Positions 1-64,000 are shown, numbered from the stretch's first letter. The stretch is DNA of 64,000 nt from Candidatus Enterousia sp. (GCA_045646625.1 JAZRLB010000008.1:3234-67233), one strand, 5' to 3'. The notes: generated from the sequence alone by a model not told the origin. Program-made: numbers and translations.

Positions 1-74
1 GACCCTAAATCCACAAAATGCAATTTTTATATTTATTACGCCTATTTTTTGTGTTATAATATTGGGCAAGAGAG

Positions 75-887
75 ATGAAAAAACTTTTGCTTCTTTTTGC
101 AGGGTGTGCGCTTGTGTCGCAAAATGCGGCCGTGGCGGCGATTACTATTAAAAAGGCTCCGTCTGTTGCGACTAAACAAACTTCGGCTGTCGAAGCGGGG
201 GGCAGTTTGGTTCCAACTGTTATTGGGCTAGTCGGTGGGATTAAGCAGCTGTCACAGCAGCAAAAGGCGCTAAGCGATGAATGTATTCCAACGTCGGCTG
301 AAATTTCTTTTGTAAACAATGCGGTAAAAGAATGGGCAAAAACCGGCGCCAAAACCAAGGAAGAGGTCGAAGTCGCTCTGAATATGCGCCGTTGTACAGA
401 TTCATACACCGGTGGCTACGAAGCGTCAGTTCGTCTTGCCGAAGGCACGAACGAGCGTGATCTTATCTGCTATGACTGGTTTGGGGGAACTGGCGATGTA
501 GGTACCGTGTGGTATGGGTTTCCTATGGCGGTCAGCACATATTATTGTACGGACGGCTCTATAAGCGGTTGCTCGGACAAAGAAAAGAAACACGTTTCTA
601 ACATCTATGATGTATTTAATTTGGTCGATTTTGCCGAGGCAGACTATACGGCCCAAGAGGCAAAAATGGCCGCTACGCTGAAATCTAAAATTGAAAACTG
701 TTCATATGCAAAGTTAAGTGCCAAACAAAAGGCATTATGGGGTGAGTTTTTGGTCAGTACTATGGGCAATATGGGGCAAAAAACAAATACGGCTACAATT
801 TTACAAACGGTCAGCGGGGTTGCGAATTCTGGTGGTGCTGGTGCGTTGCAGTCATTAGGCAGTATGGCGACACAGTTCTTGCAATAA
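75..887 (+). CDS. secreted hypothetical protein with Gly/Ala-rich (glycine-zipper-like) segments and six Cys in the mature part
   Basis: 270-aa ORF with signal peptide MKKLLLLFAGCALVSQNAAVAA. Small-residue stretches GGSLVPTVIGLVGGI and SGVANSGGAGALQSLG. Hairpin terminator directly downstream. No family recognised. Confidence 0.6.
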   Translation: MKKLLLLFAGCALVSQNAAVAAITIKKAPSVATKQTSAVEAGGSLVPTVIGLVGGIKQLSQQQKALSDECIPTSAEISFVNNAVKEWAKTGAKTKEEVEVALNMRRCTDSYTGGYEASVRLAEGTNERDLICYDWFGGTGDVGTVWYGFPMAVSTYYCTDGSISGCSDKEKKHVSNIYDVFNLVDFAEADYTAQEAKMAATLKSKIENCSYAKLSAKQKALWGEFLVSTMGNMGQKTNTATILQTVSGVANSGGAGALQSLGSMATQFLQ

Positions 888-914
888 AAAAACCCGCTTT
901 GCGGGTTCTTTTTA
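888..914. terminator. bidirectional intrinsic terminator (convergent gene pair)
   Basis: AACCCGC-TTT-GCGGGTT hairpin with an A-run upstream and a T-run downstream. It lies between the stop at 887 (+) and the fabZ stop at 922 (-). Confidence 0.75.
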
Positions 915-921
915 TAGTTTT

Positions 922-1362
922 CTATTCCTCGACTTTCTGTAATACGGCTGTAAAAGTAGATTCTGCAACTTTTTTCCCGCCAACAAAAGCAATGCCGTGG
1001 AATTTATAAAGGCTCATCTTCGTCAGCAGCAGTTCTACGTGCAGTTCCAGTTTGTCGCCTGGACGCACCATATGTGAAAATTTAATCTTTTCCATTGTGG
1101 TAAAATATCCCAGCATATTTTTGCGTTCTTCTTCGGATAATCTACTGAACGCAACAAAGCAAGCTGTTTGTGCCAATGCTTCAACCTGTAAAACGCCCGG
1201 CATAATAGGATTGCCTGGAAAGTGGCCGTCGCACCAAAATTCATCATCACGAACGTATTTAACCCCAACCGCGCTGGCATCATTATATTCACGAATCTCA
1301 TCAATTAAGCGCATATTGCCACGATGCGGAATGATTTCTTCGATTTTTTTTGCGTCAATCAT
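922..1362 (-). CDS. fabZ: 3-hydroxyacyl-ACP dehydratase FabZ
   Basis: 146 aa. Hot-dog fold motif HFPGNPIMPGVLQVEALAQ, typical FabZ length, and downstream of lpxD as in many Gram-negatives. Confidence 0.92.
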   Translation of the reverse strand: MIDAKKIEEIIPHRGNMRLIDEIREYNDASAVGVKYVRDDEFWCDGHFPGNPIMPGVLQVEALAQTACFVAFSRLSEEERKNMLGYFTTMEKIKFSHMVRPGDKLELHVELLLTKMSLYKFHGIAFVGGKKVAESTFTAVLQKVEE

Positions 1363-1383
1363 ATTTGTCCTTCCTTTACTAGG

Positions 1384-2427
1384 TTATTTCTTTGAATTCT
1401 TGCGCAGCCAGGCATAGTGACGCATAAATTCGGTCCCGGGACCGGCCGGATATCCCATATGTGACTCGCCGTCCGGGATGTTGCGGAAAACGCCACTGTT
1501 TGCGCCAACAGACGCGTCGTTTCCAATTTTGACACCGTTTGCAACCCCTACATGTCCACCCAGCAATGCGCGGTCACCAACAACGACGCCGCCCGCCAAT
1601 CCTACACCACTGGCCAAAAAGCATTCTTTGCCCACAATAACACCGTGTGCAATCTGGCACAGATTATCAATTTTTGTTCCTTCGCCAATTGTGGTGTCGG
1701 TCATTGCGCCGCGGTCAATACAAGTGTTTGCGCCAACAGACACACGCTCACCAATAACGACGCGTCCTACGTGTGGAATAAAGACATTTTTACCGTTTTG
1801 GCGTGTGTATCCGAACCCATCTTTGCCAATAACAGCGTTGGCGTTAATAACGCTGTTTGCGCCAATTGTTGCATTTTCGATATGTGCGCCGCTTTGAACA
1901 ATTGTTCCGCGCCCCAGCACAACATTACGCCCAATAAAAGCGCCTGGATAAATTTTTACTTCTGGTTCGATAACCGCGCCACGTTCAATTGTCACGAATT
2001 GGCCGACATATATTGTTCTTTTTTTGCGAAAGAACACGCCGCGTTCGATAAAAGCATGTTTGCTGATGCCGAACCTTGGTTTTTCGCGATAAATTTCGCC
2101 CAGGATTTTAACAATGTTTCCGCGTGGGCTGTCTGTGATTAGCAGTGTTGTCCCCGCTGGTGCGTGCTGGGCCATTTCTGGCTGAACCAGAATCACGGTT
2201 GCCCGCGTGTTTTCCAGTACTGAAACAGGCAGTATTTTGAACGCGTTGCTGTTTTGTTCTGTTGAATAAAATGCCAGCTGTCCAGCCTTTGCATCTGCAA
2301 TAGGTGCAACCCCGCGCACAGGCGCGTTTGGGTCCCCGCGTAATTCCAGGCCAAATTTAGCCGCCAATACACCGGCTGTTGTTTTACTTGCCGCCGGCAT
2401 AAACAAATATTTAATAATTTTCATCAT
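1384..2427 (-). CDS. lpxD: UDP-3-O-acylglucosamine N-acyltransferase LpxD
   Basis: Long run of left-handed beta-helix hexapeptide repeats (IGxxxxI/V pattern), an N-terminal LpxD-type domain and lpxD-fabZ synteny. The start is set at MMKIIKY; the ORF extends to 2466, but those 13 extra residues look non-native. Confidence 0.88.
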
Positions 2428-2492
2428 AGCAGGCCGATTATAGATAAATTTTTTTCTACATTCCACAATTTTATAAAAGTTTATAATTTTAC

Positions 2493-2520
2493 TTGCATTT
2501 TGATATTTGGACTTTATAAT
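2493..2520 (+). promoter_or_regulatory. sigma70-like promoter for nusA-infB
   Basis: TTGCAT (2493-2498), 16-nt spacer, TATAAT (2515-2520), about 90 nt upstream of the nusA start. Confidence 0.45.
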
Positions 2521-2547
2521 AAGCAGTGTTCTTAAATAATAATTTAA

Positions 2548-2573
2548 GGGCGGGGTTGGAAAGAACCCCGCCC
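2548..2573 (+). promoter_or_regulatory. GC-rich 10-bp hairpin in the nusA 5' leader (no U-tract)
   Basis: GGGCGGGGTT-GGAAAG-AACCCCGCCC, located between the predicted promoter and the AAGGAG RBS of nusA. Confidence 0.5.
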
Positions 2574-2612
2574 TTCTACTAAGACATGTTATAACGCAAA
2601 GGAGTGTACCAA

Positions 2613-4151
2613 ATGTCTTTTGTATCGATGCCTCGTCAGGACTTGTTGTTGGCTATTGAATCGTTGGCCCAGGACAAGCAGATTGATCGCGAAATTGTAT
2701 TTGAATCGCTGGAAATCGCGGTTGCGAAGATTGCGAAACATAAATATGGCGAAGAATTTAATATTGTTGCGGATATTGACCGCAAAAACGGGGCGATACA
2801 TGTCAAACGGTTGTTCACAGTTATTGAATCGCCTGAATCTGTTGGCGAAGAATACGATCCAAACACAATGTTGACGGTATCCCAGGCGAAAAAATACGCC
2901 AAGTCCCCGGTTGTTGGTGATGTGGTCGAAGATGCGCTGCCAGAACCCGAATTTGGGCGTATGGCATTCCAGACCGCCAAACAGATTATGACCACACGCG
3001 TTCGTGACGCGGAAAAGGGGCGCCAGTTCGAAGAATTCAAAGACAACATTGGCGACATTATTAACGGTGTTGTAAAACGTGTCGAATTCGGCAGCATTTA
3101 TGTCGACATCAACGGCAAAGCCGAAGGTTATATTAAAAGTACAGAATTGATACCTGGTGAACGCTTGACGGTTGGTGATCGTGTGCGCGCTTTGATTATG
3201 GACGTTGCGCGTTCGAACACAGGTCCTCAGATTTTCCTGACCCGTACGCATCCGATGTTTATGGAAAAGTTGTTCACCCAGGAAGTGCCTGAAATCTACG
3301 AAGGTATTATCAAGATTAAATCCGTTGCTCGTGCGCCTGGTTCGCACGCGAAAATCGCAGTTGAAACAGCTGACCCATCGATTGACGCAGTTGGTATGAC
3401 TGTTGGTATCAAGGGTACACGTATCCAGCCTGTCATCAACGAATGCCACGGTGAAAAGATTGACGTTATCCTGTATTCAGACGACCCAGCTGTATTTATC
3501 GTTAACGCAATGCAGCCTGCCAAGGTTGCCAAAATCATCGTTGACGAAGACACACGCAGCGCAGCCGTTGTTGTAAACGAAGATCAACAGTCTTTGGCGA
3601 TTGGTCGACGCGGCCAGAATGTTCGTCTGGCGTCTCAGTTGACGGGCTGGAACATTGACGTTATGAACGAGGCCGAAGAACAAGAACGTCGCGCCAAAGA
3701 ATTCAAAGAAAAGACAGAATTATTTATTGCAGGTCTGGACGTAGACGAAATGATTGCCCAGTTGCTGATTACTGAAGGGTTCCGCACAATCGAAGAAATC
3801 GCATTTGTCGACATTTCTGAACTGGAAAGCATCGAAGGCTTTAACCCAGAACTGGCGGCCGAGTTGCAGAAACGTGCAAAAGATTATCTGGACAAAAAAG
3901 AACAGGATTATTTTGCTGCCGGTCACCAGATTGGTATGTCCGACGACCTGTTAAAGTTTGATTTTATCAAACGTCCAACAATTATGAAGTTGGGTGAATC
4001 TGGCATTAAATCTTTGGAAGATTTGGCGGATTTGGCCACAGACGAATTGGTTGAAATCCTGGGTGAAGACACAATGTCAAACCGTCTGGCGGGTCGCGTT
4101 ATTATGAAGGCACGTGAACTGGCCTATGGTATTGCCAAGGATAATGAATAA
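2613..4151 (+). CDS. nusA: transcription termination/antitermination factor NusA
   Basis: S1 and KH region ([23 protein letters not shown]; [22 protein letters not shown]) and C-terminal HhH acidic repeats. AAGGAG RBS 9 nt upstream of the ATG at 2613. Followed by infB. Confidence 0.95.
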
Positions 4152-4179
4152 ACATACAAACAGACGGAGTTGTTAAAAA

Positions 4180-6597
4180 ATGGCAACATTGACACTTGGA
4201 AAATCTGTGACAACTGATGCGGTTCGCAGTAAAAAAGGCGACGCGGTCTTTGTCGAACGTCGTCGTCGTGTGGTTGCGCCAAACAGCAAGGAAATGCGTG
4301 ATGAACCCGTGACGCCAACAGCGACACCAAAAAATGCCGCGGATGAAAAATTGCGTGCTGTATTGGCGGCGGCCAAGGCGCGCGAAGAAGAAAGAAAGGC
4401 ACGTGCCGCCGAAGAAGCGGCCGCGCGCGCCGCGCGCGATGCAGAAATCGAGCGTGAAAATCGCGAATACGAACAGGTTCGTGAACAGTTGGCTGCCCGT
4501 GAAAATACAAATGTTGTGCCGGCTGAAACGGTTGAAGAAACGCCTGCGCCTAAGCAAAAGTCTGCCCCTGCGCCCAAGGTGTTTACAAACAATGCGATTG
4601 CGGGTGCGGGTTTAGGTCGCAAAAATCGCGGTGGCGATGAAGAAGATGTGCGTCCAAATAAATTTAACAACTCTAAAAAAGATTTCAAAAAATCTGGCAA
4701 AATCCACCTGAATGATATTGTTATGGGTGGTGGTGATGATGACGATGATGAAATCGGAATTCGTGGTGCGAACCGTCGTCGCTCCGAAGCGTCGTTAAAA
4801 CGTTTTCGTGAAAAGGCACGTGCAGTATTCAATGCTCCGCAAAAGGTTGAACGTGTTGTCAGTTTGGGTGACACAATTACTGTCAAAGATTTGGCTGCGG
4901 CAATGGCAGAAAAGGTTGGTAATGTTATCAAAAAACTGATGGAAATGGGTATGATGGTATCCGTTAACCAGTCTATTGATGCGGACACGGCTGAATTAAT
5001 AGCGACCGAGTTTGGTGCGACGGTCAAACGTGTTGTTGTAAAACCGTACGCAGATATTTTAGAGCGCGAACCAAACCCGGATCATATGACGCCACGCGCG
5101 CCTGTTGTGACGGTGGTGGGGCATGTTGATCACGGTAAAACATCCCTGTTGGACGCATTTCGCAATGCGAACGTTGCGGCCGGCGAAGCGGGTGGTATTA
5201 CCCAACATGTATCTTCATACGAAGTTAAAACTGCATCTGGTGAAATGATTACATTCTTGGATACCCCGGGGCACGAAACATTTACTGCTATGCGTGCACG
5301 CGGTGCCCAGATGGCTGACATTGTGGTGCTGGTTGTGGCGGCGAACGATTCTATTATGCCACAAACAATCGAAGCGATTAATCACATTCGCGCGGCCAAG
5401 GTTCCGTTCATTGTTGCGATTAACAAGATTGACCTGCCCGAAGCAAACCCAATGCGCGTTAAAACCGACCTGCTGCAACAAGAAGTTCAGGTAGAAGAAA
5501 TGGGTGGTGATGTCCAGTGTGTTGAAATTTCTGCGACCAAGAAAATCGGTCTGGACAAATTGGAAGAAGCGATTCTGTTGCAGTCTGAAATGATGGAATT
5601 GAAAGCGGACGCAGAAATGCCTGCTGTTGCATACGTGGTCGAAGCAAAAATGGAAAAGGGGCTGGGGGCGGTTGCGACGGTTCTGATGCGCCAAGGTACA
5701 TTAAAAATTGGCGATGTATTTGTTGTCGGGGAAACATTTGGTCGTGTTCGTGGTTTAATCAACTCTGCCGGCGAACGCGTAAAGTCTGTCAAGCCAGGCC
5801 AGCCTGCAGTTGTTCTGGGGTTGGATTCAGTGCCGGGCGCGGGGGACGAATTGCGTGTTATGGAAAACGAAGCGCAAACACGCGAAGTTGCCGCGTATCG
5901 CACGCAACAGGCCAAGGATAAAGCAAATGCGGTTAAGCGTTCATCGCTGGAAGAGTTGTTTGCCAAACGTGACGAGTCCAAGAAGTTAATCTTGCCAATC
6001 ATCCTACGTGCAGATGTCCAGGGTTCGGTCGAAGCAATTTCTGATATGGTAAAAGATATCACGACCGACAAAGTTGGTGTTGAAATCCTGTCGTCTGGTG
6101 TTGGTCAAATTACCGAAGGTGACATCCGTCTGGCGACGGCATCAGGTGCGGTAATTGTTGCATTTAATGTACGTGCGGATTCCGCTGTTCGTGATATGGC
6201 GCGCAACAATGGTGTTGATATTCGTTATCACAGTGTTGTCTATCGCATCACAGATGAAATCAAAGAAATTCTGTCAGGTAAATTGGCGCCTGAAAAACGT
6301 GAAACCTTTATTGGTTATGCGGACGTTATTGCTCTGTTTACTGTGGGCAAGGGTACACGCGTTGCAGGTTGTCGTATGACCGAAGGCGCGATTAAAAAGG
6401 ATGCGTTTGTTCGTCTGTTGCGCAACAATGTTGTTATCTATGATGGCAAAATTGGCCAGCTGCGTCGCGAAAAGAACGAGGTCAAAGAAGTGTCCGGCGG
6501 CGTTGAATTCGGTATGTCCTTTGACAAGTATAATGACTTGAAAGAAGGCGATCGTGTCGAATGCTACGAGGTAGAAGAAGTTCGTGCCCAGTTGTAA
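4180..6597 (+). CDS. infB: translation initiation factor IF-2
   Basis: 805 aa. G domain [29 protein letters not shown]. Low-complexity charged N-terminus. nusA-infB synteny. Confidence 0.96.
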
Positions 6598-6599
6598 TA

Positions 6600-6628
6600 A
6601 AAATCCCCCAAGTCGGGGGATTTTTTTA
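6600..6628 (+). terminator. intrinsic terminator after infB
   Basis: ATCCCCC-AAGTC-GGGGGAT hairpin followed by T7. Confidence 0.8.
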
Positions 6629-6690
6629 ATAATATTTATGTAGACTACGTACAAAACACTTGCGCTTTGGATAAAATCGTTGTATTGTGT

Positions 6691-6729
6691 ATGCCGATGA
6701 AACAAACAACAATAATTATTATTAAATAA
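6691..6729 (+). CDS. candidate ileS leader peptide MPMKQTTIIIIK
   Basis: ATG CCG ATG AAA CAA ACA ACA ATA ATT ATT ATT AAA TAA: four consecutive Ile codons (6712-6723) preceded by two Thr codons. It lies 30 nt upstream of a hairpin with a T6 run and 74 nt upstream of ileS. No clear Shine-Dalgarno, so this is tentative. Confidence 0.35.
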   Translation: MPMKQTTIIIIK

Positions 6730-6757
6730 GGTCACACTGCGCTTCTGCACGGTGGCT

Positions 6758-6779
6758 GGGGCGCGTGGGCGCCTTTTTT
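6758..6779 (+). terminator. candidate attenuator terminator in the ileS leader
   Basis: GGCGC-GTGG-GCGCC hairpin (6760-6773) followed by TTTTTT (6774-6779), only 24 nt before the ileS ATG. Confidence 0.45.
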
Positions 6780-6802
6780 AATATAAAAAACAGGGTGAAA
6801 AT

Positions 6803-9800
6803 ATGACTTATACCAAGACAGATGCACGTGCAGACTTTACTGCCGTCGAACAACAGATGCTTAAAAAATGGGCAACTGAAAATACTTTTCACAAATCACT
6901 GGATAAAACGAAATCTGGTCGTCCATTTTCGTTCTATGATGGTCCTCCGTTTGCGAACGGCTTGCCACATTGGGGGCATTTGGGTGTATCTGTTGTCAAA
7001 GATATGGTGTCACGTTTCCAAACAATGATGGGGCGCCATGTGTCACGTGAGTTGGGATGGGATTGTCACGGTTTGCCGGCTGAAAACTCGGTTGAAAAAA
7101 AGCAGGCTCGCCCCGCCAAAGATATCGTTGGCACCGATGGTATTGCCGCGTTCTGTGATATGTGTCGTACAGACGTTATGACATACACCAACGAATGGAA
7201 TGCATTTATTACGCGTATGGGGCGTTGGGTTGATATTGGTGACGGCTATGGATACAAAACCATGGATAAGAACTATATGGAATCTATGCTGTGGACATTG
7301 AAAAGCCTGTATGAAAAGGGGCTGTTGTACAAAGATTACAGTGTTAATCCATATGACTGGGTCAACGGTACGGTTGTATCTAATTCCGAAGCGTCCCAGG
7401 ATTATCGTGAAATTGTTGATGATGCGGTGACTGTTTGGTTTGAATTGGAAAATGGCGACCGCGCAATTGCCTGGACAACAACACCGTGGACATTGCCTGC
7501 GAATTCTGCATTGGCGGTAAATCCAAATATGACATATCTGCGTATGCAGGATACAGACGGTGCAGTCTATGTTATCGCAGAAAGTCGCCTAAAGGCATAC
7601 GAAAAACAATTCGCCACCACAACCGAAATTGGTCGTGTGTCGGGCGCAGAATTGGCGGGTATGCACTATACGCCACTGTTCCCATACTATGTGGGCCAGT
7701 CTGATTTATTATACCAGGTAATCCCAGCGGACTATGTATCTGATTCTGATGGTACGGGTATCGTTCACATTGCCCCGGCATACGGTGCAGACGACTTTTG
7801 GGCGGCAAAAAACATCGACCCAAAGTTCCCTGTACTATTGAATGTTGATACATATGGAAACTTTGATGAAACTGTTGTTGACTTTGCCGGTCAAAACATC
7901 TTTGCGGCGACACCTGCAATTTTGGATTGGTTAAAACAGAACGGCAAACTGGTTAAAAAAGAACAATATAAACACAGTTATCCATTTGGCGACCGCAGCA
8001 AAGAAAAGTTAATCTATCGCGCGACCGATTCTTGGTATATTGATGTTCCAAAAATCAAAGACCAATTATTGGCTAATAATACAAAGGTTAATTGGACATC
8101 GGCGGGTGAACGTTTCCGTATGTGGATTGAAGGTGCGCGTCCATGGTCAATTTCCAGAAACCGTTTCTGGGGTATGCCATTGCCAATCTGGGAACGCGAC
8201 GGCGAATACAAAGTGTTTGGTTCAATCGCAGAACTGGAAGAATTCTTTGGGGTCAAAGTTGACGATTTGCATCGTCCAACGTTGGATAAGTTAACCAAAG
8301 ATGGTTGGGTACGCATACCAGACGTATTGGATTGCTGGGTTGAATCTGGTTCTATGCCGTGGGCATCATTACACTATCCGTTTGAAAATGTCGAAAAATT
8401 CAATGCGACATTCCCTGCCGACTATATTATCGAAGGTCAGGACCAAACCCGTGGTTGGTTCTATGCGCTGATGGTGTTGGCGACGGCATTGTTTGACAAG
8501 CCTGCATTTATGGCGGTATCTGCCAATGGTATGGTTGTGGACGAAAATAAAAAGAAGTTCTCGAAATCGTTGCGCAATTTTGTTAACCCAGAACAGCAGA
8601 TTGAACAGTATGGTGCGGACGCGGTACGTTTGTATATCTTGGGGTCTAACTTTATGAAGGCCGAACCTGTTCCTGTTGATAAAGAAGGCAAAGTATTCGT
8701 TGAATCCACCAAGACAATCCAAACACCATTGTGGAACGCGTATCACTTCTTTACATTGTACGCGAATGCGGGCAATGTGACGGCACGCGAAATGACCATG
8801 CCAACAAACCCGTTGGATAAATATATCTTGGCGGAATTGAATATGCTGACGGACGTTGTTCGTGATGCATTGACTGAATATAAACCGGATGCGGCGGTCA
8901 AAGAATTTGTGCGATTCTTGGACGTCTTGAACAACTGGTACATCCGTCGTGGTCGCGCGCGTTTCTGGGACGAAGAACAGGCTGCATTTGACACTCTGTA
9001 CACGGTTTTGACACGTTTCTGTCGTGTGCTGGCACCGTTTGCGCCATTTATATCAGAATATATCTATACAAACCTTACAGGCGAAGAATCTGTGCATTTG
9101 ACATCGTTCCCAGAAACGGTTGCCGCCGATACAAAAATCGTGGACGATATGCGTCGTGTACAGGCAATTGTATCCGTGGGCAAGCAATTACGTGAAGCGT
9201 ATAAATTGCGCAACCGTCTGCCATTAAATTCATTGACGGTGGCTGGGGTGAATATGCCCGAATACGCAGATATTATCCAGGACGAACTGAATGTCAAATC
9301 GGTTGTGTTTAAAGAATCGTTTGGTGATATAGCGGACAGTTTTGTGTATCTAATTACACCAAAAATCGGTGCACGTTTGGGGGGCGCGTTGCGGGAAATC
9401 ATCCCATCTGTCAAACGTGGTGATTATGAATTGGTGGGCGACAAATTGGTTGCTGCGGGTCATGAATTAAATGCAGATGAATTTGAAATGCGTCTGACAA
9501 TGCGTGACGGCGTATCTGGTGCTGCGTTGCCGGACAATACGGCGGTTGTTGTGCTGGACACAGATGTTAATTCAGAATTGGTTGCCGAAGGTTTGGCGAA
9601 CGATGCACTGCGCTTTATCCAAGATACTCGCAAGGCAGCGGGTCTGGACGTGTCTGACAGAATCGTTTTGACATATTCGGCTGACCCTGCGTTGGCAAAC
9701 GCGATGGACGCGCATAAAAAACGCATTATGCGCGAAGCGTTAATTGTGGAAATGCTTCCTGGCGATGGCGAATATGAAGACAATGTCGAAGGATACAGCC

Positions 9801-9826
9801 TGGCAATATCTGTTAAAAAAGCATAA
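6803..9826 (+). CDS. ileS: isoleucyl-tRNA synthetase, type 2 (eukaryote-like)
   Basis: 1007 aa. FYDGPPFANGLPHWGHL (HIGH region) and KFSKS (KMSKS). The N-terminal signature and length fit type-2 IleRS rather than ValRS or LeuRS. Confidence 0.92.
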   Translation: MTYTKTDARADFTAVEQQMLKKWATENTFHKSLDKTKSGRPFSFYDGPPFANGLPHWGHLGVSVVKDMVSRFQTMMGRHVSRELGWDCHGLPAENSVEKKQARPAKDIVGTDGIAAFCDMCRTDVMTYTNEWNAFITRMGRWVDIGDGYGYKTMDKNYMESMLWTLKSLYEKGLLYKDYSVNPYDWVNGTVVSNSEASQDYREIVDDAVTVWFELENGDRAIAWTTTPWTLPANSALAVNPNMTYLRMQDTDGAVYVIAESRLKAYEKQFATTTEIGRVSGAELAGMHYTPLFPYYVGQSDLLYQVIPADYVSDSDGTGIVHIAPAYGADDFWAAKNIDPKFPVLLNVDTYGNFDETVVDFAGQNIFAATPAILDWLKQNGKLVKKEQYKHSYPFGDRSKEKLIYRATDSWYIDVPKIKDQLLANNTKVNWTSAGERFRMWIEGARPWSISRNRFWGMPLPIWERDGEYKVFGSIAELEEFFGVKVDDLHRPTLDKLTKDGWVRIPDVLDCWVESGSMPWASLHYPFENVEKFNATFPADYIIEGQDQTRGWFYALMVLATALFDKPAFMAVSANGMVVDENKKKFSKSLRNFVNPEQQIEQYGADAVRLYILGSNFMKAEPVPVDKEGKVFVESTKTIQTPLWNAYHFFTLYANAGNVTAREMTMPTNPLDKYILAELNMLTDVVRDALTEYKPDAAVKEFVRFLDVLNNWYIRRGRARFWDEEQAAFDTLYTVLTRFCRVLAPFAPFISEYIYTNLTGEESVHLTSFPETVAADTKIVDDMRRVQAIVSVGKQLREAYKLRNRLPLNSLTVAGVNMPEYADIIQDELNVKSVVFKESFGDIADSFVYLITPKIGARLGGALREIIPSVKRGDYELVGDKLVAAGHELNADEFEMRLTMRDGVSGAALPDNTAVVVLDTDVNSELVAEGLANDALRFIQDTRKAAGLDVSDRIVLTYSADPALANAMDAHKKRIMREALIVEMLPGDGEYEDNVEGYSLAISVKKA

Positions 9827-9849
9827 AATAAAAACAAAGGAAAATAACT

Positions 9850-10071
9850 ATGGTAAAAACAGAAAAATATTGTGGTGCACCGCATATGGCGTGCGCTGCG
9901 CGAAACAAAGAAACGGGCAGATGTACTAGTGTGTCTGAATGCCTGAGCGCAATGGAATTAATGCCAACAGGTATGGAAAGATTGTTGCTGCGCCATCTGT
10001 GCAATGTTGCAAAACAAAATGAACAGATTTTGGCAGAATTAGCGCAATTAAAACTTGGGCGTGTGAAATAA
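9850..10071 (+). CDS. small hypothetical protein (73 aa, 5 Cys)
   Basis: ORF with an AAAGGA RBS. Its stop is 1 nt before the nth start, so it is wedged in an ileS-nth co-directional unit. No family recognised. Confidence 0.45.
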   Translation: MVKTEKYCGAPHMACAARNKETGRCTSVSECLSAMELMPTGMERLLLRHLCNVAKQNEQILAELAQLKLGRVK

Positions 10072-10072
10072 A

Positions 10073-10723
10073 ATGTCGCTATCGCCGCAAAGATATTTTG
10101 AATTGGTGCCCCCGACCGTAGATATGACAATACGGTCGGAACTGTATCATACCAATGAATTTAACTTTGCGGTGGCGGTGATTTTATCAGCCCAGGCGAC
10201 CGATAAAAAAGTGAACGAAGTTACCCCCGCGTTATTTGCCGTTGCCCCCACACCACAAAAAATGCTGGAATTGGGGATTGACGGATTAAAAGCGCATATC
10301 AAGGTTATTTCCTTTTTTAATAACAAGGCAAAAAATATTATTGCGCTGGCAGAACGTCTGGTCGCAGAAAATATGACGGATACGTTTCCAGAAAAATACC
10401 ACAACCGCGACGAATTAATGCGGTTGCCGGGTATCGGTCAGAAAACGGCAAATGTCATCTGTAATGTTTTGTGGCACGCACCAAATATTGGTGTTGATAC
10501 ACACGTTTTTCGTAATGCGCATCGATATGGCTGGGTTGATGATGCAGACAATACACCTGAAAAAGTTGAGCGCAAATTACTGCAAAAAATTCCAAAAAAA
10601 TATCACCCAATTGTAAATCATGTAATGGTATTGCACGGGCGATATGTATGCAAGGCGCTGCGCCCTGAATGCGCAAAATGCGCGGTTGCGAAATGGTGTA
10701 ATTGCGGCGACAAAAGAATCTAG
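10073..10723 (+). CDS. nth: endonuclease III (DNA glycosylase/AP lyase)
   Basis: HhH-GPD motif LPGIGQKTANV and C-terminal 4Fe-4S cluster CKALRPECAKCAVAKWC. Confidence 0.92.
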   Translation: MSLSPQRYFELVPPTVDMTIRSELYHTNEFNFAVAVILSAQATDKKVNEVTPALFAVAPTPQKMLELGIDGLKAHIKVISFFNNKAKNIIALAERLVAENMTDTFPEKYHNRDELMRLPGIGQKTANVICNVLWHAPNIGVDTHVFRNAHRYGWVDDADNTPEKVERKLLQKIPKKYHPIVNHVMVLHGRYVCKALRPECAKCAVAKWCNCGDKRI

Positions 10724-10734
10724 ATTTTTTATTC

Positions 10735-11106
10735 TTAATCCAGATAGACAAAGCACTGTGGTGCAACGCGCAACCCGAAATCTGACAAAGATTTTGGTAT
10801 ATTGTATTGTTCTGGTTCGTCCAGAACGAATGCAAATGCTGTATCGCATCCATAAAAGTAAGAATCAAAAAACTCCTGTGTAATTCCTGCGTTCTTTTGC
10901 GTGGTTTTCCACACATCACTTGGTGCGCCAATTATAATTCCGCGTACTTTGACTGAACCAACAACGCGCCCAATTGGACGTGTAGCGTAAATGACAATTT
11001 TATCGATTGGTTTGCGTGGTATGGTTCGACGAAATTCAAAACATTTTTGCGTCGATAAAATTTTTTCTACAAATTCTGGCTTAATTGCCAATAATATTGT
11101 TGCCAT
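10735..11106 (-). CDS. ASCH-domain protein
   Basis: 123 aa. The opening LAIKPEFVEKILSTQKCFEFRR and the overall small beta-barrel pattern resemble ASCH/PUA-like proteins. Recognised by eye only. Confidence 0.6.
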   Translation of the reverse strand: MATILLAIKPEFVEKILSTQKCFEFRRTIPRKPIDKIVIYATRPIGRVVGSVKVRGIIIGAPSDVWKTTQKNAGITQEFFDSYFYGCDTAFAFVLDEPEQYNIPKSLSDFGLRVAPQCFVYLD

Positions 11107-11108
11107 AT

Positions 11109-11142
11109 AAAAAAACTTGCCATCCCGAATTAGGGCGGGATG
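11109..11142 (-). terminator. intrinsic terminator after the DUF2147 gene
   Basis: CATCCCG...CGGGATG hairpin (11121-11142), followed on the minus strand by a T-run (A-run at 11109-11115 on plus). Confidence 0.55.
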
Positions 11143-11170
11143 ACAAATTATCCCTTATCTTGTTTCTTTA

Positions 11171-11689
11171 TTACTTAAGAACGGTCGGCGCCCAATCACC
11201 AGTATCGATGTTTTGCAGTGCGGCGGGTAAATCTGCGCTTTGCATAACATTCCATTTTTGTGTTCGTCCAAATGGTCCAATTTTACCACGTACATTCAGG
11301 CTGTCTGTTTTGTCTTGCCAGATAACGCTGGAATAAATCTTGCCAGATTTAGGGTCCATAATTTTCCCGTTGCTAAATTCTTTGTCTTTTGCGTCCCACT
11401 CCATATCCCAGATAATATCCAAACCAACCATTTTCGGTTCACCTTTTACTTTTTCTGCCGCGCGTGTTGGATTTTCCAGCGTTTCAGAAACCGCACCATT
11501 TGCATCGTACAGTGCAACGATACGTCCCGCTAATTCGGTTTTGTCGCCATCTTGGTATTCATACAGTTGTACAATTGACTTTGGTGTATTGGTTTCGTCG
11601 TCGATTGTCTGATACAGGCCAATATGTGGCAATGCGGCGAATGCCCCGATCGGCATCAGCGTGCCCAAAATAAATGATAAAATTTTCAT
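11171..11689 (-). CDS. DUF2147-family periplasmic protein
   Basis: Signal peptide MKILSFILGTLMPIGAFA. Characteristic GRIVALYD and GKIMDPKSGKIYSSVIW...LNVRGKIGPFGRTQKWN pattern. Confidence 0.75.
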   Translation of the reverse strand: MKILSFILGTLMPIGAFAALPHIGLYQTIDDETNTPKSIVQLYEYQDGDKTELAGRIVALYDANGAVSETLENPTRAAEKVKGEPKMVGLDIIWDMEWDAKDKEFSNGKIMDPKSGKIYSSVIWQDKTDSLNVRGKIGPFGRTQKWNVMQSADLPAALQNIDTGDWAPTVLK

Positions 11690-11833
11690 ATTCTATTCCT
11701 TTTCTTTTTTTACTTGTACATATATGGACGCTATAAATCTTACAAAGTGAAAAAAATAAATGCAATAAACTAATTACAATAAGGTTGACAAACGTATGCT
11801 TTGTGCTAACCTTGGTCAAAAGGATAAATTAAA

Positions 11834-12190
11834 ATGTCGAATGGTAAATATATGTCGGGCCGCGATTTTAAAAAGATGATTTTCGGCGCAATGCGCACCG
11901 CGCATATTTCTGCCCTGGTTGATCCCAGTGGTCAATTACGTGAATATTCGTTTCTGATGCCTGGTGGCGAAATAGCTGTGTTAAGTTGGGAATCTTTTGA
12001 TGCAGAAAGTGAGTATATCATAGAGATAAACGAGCGCGAAATAATATCGGTTGTTATTCCAAAGGGGCGTAAGATTTTCTCGGACGAAGAACAAATGGTT
12101 TTAGACATCTTTCGTGTGTGTGCTGTCCAGGTAATACTGCAAGAACAGGTGATGCTGCACCTGCATAAAAATTCAAAAACGTATTCTTGA
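11834..12190 (+). CDS. hypothetical protein (118 aa)
   Basis: Isolated ORF with an AAGGA RBS region. No motif recognised. Confidence 0.5.
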   Translation: MSNGKYMSGRDFKKMIFGAMRTAHISALVDPSGQLREYSFLMPGGEIAVLSWESFDAESEYIIEINEREIISVVIPKGRKIFSDEEQMVLDIFRVCAVQVILQEQVMLHLHKNSKTYS

Positions 12191-12192
12191 AA

Positions 12193-12912
12193 CTAAATTG
12201 CGCGCACCACGCGACAGAATGTGACGCCATAAACTTCGGTTGCGCCTGCTGCTATTAATACACGTCGTAATTCAGAAAAAGTCGCCCCACTGGTCATAAC
12301 ATCATCAACCAGTAAAATCTTTTTTCCACGTATTTTGTCTGGGTGTGCCACAGAAAATACGCCGCGAATATTTTCTGCGCGTTCACGGTTGTTTTTGTGT
12401 CCCATATTGTCACGATGTTTTCGTTTGACTGAATCTAAATCCATTTTTATTCCTGTGGCGCGTGCAATAGGGCGTGCCAACAGGGTTGCCTGATTGTATC
12501 CGCGTTTGAATAAACGACGTGCGGCCAGCGGCACGGGCATAATAATATCTGCATCGATTTCAATATCGCGCAAAGCCCACATCATTGCGCGTGACATAAA
12601 ATTTGCGTATCTAATTTTCCCGCCGTGCTTAAAAGGCAGCATTGCATTACGTGATGCGGCATCATACACACAGGCCGAACGTATCCAGTCCAATTCAGAT
12701 TTCCCTGCAGCACAAACAGGACACAGTGGTGCATTACCTAAATCCAAATCTGCCGGAAAAGGGTAGCCGCATTTTATGCATTTTGGATTGTCTATCCAAT
12801 TCATTTCTGCCCAGCAGGTGGCGCACAGTTCGCCGTGTACTGAAACCGGCGTATCACATAACGGACACGCCGGAGGAAACAGGAACTCTAATACCTTGTT
12901 AAATTTAATCAC
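12193..12912 (-). CDS. comF: ComF-family protein (double zinc ribbon plus phosphoribosyltransferase domain)
   Basis: N-terminal CPLC...CATC and CIKCG...CPVC zinc ribbons. C-terminal PRT motif ILLVDDVMTSGAT. Confidence 0.85.
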   Translation of the reverse strand: MIKFNKVLEFLFPPACPLCDTPVSVHGELCATCWAEMNWIDNPKCIKCGYPFPADLDLGNAPLCPVCAAGKSELDWIRSACVYDAASRNAMLPFKHGGKIRYANFMSRAMMWALRDIEIDADIIMPVPLAARRLFKRGYNQATLLARPIARATGIKMDLDSVKRKHRDNMGHKNNRERAENIRGVFSVAHPDKIRGKKILLVDDVMTSGATFSELRRVLIAAGATEVYGVTFCRVVRAI

Positions 12913-14204
12913 CAGGTCATACTTTTATATGTTTTGCTGCCAGTTGTATCGCCAAAAATATCACGTTTTTGTTTTGTCAGTGTTTCATATTGATCGCTGG
13001 AAATTATGCGCAATACAAAACCTTGTTCGTCACGATTTGACAGAACTGGAACAATTCTTTGCTGTGAAACACCGTTGTCTGTCAGGACTTGTTCAACAAT
13101 GGCCAACCTGCGTGCGGCCAACTTGCGTCCATCTTTGGTTTTTGTCATATGTTCTGGAATGGCCAATTGTACTGCACGAGTTGGTTTGCTGACCACGATT
13201 CCTGCATATTCTGTTAACAGGTTATAATTTTCGCGTGACAATGCGGAATCTTCGTTTCTGAATTTGATTTTTATTTCCAGTGGGCGAATGCCGCTGCCTT
13301 CGGAAATATCGCGCTGTGCGGTAAATCCTTCGATAGATGTGCTCATATCACTGGCGACATCAAAGCGGCTGTCAACGGAATAAGTTGACAGGTGTTTATT
13401 TTCCGACAGGAATGTTTTTCTGAATGCCTGACGCAGTTCAGCCGGTGTCATTTTTGTCATATCGTCGCGCACCGCCGCGATTCGTGGAGAAGTATTTTTT
13501 TCAACGCTGCGTACAATCACGTCATCGTCCATTGGCACAACCATACGGCGCACAGATACCGATTCTGTGCTGGCCCGTTCCACAGGTTCTGTGGCGGCAA
13601 ATAAATTTTGCGATTCGACGGTCGCTGGTTTTGTTTCTATGATTGGTGCAGCGATAACGCGGGATGAAACATTGTATGCGCTGTTGTCTGCGCGTCTTTG
13701 CAGTTCGTTCAGGCGTGCAATCTGGGCGTCGATTTCAGCCATAGGTTCTGTAATGTTTTGTTTTGTAATCTGGGCTGTGCCCGCGACCGCCTTGTTATCA
13801 ATGCTTTCTTCTGGCAACAGGTTGTCGGAACGAATTACAGAAAACTCATCCGGCATCGGCATACGCAGTGCAAAGTTATTATCATTATTATTGTTGTCTG
13901 TATTTTTTGCCCATAAATCATTGCTGGGGCGACGCGGCATTAAAACATCGTTTGCTGCAACAATCTGTTCGCCCATATCAACCGATGTTTTTACCGTTGG
14001 CGCGATGGGGGTAGTGTTGCGTGCCACGACTGTTTTTTTGCGTGTGGGTTGTGTGCGTTGTTTTTGTGTTTGTTCAACCGCTTCGCCAAATGCGCTGCGC
14101 GCGGAAACGCCGCCCGATGCAATGTTTACAACCGGCAGTCCCGCCCCAGCAATTGTTGGCAATACGATAAACAAAGACAATACGCTGACTGTAAAATGAC
14201 GCAT
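12909..14204 (-). CDS. secreted protein with a long low-complexity region and a C-terminal OmpA/MotB-like domain
   Basis: Start set at MRHFTVSVLSLFIVLPTIAGA (signal peptide, GGAAGG RBS). C-terminal ...LAARRLAIVEQVLTDNGVSQQRIV... resembles an OmpA_C peptidoglycan-binding fold. 4-nt overlap with the comF start. Confidence 0.55.
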   Translation of the reverse strand: MRHFTVSVLSLFIVLPTIAGAGLPVVNIASGGVSARSAFGEAVEQTQKQRTQPTRKKTVVARNTTPIAPTVKTSVDMGEQIVAANDVLMPRRPSNDLWAKNTDNNNNDNNFALRMPMPDEFSVIRSDNLLPEESIDNKAVAGTAQITKQNITEPMAEIDAQIARLNELQRRADNSAYNVSSRVIAAPIIETKPATVESQNLFAATEPVERASTESVSVRRMVVPMDDDVIVRSVEKNTSPRIAAVRDDMTKMTPAELRQAFRKTFLSENKHLSTYSVDSRFDVASDMSTSIEGFTAQRDISEGSGIRPLEIKIKFRNEDSALSRENYNLLTEYAGIVVSKPTRAVQLAIPEHMTKTKDGRKLAARRLAIVEQVLTDNGVSQQRIVPVLSNRDEQGFVLRIISSDQYETLTKQKRDIFGDTTGSKTYKSMTW

Positions 14205-14346
14205 AACTTTCTTTCCTTCCGTTGTTATCATAGAACAAATGACGAATCGCACGCAAGTGGAAAATATTGTTTTAACGACAATGTCTTGCATAAAAATAAA
14301 TGATTGTTATAATCTGGGCGAACAACAAACCAAAGGATATTTTTAT

Positions 14347-14943
14347 ATGTTAAAAAAGACGGATGTGGTTTTATTTGATTTTGATGGGACATTATCTGGA
14401 TTGGATTCAAATGTTGCGTTTGCGCGTTATTGTTTTCGTCGCAGTATTCGTCCTTGGCTGTTTTTGCCTGTGATGGGTATCTGCGCTATTGCCCGTTGGG
14501 TACGTCCAGACGGCGTTTGGTGGCGTGAAAACATTCGTCGTTTTATGACGCCAAATATGGTTAAAAAATTTGCCCCTGGATTTATTAAACAGCACAAACG
14601 TGAACGTTTTGGGTGGGCCAAGGAAAAGGTTCAGTCTGAACGTGATGCAGGTCGTAAAGTTTTAATGATTTCAGCCAGTCCAGATTACTTGTTGCCTGCA
14701 TTGGTTCGTGATATGAAATTTGATGCGGTCTTTTGTTCCAAGATGGACAAGACAAAGCCCTGGAAGTATGAGTTTTTATGTTGGGGCAAAAACAAAGTCT
14801 TGGTTATGGACGAATGGGCGTGCCAGAACAAGATTATTCCGCATGTGGTTCGTGCCTATTCGGACAGCAAGTCTGACCTGCCTATGATGGAAATTGCGGA
14901 CGAACAAGTCTGGATTGATAAAAAGACAGGTTTGCGAAAATAG
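14347..14943 (+). CDS. HAD-superfamily (subfamily IB-like) hydrolase
   Basis: Motif I DFDGTL, motif II ISASP, motif IV YSDSKSDLP. Start set at MLKKTDVVLFDFDGTL. Confidence 0.7.
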   Translation: MLKKTDVVLFDFDGTLSGLDSNVAFARYCFRRSIRPWLFLPVMGICAIARWVRPDGVWWRENIRRFMTPNMVKKFAPGFIKQHKRERFGWAKEKVQSERDAGRKVLMISASPDYLLPALVRDMKFDAVFCSKMDKTKPWKYEFLCWGKNKVLVMDEWACQNKIIPHVVRAYSDSKSDLPMMEIADEQVWIDKKTGLRK

Positions 14944-14983
14944 TCCTGATGAATTCTTATGTCAATAATGTTAAAGTGTTTCT

Positions 14984-15256
14984 GTGAAAATCATAGAAAC
15001 ACTTTTTGATTTGCTAAGTGCGTCCGCAGGTGCAATGTGCGGTGCATTGGTCACATTTATGCTGGGCCAGCGTCGTACAAAAACTATGTCGTCCCAGTTG
15101 GTAATCAGTCGCCAGGCGCTGGAAGAAATAAAAATAAAAAATGAGGACCTGTTAAAGCAAATCCAGGAAAAAGAAAACATAATTTTACAGATGCAGATGC
15201 AAATCTTGGAACAAAAAGCTGCGTCAAAACGTAAAACAAAAAAGTCTAAAAACTAA
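14984..15256 (+). CDS. small bitopic coiled-coil protein (90 aa, GTG start)
   Basis: One N-terminal TM (LLSASAGAMCGALVTFMLG) followed by a heptad-like charged helix and a Lys-rich tail. It sits directly upstream of the PBP-mraY-ftsW-murG block. Confidence 0.35.
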   Translation: MKIIETLFDLLSASAGAMCGALVTFMLGQRRTKTMSSQLVISRQALEEIKIKNEDLLKQIQEKENIILQMQMQILEQKAASKRKTKKSKN

Positions 15257-15298
15257 ATGTTTGCAAACGTGGTGTTTTTATCTTAAAATCTGCTTATT

Positions 15299-17338
15299 AT
15301 GAAATTCAAAAAATTCTTGCGCATACTATTAAATGTGTTTTTTTGGGCCTTTGTTGCTGGTATTGCGACATTGGCGGCATTGGTTTTGATTTATGGTCAC
15401 GATTTACCTGATTACAAGAAATTGGCGACATACGCGCCACCTGTTGCGACGCGGTTGTATGCGTCGGATGGTTCTTTGTTGCAGGAATATGCCGAAGAAC
15501 GTCGTGTGTTTATCGACTATGCGGATATGCCGCCTATGCTGGTTAATGCATTTATTGCGGCCGAAGATCAAAATTTCTGGACGCATCCCGGCATTGATGT
15601 CCAGGGTATAACGCGTGCGTTGGCAAACAATGCTATGCGCGCGATGGGGCGTGACACTACATTGTCTGGTGCGTCCACAATTACGCAACAGGTTGCCAAG
15701 AATTTCTTTCTGACATCTGAACGTACAATTTCGCGTAAAATTAAAGAAGCGATACTTGCGTTGCGTTTGGAACGCAGTTTTTCAAAACAGCATATTTTAA
15801 CATTGTATATGAATCAAATATTCCTGGGTGCGCGTGCATATGGTGTTGGTTCTGCTGCGCTGATGTACTTTAATAAACCCGTGTCTGAATTATCGTTGGC
15901 GGAATGTGCGTTTTTGGCATCTCTGCCCAAGGCTCCAAACAATCGCACCCGTGCGGTGGAACGTCGCAACTATGTTTTGCGCCGTATGGTCGAAGAAGGA
16001 TTTATAACCCAGGCTGCTGCTGATGCTGCCGCCGCCGAGGAGTTAAATATCAACAGTGGCTTTACCGCCCAAATGGAAGAAGATTTCCAATATTTTGCCG
16101 AAGATGTCCGTCGTCAATTGCTGGCGATGCTTGGGCGTGAAACGCTGTATAACCAGGGGTTGTATATTAAAACGACGATTGTGCCTGAATTTCAGCGTGC
16201 TGCCGCCGCCGCTTTGAACAAAGAATTGGACGCGTATAATGCGGGTCGTACCGATAAATTGCAGGGTGCTATTATTGCGATGAATCCGCATACGGGGCGC
16301 ATTGTTGCGATGACCGGCGGTCGTTCTTTCCGTGACAGTTCTTTTAACCGTGCGACCCAGGCGTATCGTCAAATTGGTTCGACTATTAAGCCGTTTGTTT
16401 ATTTGGCGGCATTGGAACGTGGCTACAGTCCCCAGACAATGATTTTGGACGCCCCGATTGTTGGCTGGCGTGAAAACGACACGTTGTGGAAGCCTGAAAA
16501 TTACGATAAAAAATTCCTGGGGGATGTGCCATTGCGTTTATCGCTGGAAACATCACGCAATGTTCCAACGGTACGTTTAGTGGAACAGATTGGAACAAAA
16601 AACGCCATTGAATCCGCCCAGCGTTTCGGCGTTTATCCATCGGATATGAAGAATGTAAATCTGTCAATGGCATTGGGGTCTGGTGAAACGACATTGGAAA
16701 AATTGGTACTGGGATATTCGGCCTTTGTAAATGGTGGGCGCGCGATTAAGCCAAAATTAGTTGACTATGTAGAAGACAGGTATGGTCGTCTGATTGATGG
16801 TACGCAAACTGACATTGTTGATTGGTCAGAAGATTTGACCCCGCCCGAAACATCAGATGAATCCGAACCTTTGTCTGATCCGCAAAGCCTTTATCAAATG
16901 GTGTCGATTTTGCAGGGTGCGGTTGAACGTGGTACCGGCAAACAGGCGCGTGTTCCTGGGCATACAATTGCTGGGAAAACAGGTACTTCGAACGATGTCA
17001 AGGATGTATGGTTTGTAGGTTTTTCTAAAAACTTGATTGCTGGGGTATATCTGGGCTTTGATACGCCAAAGTCGCTGGGGCGTGGTGCGGGCTCGCATAT
17101 GGCGGCGCGCGTATTTGCGGACTTTATGCGTGTGGCATTGGCAAATGACAAAAATCAGCCTTTTGCGGTTCCTGACGGTATGACCTTTATGCGTGTTAAT
17201 CGTCGCAGTGGTGCGTCTGCCGCCGCTGATCCAGATGGCACAATTATTCAAGAGGTGTTCAAACCTGGTCAGTCCCCAAACCCGGCGCCCAGCAAAAAAT
17301 CGGTCGGGGCCAGTGCAGTTGTCGGTGGCGTCTTTTAA
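15299..17338 (+). CDS. mrcA: class A penicillin-binding protein (glycosyltransferase and transpeptidase)
   Basis: GT51 motifs EDQNFWTHPG and GASTITQQ. Transpeptidase motifs STIKP, SRN, KTGTS. N-terminal membrane anchor. Confidence 0.9.
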   Translation: MKFKKFLRILLNVFFWAFVAGIATLAALVLIYGHDLPDYKKLATYAPPVATRLYASDGSLLQEYAEERRVFIDYADMPPMLVNAFIAAEDQNFWTHPGIDVQGITRALANNAMRAMGRDTTLSGASTITQQVAKNFFLTSERTISRKIKEAILALRLERSFSKQHILTLYMNQIFLGARAYGVGSAALMYFNKPVSELSLAECAFLASLPKAPNNRTRAVERRNYVLRRMVEEGFITQAAADAAAAEELNINSGFTAQMEEDFQYFAEDVRRQLLAMLGRETLYNQGLYIKTTIVPEFQRAAAAALNKELDAYNAGRTDKLQGAIIAMNPHTGRIVAMTGGRSFRDSSFNRATQAYRQIGSTIKPFVYLAALERGYSPQTMILDAPIVGWRENDTLWKPENYDKKFLGDVPLRLSLETSRNVPTVRLVEQIGTKNAIESAQRFGVYPSDMKNVNLSMALGSGETTLEKLVLGYSAFVNGGRAIKPKLVDYVEDRYGRLIDGTQTDIVDWSEDLTPPETSDESEPLSDPQSLYQMVSILQGAVERGTGKQARVPGHTIAGKTGTSNDVKDVWFVGFSKNLIAGVYLGFDTPKSLGRGAGSHMAARVFADFMRVALANDKNQPFAVPDGMTFMRVNRRSGASAAADPDGTIIQEVFKPGQSPNPAPSKKSVGASAVVGGVF

Positions 17339-17406
17339 TTCTTATAATAACATTTGTTTATAAAATCTTTTGTGATAGAATGTCAGCATAAGGAAAAGGA
17401 TTATTT

Positions 17407-18498
17407 ATGCTGACAGACTTTTTTTTGAATCACGGACTTTTATTTTTTTACAGTGGTTGGGCCCAGTTTGCGGGTGGTTTTTTTGCGGCTTTTATGGTGA
17501 TGTTGTTGTTCGGTCGCCCGTTTGTTCGCTGGATGCGCAATTTTCAGAAAAAGGGTCAACCAATCAGTGAAAATGTCCCAGAATCGCACCGTAAAAAGGC
17601 GGGCACTCCAACTATGGGTGGAATTTTGATAGTTTTTGCGATTTTATTGGGTGGTATACTGTTTATGCCGATGCGCGATTCATTGGCTGGCTGGACGGCG
17701 TTAGTGTCGCTGGTTATGTTTGGTGCGCTGGGGTTTGTTGATGACTATAAAAAAGTGACCAGCCAATCCAAAAAGGCATCAAATGGTCTGTCCCCGTTGA
17801 CGCGTCTGGTGGTCGAAGGTGTGTTTGTTGTAATCTTGGTTTTGCTGATTTCGCGTACTATGCCAATAAACGTTGCGCCTATGTCACTGGCGTTGCCATT
17901 TGGTTTGGAAATTCAGTTAGGGCTGATATATTACGTTTTTGCATATTTTGTAATTTGTGGTGCGGCCAACGCAACCAATATCACAGATGGGTTGGACGGA
18001 ATGTTGTCTAAACTGTATTTGCCGGTTTTGTTGGTTTTGGTTGTGGCACTGTACATTGCGACACGTCTTGGGCGACACGATGCGGTGATGTTGTTAGATA
18101 ATGCGAATTGCCTGTATGCTGTTTTAGGTGCCGCATTTGGTGCGGTTCTTGGTTTTTTGTGGTATAATTCTAAGCCTGCATCAATATTCATGGGCGATGT
18201 TGGTTCGCTTGCGCTGGGTGGCTTTATGGGGACGATTGCGATGTTGCTGCGTTCCGAGATTATTATGGGTATCGCCGCCGGTATGTTGGTTTTGATATTG
18301 TTGTCTTCGTTTATCCAGACAATGTATTTCAAGGTGACGCGCAAAGTGACGGGTACTGGTCGTCGCGTGTTTTTGCGTGCTCCGCTGCATCATCACTTCG
18401 AAGAGCTGGGTTGGTCAGAAACTAAAATTGTCGAACGATTTTTTATATTATCGATATTGTTTTCAGGGCTTGCGCTGGTAGTATTAAAATTCGCTTAA
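17407..18498 (+). CDS. mraY: phospho-N-acetylmuramoyl-pentapeptide transferase MraY
   Basis: 363 aa polytopic protein with NATNITDGLDGM, GDVGSLALGG and HHHFE motifs. Confidence 0.94.
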   Translation: MLTDFFLNHGLLFFYSGWAQFAGGFFAAFMVMLLFGRPFVRWMRNFQKKGQPISENVPESHRKKAGTPTMGGILIVFAILLGGILFMPMRDSLAGWTALVSLVMFGALGFVDDYKKVTSQSKKASNGLSPLTRLVVEGVFVVILVLLISRTMPINVAPMSLALPFGLEIQLGLIYYVFAYFVICGAANATNITDGLDGMLSKLYLPVLLVLVVALYIATRLGRHDAVMLLDNANCLYAVLGAAFGAVLGFLWYNSKPASIFMGDVGSLALGGFMGTIAMLLRSEIIMGIAAGMLVLILLSSFIQTMYFKVTRKVTGTGRRVFLRAPLHHHFEELGWSETKIVERFFILSILFSGLALVVLKFA

Positions 18499-18521
18499 AT
18501 ATTTGATGTATTGGGGGTGTT

Positions 18522-19673
18522 ATGTCTTGGATTACGCACAGTGAAGACAGTAAATTAACGGATTGGTATTTTGAAATAGACCGACGTCTGTTGGGTTGTG
18601 TTTTACTGCTGATTGGTTTGTCGACTATATTTGTTGTGTCGGCAGGTTCTGTTGCGGCCGAACGGATTGGAATGCCTTGGTATTTTTACCTGGTCAAGGC
18701 CATACCGTTTTATATCCTGGGGTTGATTTTTTTATTTGGGTCCAGTTTTTTGAATAAAAAATGGGTTTTACGTCTGTCTGCGGCGAATTTGTTGTTTGGT
18801 TTGGCTTTGTTGCCATTAACGGTTGTTGCGCCGCATATTATTAATAATTCTGCGCGATTTGTGTCATTTGGTTTTTTTAATATTATGCCTGCGGATATTA
18901 TGAAGCCTGGCTTTATAGTAATGACTGCATACTTTCTGTCACGAATGAAGGACAGGTATGGCACGAATATATTTTTGAACAAAGATGCGTGGCGCTTTGA
19001 TACCTGGCTCAGTTGGATATATTACTTGGCGCTGTTTGGATTGGTTGTGTTTATTGTGTTTAATCATCCTGATTTTGGAACGGCTGTGCTGTATTTGCTG
19101 GTATTTTGTGCTATGGTGTTTTTGGCGGGGTTGCCATTGATGTTTATTCCTGTTTTTGCCTGTGTCGGGCTGTTGATGTTGACGATTGCGTTCTTTACAT
19201 TGGGGCACGTTCATCGTCGTATAATTGCATTTTTTACAGGCACGGGCGACACATACCAGGTTGATAATTCCATAGATTCCATTCGTCACGGTGGGTTACT
19301 GGGGTCTGGTGACGATGCGTTTGTTAAACAGTATTTACCCGACGTGCACACAGACTTTATCTTTGCGGCCATTGCCGAAGATTTGGGTGCGATTATGGCG
19401 TGTGGCTTGTTGGTTTTGTTGTTTTATGTATTCCGTCGTTTGATAACAAATGCGACAAATGCACGTGATTTGTTTGTGTTGTACGCAACAGGTGGTGCGG
19501 CGGCGTTATTTGGAACCCAGATATGTTTTAATATGTTAACGACATTGAACTTGTTCGCGCCCAAGGGGATGACGTTGCCATTTATATCATACGGGGGCAG
19601 TTCGCTGTTGGCCTATTGTCTGTTGTTTGGAATGATTTTGGCAATTGTTCGCGAAGATAAATGGAAACAGTAA
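18522..19673 (+). CDS. ftsW: SEDS-family peptidoglycan polymerase, FtsW by context
   Basis: 10-TM SEDS pattern (DFGTAVL, HTDFIFAAIAEDLG, PFISYGGSS). Located between mraY and murG. Confidence 0.85.
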   Translation: MSWITHSEDSKLTDWYFEIDRRLLGCVLLLIGLSTIFVVSAGSVAAERIGMPWYFYLVKAIPFYILGLIFLFGSSFLNKKWVLRLSAANLLFGLALLPLTVVAPHIINNSARFVSFGFFNIMPADIMKPGFIVMTAYFLSRMKDRYGTNIFLNKDAWRFDTWLSWIYYLALFGLVVFIVFNHPDFGTAVLYLLVFCAMVFLAGLPLMFIPVFACVGLLMLTIAFFTLGHVHRRIIAFFTGTGDTYQVDNSIDSIRHGGLLGSGDDAFVKQYLPDVHTDFIFAAIAEDLGAIMACGLLVLLFYVFRRLITNATNARDLFVLYATGGAAALFGTQICFNMLTTLNLFAPKGMTLPFISYGGSSLLAYCLLFGMILAIVREDKWKQ

Positions 19674-19688
19674 ATATAGGGGATAAAG

Positions 19689-20732
19689 ATGAAAATATGG
19701 ATTGCAACAGGTGGTACTGGTGGACACGTTTATCCTGCATTAAGTGTTGCAGAATGTTTGGCTGAACGTGGTCATAAAATAACAATTTCCTGTGATGGTC
19801 GTGTGCGCGATATGGTGCGTCGTGGTGCACCGTCCGGTACACATTTTGTTCATGTTTGGGCGTCTGGGGTTGGCGCAAAAAGCCGTGCAAAACAAATCTG
19901 GGCATTGACCAAGATTGCTGTATCTGCAATTGCTTTGACGTTGCGTTTTATGGTGTTGCGTCCAAAACGTGTTGTTGCATTTGGCGGTTATGCGTCTGTT
20001 CCTGCGGTATTTGCGGCACATGTATGGCGTATACCAACATTTTTGCACGAACAGAATGCGGCAATTGGTCGTGCGAATAAATTTGCAATGCGTTGGGTGA
20101 AAACCTTGATGACCAGTTTCCCCAGCGTGTCTGGTATTCCAAACACAACAACGCGGGTTGTGTATACGGGATTACCGGTACGCCGTGATTTTATAGCTGT
20201 GTCTAATTCGCCATTGCCAAATGAATCAAAATTATTGGTGACTGGTGGTTCGCTTGGGGCGCAAATTTTAGATGATGTGGTACCTGCCGCGATCGCTTCT
20301 ATGAAAAATAAAAAGATGTTTGTCACGCACCAAACGCGCCCAGAAAATGTTGCGCGCCTGCAAAAGTTTTATGCAGACAATAAAATTCGTGCAAATGTTT
20401 TATCGTTTATTCACGATATGGCGGGAGCGATTGCGGGTTCAGACCTTGTTATCGGTCGCAGTGGTGCCAGTACAGTTGTGGAATTACAAACTGTTGGTCG
20501 TCCGGCGATATTGGTGCCTCTAAATATCAATCCGGACCAGGCTGCAAATGCCGCGTCTTTTGCTAAAACAGGTGGTGGATTTTCGATTGAACAATTTAAG
20601 TTTACACCACGTTGGTTGTCATCCACGCTGACGGAATTGTTTGATAATCCATCTCGTCTGGAAAAAATGGCGGTCAAGGCGCGCGTTGAAAACAATGCAG
20701 TTAATTTGATATGCGATGTGGTCACGAAATAA
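19689..20732 (+). CDS. murG: UDP-GlcNAc:lipid I N-acetylglucosaminyltransferase MurG
   Basis: N-terminal GGTGGHVYPAL and C-terminal GRSGASTVVEL motifs. Confidence 0.92.
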   Translation: MKIWIATGGTGGHVYPALSVAECLAERGHKITISCDGRVRDMVRRGAPSGTHFVHVWASGVGAKSRAKQIWALTKIAVSAIALTLRFMVLRPKRVVAFGGYASVPAVFAAHVWRIPTFLHEQNAAIGRANKFAMRWVKTLMTSFPSVSGIPNTTTRVVYTGLPVRRDFIAVSNSPLPNESKLLVTGGSLGAQILDDVVPAAIASMKNKKMFVTHQTRPENVARLQKFYADNKIRANVLSFIHDMAGAIAGSDLVIGRSGASTVVELQTVGRPAILVPLNINPDQAANAASFAKTGGGFSIEQFKFTPRWLSSTLTELFDNPSRLEKMAVKARVENNAVNLICDVVTK

Positions 20733-20736
20733 TAAG

Positions 20737-20765
20737 AACCGCCGAATGGCGGTTTTTATTTTTTC
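20737..20765 (+). terminator. intrinsic terminator after murG
   Basis: AACCGCC-GAAT-GGCGGTT hairpin followed by a T-rich run. Confidence 0.75.
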
Positions 20766-21373
20766 TTGCACGAAAATTCTGTGCCGATTTTGTTTTGGAT
20801 TTCGTCTTGCTGACGTTCGAATATAATTTGTTCACGTGTTTTGATATTGTTGCGAACCAAGAATCTATTTTGATTTTCTATATACTTTTTTTGTTGTTTG
20901 GAATCCAGGGCTGCGATTTGTCGTCCGCGTTCAGTGTTAAAAAATTCTGGTCTGAATTCGTATTCCCACGACAGTCTTATTCTGTCACCATCCCACAGAC
21001 ACGCAGACACGCCGTCTGGGGCAATGCGACCTGTGGTATGATTTTCGACGGCATATAAAATCTGTTGTGCGGTTTTTTCGGGGATGTCTTTATAATTGCG
21101 TGCCAAAAAATCGCGTCCGATAATCGCGGCCTGTGGACCGTGCTCTGTGCACCATGCATCGTGTTCACGTGCGCAGTCGTGCAGAGCCGCCGCCAGCATT
21201 ACAGGTAATACATCCTGTTTAATATACAGTGCAATATCTATGGCGAACATTGCGACCTGACAGGTGTGGCTAAGCCCGTGATAACCAAATCTGGATTGTG
21301 TTGTAATTTTTTCGATTTGAGGCAGTATCTGCTCAAAGAACAAATGTGTGTAGTAAACTTTGTCGAATTTCAT
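20756..21373 (-). CDS. HD-domain protein (putative metal-dependent phosphohydrolase)
   Basis: H...HD signature (HGLSHTCQV ... AAALHDCARE). 205 aa. Confidence 0.65.
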   Translation of the reverse strand: MKFDKVYYTHLFFEQILPQIEKITTQSRFGYHGLSHTCQVAMFAIDIALYIKQDVLPVMLAAALHDCAREHDAWCTEHGPQAAIIGRDFLARNYKDIPEKTAQQILYAVENHTTGRIAPDGVSACLWDGDRIRLSWEYEFRPEFFNTERGRQIAALDSKQQKKYIENQNRFLVRNNIKTREQIIFERQQDEIQNKIGTEFSCKKK

Positions 21374-21408
21374 TTTTTTATAATCTTATATATTTTTAGA
21401 TAAAAGGC

Positions 21409-21436
21409 TTGCAAAAAATATATTAAAATGTATAAT
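21409..21436 (+). promoter_or_regulatory. near-consensus sigma70 promoter of the marR-efflux operon
   Basis: TTGCAA (21409-21414), 16-nt spacer, TATAAT (21431-21436). The inverted repeat TTAAAA-A-TTTTAA at 21439-21451 lies just downstream. Confidence 0.5.
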
Positions 21437-21489
21437 GATTAAAAATTTTAATAATTTTCCAAACCAACAACATTATACAGGTGAAACAT

Positions 21490-21945
21490 ATGGCGCGCAA
21501 GGAATTTGTACGTTTAATGGAAGAAAATATTTGGATTCTGGATAAAATAGCCGACAAAGTCCGTACGGATCGTGTAGATACAACGGGCTATTCTCGTCAG
21601 ATGATATCAATCTTGGTGCGTTTGCACAATGGTGGTCGTGCGCGATTAAAGGACATTGCGCGTCGTGAACACGTGTCAGCGCCAAATTTATGTGCCGCAT
21701 TTAGAAAACTAGAGGCGGACGGAATGGTTGCTCGTACAATTGACGAAGATGATCGTCGCAATACCTGGTATTGCGTATCGTCTGATGGTGCGGAATTGGC
21801 ACGTGCTGCAATGGAAGTGTTTCGAGCTGGTATTGAACGCGTGTTTTCGTCGTTGTCTCGTGAAGACGAAGCGCGTCTGACTGGTGCGCTGCGTACTATG
21901 CGCGATGTTATTAAAAAGGTGGAGTTAAATAATGAGCAAAATTAA
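21490..21945 (+). CDS. MarR-family transcriptional regulator
   Basis: Winged-helix region (ILVRLHNGGRARLKDIARREHVSAPNLCAAFRKLEADGMVAR...DRRN). AGGTGA RBS before the ATG at 21490. Overlaps the start of the TolC-like gene. Confidence 0.8.
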   Translation: MARKEFVRLMEENIWILDKIADKVRTDRVDTTGYSRQMISILVRLHNGGRARLKDIARREHVSAPNLCAAFRKLEADGMVARTIDEDDRRNTWYCVSSDGAELARAAMEVFRAGIERVFSSLSREDEARLTGALRTMRDVIKKVELNNEQN

Positions 21946-23263
21946 AGCCATATCAATGGTCGCATTTATTTGCGCCGGTGTATGTTTTTCGCCGGCGTAT
22001 TCTTTGGACTTGTCGTTAAGCGGCGCTGTTGAAAAAATTGAAAAAGAATCGCACGATTTAAAACGTGCCCAAGCAAATGTGAACAAAGCCGAAGCGTCTC
22101 TGGATGCTGCTAATGCAAACCGTTGGTTTTCATTAGAAGGTACCGCATCCTATATGAATTTGGTGAATATTGAAAATCCATCTAAGTCAATGGGGATTGA
22201 ATTGCCGCCTGCATTGGGTGGTTTGATTTCTGAATCGTTAAAGGACCAGTCTGTATACATCGAGATTCCAGATAATATTTTTTCTGCAGGATTGTCACTG
22301 ACCCAGCCTATTTATACATTTGGCAAAATCGGCAACGCGGTAAAGTCGGTAAAGTCTGCAATAAAAATGGCTGAATCTTCGCGTGAATTAACCCGTCGCG
22401 AGGTGCGCTATGCGGCCGCTGATTTATATTGGACGGCCAAAATGACAGATGAAATGGTTGTGCTGGCACAAAAGGATTTAAAGAATGCGCAAACCGCAAA
22501 AAGTAAATTAACATCTGCGGGGCGTGCGCATCGCAGTAATTTGTTAAAAATAGAATCGGATATTATTTCCAAAGAAGTAAATTTAGCCCAGACTAAATTT
22601 AATCGCGATACTGCGCACCGTATGTTAAAAATTATGGCGGGCATAGATGTTAACGAAGAGTTGGTGCTGACTGATAATTTCCCAACAGAATTTTCTGCAT
22701 TGAATGCGCCGGAATTAAAATCCACACCCCAGTGGGAACTTTTGGATGAACAGGTAAATATGTACGAACGTCTGGCGCGTTCCAAGCGTGCAAACAATTA
22801 CCCAACATTGGCGGCAACTGCATCATATACATATTCTGCAATGTCTGGCGACGCAGGGCATTTATTTGATGAACGTGGTGGCCAGTCTGCGTATTGGGGA
22901 CTTGCGCTGCAAATGCCGATATTTAATGGTGGCCTTAATCGTGCCAATGCCACGGTCGAAGCGATGAATGCCGCCGCTGCGCGTGAAGATTTAGCGCAAT
23001 CTAAAAAAGTCACAACTGAACAATATAATACTGCGATTGCTCGGTACGATATGTTGCGTGATAATTTGGTGTCATTGGAAAATGCGCGTGATTTGGCGCA
23101 AAAAACGTATGACTTATCGCAGAATCGTTTTGCGTCTGGTCAAACATCGGCCGTTGAATTGGCAGATGTGTCGGCGGGGCTTTATTCGTTGGATGTATCT
23201 GTATTACAGATGAAGTACAATATTTTAATGTCTGCGGAAACTGTGAAAAAGTTAGGTGAATAA
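21932..23263 (+). CDS. TolC-family outer membrane efflux protein
   Basis: 443 aa with a signal peptide and two-repeat OEP organisation with coiled-coil segments. Lies in an operon with the adaptor and the RND pump. Confidence 0.82.
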   Translation: MSKIKAISMVAFICAGVCFSPAYSLDLSLSGAVEKIEKESHDLKRAQANVNKAEASLDAANANRWFSLEGTASYMNLVNIENPSKSMGIELPPALGGLISESLKDQSVYIEIPDNIFSAGLSLTQPIYTFGKIGNAVKSVKSAIKMAESSRELTRREVRYAAADLYWTAKMTDEMVVLAQKDLKNAQTAKSKLTSAGRAHRSNLLKIESDIISKEVNLAQTKFNRDTAHRMLKIMAGIDVNEELVLTDNFPTEFSALNAPELKSTPQWELLDEQVNMYERLARSKRANNYPTLAATASYTYSAMSGDAGHLFDERGGQSAYWGLALQMPIFNGGLNRANATVEAMNAAAAREDLAQSKKVTTEQYNTAIARYDMLRDNLVSLENARDLAQKTYDLSQNRFASGQTSAVELADVSAGLYSLDVSVLQMKYNILMSAETVKKLGE

Positions 23264-23265
23264 AA

Positions 23266-23865
23266 ATGGAAAAAATACAAATTGCAATGGCAACAAAAAG
23301 GTTCAAAAAAATCGTTTTCATATCATTGATGGCTGTATTATTGGGTTGGGTGATATTCCGCTTTGCGGTTGTTGCCTCTGAAAACGCGCGTTTTGTTTAC
23401 AATGCGACACGCGTTGCAGCGGATTCTGGCACACCTGTTATGGTGACAGAAATGTCAAAAAAGACCGGCGTGTTGTACGAACCGCTATCGGTAAAAAACA
23501 ATCGTGCATATGTATCTGCGTCATGTGCGTCAAAACTGCGTGCTGGTCAAAAGGTTGCTAATGGGAAAATTGTATCTGTGTCAACCGACATAGATTTTGA
23601 TACGGGTATGTACATTGTGCGTACATCTGGTGTGTCAGATGGTTTGCAGATGGCTGAATTTTCTGCGACGGGATATTTTGTTCCGTTGTACGCAATCACA
23701 GGCAGTACGGTATACGTTGTTGAAAACGGTGTCGCAACAGCGCGTGATATCAAAATTGCCCGCCAAGATTCTGAAACCGCATACGTTGAGTCAGGTTTAA
23801 AAAATGGTGACCTGGTTATCTTGTCATCGGTACGCGCCGGCGACAAAGTTCAAATAAAAAAATAA
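23266..23865 (+). CDS. minimal (199 aa) periplasmic adaptor-like protein of the RND system
   Basis: N-terminal membrane anchor. The C-terminal pattern VYVVENGVATARDIKIARQDSETAYVESGLKNGDLVILSSVRAGDKVQI matches the beta-barrel and membrane-proximal end of HlyD/MFP proteins. No room for a coiled-coil hairpin. Sits in the position between TolC and RND. Confidence 0.55.
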   Translation: MEKIQIAMATKRFKKIVFISLMAVLLGWVIFRFAVVASENARFVYNATRVAADSGTPVMVTEMSKKTGVLYEPLSVKNNRAYVSASCASKLRAGQKVANGKIVSVSTDIDFDTGMYIVRTSGVSDGLQMAEFSATGYFVPLYAITGSTVYVVENGVATARDIKIARQDSETAYVESGLKNGDLVILSSVRAGDKVQIKK

Positions 23866-23888
23866 TATCAGAGCAGGGGGTATAAATT

Positions 23889-26800
23889 ATGTTAAAATTT
23901 TTCGTTCGCAGACCAATTACAACAATAATGTTTGTTTTGGTATGGGTTGTATTGGGTTTAGTTTCATTTCCGAATATGAATGTTGAACGCACGCCTGCGT
24001 TGGATTTTCCTATGGTGACGGCGACGTTTATTTATCCTGGGGCAGCGCCATCTGAATTGGAAACCCAGGTTGTAAAGCGCGCCGAAGACGCGATGAGTGA
24101 AGTTTCAGAATTAAAGAAAATCACATCGTACGTCTATGAAAACAGCGCAATGGTAATGGCTGAATTTAATCTGGGCGTAAACGTTAACGACAAAGCAAAC
24201 GAAGTAAAAACAAAATTAGATTCACTGATTTCAGAATTTCCATCCGATATGGAAAATCCTGTTGTTGAAAAGTTGAATCCACTGCAACAGTCCGTGGTTG
24301 ATATTGTAATTCGCGGCGCCGACGCACGTGCGGTCGAAGAATATGTTGATGATATTTTATCCACCAAGATTACAGGCGTCCAAGGTGTGGCCAGTTTATC
24401 CGTATTTGGTGGTCGTGAACGCGCAATCAGAATCGCATTAAATCCAGATTCTATGGCGGCGCACGGTGTGACTGTGATGGATGTTGTATCGGGCCTGGGG
24501 TCACATAACCTAAATGTACCTGGTGGCAAGATAGAAACATCGTACAATTCATCGAACGTCCGTTTTATTGGTGAATTTGCATCCATAGATGAAATTGCGA
24601 ATTTACGCCTGACCACATCCGAAGGAGACAATTTTAAATTATCTGATATTGCACAAATTTCAGATGCCGCACGTGATATTGAAAATGGTGCGCGCTATAA
24701 CGGCGAACCTGTTGTAATTGCGTCAGTGGTCAAGGCATCCGACGGTAATGCGGTAAATATTTCTGGCGAATTGCGTGAAAAAATGCCTGAATTTCAGGCT
24801 GACCTGAAAAGTCATTTTCCAGACGCCGAAATGTTAATTGTATCAGACTCTTCAATTGCTGTATCTGATGAAACAGACAGTACAATTAACGGTATTATTT
24901 TGGGTGTTTTGTTAACGGTATTGGTATTGTTGGCATTTACGCGCAACTGGCGTTCGACCGTTATTGCGGGTGTTGTTATCCCGGCGTCTTTGGTTGCAGG
25001 TTTCTTCTTTATGGATAACAGTAACTTTACAGTCAACGCATTAACATTGCTGGCGTATTCATCTGCATTGGGTACATTGGTGTCGAACGCGATTATTCTG
25101 ATTGAATCTGCATTGCAGGAAATGCGCGCCGGAAAAAATCCCGAAGATGCCGCAATCGACGGTACGAAAAGCGTTGCGGTATCCGTATTGGCTGGCGTCG
25201 GTACAAACGTTGTAGTGTTTTTGCCATTGGCGTTTATGGGTGGGATCGTTGGCCAGTTTATGGTCCAGTTTGGTATGACGGTTGTGTACTTGACATTGTT
25301 ATCTTTGATGTTCTCATTCACATTGACACCAATGATGATTGCCAAATTCCTGCGTCTGACAGATAAGAATAACAAGTCTGCAAAACAAAAGCAGACCGCA
25401 TATCCAAAACCAACCAGTACAGGCTGGATGCGTCGCTGGTTTGATTATCAGGCATCTCATCCTTGGCGTGTGATTGGTATGGCTGTGGCGATATTTATTG
25501 CATCAACAACATTGATGAAATTTGTTGGTAATGAATTCTCGCCTACAACGGACGCGAATGAAATTACAATTACTGCACGTGCACCAATGGGGTCGACATA
25601 TGAAAAGTCTGAATCGATCGCGGTTCAAATCGAACAGCGTTTGAAACAATTCCCCGAAATTGCTGCGACGACCGTAAAAATTGGTGACCAGGGTTTACAG
25701 AATATCGATATAACGATTGAATTGGTTGATGTTTCTGAACGCGATTTGTCCGACAAAATGTTGGCCCAGAAAATTCTGCCAGCAATTGCGGATATTCCGG
25801 ACGCAGAAATTCAAATCCGTGCAGGCGAAGCGCAATCGGCCGGTTCTTCGTCGGACTTGGTGTTGAATTTGTTTGGTCCAGACGACGCAAAACGCGAAGC
25901 GTACGCGGCACAAATTATCGATATGATTAACCAGATTCCCGAAGTTCAATCAGCGGTTCGTGCCCAGCAATTGCCTGCGATGGAAACTCAGTTTGTCCCA
26001 GACCAAGATAAAATGAATTTCTGGGGTGTTCAAAATGCGTATGCTGGAACAACATTGCGTACTGCATTGTATGGCAACGATGATTATAAATACAAAGAAA
26101 ATGGCGAAGAATATCCAATCGTTCTGGAATTTGCTCGCCCATTTAAAAATGCGTCATTGTTTGACAATGTGTATGTGAATTCGCAAAAGGGTATGGTTCC
26201 ATTGTCATCATTGGGTGATGTTAAAATGGAACGCGCCGTTCCAGACATCTTTCGCCAGGATAAAAATCGTTTGACTGAAATCGATATTAATATTGGTAAA
26301 TCTACAATGGGCCCGGTTCAGGCAAAGATTCAGGCTGGTTTGGATGAAATTGATTGGGAATATGGTTATTACACAGAATTCGGCGGTATGTCTGAATACC
26401 AGGTCGAAGCGGCCGCAGAAATCGGAAAAGCCTTTTTGTTGGCGACAATTCTGACCTTTATGTTGCTGGCGGCGATACTGAATTCATTGGCGCATCCATT
26501 TACAATCGCAACGTCTATTTTGACCAGCTTTACAGGTGTATTTATCTTGATGTTTTTGTCTGGTGCGACAATGAACATTGGTGCGATGTTGGCCTTTGTT
26601 ATGCTGGTTGGTTTGGTGGTTAACAATAACATTCTGGTATTGGAACCAACTATTAACCGCATCAACCGTGGCGAAGATATGCACACCGCCCTTTGGGCTG
26701 AATTGATGGACAGAAAAAATATGATTTTGATGACATCAATTGCGGTTATGGCAGGTATGGTTCCCCAGTTGTGGTCAATTGACGGTATGAAGGTTGCTAT

Positions 26801-26918
26801 GGGTGCCGTGATGATTGGCGGTATGTTTGCAAGTCTTGTGTTTACATTCACCCTGACGCCTGCGTTGTTCTTCTTGATTGAACGTGCGCGTCATTGGAAA
26901 CCAAAGTGGCGCAAATAA
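23889..26918 (+). CDS. RND efflux transporter permease (AcrB/HAE family)
   Basis: 1009 aa. N-terminus FFVRRPITTIMFVLVWVVLGLVSF, 12-TM layout with two large periplasmic loops. Confidence 0.9.
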   Translation: MLKFFVRRPITTIMFVLVWVVLGLVSFPNMNVERTPALDFPMVTATFIYPGAAPSELETQVVKRAEDAMSEVSELKKITSYVYENSAMVMAEFNLGVNVNDKANEVKTKLDSLISEFPSDMENPVVEKLNPLQQSVVDIVIRGADARAVEEYVDDILSTKITGVQGVASLSVFGGRERAIRIALNPDSMAAHGVTVMDVVSGLGSHNLNVPGGKIETSYNSSNVRFIGEFASIDEIANLRLTTSEGDNFKLSDIAQISDAARDIENGARYNGEPVVIASVVKASDGNAVNISGELREKMPEFQADLKSHFPDAEMLIVSDSSIAVSDETDSTINGIILGVLLTVLVLLAFTRNWRSTVIAGVVIPASLVAGFFFMDNSNFTVNALTLLAYSSALGTLVSNAIILIESALQEMRAGKNPEDAAIDGTKSVAVSVLAGVGTNVVVFLPLAFMGGIVGQFMVQFGMTVVYLTLLSLMFSFTLTPMMIAKFLRLTDKNNKSAKQKQTAYPKPTSTGWMRRWFDYQASHPWRVIGMAVAIFIASTTLMKFVGNEFSPTTDANEITITARAPMGSTYEKSESIAVQIEQRLKQFPEIAATTVKIGDQGLQNIDITIELVDVSERDLSDKMLAQKILPAIADIPDAEIQIRAGEAQSAGSSSDLVLNLFGPDDAKREAYAAQIIDMINQIPEVQSAVRAQQLPAMETQFVPDQDKMNFWGVQNAYAGTTLRTALYGNDDYKYKENGEEYPIVLEFARPFKNASLFDNVYVNSQKGMVPLSSLGDVKMERAVPDIFRQDKNRLTEIDINIGKSTMGPVQAKIQAGLDEIDWEYGYYTEFGGMSEYQVEAAAEIGKAFLLATILTFMLLAAILNSLAHPFTIATSILTSFTGVFILMFLSGATMNIGAMLAFVMLVGLVVNNNILVLEPTINRINRGEDMHTALWAELMDRKNMILMTSIAVMAGMVPQLWSIDGMKVAMGAVMIGGMFASLVFTFTLTPALFFLIERARHWKPKWRK

Positions 26919-26924
26919 CCAGGT

Positions 26925-26949
26925 TCCCCCGTTAGACGGGGGATTTTTT
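26925..26949 (+). terminator. intrinsic terminator after the RND gene
   Basis: TCCCCCG-TTAGA-CGGGGGA hairpin followed by T6. Confidence 0.8.
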
Positions 26950-26950
26950 A

Positions 26951-28897
26951 TCAATTCCATCGACGTTTCACAAATGTATGTCGAACATTTCCATTGGGAT
27001 AAATTACAAAACCACCGCCCAGAATTTTATTCTGACAATAACCTGATTTGATATCAAAATAAGAAACAATATATTTTACGTGTTCGTCATCGCACAGTGA
27101 TTTTATGTTCTGCATCAGTGGCATAAATTTTTGCACATAGACAATATCGTGATATCTATAAATGCCTTTGTCGTGTTTACGGCGCTTGTTTGGTGTATTT
27201 GTTTCTTCTCCGTTAATTTGTTTCCAGGTATCAAATGCAAAATAGTGATTAGATGCGCGCGATTTATTAAATTCCAGTTTTCCATCATCACCTACAAACG
27301 CAACCAGTTCATTATCGTATGTCGCATAGAAAATAGGTCGTGGTGTCACACAAACAATCCAGGCTCCAGCTAAACAAAATATTCCAAATAAAATATAATT
27401 AACTTTTACTTTAATCGGACGCACCAGTATCAGTGCAACAAACCCAATAACAATGCAAATTGTTGCAATATTTGATACGTATGGCACATTAATTATCGCC
27501 CAGGGCAGATTTGCAATGCCATCTGCAATCCCTAGTGAAAAATCGTATAATCTGTGTGCTGCGTCAATTGCAGTTGTTGTCCCAAGCGCAGCGCCAATTA
27601 AAACCAGTGGCATAATTACAAAAGAAAATATCGGCAACAGTACAAGATTGCCAATCAATCCATAAATTGGAATTGCGCCAAAATGTATCGCCACAAAAGG
27701 CGCGGTAAATATTGTTGCGACAACAGAAGTTATAATACAGGCGTAAATTATTTTTATAAATTTACTACGTGGCATTTTTGGCTTAACATTGGAATATATC
27801 CAAACTAATCCGAACGCCGCTGCAAATGACAACTGGAACCCTGCTTGCATAACATAGTGCGGATTTATCAAGAATATAAAACAAAACGCCAATGCAATAT
27901 TTCGCAGCGAAATCGCACTGCGTCCACAGGCGAATGCCAAGAAAACCAAGGTTGTCATCATAAATGCACGAATTGTTGCAACATCCATTCCTGACAAAAA
28001 CAGATATCCCAATAGCACCACCCAGGCACAACCCATCGCGGGTATTCGTGCGGGAACGCGTCGTGCAATATATGGTGTTGCGCGAAACAGAAAGTAAAAT
28101 ATCAAAAATGTCCATCCCCCAACCAGTGTCATATGAAAACCACTGATTGACCAAACGTGACCGATACCCGATGCAGTCCAAATCAGTGCGTCATCACGTG
28201 GAATTGCATTTTTATACCCCAGCACTAAACTGTCCACCAAAAATGAATTAGCCTGCGTATGAATCGCATTGCGCAGTGTGTTAATATTTGTTTGATGATT
28301 GTTTTCTATAATCGTCAAATCGTTTGCGTATCCTGTGGCGGTCAGGTTGTTAAAATATGCCCATCGTGCATAATCGAATGTTTCTGGTGCGTATGCACCT
28401 GCAGGTTTAAATAATCCTACGGTTGCGTGCACGGTATCACCAACGTGCGGCATTGTGGCGGAATTGTCAACCGAAACACGAATCTGGGCACGTTTATTTT
28501 CTGTGCCGATATCGTAGCCATCAACAGATAAATAAATTCTGGTTTTGTCATCTGTAAAGTCGATGTTTTTAACCACGCCAACAATATCAATATTGTGTTT
28601 GTTGTGTTTCAATTTTGGTGTATCAATCCAATCAGTAAAGGCTGATGCATAACAAAAACCAAAAATAAATATCAGTACAGCCCGCAGTAAGTTTGGTATT
28701 TGGCGTATAAAAATCGCAGCCATCAATAATAATAAAATAATCGGTGCGCACATCAGTTTTGGCTCAAAAGGTAATGTAAAATATAAAGCAGCCCCACCTG
28801 CCATCAGGAAAGGCACATATAAAAACAAATTCTGATACTGATTATCCAACCAATCACGCATATGAAAAGTATAGGAATTTATTCGATTGCGTCGCAA
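26951..28897 (-). CDS. comEC: ComEC/Rec2-family DNA internalisation channel (no metallo-beta-lactamase domain)
   Basis: 648 aa polytopic protein with an N-terminal OB-like (DUF4131-type) segment and a Competence domain (WSISGFHMTLVGG, FQLSFAAAFGL). The start may be the internal MRDWLD (28861). Confidence 0.82.
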   Translation of the reverse strand: MRRNRINSYTFHMRDWLDNQYQNLFLYVPFLMAGGAALYFTLPFEPKLMCAPIILLLLMAAIFIRQIPNLLRAVLIFIFGFCYASAFTDWIDTPKLKHNKHNIDIVGVVKNIDFTDDKTRIYLSVDGYDIGTENKRAQIRVSVDNSATMPHVGDTVHATVGLFKPAGAYAPETFDYARWAYFNNLTATGYANDLTIIENNHQTNINTLRNAIHTQANSFLVDSLVLGYKNAIPRDDALIWTASGIGHVWSISGFHMTLVGGWTFLIFYFLFRATPYIARRVPARIPAMGCAWVVLLGYLFLSGMDVATIRAFMMTTLVFLAFACGRSAISLRNIALAFCFIFLINPHYVMQAGFQLSFAAAFGLVWIYSNVKPKMPRSKFIKIIYACIITSVVATIFTAPFVAIHFGAIPIYGLIGNLVLLPIFSFVIMPLVLIGAALGTTTAIDAAHRLYDFSLGIADGIANLPWAIINVPYVSNIATICIVIGFVALILVRPIKVKVNYILFGIFCLAGAWIVCVTPRPIFYATYDNELVAFVGDDGKLEFNKSRASNHYFAFDTWKQINGEETNTPNKRRKHDKGIYRYHDIVYVQKFMPLMQNIKSLCDDEHVKYIVSYFDIKSGYCQNKILGGGFVIYPNGNVRHTFVKRRWN

Positions 28898-28938
28898 TGA
28901 AAATTTTCGTACAATTAAATTCCATAAGGGGGCTTCTT

Positions 28939-30510
28939 ATGGCTACGAAATATATATTTATTACAGGTGGGGTTGTGTCAAGTTTAGGCAAGGGCGTCGC
29001 AGCGGCAAGTTGTGGCGCCCTTCTTCAATCGCGGGGATATACTGTGCATGCGCGCAAATTTGACCCGTATTTGAATATAGATCCTGGCACTATGTCGCCG
29101 TTCCAGCACGGTGAAGTTTACGTCACAAATGACGGCTATGAAACGGACCTAGATTTAGGTTATTATGAACGATTCCTGGGGGTGCGTTTGTCGCGCAATG
29201 ATTCTGTGTCGGGGGGTCGCATATATTGGGATGTGCTGAATGCAGAACGTCACGGCGATTACCTGGGGGCGACGGTTCAAATGATTCCGCACGTGTCAAA
29301 TAAAATCAAAGAATATATATCTGCGCCAACCGATACAGATTTTGTTGTTTGTGAAATTGGTGGCACTGTCGGTGATATCGAAGGCAAGATATTCCTTGAA
29401 TCTATACGTCAGTTTGCAAATGATGTCGGGCGTCGCAATGTGATGTTTGTGCATTTGACATTGGCGCCGTACTTGGAAAAGTCCGGCGAATTAAAGACCA
29501 AGCCGACCCAAATGTCTGTACGTGAATTACTGGAAAACGGCATCCAGGCAGATATGTTGATTGTGCGCACGCCACGTATGTTGACGGCGTCCGAACGTGA
29601 CAAGATTGGTATGTTCTGTAATCTTCCTGCGAAAAGTGTAATCAGTGGAATCGACGTAGATAATATCTATAAAATACCATTGGCTTATGAGTCCCAGCAC
29701 GTTTTTGATATCATAGCAGACTATTTCAATCTGCCGCACGCGCGTGGTGATATGACCCGTTTTGAACGCATAGAACATTATCTGTTGGCGGACTTGCCAA
29801 CGGTAAATATTGGCATTGTTGGTAAATATTTTAATGTTCCTGATGCGTATAAATCGCTGAACGAAGCGCTGTTTCACGCCGGTATTCAAAATAATGTACA
29901 CGTAAAATTAAAAAAAATAGATGCCGAAAACTTTATGCCTGACGAATGTCGTGATGTTGACGGCATTTTGGTGCCGGGCGGTTTTGGTTCGCGTGGTGTT
30001 GACGGAAAAATAGCGGCGGCTGGCTTTGCCCGCGAAAACAGTGTGCCTTATATGGGTATATGTCTGGGTATGCAGGTTGCAGTTATCGAATTTGCGCGAA
30101 ATGTATTGGGGGTGCTCGATGCCAATTCAAGCGAATTTTCATCCACTTGTACACCTGTTATTGGAATTATTGCAGAACACGATGCGGAAAATATGGGTGG
30201 AACATTGCGGCTGGGGGCGTATCCTTGTGAAGTTATGCCTGGTACGCTTGCGCATAAAATATATGGCGCGTCCCATATATCTGAACGTCACCGTCATCGT
30301 TATGAAATGGATATTTCATTGGAACAGAAATTTGCCGCCGCGGGTCTGGTTATTTCTGGGCGCAGCCCTGATGGAAAATTGCCTGAAATGATTGAGTTAA
30401 AAAATCATCCATTTTTTGTGGCGGGACAATTTCATCCCGAATTTCAGTCCAGCCCATACACAGGCCACCCAATGTTTAACGCATTCATTGCTGCCTGCTG
30501 TCGCAAATAA
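28939..30510 (+). CDS. pyrG: CTP synthase
   Basis: MATKYIFITGGVVSSLGKG N-terminus. GATase domain GICLGMQ and FHPEF. Confidence 0.96.
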   Translation: MATKYIFITGGVVSSLGKGVAAASCGALLQSRGYTVHARKFDPYLNIDPGTMSPFQHGEVYVTNDGYETDLDLGYYERFLGVRLSRNDSVSGGRIYWDVLNAERHGDYLGATVQMIPHVSNKIKEYISAPTDTDFVVCEIGGTVGDIEGKIFLESIRQFANDVGRRNVMFVHLTLAPYLEKSGELKTKPTQMSVRELLENGIQADMLIVRTPRMLTASERDKIGMFCNLPAKSVISGIDVDNIYKIPLAYESQHVFDIIADYFNLPHARGDMTRFERIEHYLLADLPTVNIGIVGKYFNVPDAYKSLNEALFHAGIQNNVHVKLKKIDAENFMPDECRDVDGILVPGGFGSRGVDGKIAAAGFARENSVPYMGICLGMQVAVIEFARNVLGVLDANSSEFSSTCTPVIGIIAEHDAENMGGTLRLGAYPCEVMPGTLAHKIYGASHISERHRHRYEMDISLEQKFAAAGLVISGRSPDGKLPEMIELKNHPFFVAGQFHPEFQSSPYTGHPMFNAFIAACCRK

Positions 30511-30536
30511 AAATCCCCCGCTTTGGGGGATTTTTA
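30511..30536. terminator. bidirectional intrinsic terminator (pyrG / truA convergent)
   Basis: ATCCCCC-GCTTT-GGGGGAT hairpin flanked by an A-run and a T-run. Confidence 0.8.
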
Positions 30537-31265
30537 ATAATCTGCACGAATAAAATACAGCCCCGCTGCGGGCGCAGTTGGTCCTGCTGCACTGCGATTT
30601 TTTGCTGCCAAAATTTCATCGATATCGTATGGCTTGCCCAGACCTATTTCAATCAGTGTTCCAACAATGTTTCGCACCATATGATGCAGGAAAGAACGCG
30701 CCGAAAATTCAAAAATAATTTCATCGCCATTATGTGTAATTTGAATTTTATCCAGTGTTTTTATCGGTGATTTTGCCTGGCATTCTGATGCGCGAAAACT
30801 GGTAAAGTCGTGATTGCCAATCAGTTTTTCAGCAGCGCATTGCATTGCATTTATATCTAGCTTTTTTGGAACCCAATATACACGATTTTTATTCAATACG
30901 GGCGTTGCCCCACGATTAAGAACAACGTATTTATAGTGCCGTGCCATACAGTCAAATCGCGCATTAAAATCATCTGGCATAATTTCACACCCCAGTACCG
31001 CCACAGGTTTGCCTACCAAATAAAAATTCAGTGCCCGCATAACTGTTTCAGCGCTAAAGTCCCCATTGATATCGGTGTGTGCAATCATTGCAATGGCGTG
31101 CACGCCCGCGTCTGTGCGTCCAGCTGCGACAACATCTGGGCGCGCGCCACAGAATTTTTCAATTGCGTCTTTGACGGTTGATTGAACAGACGGTCCTTGG
31201 CGATTTTCCTGCCATCCAATCAGGTTCGTTCCGTCATATTCCAAAATCAATTTATATCGTGTCAT
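30534..31265 (-). CDS. truA: tRNA pseudouridine(38-40) synthase TruA
   Basis: MTRYKLILEYDGTNLIGWQ and GRTDAGVHA catalytic motif. The ORF could extend to 31295. Confidence 0.9.
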   Translation of the reverse strand: MTRYKLILEYDGTNLIGWQENRQGPSVQSTVKDAIEKFCGARPDVVAAGRTDAGVHAIAMIAHTDINGDFSAETVMRALNFYLVGKPVAVLGCEIMPDDFNARFDCMARHYKYVVLNRGATPVLNKNRVYWVPKKLDINAMQCAAEKLIGNHDFTSFRASECQAKSPIKTLDKIQITHNGDEIIFEFSARSFLHHMVRNIVGTLIEIGLGKPYDIDEILAAKNRSAAGPTAPAAGLYFIRADY

Positions 31266-31273
31266 TTTTTGTT

Positions 31274-31648
31274 TTATCTTTGCTTGTCCAACCATTTTCT
31301 ACGTGGTAAAAATCTTTCGTCCAGTTCAAAACTACTGCACGTATCCTCGGGATTTACAGATCGTGGGCCGTGTAATAAAAAATTAAAGAAGTCAGCATGA
31401 TAACAGGCGGGTTTTCCATGATAATAATCGAAATACACACAGTGTTTGCATAGTCTTGATGTCTGATATGGAATTGCTTCGAAATCATCGCACGATTCCA
31501 TATTTGGTTTTTTTATTATTTTATAGCCCGTAATCAGACGCAACACAGGGCTGCGTTTGCCGCATACAACCCCATTATCATTTTCAATACTGTGCACACA
31601 GTTTATACAACTTTTTTCGAATATGATCGGTCCATCGATTATTTCCAT
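31274..31648 (-). CDS. Cys-rich hypothetical protein (124 aa)
   Basis: ORF inserted between fmt and truA on the same strand. CxxC pairs (CINC, CKHC) plus further Cys and His. No family recognised. Confidence 0.5.
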   Translation of the reverse strand: MEIIDGPIIFEKSCINCVHSIENDNGVVCGKRSPVLRLITGYKIIKKPNMESCDDFEAIPYQTSRLCKHCVYFDYYHGKPACYHADFFNFLLHGPRSVNPEDTCSSFELDERFLPRRKWLDKQR

Positions 31649-31651
31649 TTT

Positions 31652-32458
31652 TTATTCTCCATATTTTATTTCTGCGCCGCGCAAACCATTTACAAAACTT
31701 TTCCAGTCCATTGGATTTTTGCCGGCCGGCTGAAGACGCAAAATATTAATTTGTTCGTTATCGATTTTTGTTTCCAATATTTTTACATCTGTTCCATTAA
31801 TTTTTGTGCGCCCGCACCCCAGTGCACGAATCTGGTTGTGTATTTCACGTGGTGTTCGTGTCCAGTCAATTATTTCGTCCGCACCGCTCCATTTTTTTGT
31901 AAAAGTTGGTGTGCCGATTTGTGGTGTGGGCTGAAAATCGGATGGATGCGCAAAAAAATCATTCAGCATATCAGTACTGATTTTCGAAACTTTATTTTCT
32001 ATTGTATCATTGGTATCATCATCAGCGATTTCGAACACGCGTTTCATATAAACGTCACCTGCATCCATTTCCGCATTCATTGCCATCAAGCATACTGCAG
32101 ATTCCTTGTCCCCATTATAAATGGCCGTACGTATCGGTGACGGGCCACGATATTTAGGTAAATCACTTGGGTGAATATTTATACACGTCGCAGAAGATAA
32201 GACATTGTCGCGTAAAATCACCCCGTATGAAATGACAACGACCATATCAGGCGCATAGTTATATTCATTAATATTTGTGTGAACGCGCAGTCCGTTTTCA
32301 TTTGCCCACACGTGCACAGGCGAAGGTGTTAATATTTTTTTGCGTCCCTGTGGCTTTGGTGCGCGTGTAAACACAGCCATTATTTCGTGGCCGTTGTTTT
32401 TTATTGCGTCAAAGATTGGAACAACAAATGCGTTTGTTCCCATTAAAACCAGTTTCAT
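31652..32458 (-). CDS. fmt: methionyl-tRNA formyltransferase (compact, 268 aa)
   Basis: HPSDLPKYRGPSPIRTAI motif and def-fmt synteny with a 4-nt overlap. Confidence 0.88.
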   Translation of the reverse strand: MKLVLMGTNAFVVPIFDAIKNNGHEIMAVFTRAPKPQGRKKILTPSPVHVWANENGLRVHTNINEYNYAPDMVVVISYGVILRDNVLSSATCINIHPSDLPKYRGPSPIRTAIYNGDKESAVCLMAMNAEMDAGDVYMKRVFEIADDDTNDTIENKVSKISTDMLNDFFAHPSDFQPTPQIGTPTFTKKWSGADEIIDWTRTPREIHNQIRALGCGRTKINGTDVKILETKIDNEQINILRLQPAGKNPMDWKSFVNGLRGAEIKYGE

Positions 32459-32958
32459 TTTTTAATCTTCTTGACTTTTCGCATTAACATTTCGCGACGC
32501 ACCGGTGACAGATGGTCTATAAACAGTTTTCCGTCCAGATGGTCTGTTTCGTGTTGTGCGATTCTGGCGGGTACCCCAGACATCTGGGCTGTCTTTTTTG
32601 TGCCTGTTTCGTCCATCCATTCAACAATAACGGATTCAGGTCGTGTCACATTTGCAAATACCGGCAATCCATCGCTGCCCAGTACTGACAAACAGCCTTC
32701 TTCCATTGTACAGGTGTTATTGCTGGTCGACACAATGCGTGGATTAATCATTTTATACACAGTTTCGGAATCTGGGTCCATCATAACCAAGAAACGCGAT
32801 AATATTCCCACCTGGGGTGCCGCCAGCCCGACACCATTTTGTTCGCGCATCATCGCAACCATTTCGTCCAGTGTCGTCAGAATTTCCGGTGTAATATTGT
32901 CCACTGGCGCACAATTTGTGCGCAAAACTAAATCACCACAAAGTTTCATTTGCAACAT
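32455..32958 (-). CDS. def: peptide deformylase
   Basis: GVGLAAPQVG, EGCLS and HETDHLDG motifs. Confidence 0.95.
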   Translation of the reverse strand: MLQMKLCGDLVLRTNCAPVDNITPEILTTLDEMVAMMREQNGVGLAAPQVGILSRFLVMMDPDSETVYKMINPRIVSTSNNTCTMEEGCLSVLGSDGLPVFANVTRPESVIVEWMDETGTKKTAQMSGVPARIAQHETDHLDGKLFIDHLSPVRREMLMRKVKKIKK

Positions 32959-33000
32959 ATGTAAAACCTCTTATAATAAATAATAACAAAGGAAAGGAAA

Positions 33001-33879
33001 ATGACAACTTATATTTTTGTATTATTAGTAATAATTATTGTTTTGTTAATTGCGTTGCTGATGCGTCGTCCGACGATTGACATCTCGGCCCTGCGCGAAG
33101 ACAATGCTCGTTTGCGCGAACGTCTGGCGGAACGCCTTGGGGCGCTTAGTCAAAACGCGATAGAATTAAAGAATATCAGTGGCGATATTGCGAATTTCAA
33201 GAATATTCTAATGGGCAATAAACAGGCGCGCGGCACTTTTGGTGAACGCCAGTTGGAAGATTTAGTGGCCGATATAATGCCGCCTGAAACTTATAAATTT
33301 CAGGCAAAATTACCAACCAATGTACGGCCAGACTGCCTGATTAAATTGCCATATCCGCCTGGCGATATGGTAATTGACAGTAAATTCCCACTGGAAAGTT
33401 ATAATCGTATGATTGCCGATAAAAATGATGGTGTGGCGCGAAAACAGTTTGATTTAGATGTTCGTACACATATCGACGCAATTGCGGAAAAGTACATAAT
33501 AACTGGTGTGACGGCTGAATCAGCGATGATGTTCATTGCATCTGAATCTATATTTGAAACATTACATTGCGAATTCCAGGACACGATTAACTATGCTGCA
33601 CGCAAGAAAGTGTTTATTGTATCCCCATCAACATTGTGGGCGACATTGAACACAATTCGTTCTGTTTTGTCTGATATAAAAATCAAGCGTGTTGCCACAA
33701 AGATTAAGCGTGAATTAGATGCGTTGCTAGAAGATTTGACACGTTTGAACGACCGCACATTGAACGTAGAAAAACATTTCCGTTCGGCGCAAACTGACAT
33801 TGATCAAATACAAATATCCATTGGCAAAATCGCGCCTCGTGCTGAAAAATTACGCGCCATGGATTTCGGTGAAGAATAA
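33001..33879 (+). CDS. rmuC: DNA recombination protein RmuC (short form)
   Basis: N-terminal TM, coiled coil, and the RmuC nuclease-like core (RGTFGERQLEDLV, VIDSKFPLESY). Confidence 0.82.
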   Translation: MTTYIFVLLVIIIVLLIALLMRRPTIDISALREDNARLRERLAERLGALSQNAIELKNISGDIANFKNILMGNKQARGTFGERQLEDLVADIMPPETYKFQAKLPTNVRPDCLIKLPYPPGDMVIDSKFPLESYNRMIADKNDGVARKQFDLDVRTHIDAIAEKYIITGVTAESAMMFIASESIFETLHCEFQDTINYAARKKVFIVSPSTLWATLNTIRSVLSDIKIKRVATKIKRELDALLEDLTRLNDRTLNVEKHFRSAQTDIDQIQISIGKIAPRAEKLRAMDFGEE

Positions 33880-33883
33880 AAAA

Positions 33884-33908
33884 TGCCGCCATTTTGGCGG
33901 TTTTTTAT
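33884..33908. terminator. bidirectional intrinsic terminator (rmuC / RNHCP gene)
   Basis: CCGCC-ATTTT-GGCGG hairpin flanked by an A-run and T6. Confidence 0.7.
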
Positions 33909-34219
33909 TTCCCAAATATAAAAGAATTGTCTTTTGATATTTCTATAATCGCATCAATATTATCGTTATCGCTAGAACGTTGACGCTTTATCTTGCCACA
34001 TATTTCGCATTTGTGTGTGATAATGAATTTGTCGCCATCAGATTCAATTGAAATTGGTCGCATCATACCGCCACAGGTTGCAGCACGATCACCTGGGTTG
34101 TTGTCAACGTGTCTTGACCAAATGCAGTCAGGGCAATGGTTTGTATATCCATTACCATGTACAACTGCGCCACAATGGGCGCAGTTAAAATCTTCGACTG
34201 TTTTTGTAAAGCCTTTCAT
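33905..34219 (-). CDS. RNHCP-domain zinc-ribbon protein
   Basis: FNCAHCG...YTNHCPDCIWSRHVD...PGDRAATCGGMM matches the RNHCP signature. 1-nt TAATG overlap with the upstream GapR gene. Confidence 0.72.
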   Translation of the reverse strand: MKGFTKTVEDFNCAHCGAVVHGNGYTNHCPDCIWSRHVDNNPGDRAATCGGMMRPISIESDGDKFIITHKCEICGKIKRQRSSDNDNIDAIIEISKDNSFIFGK

Positions 34220-34467
34220 TATATGCCCAATGCGTTACGATACATTTGTGTCAATTCGTCTGCTTCGTCCAGTTCATCTGGGTCCAGTTTGCGCAGGCGT
34301 ATCATCTGGCGAATGTATTTCGGGTCAAAACCTGCGGATTTAGCCTCGGAATAAATTTCTTTGATATCTGCTGCGATGGCTGCGGTATCTTCGTTTAATT
34401 TTTCGATACGTTCAATAATGCTTAACAACTGTTGGTTGTCTATTGCGCCGTGATTTGCCTGTTTCAT
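34219..34467 (-). CDS. gapR: GapR/DUF2312 (UPF0335) nucleoid-associated protein
   Basis: 82 aa. QLLSIIERIEKLNEDTAAIAADIKEIYSEAKSAGFDPKYIRQMIRLRK is the characteristic alphaproteobacterial DUF2312 pattern. Confidence 0.85.
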   Translation of the reverse strand: MKQANHGAIDNQQLLSIIERIEKLNEDTAAIAADIKEIYSEAKSAGFDPKYIRQMIRLRKLDPDELDEADELTQMYRNALGI

Positions 34468-34563
34468 TGCTGATTTCCCCTTGTTTATTAATATCTTTTA
34501 TGATATACCATAATTCGTAAAAATCAAGAAAACAAAAAATAAAGTGTATACCAAGGATTTGTG

Positions 34564-35934
34564 ATGAAAAAATTTACAAAAATAACAGCATCAATTGGCC
34601 CAAAATGTGAAGATCGCGAAACATTAACTCGTATGATTTCTGCGGGCGTGAACATGTGTCGTTTGAATTTCAGTCACGATACAGGTGATGTCCAGGGGCG
34701 TAAAATTGATATGATACGCGAAATATCGGCTGAGTTAAATATTCCAGTTGCGGTTATGATTGATCTGCAGGGGCCAAAACATCGTATTGGTAATTTTGAA
34801 ACCGAAGATAAATATCCATTGGAAATCGGCCAGAAATTTACATTTGATACAGACACGACACCGGGCAATGCCACACGTGTCCAGTTGCCAGATGCAGATG
34901 TTTTAGCATCATTGAATGTTGGCGACCGTATCTTGTTAAATGACGGCAAAATTGAAATGCGTGTTGATTACGCATCGCCAGAACGTGTGGATGCGACGGT
35001 TGTTCGTGGTACTGAAATCTGGTCGCGTCGTGGATTTAATTTGCCGGACACTGAAATTAATACATCTGTTCTGACGGCCAAGGATCGCGCGGATTTAGAA
35101 TATGCTGTCACAAAAAAACCGGACTACGTTGCGATTTCATTTGTGCAAAAACCAGAAGATATTGCCGAAGTTCGCGATTTTATAACACAACGCAGCGCAC
35201 ATCCGATTAAGATTATTGCAAAAATTGAACGTCCAAATGCGGTTGAACGCATTACCGACATCGCGGCGGCGGCGGATGGCATTATGATTGCGCGTGGTGA
35301 CCTTGCGGTCGAAGTGCCATATGCCGAAGTTCCAGCCATATCGCGCCACATTATTCGTGAATGTCGCAAAATGAACAAACCTGTTATTGTTGCAACCCAG
35401 ATGTTGGGTTCTATGGTCAACAGTGAATTTCCAACCCGCGCCGAAATCACAGACGTTGCGAACACGGCGTATCTTCGCGCAGATTCGACTATGACATCCG
35501 AAGAAACGACAATTGGCGTCAATCCTGTTAACGTTATTGAAACAATGTCTAATATCTTGTCGCACGCGGATGCGGACGCCATTGCGAATCCATACGATTG
35601 GTCGCGTGTTGAAAATATCCCAGAAAATGATTGGTCGCGTTCTGTTGCATCTATGGCATATCTTAACAAAGCGTCAGCTATTGTGGTTTTTGCGCGTGAC
35701 ACGATTGCCGCGACTCAGATATCGTGCCGCAAACCCGACATTCCTGTTATTGCGGTATGTAACGAAGCGGTGGTCGCAAATCAATTGTGTTTGGCGCGTG
35801 GTGTATTTCCAATCTATTGCCCAGAATTGTTTGGTATGCGCGATGGCTTTAATGCCGCCCGCAGATTTAATATCAATATGGGTAAATTGGTTATTGTTGA
35901 TGAAGACAAAATCAGTCTGCGCACATTGGATTGA
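34564..35934 (+). CDS. pyk: pyruvate kinase
   Basis: KITASIGP, NMCRLNFSHD, MIARGDLAVEV and VATQMLGSM motifs. AAGGA RBS before the ATG at 34564. Confidence 0.93.
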   Translation: MKKFTKITASIGPKCEDRETLTRMISAGVNMCRLNFSHDTGDVQGRKIDMIREISAELNIPVAVMIDLQGPKHRIGNFETEDKYPLEIGQKFTFDTDTTPGNATRVQLPDADVLASLNVGDRILLNDGKIEMRVDYASPERVDATVVRGTEIWSRRGFNLPDTEINTSVLTAKDRADLEYAVTKKPDYVAISFVQKPEDIAEVRDFITQRSAHPIKIIAKIERPNAVERITDIAAAADGIMIARGDLAVEVPYAEVPAISRHIIRECRKMNKPVIVATQMLGSMVNSEFPTRAEITDVANTAYLRADSTMTSEETTIGVNPVNVIETMSNILSHADADAIANPYDWSRVENIPENDWSRSVASMAYLNKASAIVVFARDTIAATQISCRKPDIPVIAVCNEAVVANQLCLARGVFPIYCPELFGMRDGFNAARRFNINMGKLVIVDEDKISLRTLD

Positions 35935-35935
35935 G

Positions 35936-35965
35936 AAAAAAACCGCCAAACGGCGGTTTTTTTAT
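35936..35965. terminator. bidirectional intrinsic terminator (pyk / membrane-protein operon)
   Basis: AACCGCC-AAAC-GGCGGTT hairpin flanked by A6 and T7. Confidence 0.8.
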
Positions 35966-37260
35966 TTTTTCCCATCCTTGATAATTTTCCACCACTCTTT
36001 TGCTGTTCCGTATGTTTTTTTCCACAGCGTGCTGACATCTCCGCGCATTTGGTCGCCGACCTTGGTCGATATAGAACCGCCCAATTTGCTTGCAATGTCC
36101 ATACCGCGACTGGCGAACCACCACGTTAACAACACAACCAACAGCGTTTCCAGAAAACCGCCTGGATTCAGATTTGGAACACGTGATGATAGATTTGTAT
36201 CCACAGTACCTGACAGCAAGGCCGCACAAAACGCAACAACGATTGACAGTGAAACAAAATAAAGCGATGCTTTAATAAATTTTTCTATTTGTGCCTCGAC
36301 CGTCTCTGCTTTGAATATCCCCAGAAATTGATTAAATATATTGCCTGCCATCCCCTTATATGATGTGCTGCCAACTGTCTGTGTCAGTGCCGTAAACGGC
36401 AGCATCATAACGGACAAGAACAAATCTGCTATAACCCCCAGCGCCATAAATGCAAATTTCCATGCCAGCATAATGAACATAACAATGAATATCAGGCCGC
36501 CTATAACAGAAAAAGCGCTGGTTCCAATGCCTGAAATAATCCATTGCCATCCTGCTGCAATCGCGGTATAGCAAAAGCCGGATACGCGTGTCGGTACACA
36601 CAGTATATCTGCTGCGGCATCTGCATCCAGGATATTGTTTGTTTCGATATGTGTCTGGGCGTATGTGTGAATAGCGGCGCACGTATCTGGCAGTTCTGCC
36701 CCCGCACTTTGTGCCACCGCCCCCAGTATTAAATCAGACGCATATGTTCCAATGCTAACAATTGGTCCCATTATCCACATAAAAATTTGGGCTGGGCCAA
36801 AACGCAGTATTACAACCCACACCGCAATCATTGTGCCTTTTTTTACAATTTCGGTCAGGTGTTTAAGTACATCGCCCTTGCCGCTTTGCATCATATTGTA
36901 CGTATCAAATATCACCCAAAAAGCAAATGCGATAAACATAAATAAAATGACAAAGCGCACCAGTGATGAATCTAAAATTTCTGAAATAAATGACAGCGCA
37001 TTCATAAATGCCAGACCGATTTTCGCTTCGATTGGTACATAGTCACGTACCAGTTGCTTTTGAAACTCGTCTTGAAATCGTTCTGCGTCATTTGAAATTC
37101 CTGTCACGAAGCGTTCACGATTATTTTCTGTTGCCCATGTTCCGTGATCGCCAATGTCCCCCATTGGTAAATTTGCAGTTGCACCGATTGCAGGTGCTGC
37201 CAGTCCTGCCACCAAAACGACAATAAATAATTTTGATAAAAATCTACGCAGTATATTCAT
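35962..37260 (-). CDS. polytopic membrane protein, paralogue 4 of 5 (TrbL/VirB6-like architecture, tentative)
   Basis: 432 aa. Signal peptide MNILRRFLSKLFIVVLVAGLAAPAIGA. TM pair followed by FGPAQIFMWIMGPIVSIG, a Cys-containing central loop, more TMs and a tail ...WWKIIKDGKK. TAATG overlap with the upstream paralogue. Coding status is confident; the family call rests on architecture only. Confidence 0.5.
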   Translation of the reverse strand: MNILRRFLSKLFIVVLVAGLAAPAIGATANLPMGDIGDHGTWATENNRERFVTGISNDAERFQDEFQKQLVRDYVPIEAKIGLAFMNALSFISEILDSSLVRFVILFMFIAFAFWVIFDTYNMMQSGKGDVLKHLTEIVKKGTMIAVWVVILRFGPAQIFMWIMGPIVSIGTYASDLILGAVAQSAGAELPDTCAAIHTYAQTHIETNNILDADAAADILCVPTRVSGFCYTAIAAGWQWIISGIGTSAFSVIGGLIFIVMFIMLAWKFAFMALGVIADLFLSVMMLPFTALTQTVGSTSYKGMAGNIFNQFLGIFKAETVEAQIEKFIKASLYFVSLSIVVAFCAALLSGTVDTNLSSRVPNLNPGGFLETLLVVLLTWWFASRGMDIASKLGGSISTKVGDQMRGDVSTLWKKTYGTAKEWWKIIKDGKK

Positions 37261-38750
37261 TATTTTTTACCCATAGCCTTGGTGACTTTTTCTGTTATCT
37301 GAACGGGAACTGCCCAAATCTTTTGACCTAAATCGTGTACCCAGGCACCATAGTCGAACTGTTCACCTGTTGATACGTTGGCATTTTCGCCTGGTACAGG
37401 CAGTTTTACCGCCCCGTTTGGTAACAGCGCATCAATCTTTGGTGCAATCGCATAATAGTAAATAAAGAACAAGAATACCATCATCAACAGGAAATCCCAG
37501 CCGTCTGACAGAAAGTCAAAGGCCCCAGGATACATTCGTTCTACTTCTGCCTTGCGTGCGGTAAAACAGTCTTTGAATCTTTCGGCATCCATTTCACCGT
37601 CAACCAGTGCCACAGACTCGCAAGTCGAGAACACGTTCATAACCGACAGCGTTTGTGCATCCGGATTTTCTGCGTGCATACCCATCATAGGCGGTAAAAT
37701 TGCTGTGTATCCATCGCGTGGCCCTGGGAAATACATATCCGCTGTGAAAGAAATTGTTGCATATATCAATAATACTTTCAGTGTAATCGCAATAATTCGC
37801 ACCGCGGATGATACAACCAGTCCAATTGCATTGCTGAATAATTTATTTGCTTTGGACCATGTTCCCTCAAAAGCGGTCGCCGCCAATAACAAAGGCAAGA
37901 ATATGATTATAAATATCAGCTTGAACACAATAGATAATATTTGAAAAAATAAATCGAAACCAATGACCAAGAACATTATAACCAATGCCAATCCGGCCAG
38001 CCACGTAAACGCACCGCCCCCCAGCCCCAGCCATGAATAATTCATCAGTGCAAAACCACCGGCTGCACCGGCCAACATTACACTATTGATATTTCCCATA
38101 ACGCACATAAAAGGTTGCATAATTGGGTTTAATATATCGCGGCTGTCACCATTTTCTGTTGTTTTCAGTGCCCCACATTGTGCTGCATCTGTCACCCCGG
38201 ACGCCATCATCCCCAGTTCAGCCCCAACATATAAAACCGGTGTAATTGTTATCTGTGATACGCTGCGCAGTGCGGCATTTCCACCCATACCCAATGCCCC
38301 CATCAATACACCGACCACCATCAGGCGTACCCCCAGTTTCCAAATCTTGTCCCACCAGGCTTTCAGTTCAATTTTATGTTCGGTTGGATTTTCATAATTA
38401 ACAGTTTTCTTGGCGTGTTCGAAAATATATTGTGCCGTGTGAATAAAAATAAAAATTCCAAAACCAATTGCCATTAAAATCCACAGGTTCTCGACCATTA
38501 AGGTCCAAAAACGCTCGGTTGCATCCCCGATTACTGAAAATAAATCTGCAATATACCTGCACATAAAGCAGCCATTGGCGCTTGCAATATCGCCATTTTC
38601 AACACCGGCGGCGGTCAAAAAGTTTTTCATACTGGTATATGTCAGCGCCGACCCGCCCAGGGATGACGACAAATACCAAATCCCCAGTCCCAAAGCAATC
38701 GCGCCCATCAGCAATCGCACACCAATTAAAATCAATTGTACTTTTAGCAT
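37260..38750 (-). CDS. polytopic membrane protein, paralogue 3 of 5 (TrbL/VirB6-like architecture, tentative)
   Basis: 496 aa. GCFMCRYIADLF motif, NAALRSVSQITITPVLYVG motif, central loop with Cys pair, tail ...KVTKAMGKK. TAATG overlaps at both ends. Confidence 0.5.
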   Translation of the reverse strand: MLKVQLILIGVRLLMGAIALGLGIWYLSSSLGGSALTYTSMKNFLTAAGVENGDIASANGCFMCRYIADLFSVIGDATERFWTLMVENLWILMAIGFGIFIFIHTAQYIFEHAKKTVNYENPTEHKIELKAWWDKIWKLGVRLMVVGVLMGALGMGGNAALRSVSQITITPVLYVGAELGMMASGVTDAAQCGALKTTENGDSRDILNPIMQPFMCVMGNINSVMLAGAAGGFALMNYSWLGLGGGAFTWLAGLALVIMFLVIGFDLFFQILSIVFKLIFIIIFLPLLLAATAFEGTWSKANKLFSNAIGLVVSSAVRIIAITLKVLLIYATISFTADMYFPGPRDGYTAILPPMMGMHAENPDAQTLSVMNVFSTCESVALVDGEMDAERFKDCFTARKAEVERMYPGAFDFLSDGWDFLLMMVFLFFIYYYAIAPKIDALLPNGAVKLPVPGENANVSTGEQFDYGAWVHDLGQKIWAVPVQITEKVTKAMGKK

Positions 38751-39943
38751 TATTTTTTGTCTTCTTTCTTTTCGCCGCCACTTATAATTGTTTTACCAAT
38801 TTTTTTGGTTGTCTCTACTACAGTCTTGGTAAGGTTCATCATATCATTTGCCAATTGTTCACTTAATTGTTTTTCTTCGCTGACGCCGAACACAGACATA
38901 ACCATTTTCGAGACCTGTGGAATTTGTCCCTGGATATAGTTCAAAACATAAACCAATACGATACAGCTGATAAATGTCATTGCCTCTGTATTTGTCAGGT
39001 CTAATTCAGCATCAAATATTTGTCCGGTTGTAATTGCGTTCATCAAATCCGCGCTGGACACATCTGGCGCCGCAAAGAACTTTGCGATAATCGCCATAAT
39101 CACAGTATATGTAATAACGGCCGAAGCCAACGTAATAATCGCATTAATCAGGTTCTTAAATTGATTTACACCAACTGTTTTCCCCAGTCCTCCAATCCAA
39201 TTGGGCACATTGTCGGCCCCATTAAACGCAAACAGCATCAAAGAAAATGGAAAGAAAAACGCAAAGTACGCCATCGCAATAATAATGTCTGCGAAATAGC
39301 AGCAGTATCTAAAAAACAACTTAAAGAAATTCCAGGATATAAACAGCCCAATAACAAACAATATAAAGTGTTTAATCAGTGCCCCAATCCCCAGCAATGC
39401 TGACCAAGAAAATGCAGAATCCATAACCGCAATCCCCAGCTTTATATACGATTGGAACTGGGTTATTGTTGTCTTCATCAGCATAATGATTTTGTCGCGC
39501 AATTCTGGTCGATAAAACCCATCTTCGCTCATTTTTTGTGGTTCATAGGTCACTTTTTCAGCAACTGTATCGTGATCTATATTAATCATCGCTTGGGTGT
39601 ATGTCTGGGCAACCTGTGCAACAGGTTCGAATGTGACAGATGTTAGAAGTCGTGGCAATGCCACCCCCATTCCTAACAGTCCAATACAAATAATTGCATT
39701 GATAAATACCCGTTGTATTGATTTTTCATACAAAGGATCGGACACATTCCCACGCACAGTTTTCCACACGGCATTTATCACAAAGAAAGAAAACATAATG
39801 CAAAACAAAACGATGCAGAATGAGGCAAATTTATCGTACACCAGTGCCGCTGCGTCAGACACAATTTGGAACAGACGATCAAACACCCCACAGCCCCAAC
39901 ACTGAACCATAGAATCTACCGAAGATGATAACCATTCATTCAT
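38750..39943 (-). CDS. polytopic membrane protein, paralogue 2 of 5 (TrbL/VirB6-like architecture, tentative)
   Basis: 397 aa. QCWGCGVFDRLFQIV motif, VALPRLLTSVTFEPVAQVA motif, tail ...GGEKKEDKK. Confidence 0.5.
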   Translation of the reverse strand: MNEWLSSSVDSMVQCWGCGVFDRLFQIVSDAAALVYDKFASFCIVLFCIMFSFFVINAVWKTVRGNVSDPLYEKSIQRVFINAIICIGLLGMGVALPRLLTSVTFEPVAQVAQTYTQAMINIDHDTVAEKVTYEPQKMSEDGFYRPELRDKIIMLMKTTITQFQSYIKLGIAVMDSAFSWSALLGIGALIKHFILFVIGLFISWNFFKLFFRYCCYFADIIIAMAYFAFFFPFSLMLFAFNGADNVPNWIGGLGKTVGVNQFKNLINAIITLASAVITYTVIMAIIAKFFAAPDVSSADLMNAITTGQIFDAELDLTNTEAMTFISCIVLVYVLNYIQGQIPQVSKMVMSVFGVSEEKQLSEQLANDMMNLTKTVVETTKKIGKTIISGGEKKEDKK

Positions 39944-39946
39944 TTT

Positions 39947-41221
39947 TTACTTTTTACCCTTGGTCCATCCCGAGAGTTTTATAATTGTTTTGCCGAACTC
40001 TTTTGCCTTGCCGACCATTGTTTTTGTGTCCGAGCCTACTTGCTTATACAGGTTGTCCATACCGCCGCCGATATATTTGTTTAGTTGTTGTTTTGTCATA
40101 TCAAAAATTCTGAACATCAAATAGAATGTTAGAATTGATGACAACCACATAATTGAATGTTCTCCAAAGCCCATAGCAGAATTTGCAACAGTTGGTACAT
40201 TGCTGTATGCACTGCCGCCTGCGGCAACAACAAACACAGACGTGTTCCATCTGAACAGTGCTTTGATAATTGCCAGATTCACGCACAGCATAAACGCGCA
40301 CGCAATCATTGTCACAATTAATTGTTGCAGTGCCTTGGTTATGCCACCAAAAGCCGGCCATACATCCAGCCATTTATCGCTGGATTTAAATACGTATGTT
40401 AATACAAAGAACGGATACAAAATCAGTTGCATTCCAAAATTAAATATTCCTTGAATAATTAACAGTGCCATAAACAAATTGCTGCCCACAAAGGTAAATA
40501 TTATCAGAATTCCCGTTATCAGGTTCAGAAAATCTTCGCCGCCGTGTGGAACCAGTGTGACCAGTCCACGCAGTCCTTGGGTCAAAAAATCAAATCCACG
40601 CTTAATAATCTGATTGTTCGCGTGTGACAGGTCGGCTACAGGCTGTACTAAGAATTCGCATGATTCTTTTGACATCCAGTCCTTGGCGACAATGTCTGCA
40701 GGGCATTCGACTTCTGGTGCGGACATTCCATCTTCATTTATTTGTTCAGTAATTGCGTTTGTGTAAACCGCGCCCAATTGCAAAAACGGATTAACCAGCC
40801 AGTCTGTTATATACACGGGTTTTAGTTGCAACAGCAAAAGGACTGCAATCACTGCACGAAAACCTGGTTTTGCAACGTGTTCGACGATTTTGAAGGTCGA
40901 CATTTTCCCGTCGGCAATTTCACCGCCGCCCGACATTCCAATAAATCCCAGCCATTTTTTGGGAATATACATTTTTGCCAAACTGATTGTTAGGGTAAAA
41001 CCCAGAAACAGCCAAATCAGTACGTGAATGATTCCGGGCTTATCCAGTGTTCCAACAAAAAATTCATATGTCCCTGTTGCGATCATCATCATCGCATCCA
41101 GCACCATTGGCACAAACGGTGCTAGATTCAGTGCGTCAATAATGCTGGCGTTTGCGGGCAGGGGGACACACAAAACCGCCAAAAATACAGCCGATAAAAA
41201 CAGTTTTTTTACGAAATACAT
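39947..41221 (-). CDS. polytopic membrane protein, paralogue 1 of 5 (TrbL/VirB6-like architecture, tentative)
   Basis: 424 aa. Cleavable signal peptide (...PLPANA/SIID), LKPVYITDWLVNPFLQLG motif, central loop ECPADIVAKDWMSKESCEF, tail ...SGWTKGKK. First gene of the four-gene minus-strand unit. Confidence 0.5.
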   Translation of the reverse strand: MYFVKKLFLSAVFLAVLCVPLPANASIIDALNLAPFVPMVLDAMMMIATGTYEFFVGTLDKPGIIHVLIWLFLGFTLTISLAKMYIPKKWLGFIGMSGGGEIADGKMSTFKIVEHVAKPGFRAVIAVLLLLQLKPVYITDWLVNPFLQLGAVYTNAITEQINEDGMSAPEVECPADIVAKDWMSKESCEFLVQPVADLSHANNQIIKRGFDFLTQGLRGLVTLVPHGGEDFLNLITGILIIFTFVGSNLFMALLIIQGIFNFGMQLILYPFFVLTYVFKSSDKWLDVWPAFGGITKALQQLIVTMIACAFMLCVNLAIIKALFRWNTSVFVVAAGGSAYSNVPTVANSAMGFGEHSIMWLSSILTFYLMFRIFDMTKQQLNKYIGGGMDNLYKQVGSDTKTMVGKAKEFGKTIIKLSGWTKGKK

Positions 41222-41271
41222 TCTCTACTTTTATATTTATCTTTTCAATTATATCATATTTAGGTCAAAAT

Positions 41272-42579
41272 ATGATATACTTAAAAGCAATGAATCGTCT
41301 AAAAAAATTTTGGATTACATTTTTAAGCTTTTTGCCGTTGACGGCGGGGGCGGCTGCGCCATTCGTTATTGGTGGTATTGCGGGCGGTGTAGTTATTGCA
41401 GGTTTTTCTATATATCGTTCTGCTTTTCCTGTTGATATGAACAGCGCGTACTCATTTTTTTCTAGTTGTTGGTCGTGCCAGCTGTTTTCAGACATTATGT
41501 CAACAATGTCCAATATATTGCCGAACATATACAATGCGCTGGGGCGCGTAATAATACCGTTTGCGATTATTTTGTCTGCGACATGGTTTGCGTGGCGTTT
41601 GTTTGATAATTTTATAAATCAAAAGGTCGAAGGCCCTTGGTCAATCGCCAACATATTCACGACCCATATGATGAAGTTGGTATTTGTGTCTATGCTGTTG
41701 GTTGCGCCGCTGCCACGTTTGATATCCGAAATCGCCATAGAGCCTGTATTTAACATAGGTTTATCATTAAATCGCGCGGTTGTGCATGACGATAAATTTG
41801 ATTCCTGTGTGGTTGCAACCGCCATTGCAGATCCTGTCTCGGTTGATGCGGCGGCTGCGTCAAGTGGGGCTTTTTCGCCGAAATTACGACATAATCTGGC
41901 CTGTGAATTGGCGGGCGTTCATCAAATGACGGGATTGGGAATGACAGTCGGGTGGACAATGCTTAATATGGCATTCGATTCGGATTATATGCATACGATA
42001 ATGTGGGATGTTCCGATATTCCCAAATGTGATAATCTTTTTTGCGGGCTTAACGATATTGGTCTTATTTTTTATGGCGCTGTTGCCAATTCCGCTGTATT
42101 TCCTGGAAATATTTATAACGTTGGCACTGGATTTGGCGATGTTGCCACTGATGTTGCTGGGCTGGTTGTTCAGCGGCTGGAAGATATCGTTGGCTGGGGC
42201 TGGCAAAACGATTCGTGGAATTATTGATTATGTAATCTCTGGTACGTTGGGGCTGGCTATTACTGGGGTTTTTATAGCATTCGCGACAATGTTTTTGAAT
42301 GCAATATTTGGTGACTGGTCGGGTGCGGCCGCATTATCGACAGCGATGGCCAATAACGATTCGAAATTTTTGATGGATGCTTTGATGATGCGAAACGACA
42401 GTCTGGTCACAATTATTCTGATGGGTATATTTATTGCAATGTTTATGACGATGATTCCGGCCTTGGCCAAGACCTTATTCAGCGTTCAAATATCTACAGA
42501 TTTCTATGATACAACAAAAAACAATCTGGATATCTTGTGGAAAAACGCGAAAAAATGGTACGGCGCACTAAAAAAATAA
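41272..42579 (+). CDS. polytopic membrane protein, paralogue 5 of 5, divergent (TrbL/VirB6-like architecture, tentative)
   Basis: About 435 aa. Signal-like N-terminus, SCWSCQLFSDI motif, APLPRLISEIAIEPVFNIG motif, Cys pair in the central loop, tail ...KKWYGALKK. Start taken at the ATG at 41272 (alternative 41290); the 41152 extension overlaps paralogue 1 and is rejected. Confidence 0.5.
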   Translation: MIYLKAMNRLKKFWITFLSFLPLTAGAAAPFVIGGIAGGVVIAGFSIYRSAFPVDMNSAYSFFSSCWSCQLFSDIMSTMSNILPNIYNALGRVIIPFAIILSATWFAWRLFDNFINQKVEGPWSIANIFTTHMMKLVFVSMLLVAPLPRLISEIAIEPVFNIGLSLNRAVVHDDKFDSCVVATAIADPVSVDAAAASSGAFSPKLRHNLACELAGVHQMTGLGMTVGWTMLNMAFDSDYMHTIMWDVPIFPNVIIFFAGLTILVLFFMALLPIPLYFLEIFITLALDLAMLPLMLLGWLFSGWKISLAGAGKTIRGIIDYVISGTLGLAITGVFIAFATMFLNAIFGDWSGAAALSTAMANNDSKFLMDALMMRNDSLVTIILMGIFIAMFMTMIPALAKTLFSVQISTDFYDTTKNNLDILWKNAKKWYGALKK

Positions 42580-42647
42580 AAAATCAAGTGCTTTATTTAA
42601 CCTAGGGGTCTTTTTTGTGTGCTCCGAATCTGATATAATTCATAGCA

Positions 42648-43157
42648 ATGACAAAGTTTCCGATTCTTTATTGGCCACGCAGAACAACTGGTGATAATGA
42701 ATACCAGTTGGCGCGCAAAGTAATCAATGGCGCAACGGGTATAATGCCTGATGTTATAACCGAAGACATAGACATTGCGGCTGTTTTAGATGAAAATCCA
42801 AACGCGGCGATATACTATCCTGTGTTTTGCGGTTCGACCGGTTGGTGGGGTGAATTGCTGGGCGGCAACGCAGTGGTCAGTGATAAGTTGATAATATCGC
42901 CGGAATGCCAATTGATGGTTATCGAATCGAATAAAACGGCACGTCCACGTGGCCAGACGCAATTGTTGGCGGCTGAAATCTATCCGACCAGTGGTTTTTT
43001 CAAAAAGATGAACTCTGGCATTGCGACTGTGGCCGATATGTTGGCAACGGACGCAGGTACAATTTTGGCACTATTTTCTGGTCGGAACCAGACCCAGTTT
43101 ATAAATGTGCTGGAATCTACGGGCAATTCCTATTTGGGGTGCATTGGTCGATATTAA
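42648..43157 (+). CDS. hypothetical soluble protein (169 aa)
   Basis: ORF directly downstream of paralogue 5. TATAAT at 42632-42637 lies very close to the ATG. No signal peptide, TM or motif recognised. Confidence 0.5.
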   Translation: MTKFPILYWPRRTTGDNEYQLARKVINGATGIMPDVITEDIDIAAVLDENPNAAIYYPVFCGSTGWWGELLGGNAVVSDKLIISPECQLMVIESNKTARPRGQTQLLAAEIYPTSGFFKKMNSGIATVADMLATDAGTILALFSGRNQTQFINVLESTGNSYLGCIGRY

Positions 43158-43171
43158 AATGCTATTATTGC

Positions 43172-43199
43172 TTGATTTCTGTAAAAATACTTGTATAAT
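43172..43199 (+). promoter_or_regulatory. sigma70-like promoter of rpmE
   Basis: TTGATT (43172-43177), 16-nt spacer, TATAAT (43194-43199). Confidence 0.5.
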
Positions 43200-43232
43200 C
43201 TACAGGCTAAAATTCAAACAAAGGTAAATACT

Positions 43233-43445
43233 ATGAAACAAGGAATTCATCCAGAATACTATGCGAACAACGTCACACGCACAGACGGTTCGACAATTGT
43301 AATCTATTCATCTGTTAAAAAAGACTATATCTTGTCAACAGATAACTTGAACCATTCCGCCTGGACTGGCCAGCGTTCAAACGCCGGTGAAAAGGGCCAG
43401 CGCGCAGCAGAATTCAAAACAAAATTTGCTGGGTTCAACTTCTAA
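43233..43445 (+). CDS. rpmE: ribosomal protein L31 (Cys-less form)
   Basis: MKQGIHPEYY N-terminus and ...HSAWTGQ...FKTKFAGF. Lacks the CxxC zinc motif. Confidence 0.9.
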   Translation: MKQGIHPEYYANNVTRTDGSTIVIYSSVKKDYILSTDNLNHSAWTGQRSNAGEKGQRAAEFKTKFAGFNF

Positions 43446-43481
43446 TATAACGAAAAGTACTGCTTTACGGGGGGCGGCGAC

Positions 43482-44186
43482 ATGGAACTGTTGATAAAAG
43501 GTTCGACTGAGTTAAACAAAATGTTTATGGCGCTGCAGCGTACGGGCGCCTCACTGCGTCGTGACTTTGGCGAAGTGGAAAACCTGCAACAGTCACTGCG
43601 TGGCGCGCACGATTTTGTACAAAAGGCCGCCAACCGAATCGAAGAAAGTATTTTAAATGACCTGCTGTTGGTTCGTCCATCGGCGGGTTTATTAACACCG
43701 AATGTTTCGCGTGATGGTGATGGTCGCGACGAATTCGTATTGGCGTTATCAGGTGCATCGAACTTTGTTCGTGGTAATCCGCATTTTGCGATATCTTTGG
43801 CATTGCGATCCAATGACGAAACCAAGATTGCATTGATTTATTCCCCGATTGATGAACGTTTGTATTATGCCGAGGCTGGCGCCGGCGCATATGTATTTTC
43901 AGCGTTCCATTCTGCGCGTATTAAAACATCAAACCAGACCGAAGAGTCTGCCTTAACGGTTGGCTATAACACATCGGATGCGCGTCCATTAATTGGTGAT
44001 GTTCGTCGTACGGGATGTCCTGCGCTGGATTTAGCGTGGGTTGCGTCTGGTAAGTTTGACGCATATGTGTCTGATCCGCTGGATTATGCGGAAATTGCTG
44101 CCGGTGATTTGATTATTCGTGAAGCGGGCGGCTCGATTGAGTTGATGGCCGATTTGATTGCGACGAACGGAAAAATTGAATTCTAA
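43482..44186 (+). CDS. suhB: inositol monophosphatase/SuhB-family protein with substituted catalytic motifs
   Basis: Family fold is recognisable (NFVRGNPHFAISLAL, RRTGCPALDLAWVASGKFDAYV, IAAGDLIIREAGG). However, EESG is replaced by PNVS, DPLDGT by LALSGA and WD by AE. Confidence 0.7.
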   Translation: MELLIKGSTELNKMFMALQRTGASLRRDFGEVENLQQSLRGAHDFVQKAANRIEESILNDLLLVRPSAGLLTPNVSRDGDGRDEFVLALSGASNFVRGNPHFAISLALRSNDETKIALIYSPIDERLYYAEAGAGAYVFSAFHSARIKTSNQTEESALTVGYNTSDARPLIGDVRRTGCPALDLAWVASGKFDAYVSDPLDYAEIAAGDLIIREAGGSIELMADLIATNGKIEF

Positions 44187-44187
44187 T

Positions 44188-44216
44188 AAATCCCCCAATT
44201 GGGGGATTTGTTTTGT
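44188..44216 (+). terminator. intrinsic terminator after the suhB-like gene
   Basis: AAATCCCCC-AATT-GGGGGATTT hairpin followed by a T-rich run. Confidence 0.75.
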
Positions 44217-44220
44217 ATTA

Positions 44221-44247
44221 AAATACCGCCAATTGGCGGTATTTTTT
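44221..44247 (-). terminator. intrinsic terminator after virD4 (minus strand)
   Basis: ATACCGCC-AATT-GGCGGTAT hairpin immediately after the virD4 stop. It is followed by TTTT on the minus strand. Confidence 0.6.
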
Positions 44248-46495
44248 ATGCCAGTTCCTTGATTTTTTTTGTCTGCGGGTCATATATACGCGGTGTGCCC
44301 GTGTACCCCAGCGCCCTATGGTGTGCCGGCACCAAGAATTCTGGCAATGGTGGCGCTTCGCCTAATTGTGTTTTTGCATACATTTTTTTCTGTATTGGGG
44401 TTGTGTTTTTATACCATCTTTCCTGTTCGGCCTTAATTGGTCGATTATAGTGTCCCTGGATAATTACCAACTGTTCTTCTGGGTTCATTTTCATAATGTC
44501 CATAGGCGTGAACAGTAGTTCTTCGGTTGTTTCCTCTTTGTCCTTGCCGTCGGGACCCTTGACAGTTTTCTTTTTCATTTTATATCCCATCAGTTTCGAA
44601 AAACGGTCAGCCGTTTCCAAATCATTTTGACGCATAACGATTTTTGCGGCGGTTGTTGACATAATTGTTGCCGCGGCATCTGGGCCGTATTTTTCAGAAA
44701 TCTGGTGCAAGTCCTGACCGATAATCAGGTATGAAATTTTTTGTCCGCGCCCCAGGTCAGGTCCCTGGATAACTGCTTGCAGCTTTTGCATCTTTGGCAT
44801 TTCGTCAATCGCGAACAGTACAGGATAAGGACCCAATTTCTGTCCGTGATGCATATCGCCAGGTTTGTTCGCCAGCAGGAAGTTTGACATCAATTCAATA
44901 AAGATTGCTGTAATTGGGTTCAGTGCCTGTGCATCAACCATATTGATGGACAGGTATACTGATATAGGCTTAATTTTGCCGTCGCGTGGATCAACCATTC
45001 CGCGCAGGTCCGAGAAATGAAAGTCGGAATGACTGGTGCGATTGCGAACCGCTGCATTACGGAATATGTTTAATCCCGACTGTGCCGTTGACATGATGGA
45101 GCCACGTTCTTTGTCTGGGGTGCTGGCCAATTGCGTCAATTCTTGTATAGCACGGTGTGAATATGCGTATCTGCGTGCTTCTTCTACTGCGTTCATAAAC
45201 ATATCTTTGGCTGGGTCTGCCATCATAACCATTTGGTCGCCCTGTCGGCGTCGGTTTTCTATATCTTCGGCAATTGCGATTTGTGATGCATTCAGCCAAT
45301 CCAGAATCATTGAAAAAGACGCTTCCTTGCCACGCCACGCGTCGGGGATATTTTCCCACGTACCAACGTGAACATAGTTCATTGCATTTAATTCTCCGCG
45401 CTGCAACAGTGCGTGTGCTGCATACGCATTTGGGTCAGATGACATAGATAAGTAATAATCGGACAAAACGACCGCGTCTTCGTCATTGAATGCACCGCTG
45501 GTTATGCGTGAATAGAAATAGTCGTCGGCCTTGGCGCGTTCAACCTTAGAAATAATAAACTGAATGTATCCCGTCAATGCCGCGCGGCCTGTGATTGTCC
45601 AGTGCGGGTCCGCTGATGATGACGAACGGTCTGGAATCAATGTGTTCGCAATTGAATCGATATACAGGTCGCGTTCTTCTGGATTAAATGGCACGTGTCC
45701 CGGTGACAGTGGATTCCAGGATGGATAATAAATCCCACGTGCTGGGTCGTCTTGGCCCGCCCAGTTCAAAATGAATACAGGGCCAACCGTTGCGCGGTAT
45801 CCAGACGTTGATTGTTTTAATTCTGGTTTGGGGTCGTTGATAATCATTGATACCCCATCGCACTCTAAAATAGTAGGTTCCACGACGCCCTTTGTTTTAC
45901 CGGTCCCTGGGGGCGCAACGCACAGTGCGGACAAACACTCATCAAACATTAACGGTTTGCCCTTAAAGAACCCCAGTACCATCATAAATCCTTTGAACAG
46001 CCCTTCCTTGTTTTTATAGTCTTGGGACATTTTTTTTATATCGTCGGCGGTTGCAACGCGTGATGTTTTTTCGTCGAATTTGTCCTTGCTGTGTGGGTTA
46101 AACTCGTCAGTCATTGTTGCATCGGTCAGGAAATAGTATCCGATAAATGGCAACAACGGCGTAATGCACGGTATGTCTGGGCGCATTATACTGCGTCCAA
46201 TCCACGCGGGTATCTCGGCCAGTACGGACAGGCCGCCTGAAGTAAACAGGTTTCCTAAATAAATCGAAATCCAATGTCTGGTTGCAGGTGACCAGCCGTA
46301 TCGCCAAATATGCTCAATCGGGAACGAAGCTACAACCATTGTCGCCGCGACCAACCATATTATAATTGTCCAACGTATTGTCCAAAATTCACGTGCTATG
46401 CCGTTTTGGTCAAACTCTTTATAGGCGGACGAACGAAATATGTTCAGCCCTTTGCCTTTGCCCGATGCGGATAAAATGTTGAATTTCACTGCCAT
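44246..46495 (-). CDS. virD4: type IV secretion coupling protein (VirD4/TraG family ATPase)
   Basis: 749 aa. N-terminal TM segments, Walker A VAPPGTGKTKG, Walker B VLFAIDEMP, and the IIGQDLHQISEKYG motif typical of T4CPs. Confidence 0.87.
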   Translation of the reverse strand: MAVKFNILSASGKGKGLNIFRSSAYKEFDQNGIAREFWTIRWTIIIWLVAATMVVASFPIEHIWRYGWSPATRHWISIYLGNLFTSGGLSVLAEIPAWIGRSIMRPDIPCITPLLPFIGYYFLTDATMTDEFNPHSKDKFDEKTSRVATADDIKKMSQDYKNKEGLFKGFMMVLGFFKGKPLMFDECLSALCVAPPGTGKTKGVVEPTILECDGVSMIINDPKPELKQSTSGYRATVGPVFILNWAGQDDPARGIYYPSWNPLSPGHVPFNPEERDLYIDSIANTLIPDRSSSSADPHWTITGRAALTGYIQFIISKVERAKADDYFYSRITSGAFNDEDAVVLSDYYLSMSSDPNAYAAHALLQRGELNAMNYVHVGTWENIPDAWRGKEASFSMILDWLNASQIAIAEDIENRRRQGDQMVMMADPAKDMFMNAVEEARRYAYSHRAIQELTQLASTPDKERGSIMSTAQSGLNIFRNAAVRNRTSHSDFHFSDLRGMVDPRDGKIKPISVYLSINMVDAQALNPITAIFIELMSNFLLANKPGDMHHGQKLGPYPVLFAIDEMPKMQKLQAVIQGPDLGRGQKISYLIIGQDLHQISEKYGPDAAATIMSTTAAKIVMRQNDLETADRFSKLMGYKMKKKTVKGPDGKDKEETTEELLFTPMDIMKMNPEEQLVIIQGHYNRPIKAEQERWYKNTTPIQKKMYAKTQLGEAPPLPEFLVPAHHRALGYTGTPRIYDPQTKKIKELA

Positions 46496-46550
46496 AGTGT
46501 TAATATTATATCAGAAAAATGAATGTGAAAAAATATGGAAATAAAAAAAT

Positions 46551-47207
46551 ATGAAAAATATTCCACGTATATTTATTGATGCAGATATTAAGACGGGCGC
46601 ATCGATTCCCGCGTCGCGTGATGTTGTGCATTATTTGGGGCGTGTAATGCGGACGCACGATTGTTTGGTCTTTGGGAATGGTGGTGAATATGCGGCACGT
46701 CTGTCTGATGATAACGGATTTTTAATTGTTGGTGAAAAAACCGAACATACAGATCCGTCAAATAACATTACTGTGTTGTTTGCGCCGATTAAGCGGACGG
46801 ATGATTTGATGAATATGGCGACCCAAATGGGGGTTGCAAAATTTCAGCCTGTAATAACAGATCGCACAACCGCGCATCATATTAATTGGGAACGTATGAA
46901 AAAAATAGTGGTCGAGGCGGCTGAACAGTCAAACCGTAACACAGTGCCAGATATCTTAAGTCCGATAAAATTTTCGTCGCTTGATTTATCGCGCGTTGCA
47001 TTTGCGGACGAGCGTGCTGCATACGGAAAAAAGTCGGATTGCAATGCGGAAAATATTACTGCAATATTAATTGGGCCCGAGGGTGGATTTTCAGACGCTG
47101 AATTTGCTGCCTTGGATGCTGCTGGTGCGTGTGGCATATCGTTGGGTAAAACAATATTACGTGCAGAATTAGCGGCTGCGATTGCAATCGCAAAAATCCA
47201 GGGGTGA
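46551..47207 (+). CDS. rsmE: 16S rRNA (uracil1498-N3)-methyltransferase RsmE
   Basis: PRIFIDADI N-terminus (PUA-like) and C-terminal LIGPEGGFSDAE SPOUT motif. Confidence 0.85.
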   Translation: MKNIPRIFIDADIKTGASIPASRDVVHYLGRVMRTHDCLVFGNGGEYAARLSDDNGFLIVGEKTEHTDPSNNITVLFAPIKRTDDLMNMATQMGVAKFQPVITDRTTAHHINWERMKKIVVEAAEQSNRNTVPDILSPIKFSSLDLSRVAFADERAAYGKKSDCNAENITAILIGPEGGFSDAEFAALDAAGACGISLGKTILRAELAAAIAIAKIQG

Positions 47208-47211
47208 AAAA

Positions 47212-47910
47212 ATGGCCACACGTATTGCTAAATATATTGCAGATTCTGGTTTTGCGTCACGTCGCGTTGCCGAAGATTTAATTGCTGCCGGCCGCGTCAG
47301 TATAAATGGTGTGGGTATTGACAGTCCTGTCAATTTTGTAAATGAAAATGATGTTGTTGAAATAGATGGCAAAAAAATTTCATCTCGCGCAGATACGGAA
47401 TTATATGTTTTTCATAAACCATTAAATACAATGACTACATCGCGTGACCCCAACGGTCGCAAAACGATTTATGATTGTTTGCCTGATGAATATAAACACC
47501 TGAAATATGTGGGGCGTCTGGATTACAAAACAACGGGATTATTGTTGTTAACAAATGACGGTGAATTTGCACGTAAATTAACATTGCCCACATCGAATGT
47601 TGAACGTATATATATTGCGACTGTGAACAGCACAGATTTTTCACGCCTGGACAATGCGCGCCGTGGGATTACTGTTGATGGAATACGGTATGCCCCTATG
47701 AAAATCGAAGAAATTGGCGGCAATGATTTGCGTATCATAATCACCGAAGGTAAAAAGAACGAAGTGCGAATTGTTTTGCGTGCGTGTGGGTGTCCCGTGC
47801 GCAAATTGCATCGCATTTCATACGGTGGAATTGGGTTGGGAAAATTGCCCGTTGGAAAAATTCAAAAAATTTCACAGAAAACAATTGACCTGATTAAAAA
47901 ATCTTTCTAA
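47212..47910 (+). CDS. RsuA/RluB-family pseudouridine synthase
   Basis: S4 domain (RIAKYIADSGFASRRVAEDLIAAGRVSING) and catalytic GRLDYKTTGLLLLTNDG. Confidence 0.86.
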   Translation: MATRIAKYIADSGFASRRVAEDLIAAGRVSINGVGIDSPVNFVNENDVVEIDGKKISSRADTELYVFHKPLNTMTTSRDPNGRKTIYDCLPDEYKHLKYVGRLDYKTTGLLLLTNDGEFARKLTLPTSNVERIYIATVNSTDFSRLDNARRGITVDGIRYAPMKIEEIGGNDLRIIITEGKKNEVRIVLRACGCPVRKLHRISYGGIGLGKLPVGKIQKISQKTIDLIKKSF

Positions 47911-47938
47911 TATCTTACTAAAAGGAAGGGAGATTTAA

Positions 47939-49072
47939 ATGAAAAAAACACCTGAAAAAAAATCCGTTAACACAAAAAATCGTGCAATTGTGCGCCCTGT
48001 GGCATCTAAGCCAACAATAAAAACCAAAGATTCAAAACCATGTTTCAATCCGTGGTCTTTGTCGATTTATGTTTATTGGTTTATTATTTTGTTCTTTATT
48101 GCGGCAACATTTTATATTTTGGGTCGCGCACATAATGGCCAGCCATCGACACAAAATATCGAAATTACAGAAGAAGTGTTGTTGCAATCTGGTGATTTTT
48201 ACAACAGTGGTAAAACAAAACTGTTGGCGGGCGAATTGGATGCAGCGATTGCGGATTTGACTGCGGCGATTGATGCGGGTGGTGCATCTGTTGATGCGTA
48301 TATCTTGCGTGGTGAAGCGTATATGCAGTCTGGTGATTATCGCAGTGCGATGGACGATTTTAACGCGGCCTTGGCCAAGGATGGCGCAAACGCAGTTGCG
48401 TACTATGATCGTTCTTTGTTGAATACGCGCCTGGAAGATTATGGCGCTGCAATGAATGATATTAACAATGCGTTGGCGGCGAATGCGTCTAACCCCAGCG
48501 CGATTTTGCAAATGCGTGATTTGTATGCAAAGCGTGGCCAGTTAAATCTGTGGATGAAAAATTGGCAGGGTGCGATTGCAGACTATACAAATTCATTGGC
48601 GCGCCCAGAAGGAACCGTAAATCCATCTGTATATGCAGAACGCGCCGAAGCGTACACTGCGTTAAACAACTATGCCGAAGCGATTAATGATTATGCGTCT
48701 GCGATTCGTGTGATTTCAGAACAGATTCAAGGGGCGCCAACAATGGAAGAACGTGAATCATTGTCCAGTCGTGCGATGAGTTATTTTGAAAAGTCTGCTG
48801 CATTAAATTTAAGCCAAGGAAATATTGAAGCCGCGCGCACAGATTTGGAATCATCATACACAATCGCGATTGCATTGAATGATACAGAAACAGCAGAAAG
48901 ATTGCAGGGTCTGATTGATGAAATGAATCAGCCTGCACAATCAGAAGCGGTTGCTGCAGAACAAGTGACAGAAGTGGTTGCAGAACCTGTGTCAGAAACA
49001 CCGCAGGAAGTAGATGCAGCCACAGCCCAACCGGCCGAGCAGCCTGTCGAGCCTGTTGCGGATGCGCAGTAG
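47939..49072 (+). CDS. membrane-anchored TPR-repeat protein with an acidic Pro/Glu/Ala-rich tail
   Basis: Basic N-terminus, one TM (YVYWFIILFFIAATFYILG), and repeated A..Y..RG.AY...G.Y..A..D TPR-like units. Confidence 0.7.
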   Translation: MKKTPEKKSVNTKNRAIVRPVASKPTIKTKDSKPCFNPWSLSIYVYWFIILFFIAATFYILGRAHNGQPSTQNIEITEEVLLQSGDFYNSGKTKLLAGELDAAIADLTAAIDAGGASVDAYILRGEAYMQSGDYRSAMDDFNAALAKDGANAVAYYDRSLLNTRLEDYGAAMNDINNALAANASNPSAILQMRDLYAKRGQLNLWMKNWQGAIADYTNSLARPEGTVNPSVYAERAEAYTALNNYAEAINDYASAIRVISEQIQGAPTMEERESLSSRAMSYFEKSAALNLSQGNIEAARTDLESSYTIAIALNDTETAERLQGLIDEMNQPAQSEAVAAEQVTEVVAEPVSETPQEVDAATAQPAEQPVEPVADAQ

Positions 49073-49088
49073 TCAAAAAAATAAAAAG

Positions 49089-49116
49089 GTCCCGCCAAAC
49101 GGCGGGGCTTTTTTTA
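49089..49116 (+). terminator. intrinsic terminator after the TPR gene
   Basis: CCCGCC-AAAC-GGCGGG hairpin followed by T7. Confidence 0.8.
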
Positions 49117-49157
49117 TCGGTTGACCCCGCCGCTATTTTTTTACTAACATTATTTTT

Positions 49158-50339
49158 ATGAGAAGAATGTTCATTCCTTTTTTTTCGCTGGTCTTGTCTT
49201 TTCCGGCTTTTGGGGCGCAATACCGTGCGGCGTTGGTCGCGGATATGGATACCGGGCGTGTGTTGTACCAAGAAAACGCAAACGAATTAAATTATCCAGC
49301 CAGTTTAACAAAAATAATGACGCTGTATCTGACATTTGATGCGTTGGAACACGGGCGATTGGCGCTGGACGATTATTTAATTGTGTCTCAGTCGGCCGCG
49401 AATGCAGAGCCTGTAAAGTTGGGGTTGTCTGCAGGTTCAAAAATTCGTGTAGAAGATGCGATTAAGGCGGTTGCCGTTTACAGCGCCAATGACGTTGCGC
49501 GTGTTTTGGCTGAAAACCTGAAAGGTGGCCAAGAAGAATCTTTTGCTGATTTGATGACACGTGTCGCGCGCGAGATTGGGTTGAATAATACTAATTTTGA
49601 AAACTCGTCTGGTTTGCCAAATGATGACCATATGTCGACTGCGCGTGATATTGCATTATTGTCTATGGCGGTATATAAACACTTTCCGCAATATTGGCAT
49701 TTTTTCGGGATTAAGTCTTGGACATACAACGGCAAAACATACACGAATGGAAATCGCTTGCTGACATCGTTTAATGGTTGCGATGGTATGAAAACTGGTT
49801 ATACCAAAAAATCAAAATATTCATTGGTTGCGACGGCGCACCGTGGCGACGCGCATCTGATGTCGGTTGTTTTAGGTGCTGAAAACAAAGATGTTCGCGC
49901 AAACGTTGCGGCCCAGATGTTAAATCGTGGTTTTTCGATGTTAAATAACGGTTCTGCCCCGGTTGTCAAGACTTCTTATGTGCCACCTGTGTCGAAATCT
50001 GCGCCACAGCCGGCGGTATCCACACAGCCGGTGACAACATTTGCGTCTGCATATAATTCTGCAACAACAAACGCAATGCCAAAATATTCTGGTGCGGCTA
50101 TCACATCGTCGACTGCGGCTGCTGGTGTCGCGGGGGTTCAGTTTGGTGCGTTTTCGTCTGAATCGGCCGCAGCGGCCCAGGTCGCAAACGTAAAAAATAA
50201 ACTAGGTGCAAATGCAGTTATTGAATCAACAGGAACAGGGCTGTATCGTGTTCGTGTTTATGGGTTGACGGATGCGTCTGCGGGTCAGTTAAAATCGTCG
50301 GCTTCTGCTAACGGTATTGACAGTTATGTTTTTCACTAG
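49158..50339 (+). CDS. dacA: D-alanyl-D-alanine carboxypeptidase (S11, PBP5/6-like) with a C-terminal SPOR domain
   Basis: SLTK (SxxK), NSSGL (SxN) and KTGYT (KTG) motifs. C-terminal GVQFGAFSSESAAAAQV...GLYRVRVYGL resembles a SPOR domain. Confidence 0.85.
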   Translation: MRRMFIPFFSLVLSFPAFGAQYRAALVADMDTGRVLYQENANELNYPASLTKIMTLYLTFDALEHGRLALDDYLIVSQSAANAEPVKLGLSAGSKIRVEDAIKAVAVYSANDVARVLAENLKGGQEESFADLMTRVAREIGLNNTNFENSSGLPNDDHMSTARDIALLSMAVYKHFPQYWHFFGIKSWTYNGKTYTNGNRLLTSFNGCDGMKTGYTKKSKYSLVATAHRGDAHLMSVVLGAENKDVRANVAAQMLNRGFSMLNNGSAPVVKTSYVPPVSKSAPQPAVSTQPVTTFASAYNSATTNAMPKYSGAAITSSTAAAGVAGVQFGAFSSESAAAAQVANVKNKLGANAVIESTGTGLYRVRVYGLTDASAGQLKSSASANGIDSYVFH

Positions 50340-50354
50340 TATTTTATAAACACT

Positions 50355-50954
50355 ATGAATCCGAAAATTGAAAAATTAATAAAGTTGTTTGCAAAATTGC
50401 CGCGTGTTGGTTCGCGTGGTGGCCAGCGTATTGCGCTGTGCCTGTTGCAGGATAAAACCGGGCGTGCCGACGCGTTGGCGACTGCGATTGTGGATGCGGC
50501 CCAGAATATTGCGCCGTGTCCCAGATGTGGTGTTTTAACAGATCGTGGTGCGCACGCGTGTGAATATTGTCGTGATGCATCGCGCGCCAATGGTCAGTTG
50601 TGCGTTGTTCGTGATTTGTCTGACGTTTGGACATTGGAAAAGTCATCGGTTTTTCACGGTCGTTATCATATCATTGGCGGATTGCTGTCAGGTGCATCTG
50701 GTACATTGCCCCAGGATTTAAACATTGCTAATTTGCCAGAACGCATTGCAGATGAAAAAATCAGTGAAATAATTTTTGCATTACCTAATACGGTCGAAGG
50801 CAAAACGACCCAGCATTACATTATGTCATCGGTTGGCGATGTTGCGGGTGTGTCTTTTTCTGAATTGGCGTCAGGCGTTCCGCTGGGTGGTGATTTAGAT
50901 TACCTGGACGATGGTACATTAACATTGGCATTTGGGGGGCGTAAATCATTATGA
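50355..50954 (+). CDS. recR: recombination protein RecR
   Basis: HhH N-terminus LPRVGSRGGQRIA, C4 zinc finger CPRCG...CEYC, Toprim region CVVRDLSDVWTLE. Confidence 0.93.
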   Translation: MNPKIEKLIKLFAKLPRVGSRGGQRIALCLLQDKTGRADALATAIVDAAQNIAPCPRCGVLTDRGAHACEYCRDASRANGQLCVVRDLSDVWTLEKSSVFHGRYHIIGGLLSGASGTLPQDLNIANLPERIADEKISEIIFALPNTVEGKTTQHYIMSSVGDVAGVSFSELASGVPLGGDLDYLDDGTLTLAFGGRKSL

Positions 50955-51775
50955 CAAAATCGATTGAAAATTTGCCACCTGTATCTGAGATGATGCGTGA
51001 GTGTGGCTTGGAACCTAAAAAGCAATTTGGTCAAAATTTTTTATTTGATTTGAATTTAACTGGACGTATTGCGCGCAGTGTTCCAGACATACAAAACACG
51101 CCGGTGGTAGAAGTTGGCCCGGGCCCCGCGGGATTGACACGTTCTATATTAATGGCGGGGGCGCCGCGTGTTATTGCGATTGAAAAGGATAAAACAACTG
51201 CGCCGATTTTATCGCAAATTGTAGATGCGGCGGACGGTCGTTTGGGGGTTATTTATGATGATGCGTTGCGCGTGAATTTTTCAGAATTAGGTTTTGAAAA
51301 ATATGCGGTGTGCGCAAACCTGCCATATAATGTCGGTACTGAATTGTTGATTGGTTGGTTGCAGAAAATTGCACGCGGCGAAAAAATTCAATCATTGACA
51401 TTAATGTTTCAGCGCGAAGTTGCGTTGCGCATTACCGCCCGTCCCGGTGACGAGCATTATGGTCGTTTAGCGGTACTGACGTCTTTGATTGCAGATGCGC
51501 GTATTTTGTTTGACGTTCCGAATACGGCGTTTGTTCCGCGCCCCAAGGTACAGTCTGCGGTTGTTCAGATAATTCCAAATATCGAAAAAATTGCACGTAT
51601 TTCTAATCTGGAAAAAATCGAACATATAACTGCAAAATTATTTGGCCAGCGGCGAAAAATGATACGTGGCATAATGCCAAATGTTCAATGGTCTGACTTT
51701 GGGTTGGCGGGAACAGAACGTGCAGAAAATTTATCGCCAGAAATGTTTGCAACATTGGCAAATAATTTGCTATAG
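50951..51775 (+). CDS. rsmA: 16S rRNA (adenine1518/1519-N6)-dimethyltransferase RsmA/KsgA
   Basis: KKQFGQNFL and VVEVGPGPAGLT SAM motifs, plus NLPYNV. Confidence 0.93.
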   Translation: MTKSIENLPPVSEMMRECGLEPKKQFGQNFLFDLNLTGRIARSVPDIQNTPVVEVGPGPAGLTRSILMAGAPRVIAIEKDKTTAPILSQIVDAADGRLGVIYDDALRVNFSELGFEKYAVCANLPYNVGTELLIGWLQKIARGEKIQSLTLMFQREVALRITARPGDEHYGRLAVLTSLIADARILFDVPNTAFVPRPKVQSAVVQIIPNIEKIARISNLEKIEHITAKLFGQRRKMIRGIMPNVQWSDFGLAGTERAENLSPEMFATLANNLL

Positions 51776-51803
51776 TTTCTTTGTCAGGGGATTGGAGGGA
51801 TAA

Positions 51804-53513
51804 ATGTCGCTGTCGCTATTGGCGTTTTTTGCAATTGTTTTCGTTTTGGTCTATATGTTGCGTATGGCGCGCATTGGTGCATTGGTTGCGTTTTTATTTG
51901 CTGGTATTTTATCTGGGCCATACGTGTTTAATTTATTTGAATTATCGGATGCTTGGACGTTTCTGGGCGATATGGGAATAATGTTCTTGTGGTTCAATAT
52001 TGGTCTGGAAATCAATATGCGTCGTCTGTGGCGTATGCGTCGCACTATTTTTGGATTTGGCGCGGCCCAGGTTATGATGGTGGCTGTGATGTTGTTCCCT
52101 ATATTGTTTGGTGTGACGGGTTGGACGGTATTGGGCAGTATAATGGTTGCGATGATGTTGGCCATGTCCAGTACGACTGTTGATTTGCAGTTGCTAACAG
52201 AACGTAATCAGTTAAACACAGATATGGGGCGTCAGTCATTTTCGATATTATTGTTCCAAGATTTGTTATCTATTCCATTGCTGGCAATGTTGCCTGCGCT
52301 TGCGGGAAAGTCATTCAGTTTTGGCGCAACTGCGATTGATGTTTTGGTTATATCTGCCACACTGATTTTGTCTGTTATTGTTGTTGGTCGATTTGTTATG
52401 ACGCCAATTCTGCGTCAGGTTAGTAAATTAAAATCCAAAGAAGCCTTTTTGTTGGCGGTTATGCTGAACATAGTTGTTTGGGCTGTGTTGCTTGACTTGT
52501 TGGGATTGCCTGCAGGGTTGGGGGCATTCTTGGCAGGTATGTTGATGTCTGAAACGGTATATCGCCATCAAATATCGGCCGAGATATCGCCATACGCAAC
52601 ATTATTCCTGGCGTTTTTCTTTATATCTTTAGGTATGGGGTTGAAGCTGCCGCTGTTGGGTGAATGTTGGTATATGATATTGCTGGGGTTGATTGGCTTT
52701 GTTGCATTAAAGTTTTTTGCAATATATATGGTTGCGCGTGTTCGTGGTGTAAATAACTATGATTCCTTAATGATTGCATTAATTCTGGCCCAGGGTGGTG
52801 AATTTGCTTTGTTGATGCTGCAGACGATGAAAACCAGCGGTATCAACGCAATCCCAACAGATCACAAAGAAATATTAACAGCAATAATTATATTGTCTAT
52901 TATGTTAACACCATTAGCGTTAGGACTGTTTGATTATCTGCGTCGCCGTGGCAAAATATTTCCAGCGCGTTCCCAGCGTGCATTAACGGATTCCGACGAA
53001 AATATCAAGCCTGATATAATTGTGTGTGGCTTTGGTCGTGTTGGTCAAATTATATGCCAGATGCTGGATGCCCAGAACATTCCATATGTTGCGATTGATT
53101 TAGATATTAATTCGGTTATGATGGGACGCGAAATGGGATTTAATGTTGTTTATGGGGACACGACAAACAGTGATGTTTTGTCTGCGTTTGGGTTAAAGCC
53201 ACGTGCTGTAAAATCTGTAGTCGTTGCACTTGATAATGCGAATACCGCCCGCAGATGTATATTGACGGTAAAATCTATTGCGCCACGTGTAAAGATATTT
53301 GCGCGCGCACGCAATTTGGCCGATTCCCAGATGCTGATGCATGAGGGTGTGATTGCTGCATTGCCTGAAACCATAGAATCTTCATTTATGCTGGGGTATA
53401 ACGTATTGTCGCACGCGGGCGTGTCGGACACGAAGATAGATAATTTGGTACGCGCTATGCGCGATAATAATTATTCTGGTTTGTCCACCGTAATATCGGA
53501 CCGGCGTGATTGA
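51804..53513 (+). CDS. CPA2 monovalent cation:proton antiporter with a C-terminal KTN/RCK domain (KefB/KefC-like)
   Basis: About 12 TM Na_H_exchanger-like core. C-terminal Rossmann motif IIVCGFGRVGQ. Confidence 0.84.
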   Translation: MSLSLLAFFAIVFVLVYMLRMARIGALVAFLFAGILSGPYVFNLFELSDAWTFLGDMGIMFLWFNIGLEINMRRLWRMRRTIFGFGAAQVMMVAVMLFPILFGVTGWTVLGSIMVAMMLAMSSTTVDLQLLTERNQLNTDMGRQSFSILLFQDLLSIPLLAMLPALAGKSFSFGATAIDVLVISATLILSVIVVGRFVMTPILRQVSKLKSKEAFLLAVMLNIVVWAVLLDLLGLPAGLGAFLAGMLMSETVYRHQISAEISPYATLFLAFFFISLGMGLKLPLLGECWYMILLGLIGFVALKFFAIYMVARVRGVNNYDSLMIALILAQGGEFALLMLQTMKTSGINAIPTDHKEILTAIIILSIMLTPLALGLFDYLRRRGKIFPARSQRALTDSDENIKPDIIVCGFGRVGQIICQMLDAQNIPYVAIDLDINSVMMGREMGFNVVYGDTTNSDVLSAFGLKPRAVKSVVVALDNANTARRCILTVKSIAPRVKIFARARNLADSQMLMHEGVIAALPETIESSFMLGYNVLSHAGVSDTKIDNLVRAMRDNNYSGLSTVISDRRD

Positions 53514-53516
53514 TAA

Positions 53517-53546
53517 AAACGTCCCCGGCATAGGGGACATTTTATT
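53517..53546 (+). terminator. probable intrinsic terminator after the kef-like gene
   Basis: GTCCCC-GGCATA-GGGGAC hairpin followed by ATTTTATTT. Confidence 0.55.
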
Positions 53547-53600
53547 TGCAATTCTTGATTCATATTGTTATATTTCAACGTAAACGTGGAAAGGCAAGCA

Positions 53601-54134
53601 ATGAAAAAATCAACAATTATTTTATCGATAATCATATGCGCTATATTACTTGACCAGTTGACCAAGGGCGTGATAATGTATTTCTTTGGTGGTGTTATAC
53701 CATTGGCTGGCGTCGCGTGGGATGTTGTTCCTGTGCCACATATGTTGCATGTGTTTGATTTCTTTAATTTGGTTTTTACTTGGAATCCTGGTACGTCGTT
53801 TTCATTGTTTCGCGCAATGGGCGAAGCGGCACCGGTGGTTATGGTTATTGCGACCGGCTTTATTACAGGATTTATTTTGTATTATCTGGTCCGTCGTGCC
53901 AAACGGTATGAGGTTGTACCCCTTGCCTTAATTGCGGGCGGTGCGATTGGTAATCTGATTGATCGCATTCGTTTTGGTGCGGTAATTGATTTCTTGGATT
54001 TTCATGTTGCCGCGTGGCATTGGCCTGCGTTTAATGTAGCGGATATTTGTATTTGTCTGGGCGTTGGTTTGTATTTACTGAATATGTACATCGAGCGCCG
54101 CAAATGTTTAAAATCAATAAAGGATGGTAAATAA
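53601..54134 (+). CDS. lspA: lipoprotein signal peptidase (signal peptidase II)
   Basis: LDQLTK, NPGTSFS, GGAIGNLIDR and FNVAD motifs. GGAAAGG RBS. Confidence 0.9.
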   Translation: MKKSTIILSIIICAILLDQLTKGVIMYFFGGVIPLAGVAWDVVPVPHMLHVFDFFNLVFTWNPGTSFSLFRAMGEAAPVVMVIATGFITGFILYYLVRRAKRYEVVPLALIAGGAIGNLIDRIRFGAVIDFLDFHVAAWHWPAFNVADICICLGVGLYLLNMYIERRKCLKSIKDGK

Positions 54135-54136
54135 TT

Positions 54137-55699
54137 ATGGTTCAGTATATGGATAAAAATTCGGGCTTTAATACGTGGAGCGCGAACAAGGTGGCTGCCA
54201 CGCAGAAAAAATCACCTTTTTCTGGTTTTTTATGGTGGACGCTGGTGTTTGTTGCGGCCTGGTGGTTGGTTGGCGTATTTATGTCGCCAAAGCAGACTGT
54301 GCAAACGACGGATGTTGCGTCAAATCTTGTTGATTTGTCAGCTGTCCCTGTTTCGAGCGTGTCGTCGGATAAGATAAGTGCATCTGTCCAAGGGCTGCGC
54401 ATATCAGATGTGAATTTATCTGAATTTACGGTTGCGCCTGACGCGACAGACAATGTTGTTTTACTGGGGGGCGACAATAATTTTATCGAGGTTGGCTTGC
54501 TGGCTACGGGTACAACAGGGCCTGTTGCAACAACTGTCTGGAAACAGAACGACAATACATACACTTGGCGTAATTCTGATGGGGTTGAATTTGTTCGCGC
54601 ATTTATTCCAGATGGATATACAATCACAATCAAAGACACGATTACAAACAAATCGGGACGTGATGTTGCATTTGCGCCGTATGCGCGTATTGTTCGTGAC
54701 AATGATATGAAATCGGCGGCCGGTGTCACAAATGGTGCGGTTGCGTATGTGAATTCAGACGTCGAAGATGTTGCCTGGGCCAAGTTGGACAAGAAATCGT
54801 ATGCGTATTCAACCACGGGTGGTTTTGCGGGCTTTGCGGACCAGTACTGGGAAACAATAGTGTCCGTTGATTCCCCAGACCAGACGATTCGAATGAAAAA
54901 AACTGGCGATAAATACATAACAGATACAGCGGCCGGCGCGGTTCATATTGCAAATGGCGCAACCGTGACAATTGCGACCAATGTGTTTGTTGGGCCACGT
55001 GATCAAACTGTGTTGAATGCCATAGAATCCAAAATGCCTGGTATTACCGAAACAATAGATTACGGTTGGTTTTGGTTTTTGGCCCAGCCAATGTTATGGG
55101 TATTAAACGGCATTCATCACGTTGTAATGAATTATGGCGTTGCGATTATCATTATGACGATTTTGTTGCGTTTGCTGATGTGGCCATTAACGCGCAAGTC
55201 TTATGTGTCAATGGCGGCTATGCAGAAGATGCAGCCTGAAATGCAGCGTATCCAGAAACTGTATGCAAACGATAAAATGCGTTTACAGATGGAAATGATG
55301 AAGCTGTATCAGACGCATAAAACATCACCTATGTCTGGGTGTTTGCCGATGCTGATTCAGATACCTATTTTCTTCGCATTGTACAAGGCGTTATTGGTGT
55401 CTGTGCAAATGCGTAATGCACACTTTTTGTGGATATCTGATTTATCTGCAATGGATCCGTATTTTATATTGCCGATATTGATGGGTGTGACAATGTATTT
55501 GCAGCAACGCCTGCAGTCGCCCAAGGCAACCAGCAACGGCAATGATATTGCCGCCCAGACCCAGCGTATGATGCGGTGGATGCCTATATTGTTCACGGTA
55601 ATGTTTGCGTGGATGCCGGCGGGTCTGGTTCTGTATTGGACGGTATCAAACGTGTTCGGCATTATGCAGATGCAAATTATCAAGCGTCGTTCTGAATAA
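54137..55699 (+). CDS. yidC: membrane protein insertase YidC
   Basis: N-terminal TM, large periplasmic domain and a C-terminal 5-TM core (LLMWPLTRKSYVSMAAMQKMQPEMQRIQKLY, GCLPMLIQIPIFFALY). Confidence 0.92.
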   Translation: MVQYMDKNSGFNTWSANKVAATQKKSPFSGFLWWTLVFVAAWWLVGVFMSPKQTVQTTDVASNLVDLSAVPVSSVSSDKISASVQGLRISDVNLSEFTVAPDATDNVVLLGGDNNFIEVGLLATGTTGPVATTVWKQNDNTYTWRNSDGVEFVRAFIPDGYTITIKDTITNKSGRDVAFAPYARIVRDNDMKSAAGVTNGAVAYVNSDVEDVAWAKLDKKSYAYSTTGGFAGFADQYWETIVSVDSPDQTIRMKKTGDKYITDTAAGAVHIANGATVTIATNVFVGPRDQTVLNAIESKMPGITETIDYGWFWFLAQPMLWVLNGIHHVVMNYGVAIIIMTILLRLLMWPLTRKSYVSMAAMQKMQPEMQRIQKLYANDKMRLQMEMMKLYQTHKTSPMSGCLPMLIQIPIFFALYKALLVSVQMRNAHFLWISDLSAMDPYFILPILMGVTMYLQQRLQSPKATSNGNDIAAQTQRMMRWMPILFTVMFAWMPAGLVLYWTVSNVFGIMQMQIIKRRSE

Positions 55700-55726
55700 T
55701 TTGTTCTTTACAATTGGCAAAATTGC

Positions 55727-55748
55727 GGCACAGGTAAATACCTGTGCC
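55727..55748 (+). terminator. hairpin after yidC (weak U-tract)
   Basis: GGCACAGGT-AAAT-ACCTGTGCC 9-bp stem followed by CTCTT. Confidence 0.4.
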
Positions 55749-55770
55749 CTCTTGCGTTGTGGAGTAAAGC

Positions 55771-56880
55771 ATGATAAAATATACCACTATGAGTAGAATG
55801 TATTCCACAATCTTGATGATTGCTTGTATTTCTTTCGCGGCCAATGTGCGCGCAGAAGAATTTATTGACCGAATTGATGATACAGAAATTGTCGCAGGCC
55901 ATTATGGTGATGACGGTTTTTTTTATGATGATTATGTATCCAGTCCAACGGATGATGCGCTGGATAATCTGTACGATGTCTATGAAGCTGTGCAAACATT
56001 CTGCGGTGGTCTGTCGGCCGAATTGTCTGAATTATCGGGTATATCCATTGCTAATACGGTTGTGACGGGCGTTGGAACGGCGGCGGCTGGTGGCGCGCTG
56101 GCGACCGGTATTGCCAAGGCGAATACGGATAAAAAAGTATCAGAAATGTCCGTGCAGATTGCGGAAAAAATTTGCCAAAATGGTGGTTGTGATGCGAACG
56201 GTATCGAAACAATGTCCGATCAGGAATTTGCGGAAAAAATCTTGCCGCTGTTGGTGGTTGGGGTGCAAAACGAAAATTCTGATGCCGCATCTGTTATTTC
56301 TATGAAGGTAGAGCAGGACAGGGCAATCGCCAAATCGAAGCGTCTGGGGAATTGGCGTACGGGGCTGTTGGCGGGCAATACTGCGACAAACATTGCTGCT
56401 GCAGTTATGGCGGGGCTGAATCGTGATCAAAGTGAATTGATTATGCGTGTCACTGCCTGCAATCAGTCCGTCCAGAAATTGAAAGACGCGAACCAGGCTG
56501 CCATTGCGGCGGGTGTAAATCCGATTGATAACCCGTATATGCAGGGGTTCAGTGAAACAATATACAAATGCGGAACGTTGAACGTCGCGGACGTGGAAAA
56601 AATTGAAAAGCAAATGACGGTTGTAATGGGGACTGGCATTGCGGGCAGTGTTGTTGGCGCAGTTGGTGTTGGAACCAGTGCAGCAGCCAATACAGATAAA
56701 ATCAGAAATGATAATACAGACGCGGGCAAGAAAAAGGAAAAGGCTTTAAATACGGTTGCCAATGTTTCGTCTGGTGCGAATGTAGTTATAGGTGCGGTTG
56801 GAACCGGCTTTAATATTTCCCTGATTAACCTGACTAAAAAAATGATGCGTGCCGCCCAACAATGCGAGGAAACATTATGA
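55771..56880 (+). CDS. secreted protein with three glycine-zipper-like segments and six Cys
   Basis: 369 aa. GGAG RBS. Signal peptide ...MIACISFAANVRA. Small-residue stretches GVGTAAAGGALATGIA, GTGIAGSVVGAVGVGTSAAA and SGANVVIGAVGTG. Its stop overlaps the start of the next gene (ATGA). Confidence 0.55.
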   Translation: MIKYTTMSRMYSTILMIACISFAANVRAEEFIDRIDDTEIVAGHYGDDGFFYDDYVSSPTDDALDNLYDVYEAVQTFCGGLSAELSELSGISIANTVVTGVGTAAAGGALATGIAKANTDKKVSEMSVQIAEKICQNGGCDANGIETMSDQEFAEKILPLLVVGVQNENSDAASVISMKVEQDRAIAKSKRLGNWRTGLLAGNTATNIAAAVMAGLNRDQSELIMRVTACNQSVQKLKDANQAAIAAGVNPIDNPYMQGFSETIYKCGTLNVADVEKIEKQMTVVMGTGIAGSVVGAVGVGTSAAANTDKIRNDNTDAGKKKEKALNTVANVSSGANVVIGAVGTGFNISLINLTKKMMRAAQQCEETL

Positions 56881-58304
56881 AATCGAACACATGTGGATTT
56901 TTATTGCTGACTGTTATGCCGACCCTTGCCTTTGGTGATGTTGGGGCGGACAAAAGAAAATATGTGGATTGGAATTCGGCGCCATATAACAACTATGTTC
57001 GCATCTGTACTGAAAAGGGCTGTGGTACAGGGCAATTTATATCGGCTGCGCATATCCTGACGTCGAAAAGTACGGCTGCCTGCTGTGGCGTATCAAAAAA
57101 ATCAGAATGTGTTGTTTATACCAGTGATGGTGGTAAATACCTGGCTAAATTGGTCCAGGCGGGCGGCGGTTTGGGTAAATGTGGAAATGAAACAATCGAA
57201 GGTGAAACAGATTGGGGTGTTTTAGCCTTGCAAAATCGTGATAACATTTTAACGCGTCTTAATGCCAAACAGTTCGGGTTCAAATCTGGCGCTGCCAGCA
57301 ATGGTGACCTGTGGCGTGGCGGGTTTGGCGACCTAAGGGTTTTGACCGCCCAAGATATTAAAGATATTAAGACGGCGTACACAGAATGGCTAAAGCTTGT
57401 ATATCCGTACGATACGTCGGAACGAAATGCGGTTGCGCAACGTGGCGCAAATATGAAGCTGGAAGGTTATGATATTTACAAGGACAATGGTGCCCAGTTT
57501 GCGACGTTCCTGAACAAGTTCAAAGAATTGACTGGTAAAGATTTTATAGCGGATTATTTGGGTGACGGCGATCGTTTCAAGGTAATCGATAATTGTTCGT
57601 TGAAACAAAATACAGGCAATGTATTTATGCACGATTGTGCGGCTTGGGCTGGGGATTCTGGGGCGGCTATATTAAATAATAACAACGAAGTTGTTGCACT
57701 TGCGACATATACGTTAAACTCTATTGGTGGCAGCGGCAGTGGGAATATTGCCATAACCGCGAATGATATTTTTACTAATATCAAAGAAATGCTTGGGATG
57801 GCGGTTGTTGCGGAACGTAGACCGGATTCTAGGAATGTAAATGATACAATATATCGTCATGCAAACGGTGATACGTATATGCGAACTGGCGGAACACCTG
57901 CGTGGCGCAACAATAATATTGGTAATATTAATTATGAACTGAAAGACAGTCGTGTTATTGGTCATGGTGGGCCCAAGAAAAAGAACAGCCTGCGCGGCAG
58001 ATTTGCTGTATTTGCCAGTGAACAAGAGGGCAGGGAAGCACTGCGAACAATGTTGCGTGGCCCCAGATACGGCAGCCTAACGATTTTGCAGGCAATGAAC
58101 AAGTATGCGCCCGCATCAGACGGGAATAATCCGGGGCAATACGCCAGAACAATTGCAAATGCAATAAAAAAGCCTTTAACGACACGGCTTTCGTCATTAT
58201 CGGATGCAGAATTGGATGTCGTGATAAATCAAATTCGTAAAAAAGAAGGTTGGAAAGCGGGACAGATTATAGACTGTAACGCAAACCCGTCGAAGTGCAA
58301 ATAA
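56877..58304 (+). CDS. secreted trypsin-like serine peptidase with an inserted region and an unknown C-terminal domain of about 160 aa
   Basis: Signal peptide MKSNTCGFLLLTVMPTLAFG. His (ISAAHILT), Asp (TDWGVLAL) and Ser (GDSGAAIL) occur in the S1 order. The C-terminal domain contains WRNNNIGNI and FAVFASEQEGREAL. Confidence 0.62.
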   Translation: MKSNTCGFLLLTVMPTLAFGDVGADKRKYVDWNSAPYNNYVRICTEKGCGTGQFISAAHILTSKSTAACCGVSKKSECVVYTSDGGKYLAKLVQAGGGLGKCGNETIEGETDWGVLALQNRDNILTRLNAKQFGFKSGAASNGDLWRGGFGDLRVLTAQDIKDIKTAYTEWLKLVYPYDTSERNAVAQRGANMKLEGYDIYKDNGAQFATFLNKFKELTGKDFIADYLGDGDRFKVIDNCSLKQNTGNVFMHDCAAWAGDSGAAILNNNNEVVALATYTLNSIGGSGSGNIAITANDIFTNIKEMLGMAVVAERRPDSRNVNDTIYRHANGDTYMRTGGTPAWRNNNIGNINYELKDSRVIGHGGPKKKNSLRGRFAVFASEQEGREALRTMLRGPRYGSLTILQAMNKYAPASDGNNPGQYARTIANAIKKPLTTRLSSLSDAELDVVINQIRKKEGWKAGQIIDCNANPSKCK

Positions 58305-58368
58305 GATTAAAAACATTGACAATATGAAATTCAGTACTATATTACACGTATAAACAAAGGGGTGTTTT

Positions 58369-58605
58369 ATGCACAGTAATAAATTACAAATTTTATCACT
58401 TTTGAAAAAGGCGCCATATTTCGTGGTTGTGCTGTTATGTTTGTCAGGATGTGATGATGAAAAAAACTCCAACAACGGGGTGGTTCCACATACAGATGCA
58501 ACATATGCAAAATATAAACGGGATTTGGCGACGGCGCGTGCGGCGGCTGCGGCGGATTCTGTGCGCCTGCAAACATTTCTGGACAGCGCAAACAAACAAA
58601 AATAA
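58369..58605 (+). CDS. small lipoprotein (78 aa)
   Basis: Lipobox LSGC after a hydrophobic stretch (YFVVVLLCLSGCDD). AAGGGG RBS. Confidence 0.5.
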   Translation: MHSNKLQILSLLKKAPYFVVVLLCLSGCDDEKNSNNGVVPHTDATYAKYKRDLATARAAAAADSVRLQTFLDSANKQK

Positions 58606-58623
58606 TTTTATGAAAAAAAGTAC

Positions 58624-58650
58624 TTGCATTTATTCTACGAACGGTATAAT
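58624..58650 (+). promoter_or_regulatory. possible promoter of tRNA-Asp
   Basis: TTGCAT (58624-58629) and TATAAT (58645-58650), but with a short 15-nt spacer. About 15 nt upstream of the tRNA 5' end. Confidence 0.35.
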
Positions 58651-58665
58651 ATGCATAACGCTTTA

Positions 58666-58742
58666 GGGGTTGTAGCTCAGCTGGTTAGAGCGTCTGCCTG
58701 TCACGCAGAAGGTCGCGGGTTCGAGCCCCGTCAATCCCGCCA
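58666..58742 (+). tRNA. tRNA-Asp (anticodon GUC), CCA encoded
   Basis: Folded by hand. 7-bp acceptor stem GGGGTTG/CAATCCC, D arm GCTC/GAGC, anticodon stem TCTGC/GCAGA with loop CTGTCAC, T arm GCGGG-TTCGAGC-CCCGT, discriminator G, CCA. 77 nt. Confidence 0.95.
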
Positions 58743-58749
58743 GTATTTA

Positions 58750-58775
58750 CACCGTCATCGACGGTGTTTTTTTGT
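58750..58775 (+). terminator. intrinsic terminator after tRNA-Asp
   Basis: CACCGTC-ATC-GACGGTG hairpin followed by T7. Confidence 0.8.
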
Positions 58776-58833
58776 TTTTTGTAAGTTTTTTTGCCTCAAA
58801 ATGTGAGCTTGTATAAAAAAGTCTACAAAATGC

Positions 58834-58861
58834 TTGACTTTGTGTATAAAAAGTATAGAAT
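58834..58861 (+). promoter_or_regulatory. sigma70-like promoter of rplU-rpmA
   Basis: TTGACT (58834-58839), 16-nt spacer, TAGAAT (58856-58861). Confidence 0.5.
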
Positions 58862-58922
58862 TTGCATAAACTTTTCGCCAAAATGGCAAAATAGAACAAA
58901 ACATTAACACAAGAGAAAGAAA

Positions 58923-59222
58923 ATGAGCGAATATGCAATCTTTCAAACCGGCGGCAAACAATATCGCGTTGCAAACGGCGATATCATCAAGGTTGAAAAA
59001 CTGAATGCCGAAGGTACGGTTGAATTTGACCAGGTATTAATGGTCGGTGACAAAGTTGGCACTCCATACGTCGAAGGCGCCAAAGTTGTCGCAGAAGTAA
59101 TTGAACAGAAACGCACTGACAAAATTTTGGTGTTCAAGAAAAAACGTCGCCAGAATTATCGCCGCACAGCCGGTCATCGTCAGTTCATTACTGTTTTGAA
59201 AATCAAAGAAATCAAGGCATAA
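58923..59222 (+). CDS. rplU: ribosomal protein L21
   Basis: [27 protein letters not shown]. Followed by rpmA. Confidence 0.96.
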
Positions 59223-59234
59223 GGGGGCAGAACT

Positions 59235-59504
59235 ATGGCACATAAGAAAGCGGGTTCCGCATCAACAAACGGACGCGACTCGGCAGGGCGCAGACTTGGT
59301 GTTAAAAAATCAGGCGGCAGTCGCGTAATCCCAGGTAACATCATCATTCGCCAGCGTGGCACATCTGTACACCCAGGCTTGAATGTTGGTATGGGCAAAG
59401 ACCATACAATCTTTGCAAAGATTGCAGGTATTGTTAAATTCAAAAAGGGTAACGGCGACCGCAGAACGGTTTCAGTCGTTCCAGAAACTGAAGAAGCAAA
59501 ATAA
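59235..59504 (+). CDS. rpmA: ribosomal protein L27
   Basis: [25 protein letters not shown]...IIIRQRGT. Confidence 0.96.
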
Positions 59505-59532
59505 AAAATTCCCCAATTGGGGAATTTTTTTG
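59503..59532 (+). terminator. intrinsic terminator after rpmA
   Basis: AATTCCCC-AATT-GGGGAATT hairpin followed by a T-run. Confidence 0.8.
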
Positions 59533-59564
59533 TGATATAATTCACAGTATGGAGGTAATTTGAT

Positions 59565-59921
59565 ATGGCAAAAAAATTTAATAATACACTGGGGGACGCT
59601 TTGACGGAATATTGGGTTAACTATATTGGATGGGGGCGTGCAACGCGTTCTGAATATTGGTGGGCGATTTTGTTTTATAATTTGTTGCTGGGCAACGTCT
59701 TGTTTTGGGGTGCGCCTGGCGTAAGTAGCTTGTGGTCACTGGCGACGATTGTTCCGAATTTTTGTTTGCTGGCGCGTCGTCTGCACGACACGAATCGTTC
59801 GGCTTGGAATATGTGTTGGGCGTTTTTTCCGATTGTGGGTTGGATTATTATGTTGGTATTCCTGTGCCAGCCCGGCGGTACAACAAAAAATAGATTTGGG
59901 CCTGCGCGTCTTAAGAAGTAA
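59565..59921 (+). CDS. DUF805-family inner membrane protein
   Basis: GRATRSEYWW signature, TM helices and RRLHDTNRSAW motif. Confidence 0.8.
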   Translation: MAKKFNNTLGDALTEYWVNYIGWGRATRSEYWWAILFYNLLLGNVLFWGAPGVSSLWSLATIVPNFCLLARRLHDTNRSAWNMCWAFFPIVGWIIMLVFLCQPGGTTKNRFGPARLKK

Positions 59922-59952
59922 AAAAACCGCCGTATCGGCGGTTTCTTTATTT
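59922..59952. terminator. bidirectional intrinsic terminator
   Basis: AACCGCCG-TAT-CGGCGGTT hairpin flanked by A7 and a T-rich run, between convergent genes. Confidence 0.75.
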
Positions 59953-60249
59953 TATAATGCGGCGCTGGATTTCGGTGCCCATTGGTTTGTACATTGTCAC
60001 CGGTTGATATACCTGATAGTGATCAATAACTTCTGTGTGTGTCTTTACGCGTACAGGTTGCGCTGCGGCGCGTTTTGTGCACGGTTTTACAGCCTGGCTT
60101 GAAACAAAGCGTTTCTCGCAGCCGCACGGCACTTCGATGCTGATGCGTTCGAAAGTCGTGATTGTTTCGTTTTCTGTGTATGTAAAGTTCGCCGACGCAG
60201 TATCAATTGCGAACAGGGCGCCAAACACAACAAATAAATATTTTGTCAT
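59947..60249 (-). CDS. small secreted hypothetical protein (100 aa)
   Basis: Start set at MTKYLFVVFGALFAIDTASA (signal peptide). The longer 146-aa ORF form is not supported. Confidence 0.45.
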   Translation of the reverse strand: MTKYLFVVFGALFAIDTASANFTYTENETITTFERISIEVPCGCEKRFVSSQAVKPCTKRAAAQPVRVKTHTEVIDHYQVYQPVTMYKPMGTEIQRRIIK

Positions 60250-60350
60250 AACTTTGCCTTTTGTGTTTTTTTGCATTCTCTGTCCCTGATTTTCATAAAT
60301 CATACCAGGTGTATCCCGGATTTCCAGAAAAAATGATGGTGTTTTGAAAA

Positions 60351-60379
60351 ATAAAAATCCCGCATTGCGGGATTTTTTT
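60351..60379 (-). terminator. intrinsic terminator after the 434-aa secreted-protein gene
   Basis: ATCCCGC-ATT-GCGGGAT hairpin, followed by a T-run on the minus strand. Confidence 0.7.
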
Positions 60380-61682
60380 ATGGGCACTGTGCCAGCTGTT
60401 TTAAAACGTTCTGTACATCATTATTAACGGATACGGTAATTTCGCGTTGCAGTCCATCCTTGTATGTATAGTTGAACTGTGCGTTCCTAAATTCTGGTAT
60501 TGCGCTGTAAACCTGTTCGAACGGAGCCAGCATTGCCTGGAACCATTGACGGCCGCGGCACAGACAGCCGTTGCGAACGTCAGCAGCCACGACAGCGGTT
60601 GCGGTGTTTGGATACTGGGTATCTAAATCGTGGTCTGTCATCATTAAACAGCGCGCACCAAACCCATAGAAATTTGCGTCGTCTGCCAAAAATTTATAAA
60701 CCAGTCCATCGCTTGCGCCGGCTTGCTTCAGTGCGTACGCCATACCATCGGTACAGCACGCCTGGGCTGAACGCATCAACATCTTGTATCTGTCCAACAG
60801 TGGTGCGGAAACTGTTTCATTTGCAGTAATGTGTATGTTGCAGTCTGCTGCGTGCACAAACTCTTCGACTTTGGTGTCGCGCAGGCGTGCGCTGCGTGGT
60901 GAAACTGTTTCACGTACAATTGGTTTTCTGCGCCAAATTTCGCATTCTGTTTCAGTCTCGAACGGACATCCTTCGTCAATTACTAACTCGCCAAAGGTTT
61001 CGATTATGACATCAGACATATCCTGGGCTGCGTACAGTTTCTCGTTTTCGGATATATTTGTGAACCACAGATTTTCACTTGGTTTGCGTGGTGCCAATAA
61101 TTCCTCGACGCGTGCGCGTGTTGTTGTGGCGTCTTCCATATTTTGTTGGTACAATTCAATTGCGTCAGTATTGGTTGTATAAACCGCGTCTGATTCACGC
61201 AAATAAATCTCGGGGCTTGGTTCCAAGAACCAGTCTGAAAAATCCTTGTACTTATAACTGTTGATAGATTCGTCCCAAATTGGAACCCCGTTGCGCCAAT
61301 CGACGGTCTTGACAGCCTTGGCGCTCTTTGATTGAGCGCTTGTTCCGTCCCACAGGGCGGGGCGTTCATCTTCTGGTACCGGCTTAATGGTCAGCAATTT
61401 TGCATTCACATTACGTTCTGGTATTTGGAAGTTTTCTGCCGTCGGCATCGCGGCTGCGTTTGGATCAGATTCCATCCAGGTTGGTGTTTCTTCTGTCGTC
61501 GCCGGCGTAGCCAGTATAATTGCAGTTGGTTTTTCTGTTTCGGTGACTTCTGTTGACCATTCGAACTCTTCGAATGTCAATGGTTCGATGTTGCATCCTT
61601 CGCCGGTGCATTCAGACGCAACCGCGCCAACCGCGCCGCACAGACACAACAGCGACGAAAAAATAAATATTTTGGTCTTCAT
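60378..61682 (-). CDS. secreted Cys-rich hypothetical protein (434 aa)
   Basis: Signal peptide MKTKIFIFSSLLCLCGAVGAVA. Acidic Thr/Pro/Glu-rich N-terminal part and a Cys-rich C-terminal half. No family recognised. Confidence 0.6.
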   Translation of the reverse strand: MKTKIFIFSSLLCLCGAVGAVASECTGEGCNIEPLTFEEFEWSTEVTETEKPTAIILATPATTEETPTWMESDPNAAAMPTAENFQIPERNVNAKLLTIKPVPEDERPALWDGTSAQSKSAKAVKTVDWRNGVPIWDESINSYKYKDFSDWFLEPSPEIYLRESDAVYTTNTDAIELYQQNMEDATTTRARVEELLAPRKPSENLWFTNISENEKLYAAQDMSDVIIETFGELVIDEGCPFETETECEIWRRKPIVRETVSPRSARLRDTKVEEFVHAADCNIHITANETVSAPLLDRYKMLMRSAQACCTDGMAYALKQAGASDGLVYKFLADDANFYGFGARCLMMTDHDLDTQYPNTATAVVAADVRNGCLCRGRQWFQAMLAPFEQVYSAIPEFRNAQFNYTYKDGLQREITVSVNNDVQNVLKQLAQCP

Positions 61683-61810
61683 ACTCAGTATTATATCACA
61701 AAATTGGCTGCTTTAAAACAGGTTTTTGACAGCGCTTTTCAGTTGTGCTTTGGGATTAAAGTCATTATAATCTATTGGAACAGTTGTTAAACAAAAAACA
61801 AGGAAGGAAT

Positions 61811-62776
61811 ATGAAAAAATTATCTGTACTTGCATTATTGTCTGTTATTGCGGCACCTGCATTTGCGACGGACGATGTGGTTGCTGAAAACGTGATGGAA
61901 GCCCCGGTTACGGAAACGGCTGTGGTACCTCAGTTGACAGATGAAGAAAAACTGAAGTTAAAGCAAGAGTTCAAAGATGAAATCAAGGCGGAATTAAGAC
62001 AAGAGTATCAGGATGAAAAACATCGTCGTGAAATTGCGTTTCCAAATGGGGTTCAGATTGGTGTCGGTGCGTCTTTTACCAGTGGCCTGAATGGATTTGT
62101 TGGCTATGCAAACAAAGACTTTGATTCTTTCTGGGCGAAGCGATTCGGTGTGCGTTTTGATTTTGCAACAACGCGTCCTATTCGTTCGGCTGTTAATGGT
62201 GCGATTGATTCGCTGGTGGATGATGGTATTGATATTGGTAATGGATTGACCGTTGATAAAGGAAAATTCGAAGCGCATCATTATGCAGCGTTGGTTGACT
62301 TTTATCCATTTGGTGACACTTGGTTGCTGGGTGGCTGGCGCTTGTCCGGTGGTTATTTTATGGGTGAATTAGAAATGTCTGCAGATGTTGCGGGTAAAAT
62401 AGATGGTGTCGATGGTTATTATGAATTTGAGTTGTCTGGAAATAAATATGCTTATGCTGGCAATTCGGTGCATGGTACATCGAAACTGGACTGGAAATAT
62501 CGTGGCCCATATGTTGGGACTGGTTTTGATATTGGTTTGTTCTCAGGTTTCAAACTTTATGTTGATGCAGGCGTTGTCTTTACGAACAAGTATGCGGAAT
62601 TATCGCTGGATGTTCCGACCGACAATCTGAAACAGTGGAATGGAACTGAGTGGGGCTCGGTTGATGTTCCGGAATTAAACACAGTAATTGCCAAGACTTT
62701 ATCTGATGCCCAAGATGAATTAGATGATTATAAATTCTATCCGATGATAAAAATGGGCTTTATGTATCGTTTTTAA
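61811..62776 (+). CDS. putative outer-membrane beta-barrel protein, paralogue A
   Basis: AGGAAGGA RBS. Signal peptide MKKLSVLALLSVIAAPAFA. Charged helical insert, alternating-hydrophobic strands, and C-terminal ...MIKMGFMYRF (terminal Phe). Confidence 0.6.
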   Translation: MKKLSVLALLSVIAAPAFATDDVVAENVMEAPVTETAVVPQLTDEEKLKLKQEFKDEIKAELRQEYQDEKHRREIAFPNGVQIGVGASFTSGLNGFVGYANKDFDSFWAKRFGVRFDFATTRPIRSAVNGAIDSLVDDGIDIGNGLTVDKGKFEAHHYAALVDFYPFGDTWLLGGWRLSGGYFMGELEMSADVAGKIDGVDGYYEFELSGNKYAYAGNSVHGTSKLDWKYRGPYVGTGFDIGLFSGFKLYVDAGVVFTNKYAELSLDVPTDNLKQWNGTEWGSVDVPELNTVIAKTLSDAQDELDDYKFYPMIKMGFMYRF

Positions 62777-62777
62777 A

Positions 62778-62806
62778 AAAATAGACCGCTACGGCGGTCT
62801 TTTTTC
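62778..62806 (+). terminator. intrinsic terminator after OMP paralogue A
   Basis: AGACCGC-TACG-GCGGTCT hairpin followed by T6. Confidence 0.8.
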
Positions 62807-62861
62807 TTGCGGAAATTATGCTCATTGTTGTGCGTGTCCGATTCGGATATATTTTTACATT

Positions 62862-63656
62862 ATGGAACGTGCGATATTCTGTATTTCATTGCTGCTGGTT
62901 GTGTCTGCAAATGCGGATGCTAAATTCTCGGATGGAATCTCTATTGGTGTCGGGGTGTCTGCGCTGGGTGGTTTAAATGTGCAGGCGGGTTATCATAATA
63001 TAGATTCCGATTCGTATTGGCTGCATCATTTGGGCTTGCGAATCGATTATGCATCGACTGATTCGTTAAAATCAGCTATCGATTCGGTGATTGATTCCTA
63101 TATGCGTGACGGTCGTGATATAGGTGATGGTGTTAAAATTGACGAAGGTTCGCTGGATGCCTGGCACAGTGGCTTTGTGTTAGATTATTATCCATTTGCG
63201 GGTTCGTGGCGTATGTCTGCTGGTTATGTGTGGGGTAGGGCGCGGCTTGATTCGTCTGTTTTTGGCGAAATTGTAAATGCGCCGGCCCACCGCTTTTATT
63301 TTTATTTGGCGGGCGATCATTATTACTATAACGGAAATGCCTTTGATGGAACGGTGACAATAGATTGGAATTACAGTGGACCGTATTTTGGTACGGGGTT
63401 TGATTTTGATTTAGGGTGTCGATTCGGTTTATTTGTGGATGTGGGGGTTGTTCTAACGAATCGGCCTGCCGAGTTGTCCTTGGATATCTCGCAAGATCAG
63501 TTATATATATATAATGAAACGACCGGGCTGTGGTCCCCAGTATCAATTCCGCAACTTGATGCCGATATTGTGCGCGCAACGGTCGAAGCGAACGATAAAT
63601 TGGCCGATTGGCGCATCTATCCAATGGTAAAATTGGGTTTTTTATACCGATTCTGA
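62862..63656 (+). CDS. putative outer-membrane beta-barrel protein, paralogue B
   Basis: Signal peptide ...LLLVVSANADA. Collinear similarity to paralogue A (IGVGVS..GGLN..AGY.N.DSDSYW, LDYYPF, GPYFGTGFDF). C-terminal MVKLGFLYRF. Confidence 0.6.
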   Translation: MERAIFCISLLLVVSANADAKFSDGISIGVGVSALGGLNVQAGYHNIDSDSYWLHHLGLRIDYASTDSLKSAIDSVIDSYMRDGRDIGDGVKIDEGSLDAWHSGFVLDYYPFAGSWRMSAGYVWGRARLDSSVFGEIVNAPAHRFYFYLAGDHYYYNGNAFDGTVTIDWNYSGPYFGTGFDFDLGCRFGLFVDVGVVLTNRPAELSLDISQDQLYIYNETTGLWSPVSIPQLDADIVRATVEANDKLADWRIYPMVKLGFLYRF

Positions 63657-63838
63657 TGTTTTTTTGACGATTCGTGGTTGGGTTTTCATTAAATCCGAAT
63701 CATAAAAATAGGTAAAACCGAATCAGAAACGGGGGGGCAAAAGGAAAAAAAATAAAAAAAATAAAAATAATTTTTGGCGGATTTCTAGGGATTTTTCCAT
63801 ATTTGTAAAATTTTTTTAAATTATTTTCTAAATTCCGC

Positions 63839-63867
63839 TTGACTTTTCAGAAGTTTGAGCGCATACT
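63839..63867 (+). promoter_or_regulatory. possible promoter (rRNA-operon-like) with an AT-rich upstream region
   Basis: TTGACT (63839-63844), 17-nt spacer, CATACT (63862-63867), preceded by about 100 nt of A/T tracts. No ORF in the remaining 130 nt. Confidence 0.35.
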
Positions 63868-64000
63868 AAGCGGGCTTTCAAGTTGAGACAACAAAACAAA
63901 AAGAAACTCAACCCCTGAAATTCTGCGGTTTACGGAACGAACGGTATGAAAAGGGTTCTTGTAAAACTCGCAACATTGTGAATAAAAGCAGCTCATCAAA

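What the first reader, a model, noticed from the sequence alone, without database searches (positions are those of the whole stretch)
35962..42579. Five-fold expansion of a TrbL/VirB6-like polytopic membrane protein in a 4+1 divergent arrangement
Five adjacent genes encode 397-496 aa multi-pass membrane proteins: 39947-41221, 38750-39943, 37260-38750 and 35962-37260 on the minus strand, and 41272-42579 on the plus strand. They are visibly paralogous and share five elements. (a) An amphipathic N-terminal segment is followed by TM1, a short basic loop and TM2. (b) A shared motif follows TM2: APLPRLISEIAIEPVFNIG / VALPRLLTSVTFEPVAQVA / NAALRSVSQITITPVLYVG / LKPVYITDWLVNPFLQLG / FGPAQIFMWIMGPIVSIG. 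(c) A hydrophilic central loop carries paired Cys in four of the five. (d) A further block of TMs follows. (e) Each ends in a Lys-rich tail (GKK, DKK or LKK). Three copies also carry a CxxC just before the first helix (SCWSCQLF, QCWGCGVF, GCFMCRYI). The four minus-strand genes are translationally coupled, with TAATG overlaps at 37260 and 38750 and a 3-nt gap at 39943/39947. The fifth gene diverges from a start only about 50 bp away. The topology (periplasmic N-terminus, large central loop, C-terminal TM cluster) resembles VirB6/TrbL, and a VirD4 coupling protein lies 1.7 kb further on. Tandem virB6 amplification is a known hallmark of the Rickettsiales rvh type IV system. There, however, the copies follow virB3-virB4 co-directionally and are generally much larger. 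Here no virB2/3/4/8-11 gene is adjacent and one copy is divergent. This is therefore either an undescribed configuration of a scattered T4SS or an unrelated novel membrane-protein family.
Basis: partly seen in the sequence, partly recalled or inferred. Interest (0 to 1): 0.75.

Follow-up and report, generated by a model that had tools for sequence, protein, structure and literature searches.

The report
Five hidden VirB6 genes in Enterousia
Five neighbouring "hypothetical" membrane-protein genes in a tiny-genome gut bacterium (Candidatus Enterousia) are very divergent copies of VirB6, the central channel/stalk protein of type IV secretion machines. This points to a Rickettsia-style multi-VirB6 secretion system in a lineage where none has been described.

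Summary
Five adjacent polytopic membrane-protein genes (4 on the minus strand, 1 divergent) sit at the stated coordinates, with the described overlaps, motif, Cys pairs and Lys tails. The block is strictly conserved in about 80 species of Ca. Enterousia (order Rs-D84, genomes under 1 Mb).

The VirB6/TrbL interpretation is supported, but only by deep methods:
- Pfam and NCBIfam see nothing, and direct profile comparison to plasmid VirB6 fails (≤6%).
- AlphaFold models of two paralogues (E, A) each have R388 TrwI/VirB6 as their top and only coherent PDB matches.
- An exhaustive profile search finds 1,068 related clusters, and 18 of 59 scanned remote members carry Pfam TrbL.
- A bridge profile of nine such proteins matches plasmid VirB6 (98.2%) and all five Enterousia families (96.7–99.8%). 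Controls score ≤2.4%.

In other gut Alphaproteobacteria these bridge proteins form 3–4-gene VirB6 arrays near VirB9, VirB10 and VirB11.

Not shown: that Enterousia has VirB4 or VirB8–11. VirD4 is present and intact, but its proximity here is not conserved.

Verdict: a new variant of the rvh-like multi-VirB6 theme. It is compact, detached from virB3/B4, arranged 4+1, and lies outside Rickettsiales.

The parts
35962..37260 (-). Paralogue A (432 aa), last gene of the D-C-B-A operon. Divergent VirB6/TrbL-superfamily protein with a signal-peptide-like N-terminus and an invariant Cys194/Cys221 pair.
   Evidence: ORF. Bridge profile 98.7%. AF2 model top hit TrwI/VirB6 8rt9_F. Present in 78 of 83 loci.
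37260..38750 (-). Paralogue B (496 aa). VirB6-like, with an invariant CxxC (61/64) and two further invariant or near-invariant Cys pairs (192/216, 377/395). Carries P-x7-F-x2-T of the VirB6 loop motif.
   Evidence: Bridge profile 98.3%. TAATG overlap with A.
38750..39943 (-). Paralogue C (397 aa). VirB6-like, with no signal-like N-terminus, an N-terminal invariant CxxC (15/18) and no central Cys pair.
   Evidence: Bridge profile 98.9%. C-E hhalign 96.8%. TAATG overlap with B.
39947..41221 (-). Paralogue D (424 aa), first gene of the minus-strand operon. VirB6-like, with the most complete signature loop (P-x7-F-x2-S-x6-W) and a Cys173/188 pair.
   Evidence: Bridge profile 96.7%.
41222..41271 (.). 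50-nt AT-rich divergent intergenic spacer. Presumed bidirectional promoter region for D-C-B-A and E(-F).
   Evidence: Sequence. Sigma-70-like hexamer pairs on both strands lie here and overlap the adjacent coding ends, but the count is not above the shuffled expectation. The promoter role is inferred.
41272..42579 (+). Paralogue E (435 aa), divergently transcribed. VirB6-like and the member closest to recognisable TrbL proteins. Invariant CxxC (66/69) and Cys179/211.
   Evidence: AF2 model top hits TrwI/VirB6. Bridge profile 99.8%.
42648..43157 (+). Gene F (169 aa), a soluble, highly conserved protein (mean 82% identity) that always follows E. Not a paralogue. Whether it belongs to the system is unknown.
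   Evidence: Present in 81 of 83 loci. No relation to A-E. No Pfam, NCBIfam or PDB hit.
35936..35963 (.). Bidirectional intrinsic-terminator hairpin (12-bp stem flanked by A and T runs) between the convergent pyruvate kinase gene and gene A. Marks the end of the D-C-B-A operon.
44246..46495 (-). VirD4/TraG-type coupling ATPase (749 aa), the only canonical T4SS gene found in the window. Solitary and always divergent from rsmE.
   Evidence: PF02534 7.6e-54, PF12696, PF10412. Found in 145 metagenome stretches, 80 loci examined.

Best explanation
The five genes encode five anciently diverged, compact (397-496 aa) members of the VirB6/TrbL superfamily. They are fixed in the chromosome of Candidatus Enterousia (order Rs-D84, reduced-genome gut Alphaproteobacteria).

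Shown here:
- They are homologous to VirB6, by a transitive profile link and by predicted fold.
- All five are retained as 1:1 orthologues, in the same order, in about 80 species.
- Four are translationally coupled in one operon ending at a strong terminator. The fifth diverges from a 50-nt spacer.
- In other gut Alphaproteobacteria the nearest recognisable relatives form 3-4-gene VirB6 arrays in loci that carry VirB9, VirB10 and VirB11.

Inferred:
- In Enterousia the five proteins form the inner-membrane and periplasmic stalk-base module of a chromosomal, Rickettsiales-vir-homologue-like (rvh-like) type IV secretion system.
- The solitary VirD4 coupling ATPase feeds substrates to this system.
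- The invariant Cys pairs form disulfides in the periplasmic bulk of the protein, as expected if most of VirB6 lies in the periplasm as in R388.
- The machine serves the partner- or host-dependent lifestyle of this metabolically crippled bacterium by exporting effectors, or possibly exchanging DNA or macromolecules, rather than plasmid conjugation.
For: Fold:
- Model of E (pLDDT 65.5, pTM 0.57): TrwI/VirB6 chains 8rt9_F, 7o3v_G/J/F and 8rtd_L rank 1-3 and 6-7, with prob 1.00 and TMt 0.49-0.53.
- Independent model of A (pLDDT 68.3): 8rt9_F, 8rtd_L and 7o3v_F rank 1-3.
- The chains are confirmed as TrwI.

Sequence:
- The exhaustive profile search gives 1,068 clusters at E<=1e-3 and 372 at E<=1e-10.
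- 18 of 59 remote hits are PF04610 TrbL-positive.
- On the bridging proteins the E-HMM and plasmid-VirB6-HMM matches overlap.
- Bridge profile vs VirB6: 98.2%, E 5.6e-14, 266 columns. Vs A/B/C/D/E: 98.7/98.3/98.9/96.7/99.8%.
- Negative controls score <=2.4%.
- The invariant Pro sits at the start of the VirB6 loop motif in all five, with partial to near-complete motif conservation (motif from PMC10732058).

Conservation: the block is present and syntenic in essentially all 83 loci.

T4SS association of relatives. VirB11 matches TrwD at 1.6e-20 and VirB10 matches TrwE at 2e-11. CagX, TrbI and T2SSE Pfam hits are present.

VirD4: a strong match to three coupling-protein Pfam domains over a 749-aa ORF, conserved across the lineage.

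Lifestyle: Rs-D84 genomes lack most biosynthesis, and the authors infer partner dependence (PMC12306168).

Multi-copy VirB6 is a known rvh hallmark (PMC10732058).
Against: - No direct Pfam or NCBIfam TrbL hit for any of the five, even at E<=1.
- Direct hhalign to a 13-member plasmid VirB6 profile gives only 0.6-6%.
- The Foldseek E-values are marginal (0.02-0.07), the models have moderate confidence, and TM normalised to the query is only 0.31-0.36.
- No VirB4, B8, B9, B10, B11, B2 or B3 homologue was found in the 64-kb window or in 2.68 Mb of highly redundant Enterousia-like loci. It is therefore unproven that Enterousia has a complete T4SS.
- VirD4 is not syntenic with the block in most species.
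- The published metabolic reconstruction of the lineage does not mention a T4SS.
Confidence: 0.65

Rival explanations
1. The proteins are VirB6-derived but exapted. Enterousia has lost the canonical T4SS core, and the five paralogues now form a stand-alone envelope complex, with or without VirD4. Possible roles are a channel for uptake or exchange of metabolites or macromolecules with a partner cell, or an envelope-maintenance function.
For: No other T4SS core gene was seen in the window or in any held Enterousia locus. The block is embedded among housekeeping genes. The genome is extremely reduced and lacks standard transporters (PMC12306168). The proteins have lost the extended domains and the M23 fusion seen in relatives.
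Against: VirD4, which has no known role outside T4SSs, is retained as a full-length gene under strong conservation. Only a small, redundant fraction of the roughly 0.9-Mb genome could be inspected. Scattered T4SS genes are the norm in the closest analogue, rvh (PMC10732058).
Confidence: 0.22
2. An unrelated, novel polytopic membrane-protein family such as a transporter. On this reading the resemblance to VirB6 is an artefact of helical, hydrophobic composition.
For: No Pfam or NCBIfam TrbL hit. Direct hhalign to VirB6 is <=6%. The Foldseek E-values are marginal.
Against: The bridge profile joins both sides at 96.7-99.8% and 98.2%, while six unrelated membrane proteins score <=2.4%. 18 of 59 remote homologues are Pfam TrbL-positive. 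Two independent models pick TrwI first out of 350,542 chains, with no other coherent hit. Relatives lie in VirB9/10/11 loci.
Confidence: 0.05
3. A remnant or cargo of an integrated conjugative element (ICE or plasmid), that is, mobile DNA rather than a core chromosomal system.
For: VirB6 and VirD4 are typical conjugation genes, and the two lie only 1.7 kb apart in this window.
Against: The block is fixed at the same locus, with housekeeping flanks, in about 80 species. Its GC content (0.42-0.44) matches the surroundings. No relaxase (TrwC bait), VirB5 or entry-exclusion gene was found by phmmer in the window or loci. All copies are intact and under purifying selection, with 56-71% mean identity to the window protein across the genus.
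Confidence: 0.03

Closest known systems
Rickettsiales vir homologue (rvh) T4SS with 3-5 tandem rvhB6 paralogues (Rickettsia RvhB6a-e; four VirB6 in Ehrlichia, Anaplasma and Wolbachia)
   Same: Both are reduced-genome Alphaproteobacteria. Both have multiple (here five) highly diverged VirB6 paralogues in a tandem chromosomal array. In both, T4SS genes are not collected in one operon and VirD4 is present. In both the system is chromosomal and non-conjugative in context.
   Different: The host is order Rs-D84 (NCBI: Alphaproteobacteria incertae sedis), not Rickettsiales. The copies are compact (397-496 aa) and lack the large flanking insertions of RvhB6. They do not follow virB3-virB4. One copy is divergently transcribed (4+1). 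They are not recognised by Pfam TrbL. The presence of the other rvh hallmarks (duplicated virB4/8/9, no virB5) is unknown.
Four-gene 'extended VirB6' arrays in other gut alphaproteobacterial MAGs (loci L177, L179-L182; e.g. GCA_028706255.1, GCA_031550205.1)
   Same: They are the closest sequence relatives with recognisable TrbL domains. Direct pairwise hits to Enterousia E and B reach 8e-15. They also form multi-paralogue arrays, and L182 also shows divergent operon organisation.
   Different: They have 3-4 copies of 416-1013 aa. The last copy is fused to an M23 peptidoglycan peptidase. The arrays lie a few genes from VirB9/CagX, a giant VirB10/TrbI and VirB11, none of which is near the Enterousia block.
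TrwI/VirB6 of plasmid R388 (PDB 7O3V, 8RT9, 8RTD) and the Pfam family TrbL (PF04610)
   Same: The predicted fold matches: long, mostly hydrophobic helices, top Foldseek hit. The invariant Pro opening the P-x7-F-x2-T-x6-W loop is present. The hydrophobic helix bundle is collinear over about 150-270 columns.
   Different: Identity is about 12-16%. There is no direct HMM hit. Enterousia proteins carry an extra N-terminal signal-like segment, CxxC and disulfide-type Cys pairs, and a Lys-rich tail. There are five heterologous copies instead of one gene forming a homopentamer. No adjacent VirB5 or EexN gene is present.

Membership tests
VirB6/TrbL superfamily (Pfam PF04610) | Significant match of the protein to the curated TrbL HMM | tested here: not met
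   No TrbL hit for any of A-E even at E<=1, and none in NCBIfam. The positive control TrwI scores 4.9e-50.
VirB6/TrbL superfamily (Pfam PF04610) | Demonstrable homology to bona fide VirB6 by profile-profile or intermediate-sequence search | tested here: met
   Bridge profile vs plasmid VirB6: 98.2% (E 5.6e-14). Vs families A-E: 96.7-99.8%. 18 of 59 remote homologues are TrbL-positive. Controls <=2.4%. The direct comparison fails.
VirB6/TrbL superfamily (Pfam PF04610) | VirB6 fold, as in R388 TrwI (bundle of long, mostly hydrophobic helices) | tested here: met
   TrwI chains are the top and only coherent PDB hits for the models of E and A (prob 0.99-1.00, TMt 0.44-0.53). Caveat: E-values are 0.02-0.07 and model pLDDT is 65-68.
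VirB6/TrbL superfamily (Pfam PF04610) | Conserved loop motif P-x7-F-x2-T-x6-W (as tabulated in PMC10732058) | tested here: inconclusive
   The Pro is invariant in all five. F at +8 is invariant in C and E, 96% in B and variable in D. T at +11 is 99% in A and 71% in B, and is mostly S in D. W at +18 occurs only in D (98%). The motif is absent by regex in 4 of 13 plasmid VirB6 and in all 9 bridge proteins, so it is not universal.
VirB6/TrbL superfamily (Pfam PF04610) | Encoded in a T4SS gene cluster | tested here: not met
   There are no VirB genes within 10 kb in 83 loci. Only VirD4 lies 1.7 kb away in this window, and that is not conserved. The feature is met for the bridging relatives.
Rickettsiales rvh-type T4SS | Three to five VirB6 paralogues in a chromosomal array | tested here: met
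   Five paralogues, conserved across the genus.
Rickettsiales rvh-type T4SS | The VirB6 array follows virB3-virB4 co-directionally | tested here: not met
   The flanks are pyruvate kinase (or peptidase M13) on one side and gene F, L31 and an inositol phosphatase on the other. One copy is divergent.
Rickettsiales rvh-type T4SS | Extended VirB6 with large insertions flanking the membrane domain | tested here: not met
   The proteins are 397-496 aa, and the VirB6-like region spans nearly the whole protein.
Rickettsiales rvh-type T4SS | Scattered islands with duplicated virB4/B8/B9, virB8-11-D4 cluster, and no virB5 | not testable with these tools
   Whole Enterousia genomes could not be scanned. 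VirD4 is solitary and not next to virB8-11.
Rickettsiales rvh-type T4SS | Host belongs to the order Rickettsiales | tested here: not met
   GTDB order Rs-D84 (PMC12306168). NCBI places it in Alphaproteobacteria incertae sedis. Some records are loosely labelled 'uncultured Rickettsiales'.
Conjugative MPF-T T4SS (plasmid/ICE) | Relaxase, VirB5 and entry-exclusion genes adjacent; mobile, patchy distribution | tested here: not met
   No relaxase or VirB5 by phmmer. The chromosomal position is fixed in about 80 species.

The most novel reading that the evidence does not exclude
The five paralogues assemble one-of-each into a hetero-pentameric VirB6 stalk base. VirB6 is a homopentamer in the only high-resolution T4SS structure (R388). 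Here exactly five diverged copies are retained 1:1:1:1:1 in every species, and four of them are translationally coupled. If the hypothesis is right, Enterousia (and by extension Rickettsia with RvhB6a-e) would build an intrinsically asymmetric T4SS core. That would explain the long-standing puzzle of why reduced genomes keep multiple VirB6 genes. No held paper contains both 'RvhB6' and 'pentamer'.
Probability: 0.2. Interest if true: 0.8.

Novelty: new variant of a known kind. Interest (0 to 1): 0.6.

Why it matters
1. It assigns a function class to five genes, about 0.7% of a 0.9-Mb genome, that are annotated as 'hypothetical' with no Pfam domain in every public record seen. It also exposes a large TrbL-related clade (1,068 clusters at 50% identity) that current Pfam and NCBIfam models largely miss.

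2. It indicates that Candidatus Enterousia and Rs-D84 carry at least part of a type IV secretion apparatus. These bacteria are abundant in animal and human guts, have reduced genomes and appear partner-dependent. This gives a concrete molecular handle on how they might interact with a host or partner cell, which the published genome analyses left open.

3. It extends the multi-VirB6 phenomenon, previously regarded as a Rickettsiales rvh hallmark, to other alphaproteobacterial lineages. The Enterousia form is stripped down to compact proteins with no extensions. Together with the pentameric stoichiometry of VirB6, this makes the question of why there are several VirB6 copies directly testable by modelling or structure determination.

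Tried and rejected
- Direct Pfam and NCBIfam scans of A-F gave nothing above threshold and no TrbL hit.
- Sequence searches of the PDB with E and with F gave no hits.
- Direct hhalign and hmmsearch of each family against a 13-sequence plasmid VirB6 profile gave 0.6-6% and non-significant scores. Taken alone, this would have wrongly suggested an unrelated family.
- I looked for the rest of the T4SS. R388 VirB1-B11, VirD4 and relaxase baits found nothing except VirD4 in the window, the 83 E-centred loci or the 80 VirD4-centred loci. A weak 'VirB11' hit in L061/L063 turned out to be MgsA. Closer baits (VirB9, VirB10, VirB11 and accessory genes from L179-L182) also found nothing in Enterousia loci.
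- My last homologue search used a relative's VirB11 as bait. It returned only an 88-100% identical clade from larger-genome gut Alphaproteobacteria, so it did not reach Enterousia.
- Literature: the mSphere paper on Rs-D84 mentions no secretion system and has no held supplements. The 2023 Enterousia paper is not held. The 'Rs-D84 + secretion' search returned only three general gut-microbiome papers, none opened.
- I considered and rejected the idea that VirD4 adjacency is a conserved functional linkage, and that gene F is a sixth paralogue.
- The promoter scan in the D/E spacer is not above the shuffled expectation, so no promoter claim is made beyond inference.

Full report
**1. The observation**

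All five ORFs are present at the stated coordinates: A 35962-37260(-) 432 aa, B 37260-38750(-) 496 aa, C 38750-39943(-) 397 aa, D 39947-41221(-) 424 aa and E 41272-42579(+) 435 aa.

The A/B and B/C junctions are TAATG overlaps. The C/D junction is TAA-AAA-ATG. A 50-nt AT-rich spacer separates the divergent D and E starts. A 12-bp-stem bidirectional terminator hairpin (35936-35963) lies between the convergent pyruvate kinase gene and gene A.

Each protein has at least five strongly hydrophobic segments.

- The central Cys pair is 99-100% conserved in A, B, D and E, and is absent in C.
- The CxxC is 100% conserved in B, C and E.
- The Lys-rich C-termini are conserved.
- The Pro of the post-TM2 motif is invariant in alignments that include all five paralogues.

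**2. Organism and conservation**

Homologues of E and A are all 'hypothetical proteins' from uncultured gut Alphaproteobacteria and carry no meaningful Pfam domain.

A scan of 185,579 species genomes returned 80 loci. They are mostly labelled Candidatus Enterousia or 'Alphaproteobacteria bacterium' MAGs from ruminant, horse, chicken and human guts, and include a closed 958,618-bp MAG. Enterousia belongs to GTDB order Rs-D84. Its genomes are under 1 Mb, lack most biosynthetic pathways, and are inferred to depend on a partner (PMC12306168). NCBI places the genus in Alphaproteobacteria incertae sedis.

In all 83 loci the block A-B-C-D(-)/E-F(+) is present in the same order with near-identical lengths. 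Genes are missing only at contig ends. GC content is unremarkable. This is a fixed chromosomal feature, not mobile DNA.

**3. Paralogy**

Pairwise identity is only about 20%. Profile-profile comparison of the per-gene alignments gives long, collinear matches: C-E 96.8% (335 columns), A-D 93%, A-E 88.5%, A-B 85.8%, B-C 83.7% and D-E 68.9%. B-D and C-D are undetectable, and F is unrelated. The five are one family, but an ancient and strongly diverged one.

**4. Is it VirB6/TrbL?**

Direct tests are negative. There is no Pfam or NCBIfam hit, although R388 TrwI hits TrbL at 4.9e-50. A 13-member plasmid VirB6 profile, built from annotated plasmid genes, matches the five families at only 0.6-6%.

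Three deeper lines of evidence agree.

(a) *Fold.* The AlphaFold2 model of E has pLDDT 65.5 and pTM 0.57. Its top Foldseek PDB hits are the TrwI/VirB6 chains of the R388 stalk (8rt9_F, 7o3v_G/J/F, 8rtd_L). These score prob 1.00, TM 0.49-0.53 normalised to the target, and about 340 columns. All non-T4SS hits have TM below 0.3. A separately built model of A (pLDDT 68.3) gives the same top three. Chain identity was verified. The E-values are marginal (0.02-0.07).

(b) *Intermediate sequences.* An exhaustive HMMER search of 1.84 billion representatives with the E-centred profile found 1,068 clusters at E<=1e-3 and 372 at E<=1e-10. Many are 600-1,300-aa proteins with the domain internal. Of 59 such remote hits, 18 are Pfam TrbL-positive and 10 carry an M23 peptidase domain. 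On nine of them the E-family HMM and my plasmid VirB6 HMM match overlapping regions.

(c) *Bridge profile.* A profile of those nine regions matches plasmid VirB6 at 98.2% (E 5.6e-14, 266 columns). It matches families A, B, C, D and E at 98.7, 98.3, 98.9, 96.7 and 99.8%. Six unrelated polytopic proteins from the window score <=2.4% against every profile.

In addition, the Pro that is invariant in all five paralogues aligns with the first residue of the VirB6 loop signature P-x7-F-x2-T-x6-W (PMC10732058). The motif is nearly complete in D, and B keeps P-x7-F-x2-T.

I conclude, with about 0.9 confidence, that the five are genuine VirB6/TrbL-superfamily proteins that fall outside the current Pfam model.

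**5. Context of the relatives**

The bridging proteins come from other gut alphaproteobacterial MAGs.

- L177 has three tandem VirB6-like genes of 493, 418 and 900 aa.
- L179, L180 and L181 each have four, for example 888-433-601-1013. The last gene is fused to an M23 peptidase.
- A few genes away lie VirB11 (1.6e-20 vs TrwD) and a giant VirB10/TrbI protein (2e-11 vs TrwE).
- L182 shows VirB9/CagX - 1338 aa - VirB10 - VirB11. An accessory block diverges from it, followed by a TrbL-positive 763-aa gene, a 444-aa gene and an M23-fused gene.
- Different array members best match different Enterousia paralogues. The 416-444-aa second gene matches B and D, while the long genes match E and A. This suggests the paralogues split before these lineages diverged, but the mapping is tentative.

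The divergent VirB6 clade is therefore T4SS-associated and habitually multi-copy. This mirrors the Rickettsiales rvh system, which has 3-5 rvhB6 copies, scattered clusters and extended VirB6 proteins (PMC10732058; bioRxiv 2025.08.29.673095).

**6. What could not be shown**

In Enterousia itself the only canonical T4SS gene found is VirD4 (749 aa; PF02534 7.6e-54).

In 80 VirD4-centred metagenome loci the gene is solitary. It always diverges from rsmE, usually with rluB and a TPR gene beyond it, and is never next to virB8-11 or the A-F block. VirD4 lies within 10 kb of the block only in this window's sublineage and in 3 of 83 loci.

No VirB4, B8, B9, B10 or B11 was detected in the window or in 2.68 Mb of redundant Enterousia-like sequence, using baits from R388 and from the closer relatives. 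The step 'these five work in a T4SS with VirD4' is therefore an inference (about 0.65). The main rival is that they are exapted VirB6 derivatives (about 0.2).

**7. Mechanism proposed**

In R388, VirB6 forms a pentamer at the stalk base. Only two N-proximal helices sit in the inner membrane, and the bulk of the protein is periplasmic (PMC9259494; PMC12857230).

The Enterousia proteins keep the helical core. They add invariant Cys pairs and a CxxC, which fit disulfide-stabilised periplasmic domains. A, D and E have signal-like N-termini.

Three features fit stoichiometric co-assembly: exactly five paralogues, retention of all five in every species, and translational coupling of four of them. 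I put a one-of-each hetero-pentamer forward as the most novel reading that the evidence does not exclude (probability about 0.2). No held paper contains both 'RvhB6' and 'pentamer'. Four VirB6 paralogues are reported to interact in Ehrlichia (Bao et al. 2009, seen here only as a reference-list title in PMC12857230).

**8. Verdict**

This is a new variant of a known kind: a compact, Pfam-invisible, 4+1-arranged five-fold VirB6 array. It is detached from virB3/B4 and lies in a non-Rickettsiales reduced-genome gut lineage.

Interest is moderate to high (0.6). The finding gives unannotated core genes a function class. It extends the multi-VirB6 theme beyond Rickettsiales. It reveals a large unmodelled TrbL clade. 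It also yields a testable stoichiometry hypothesis.

Noticed in passing
window 42648-43157 (+): Gene F is a 169-aa soluble protein with no Pfam, NCBIfam or PDB match. It follows E in 81 of 83 loci and is more conserved (mean 82% identity) than any of the VirB6-like genes. A TATAAT-like box sits just upstream. Its function, and whether it belongs to the system, are unknown.
   Followed up: partly
window 44246-46495 (-) and loci L097-L176: VirD4 is a solitary gene that diverges from rsmE in every mapped locus, usually with rluB and a TPR protein beyond it. It is never next to other T4SS genes. This is an unusual, stably 'orphaned' coupling protein.
   Followed up: yes
L179 9185-12226, L180 5137-8001, L181 8137-11085, L182 20714-end: In other gut alphaproteobacterial MAGs the last gene of the VirB6 array is a roughly 950-1013-aa fusion of a VirB6/TrbL domain with an M23 peptidoglycan metallopeptidase. 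NCBI names it only as a DD-metalloendopeptidase. It may be a VirB1-substitute built into VirB6. Three further remote homologues carry a T6SS VgrG3-like C-terminal domain and one carries RHS repeats.
   Followed up: partly
L179 19890-end, L180 17074-end, L182 5462-9991: Giant VirB10/TrbI proteins (1420-1509 aa) with Bflower-type domain hits lie next to an extremely conserved VirB11. The VirB11 is 88-100% identical across hundreds of clusters and is often mis-named 'Flp pilus assembly ATPase TadA'.
   Followed up: no
L101 3980-4441; L175 4665-8776: Some relatives carry type IV pilin-like genes near VirD4. These include one with a weak PilS N-terminal hit and three very large (434-482 aa) proteins with N-terminal methylation-type leaders, one of which has a weak Shufflon_N hit. 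This hints at a type IVb-like pilus in part of the lineage.
   Followed up: partly
window 35936-35963: A near-perfect bidirectional terminator (AAAAAAACCGCC-AAAC-GGCGGTTTTTTT) is shared by the convergent pyruvate kinase gene and gene A.
   Followed up: yes
window 75-887, 12909-14291, 55771-56880, 60378-61682, 61775-62776, 62862-63656: Six further ORFs have no Pfam match. Most have signal-peptide-like N-termini and may be outer-membrane or secreted proteins. In a 0.9-Mb genome they could be surface or interaction factors, or very divergent secretion-system parts.
   Followed up: partly
window 31274-31648 (-): A 124-aa Cys-rich ORF with several CxxC-type pairs lies between truA and fmt. It was not analysed.
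   Followed up: no
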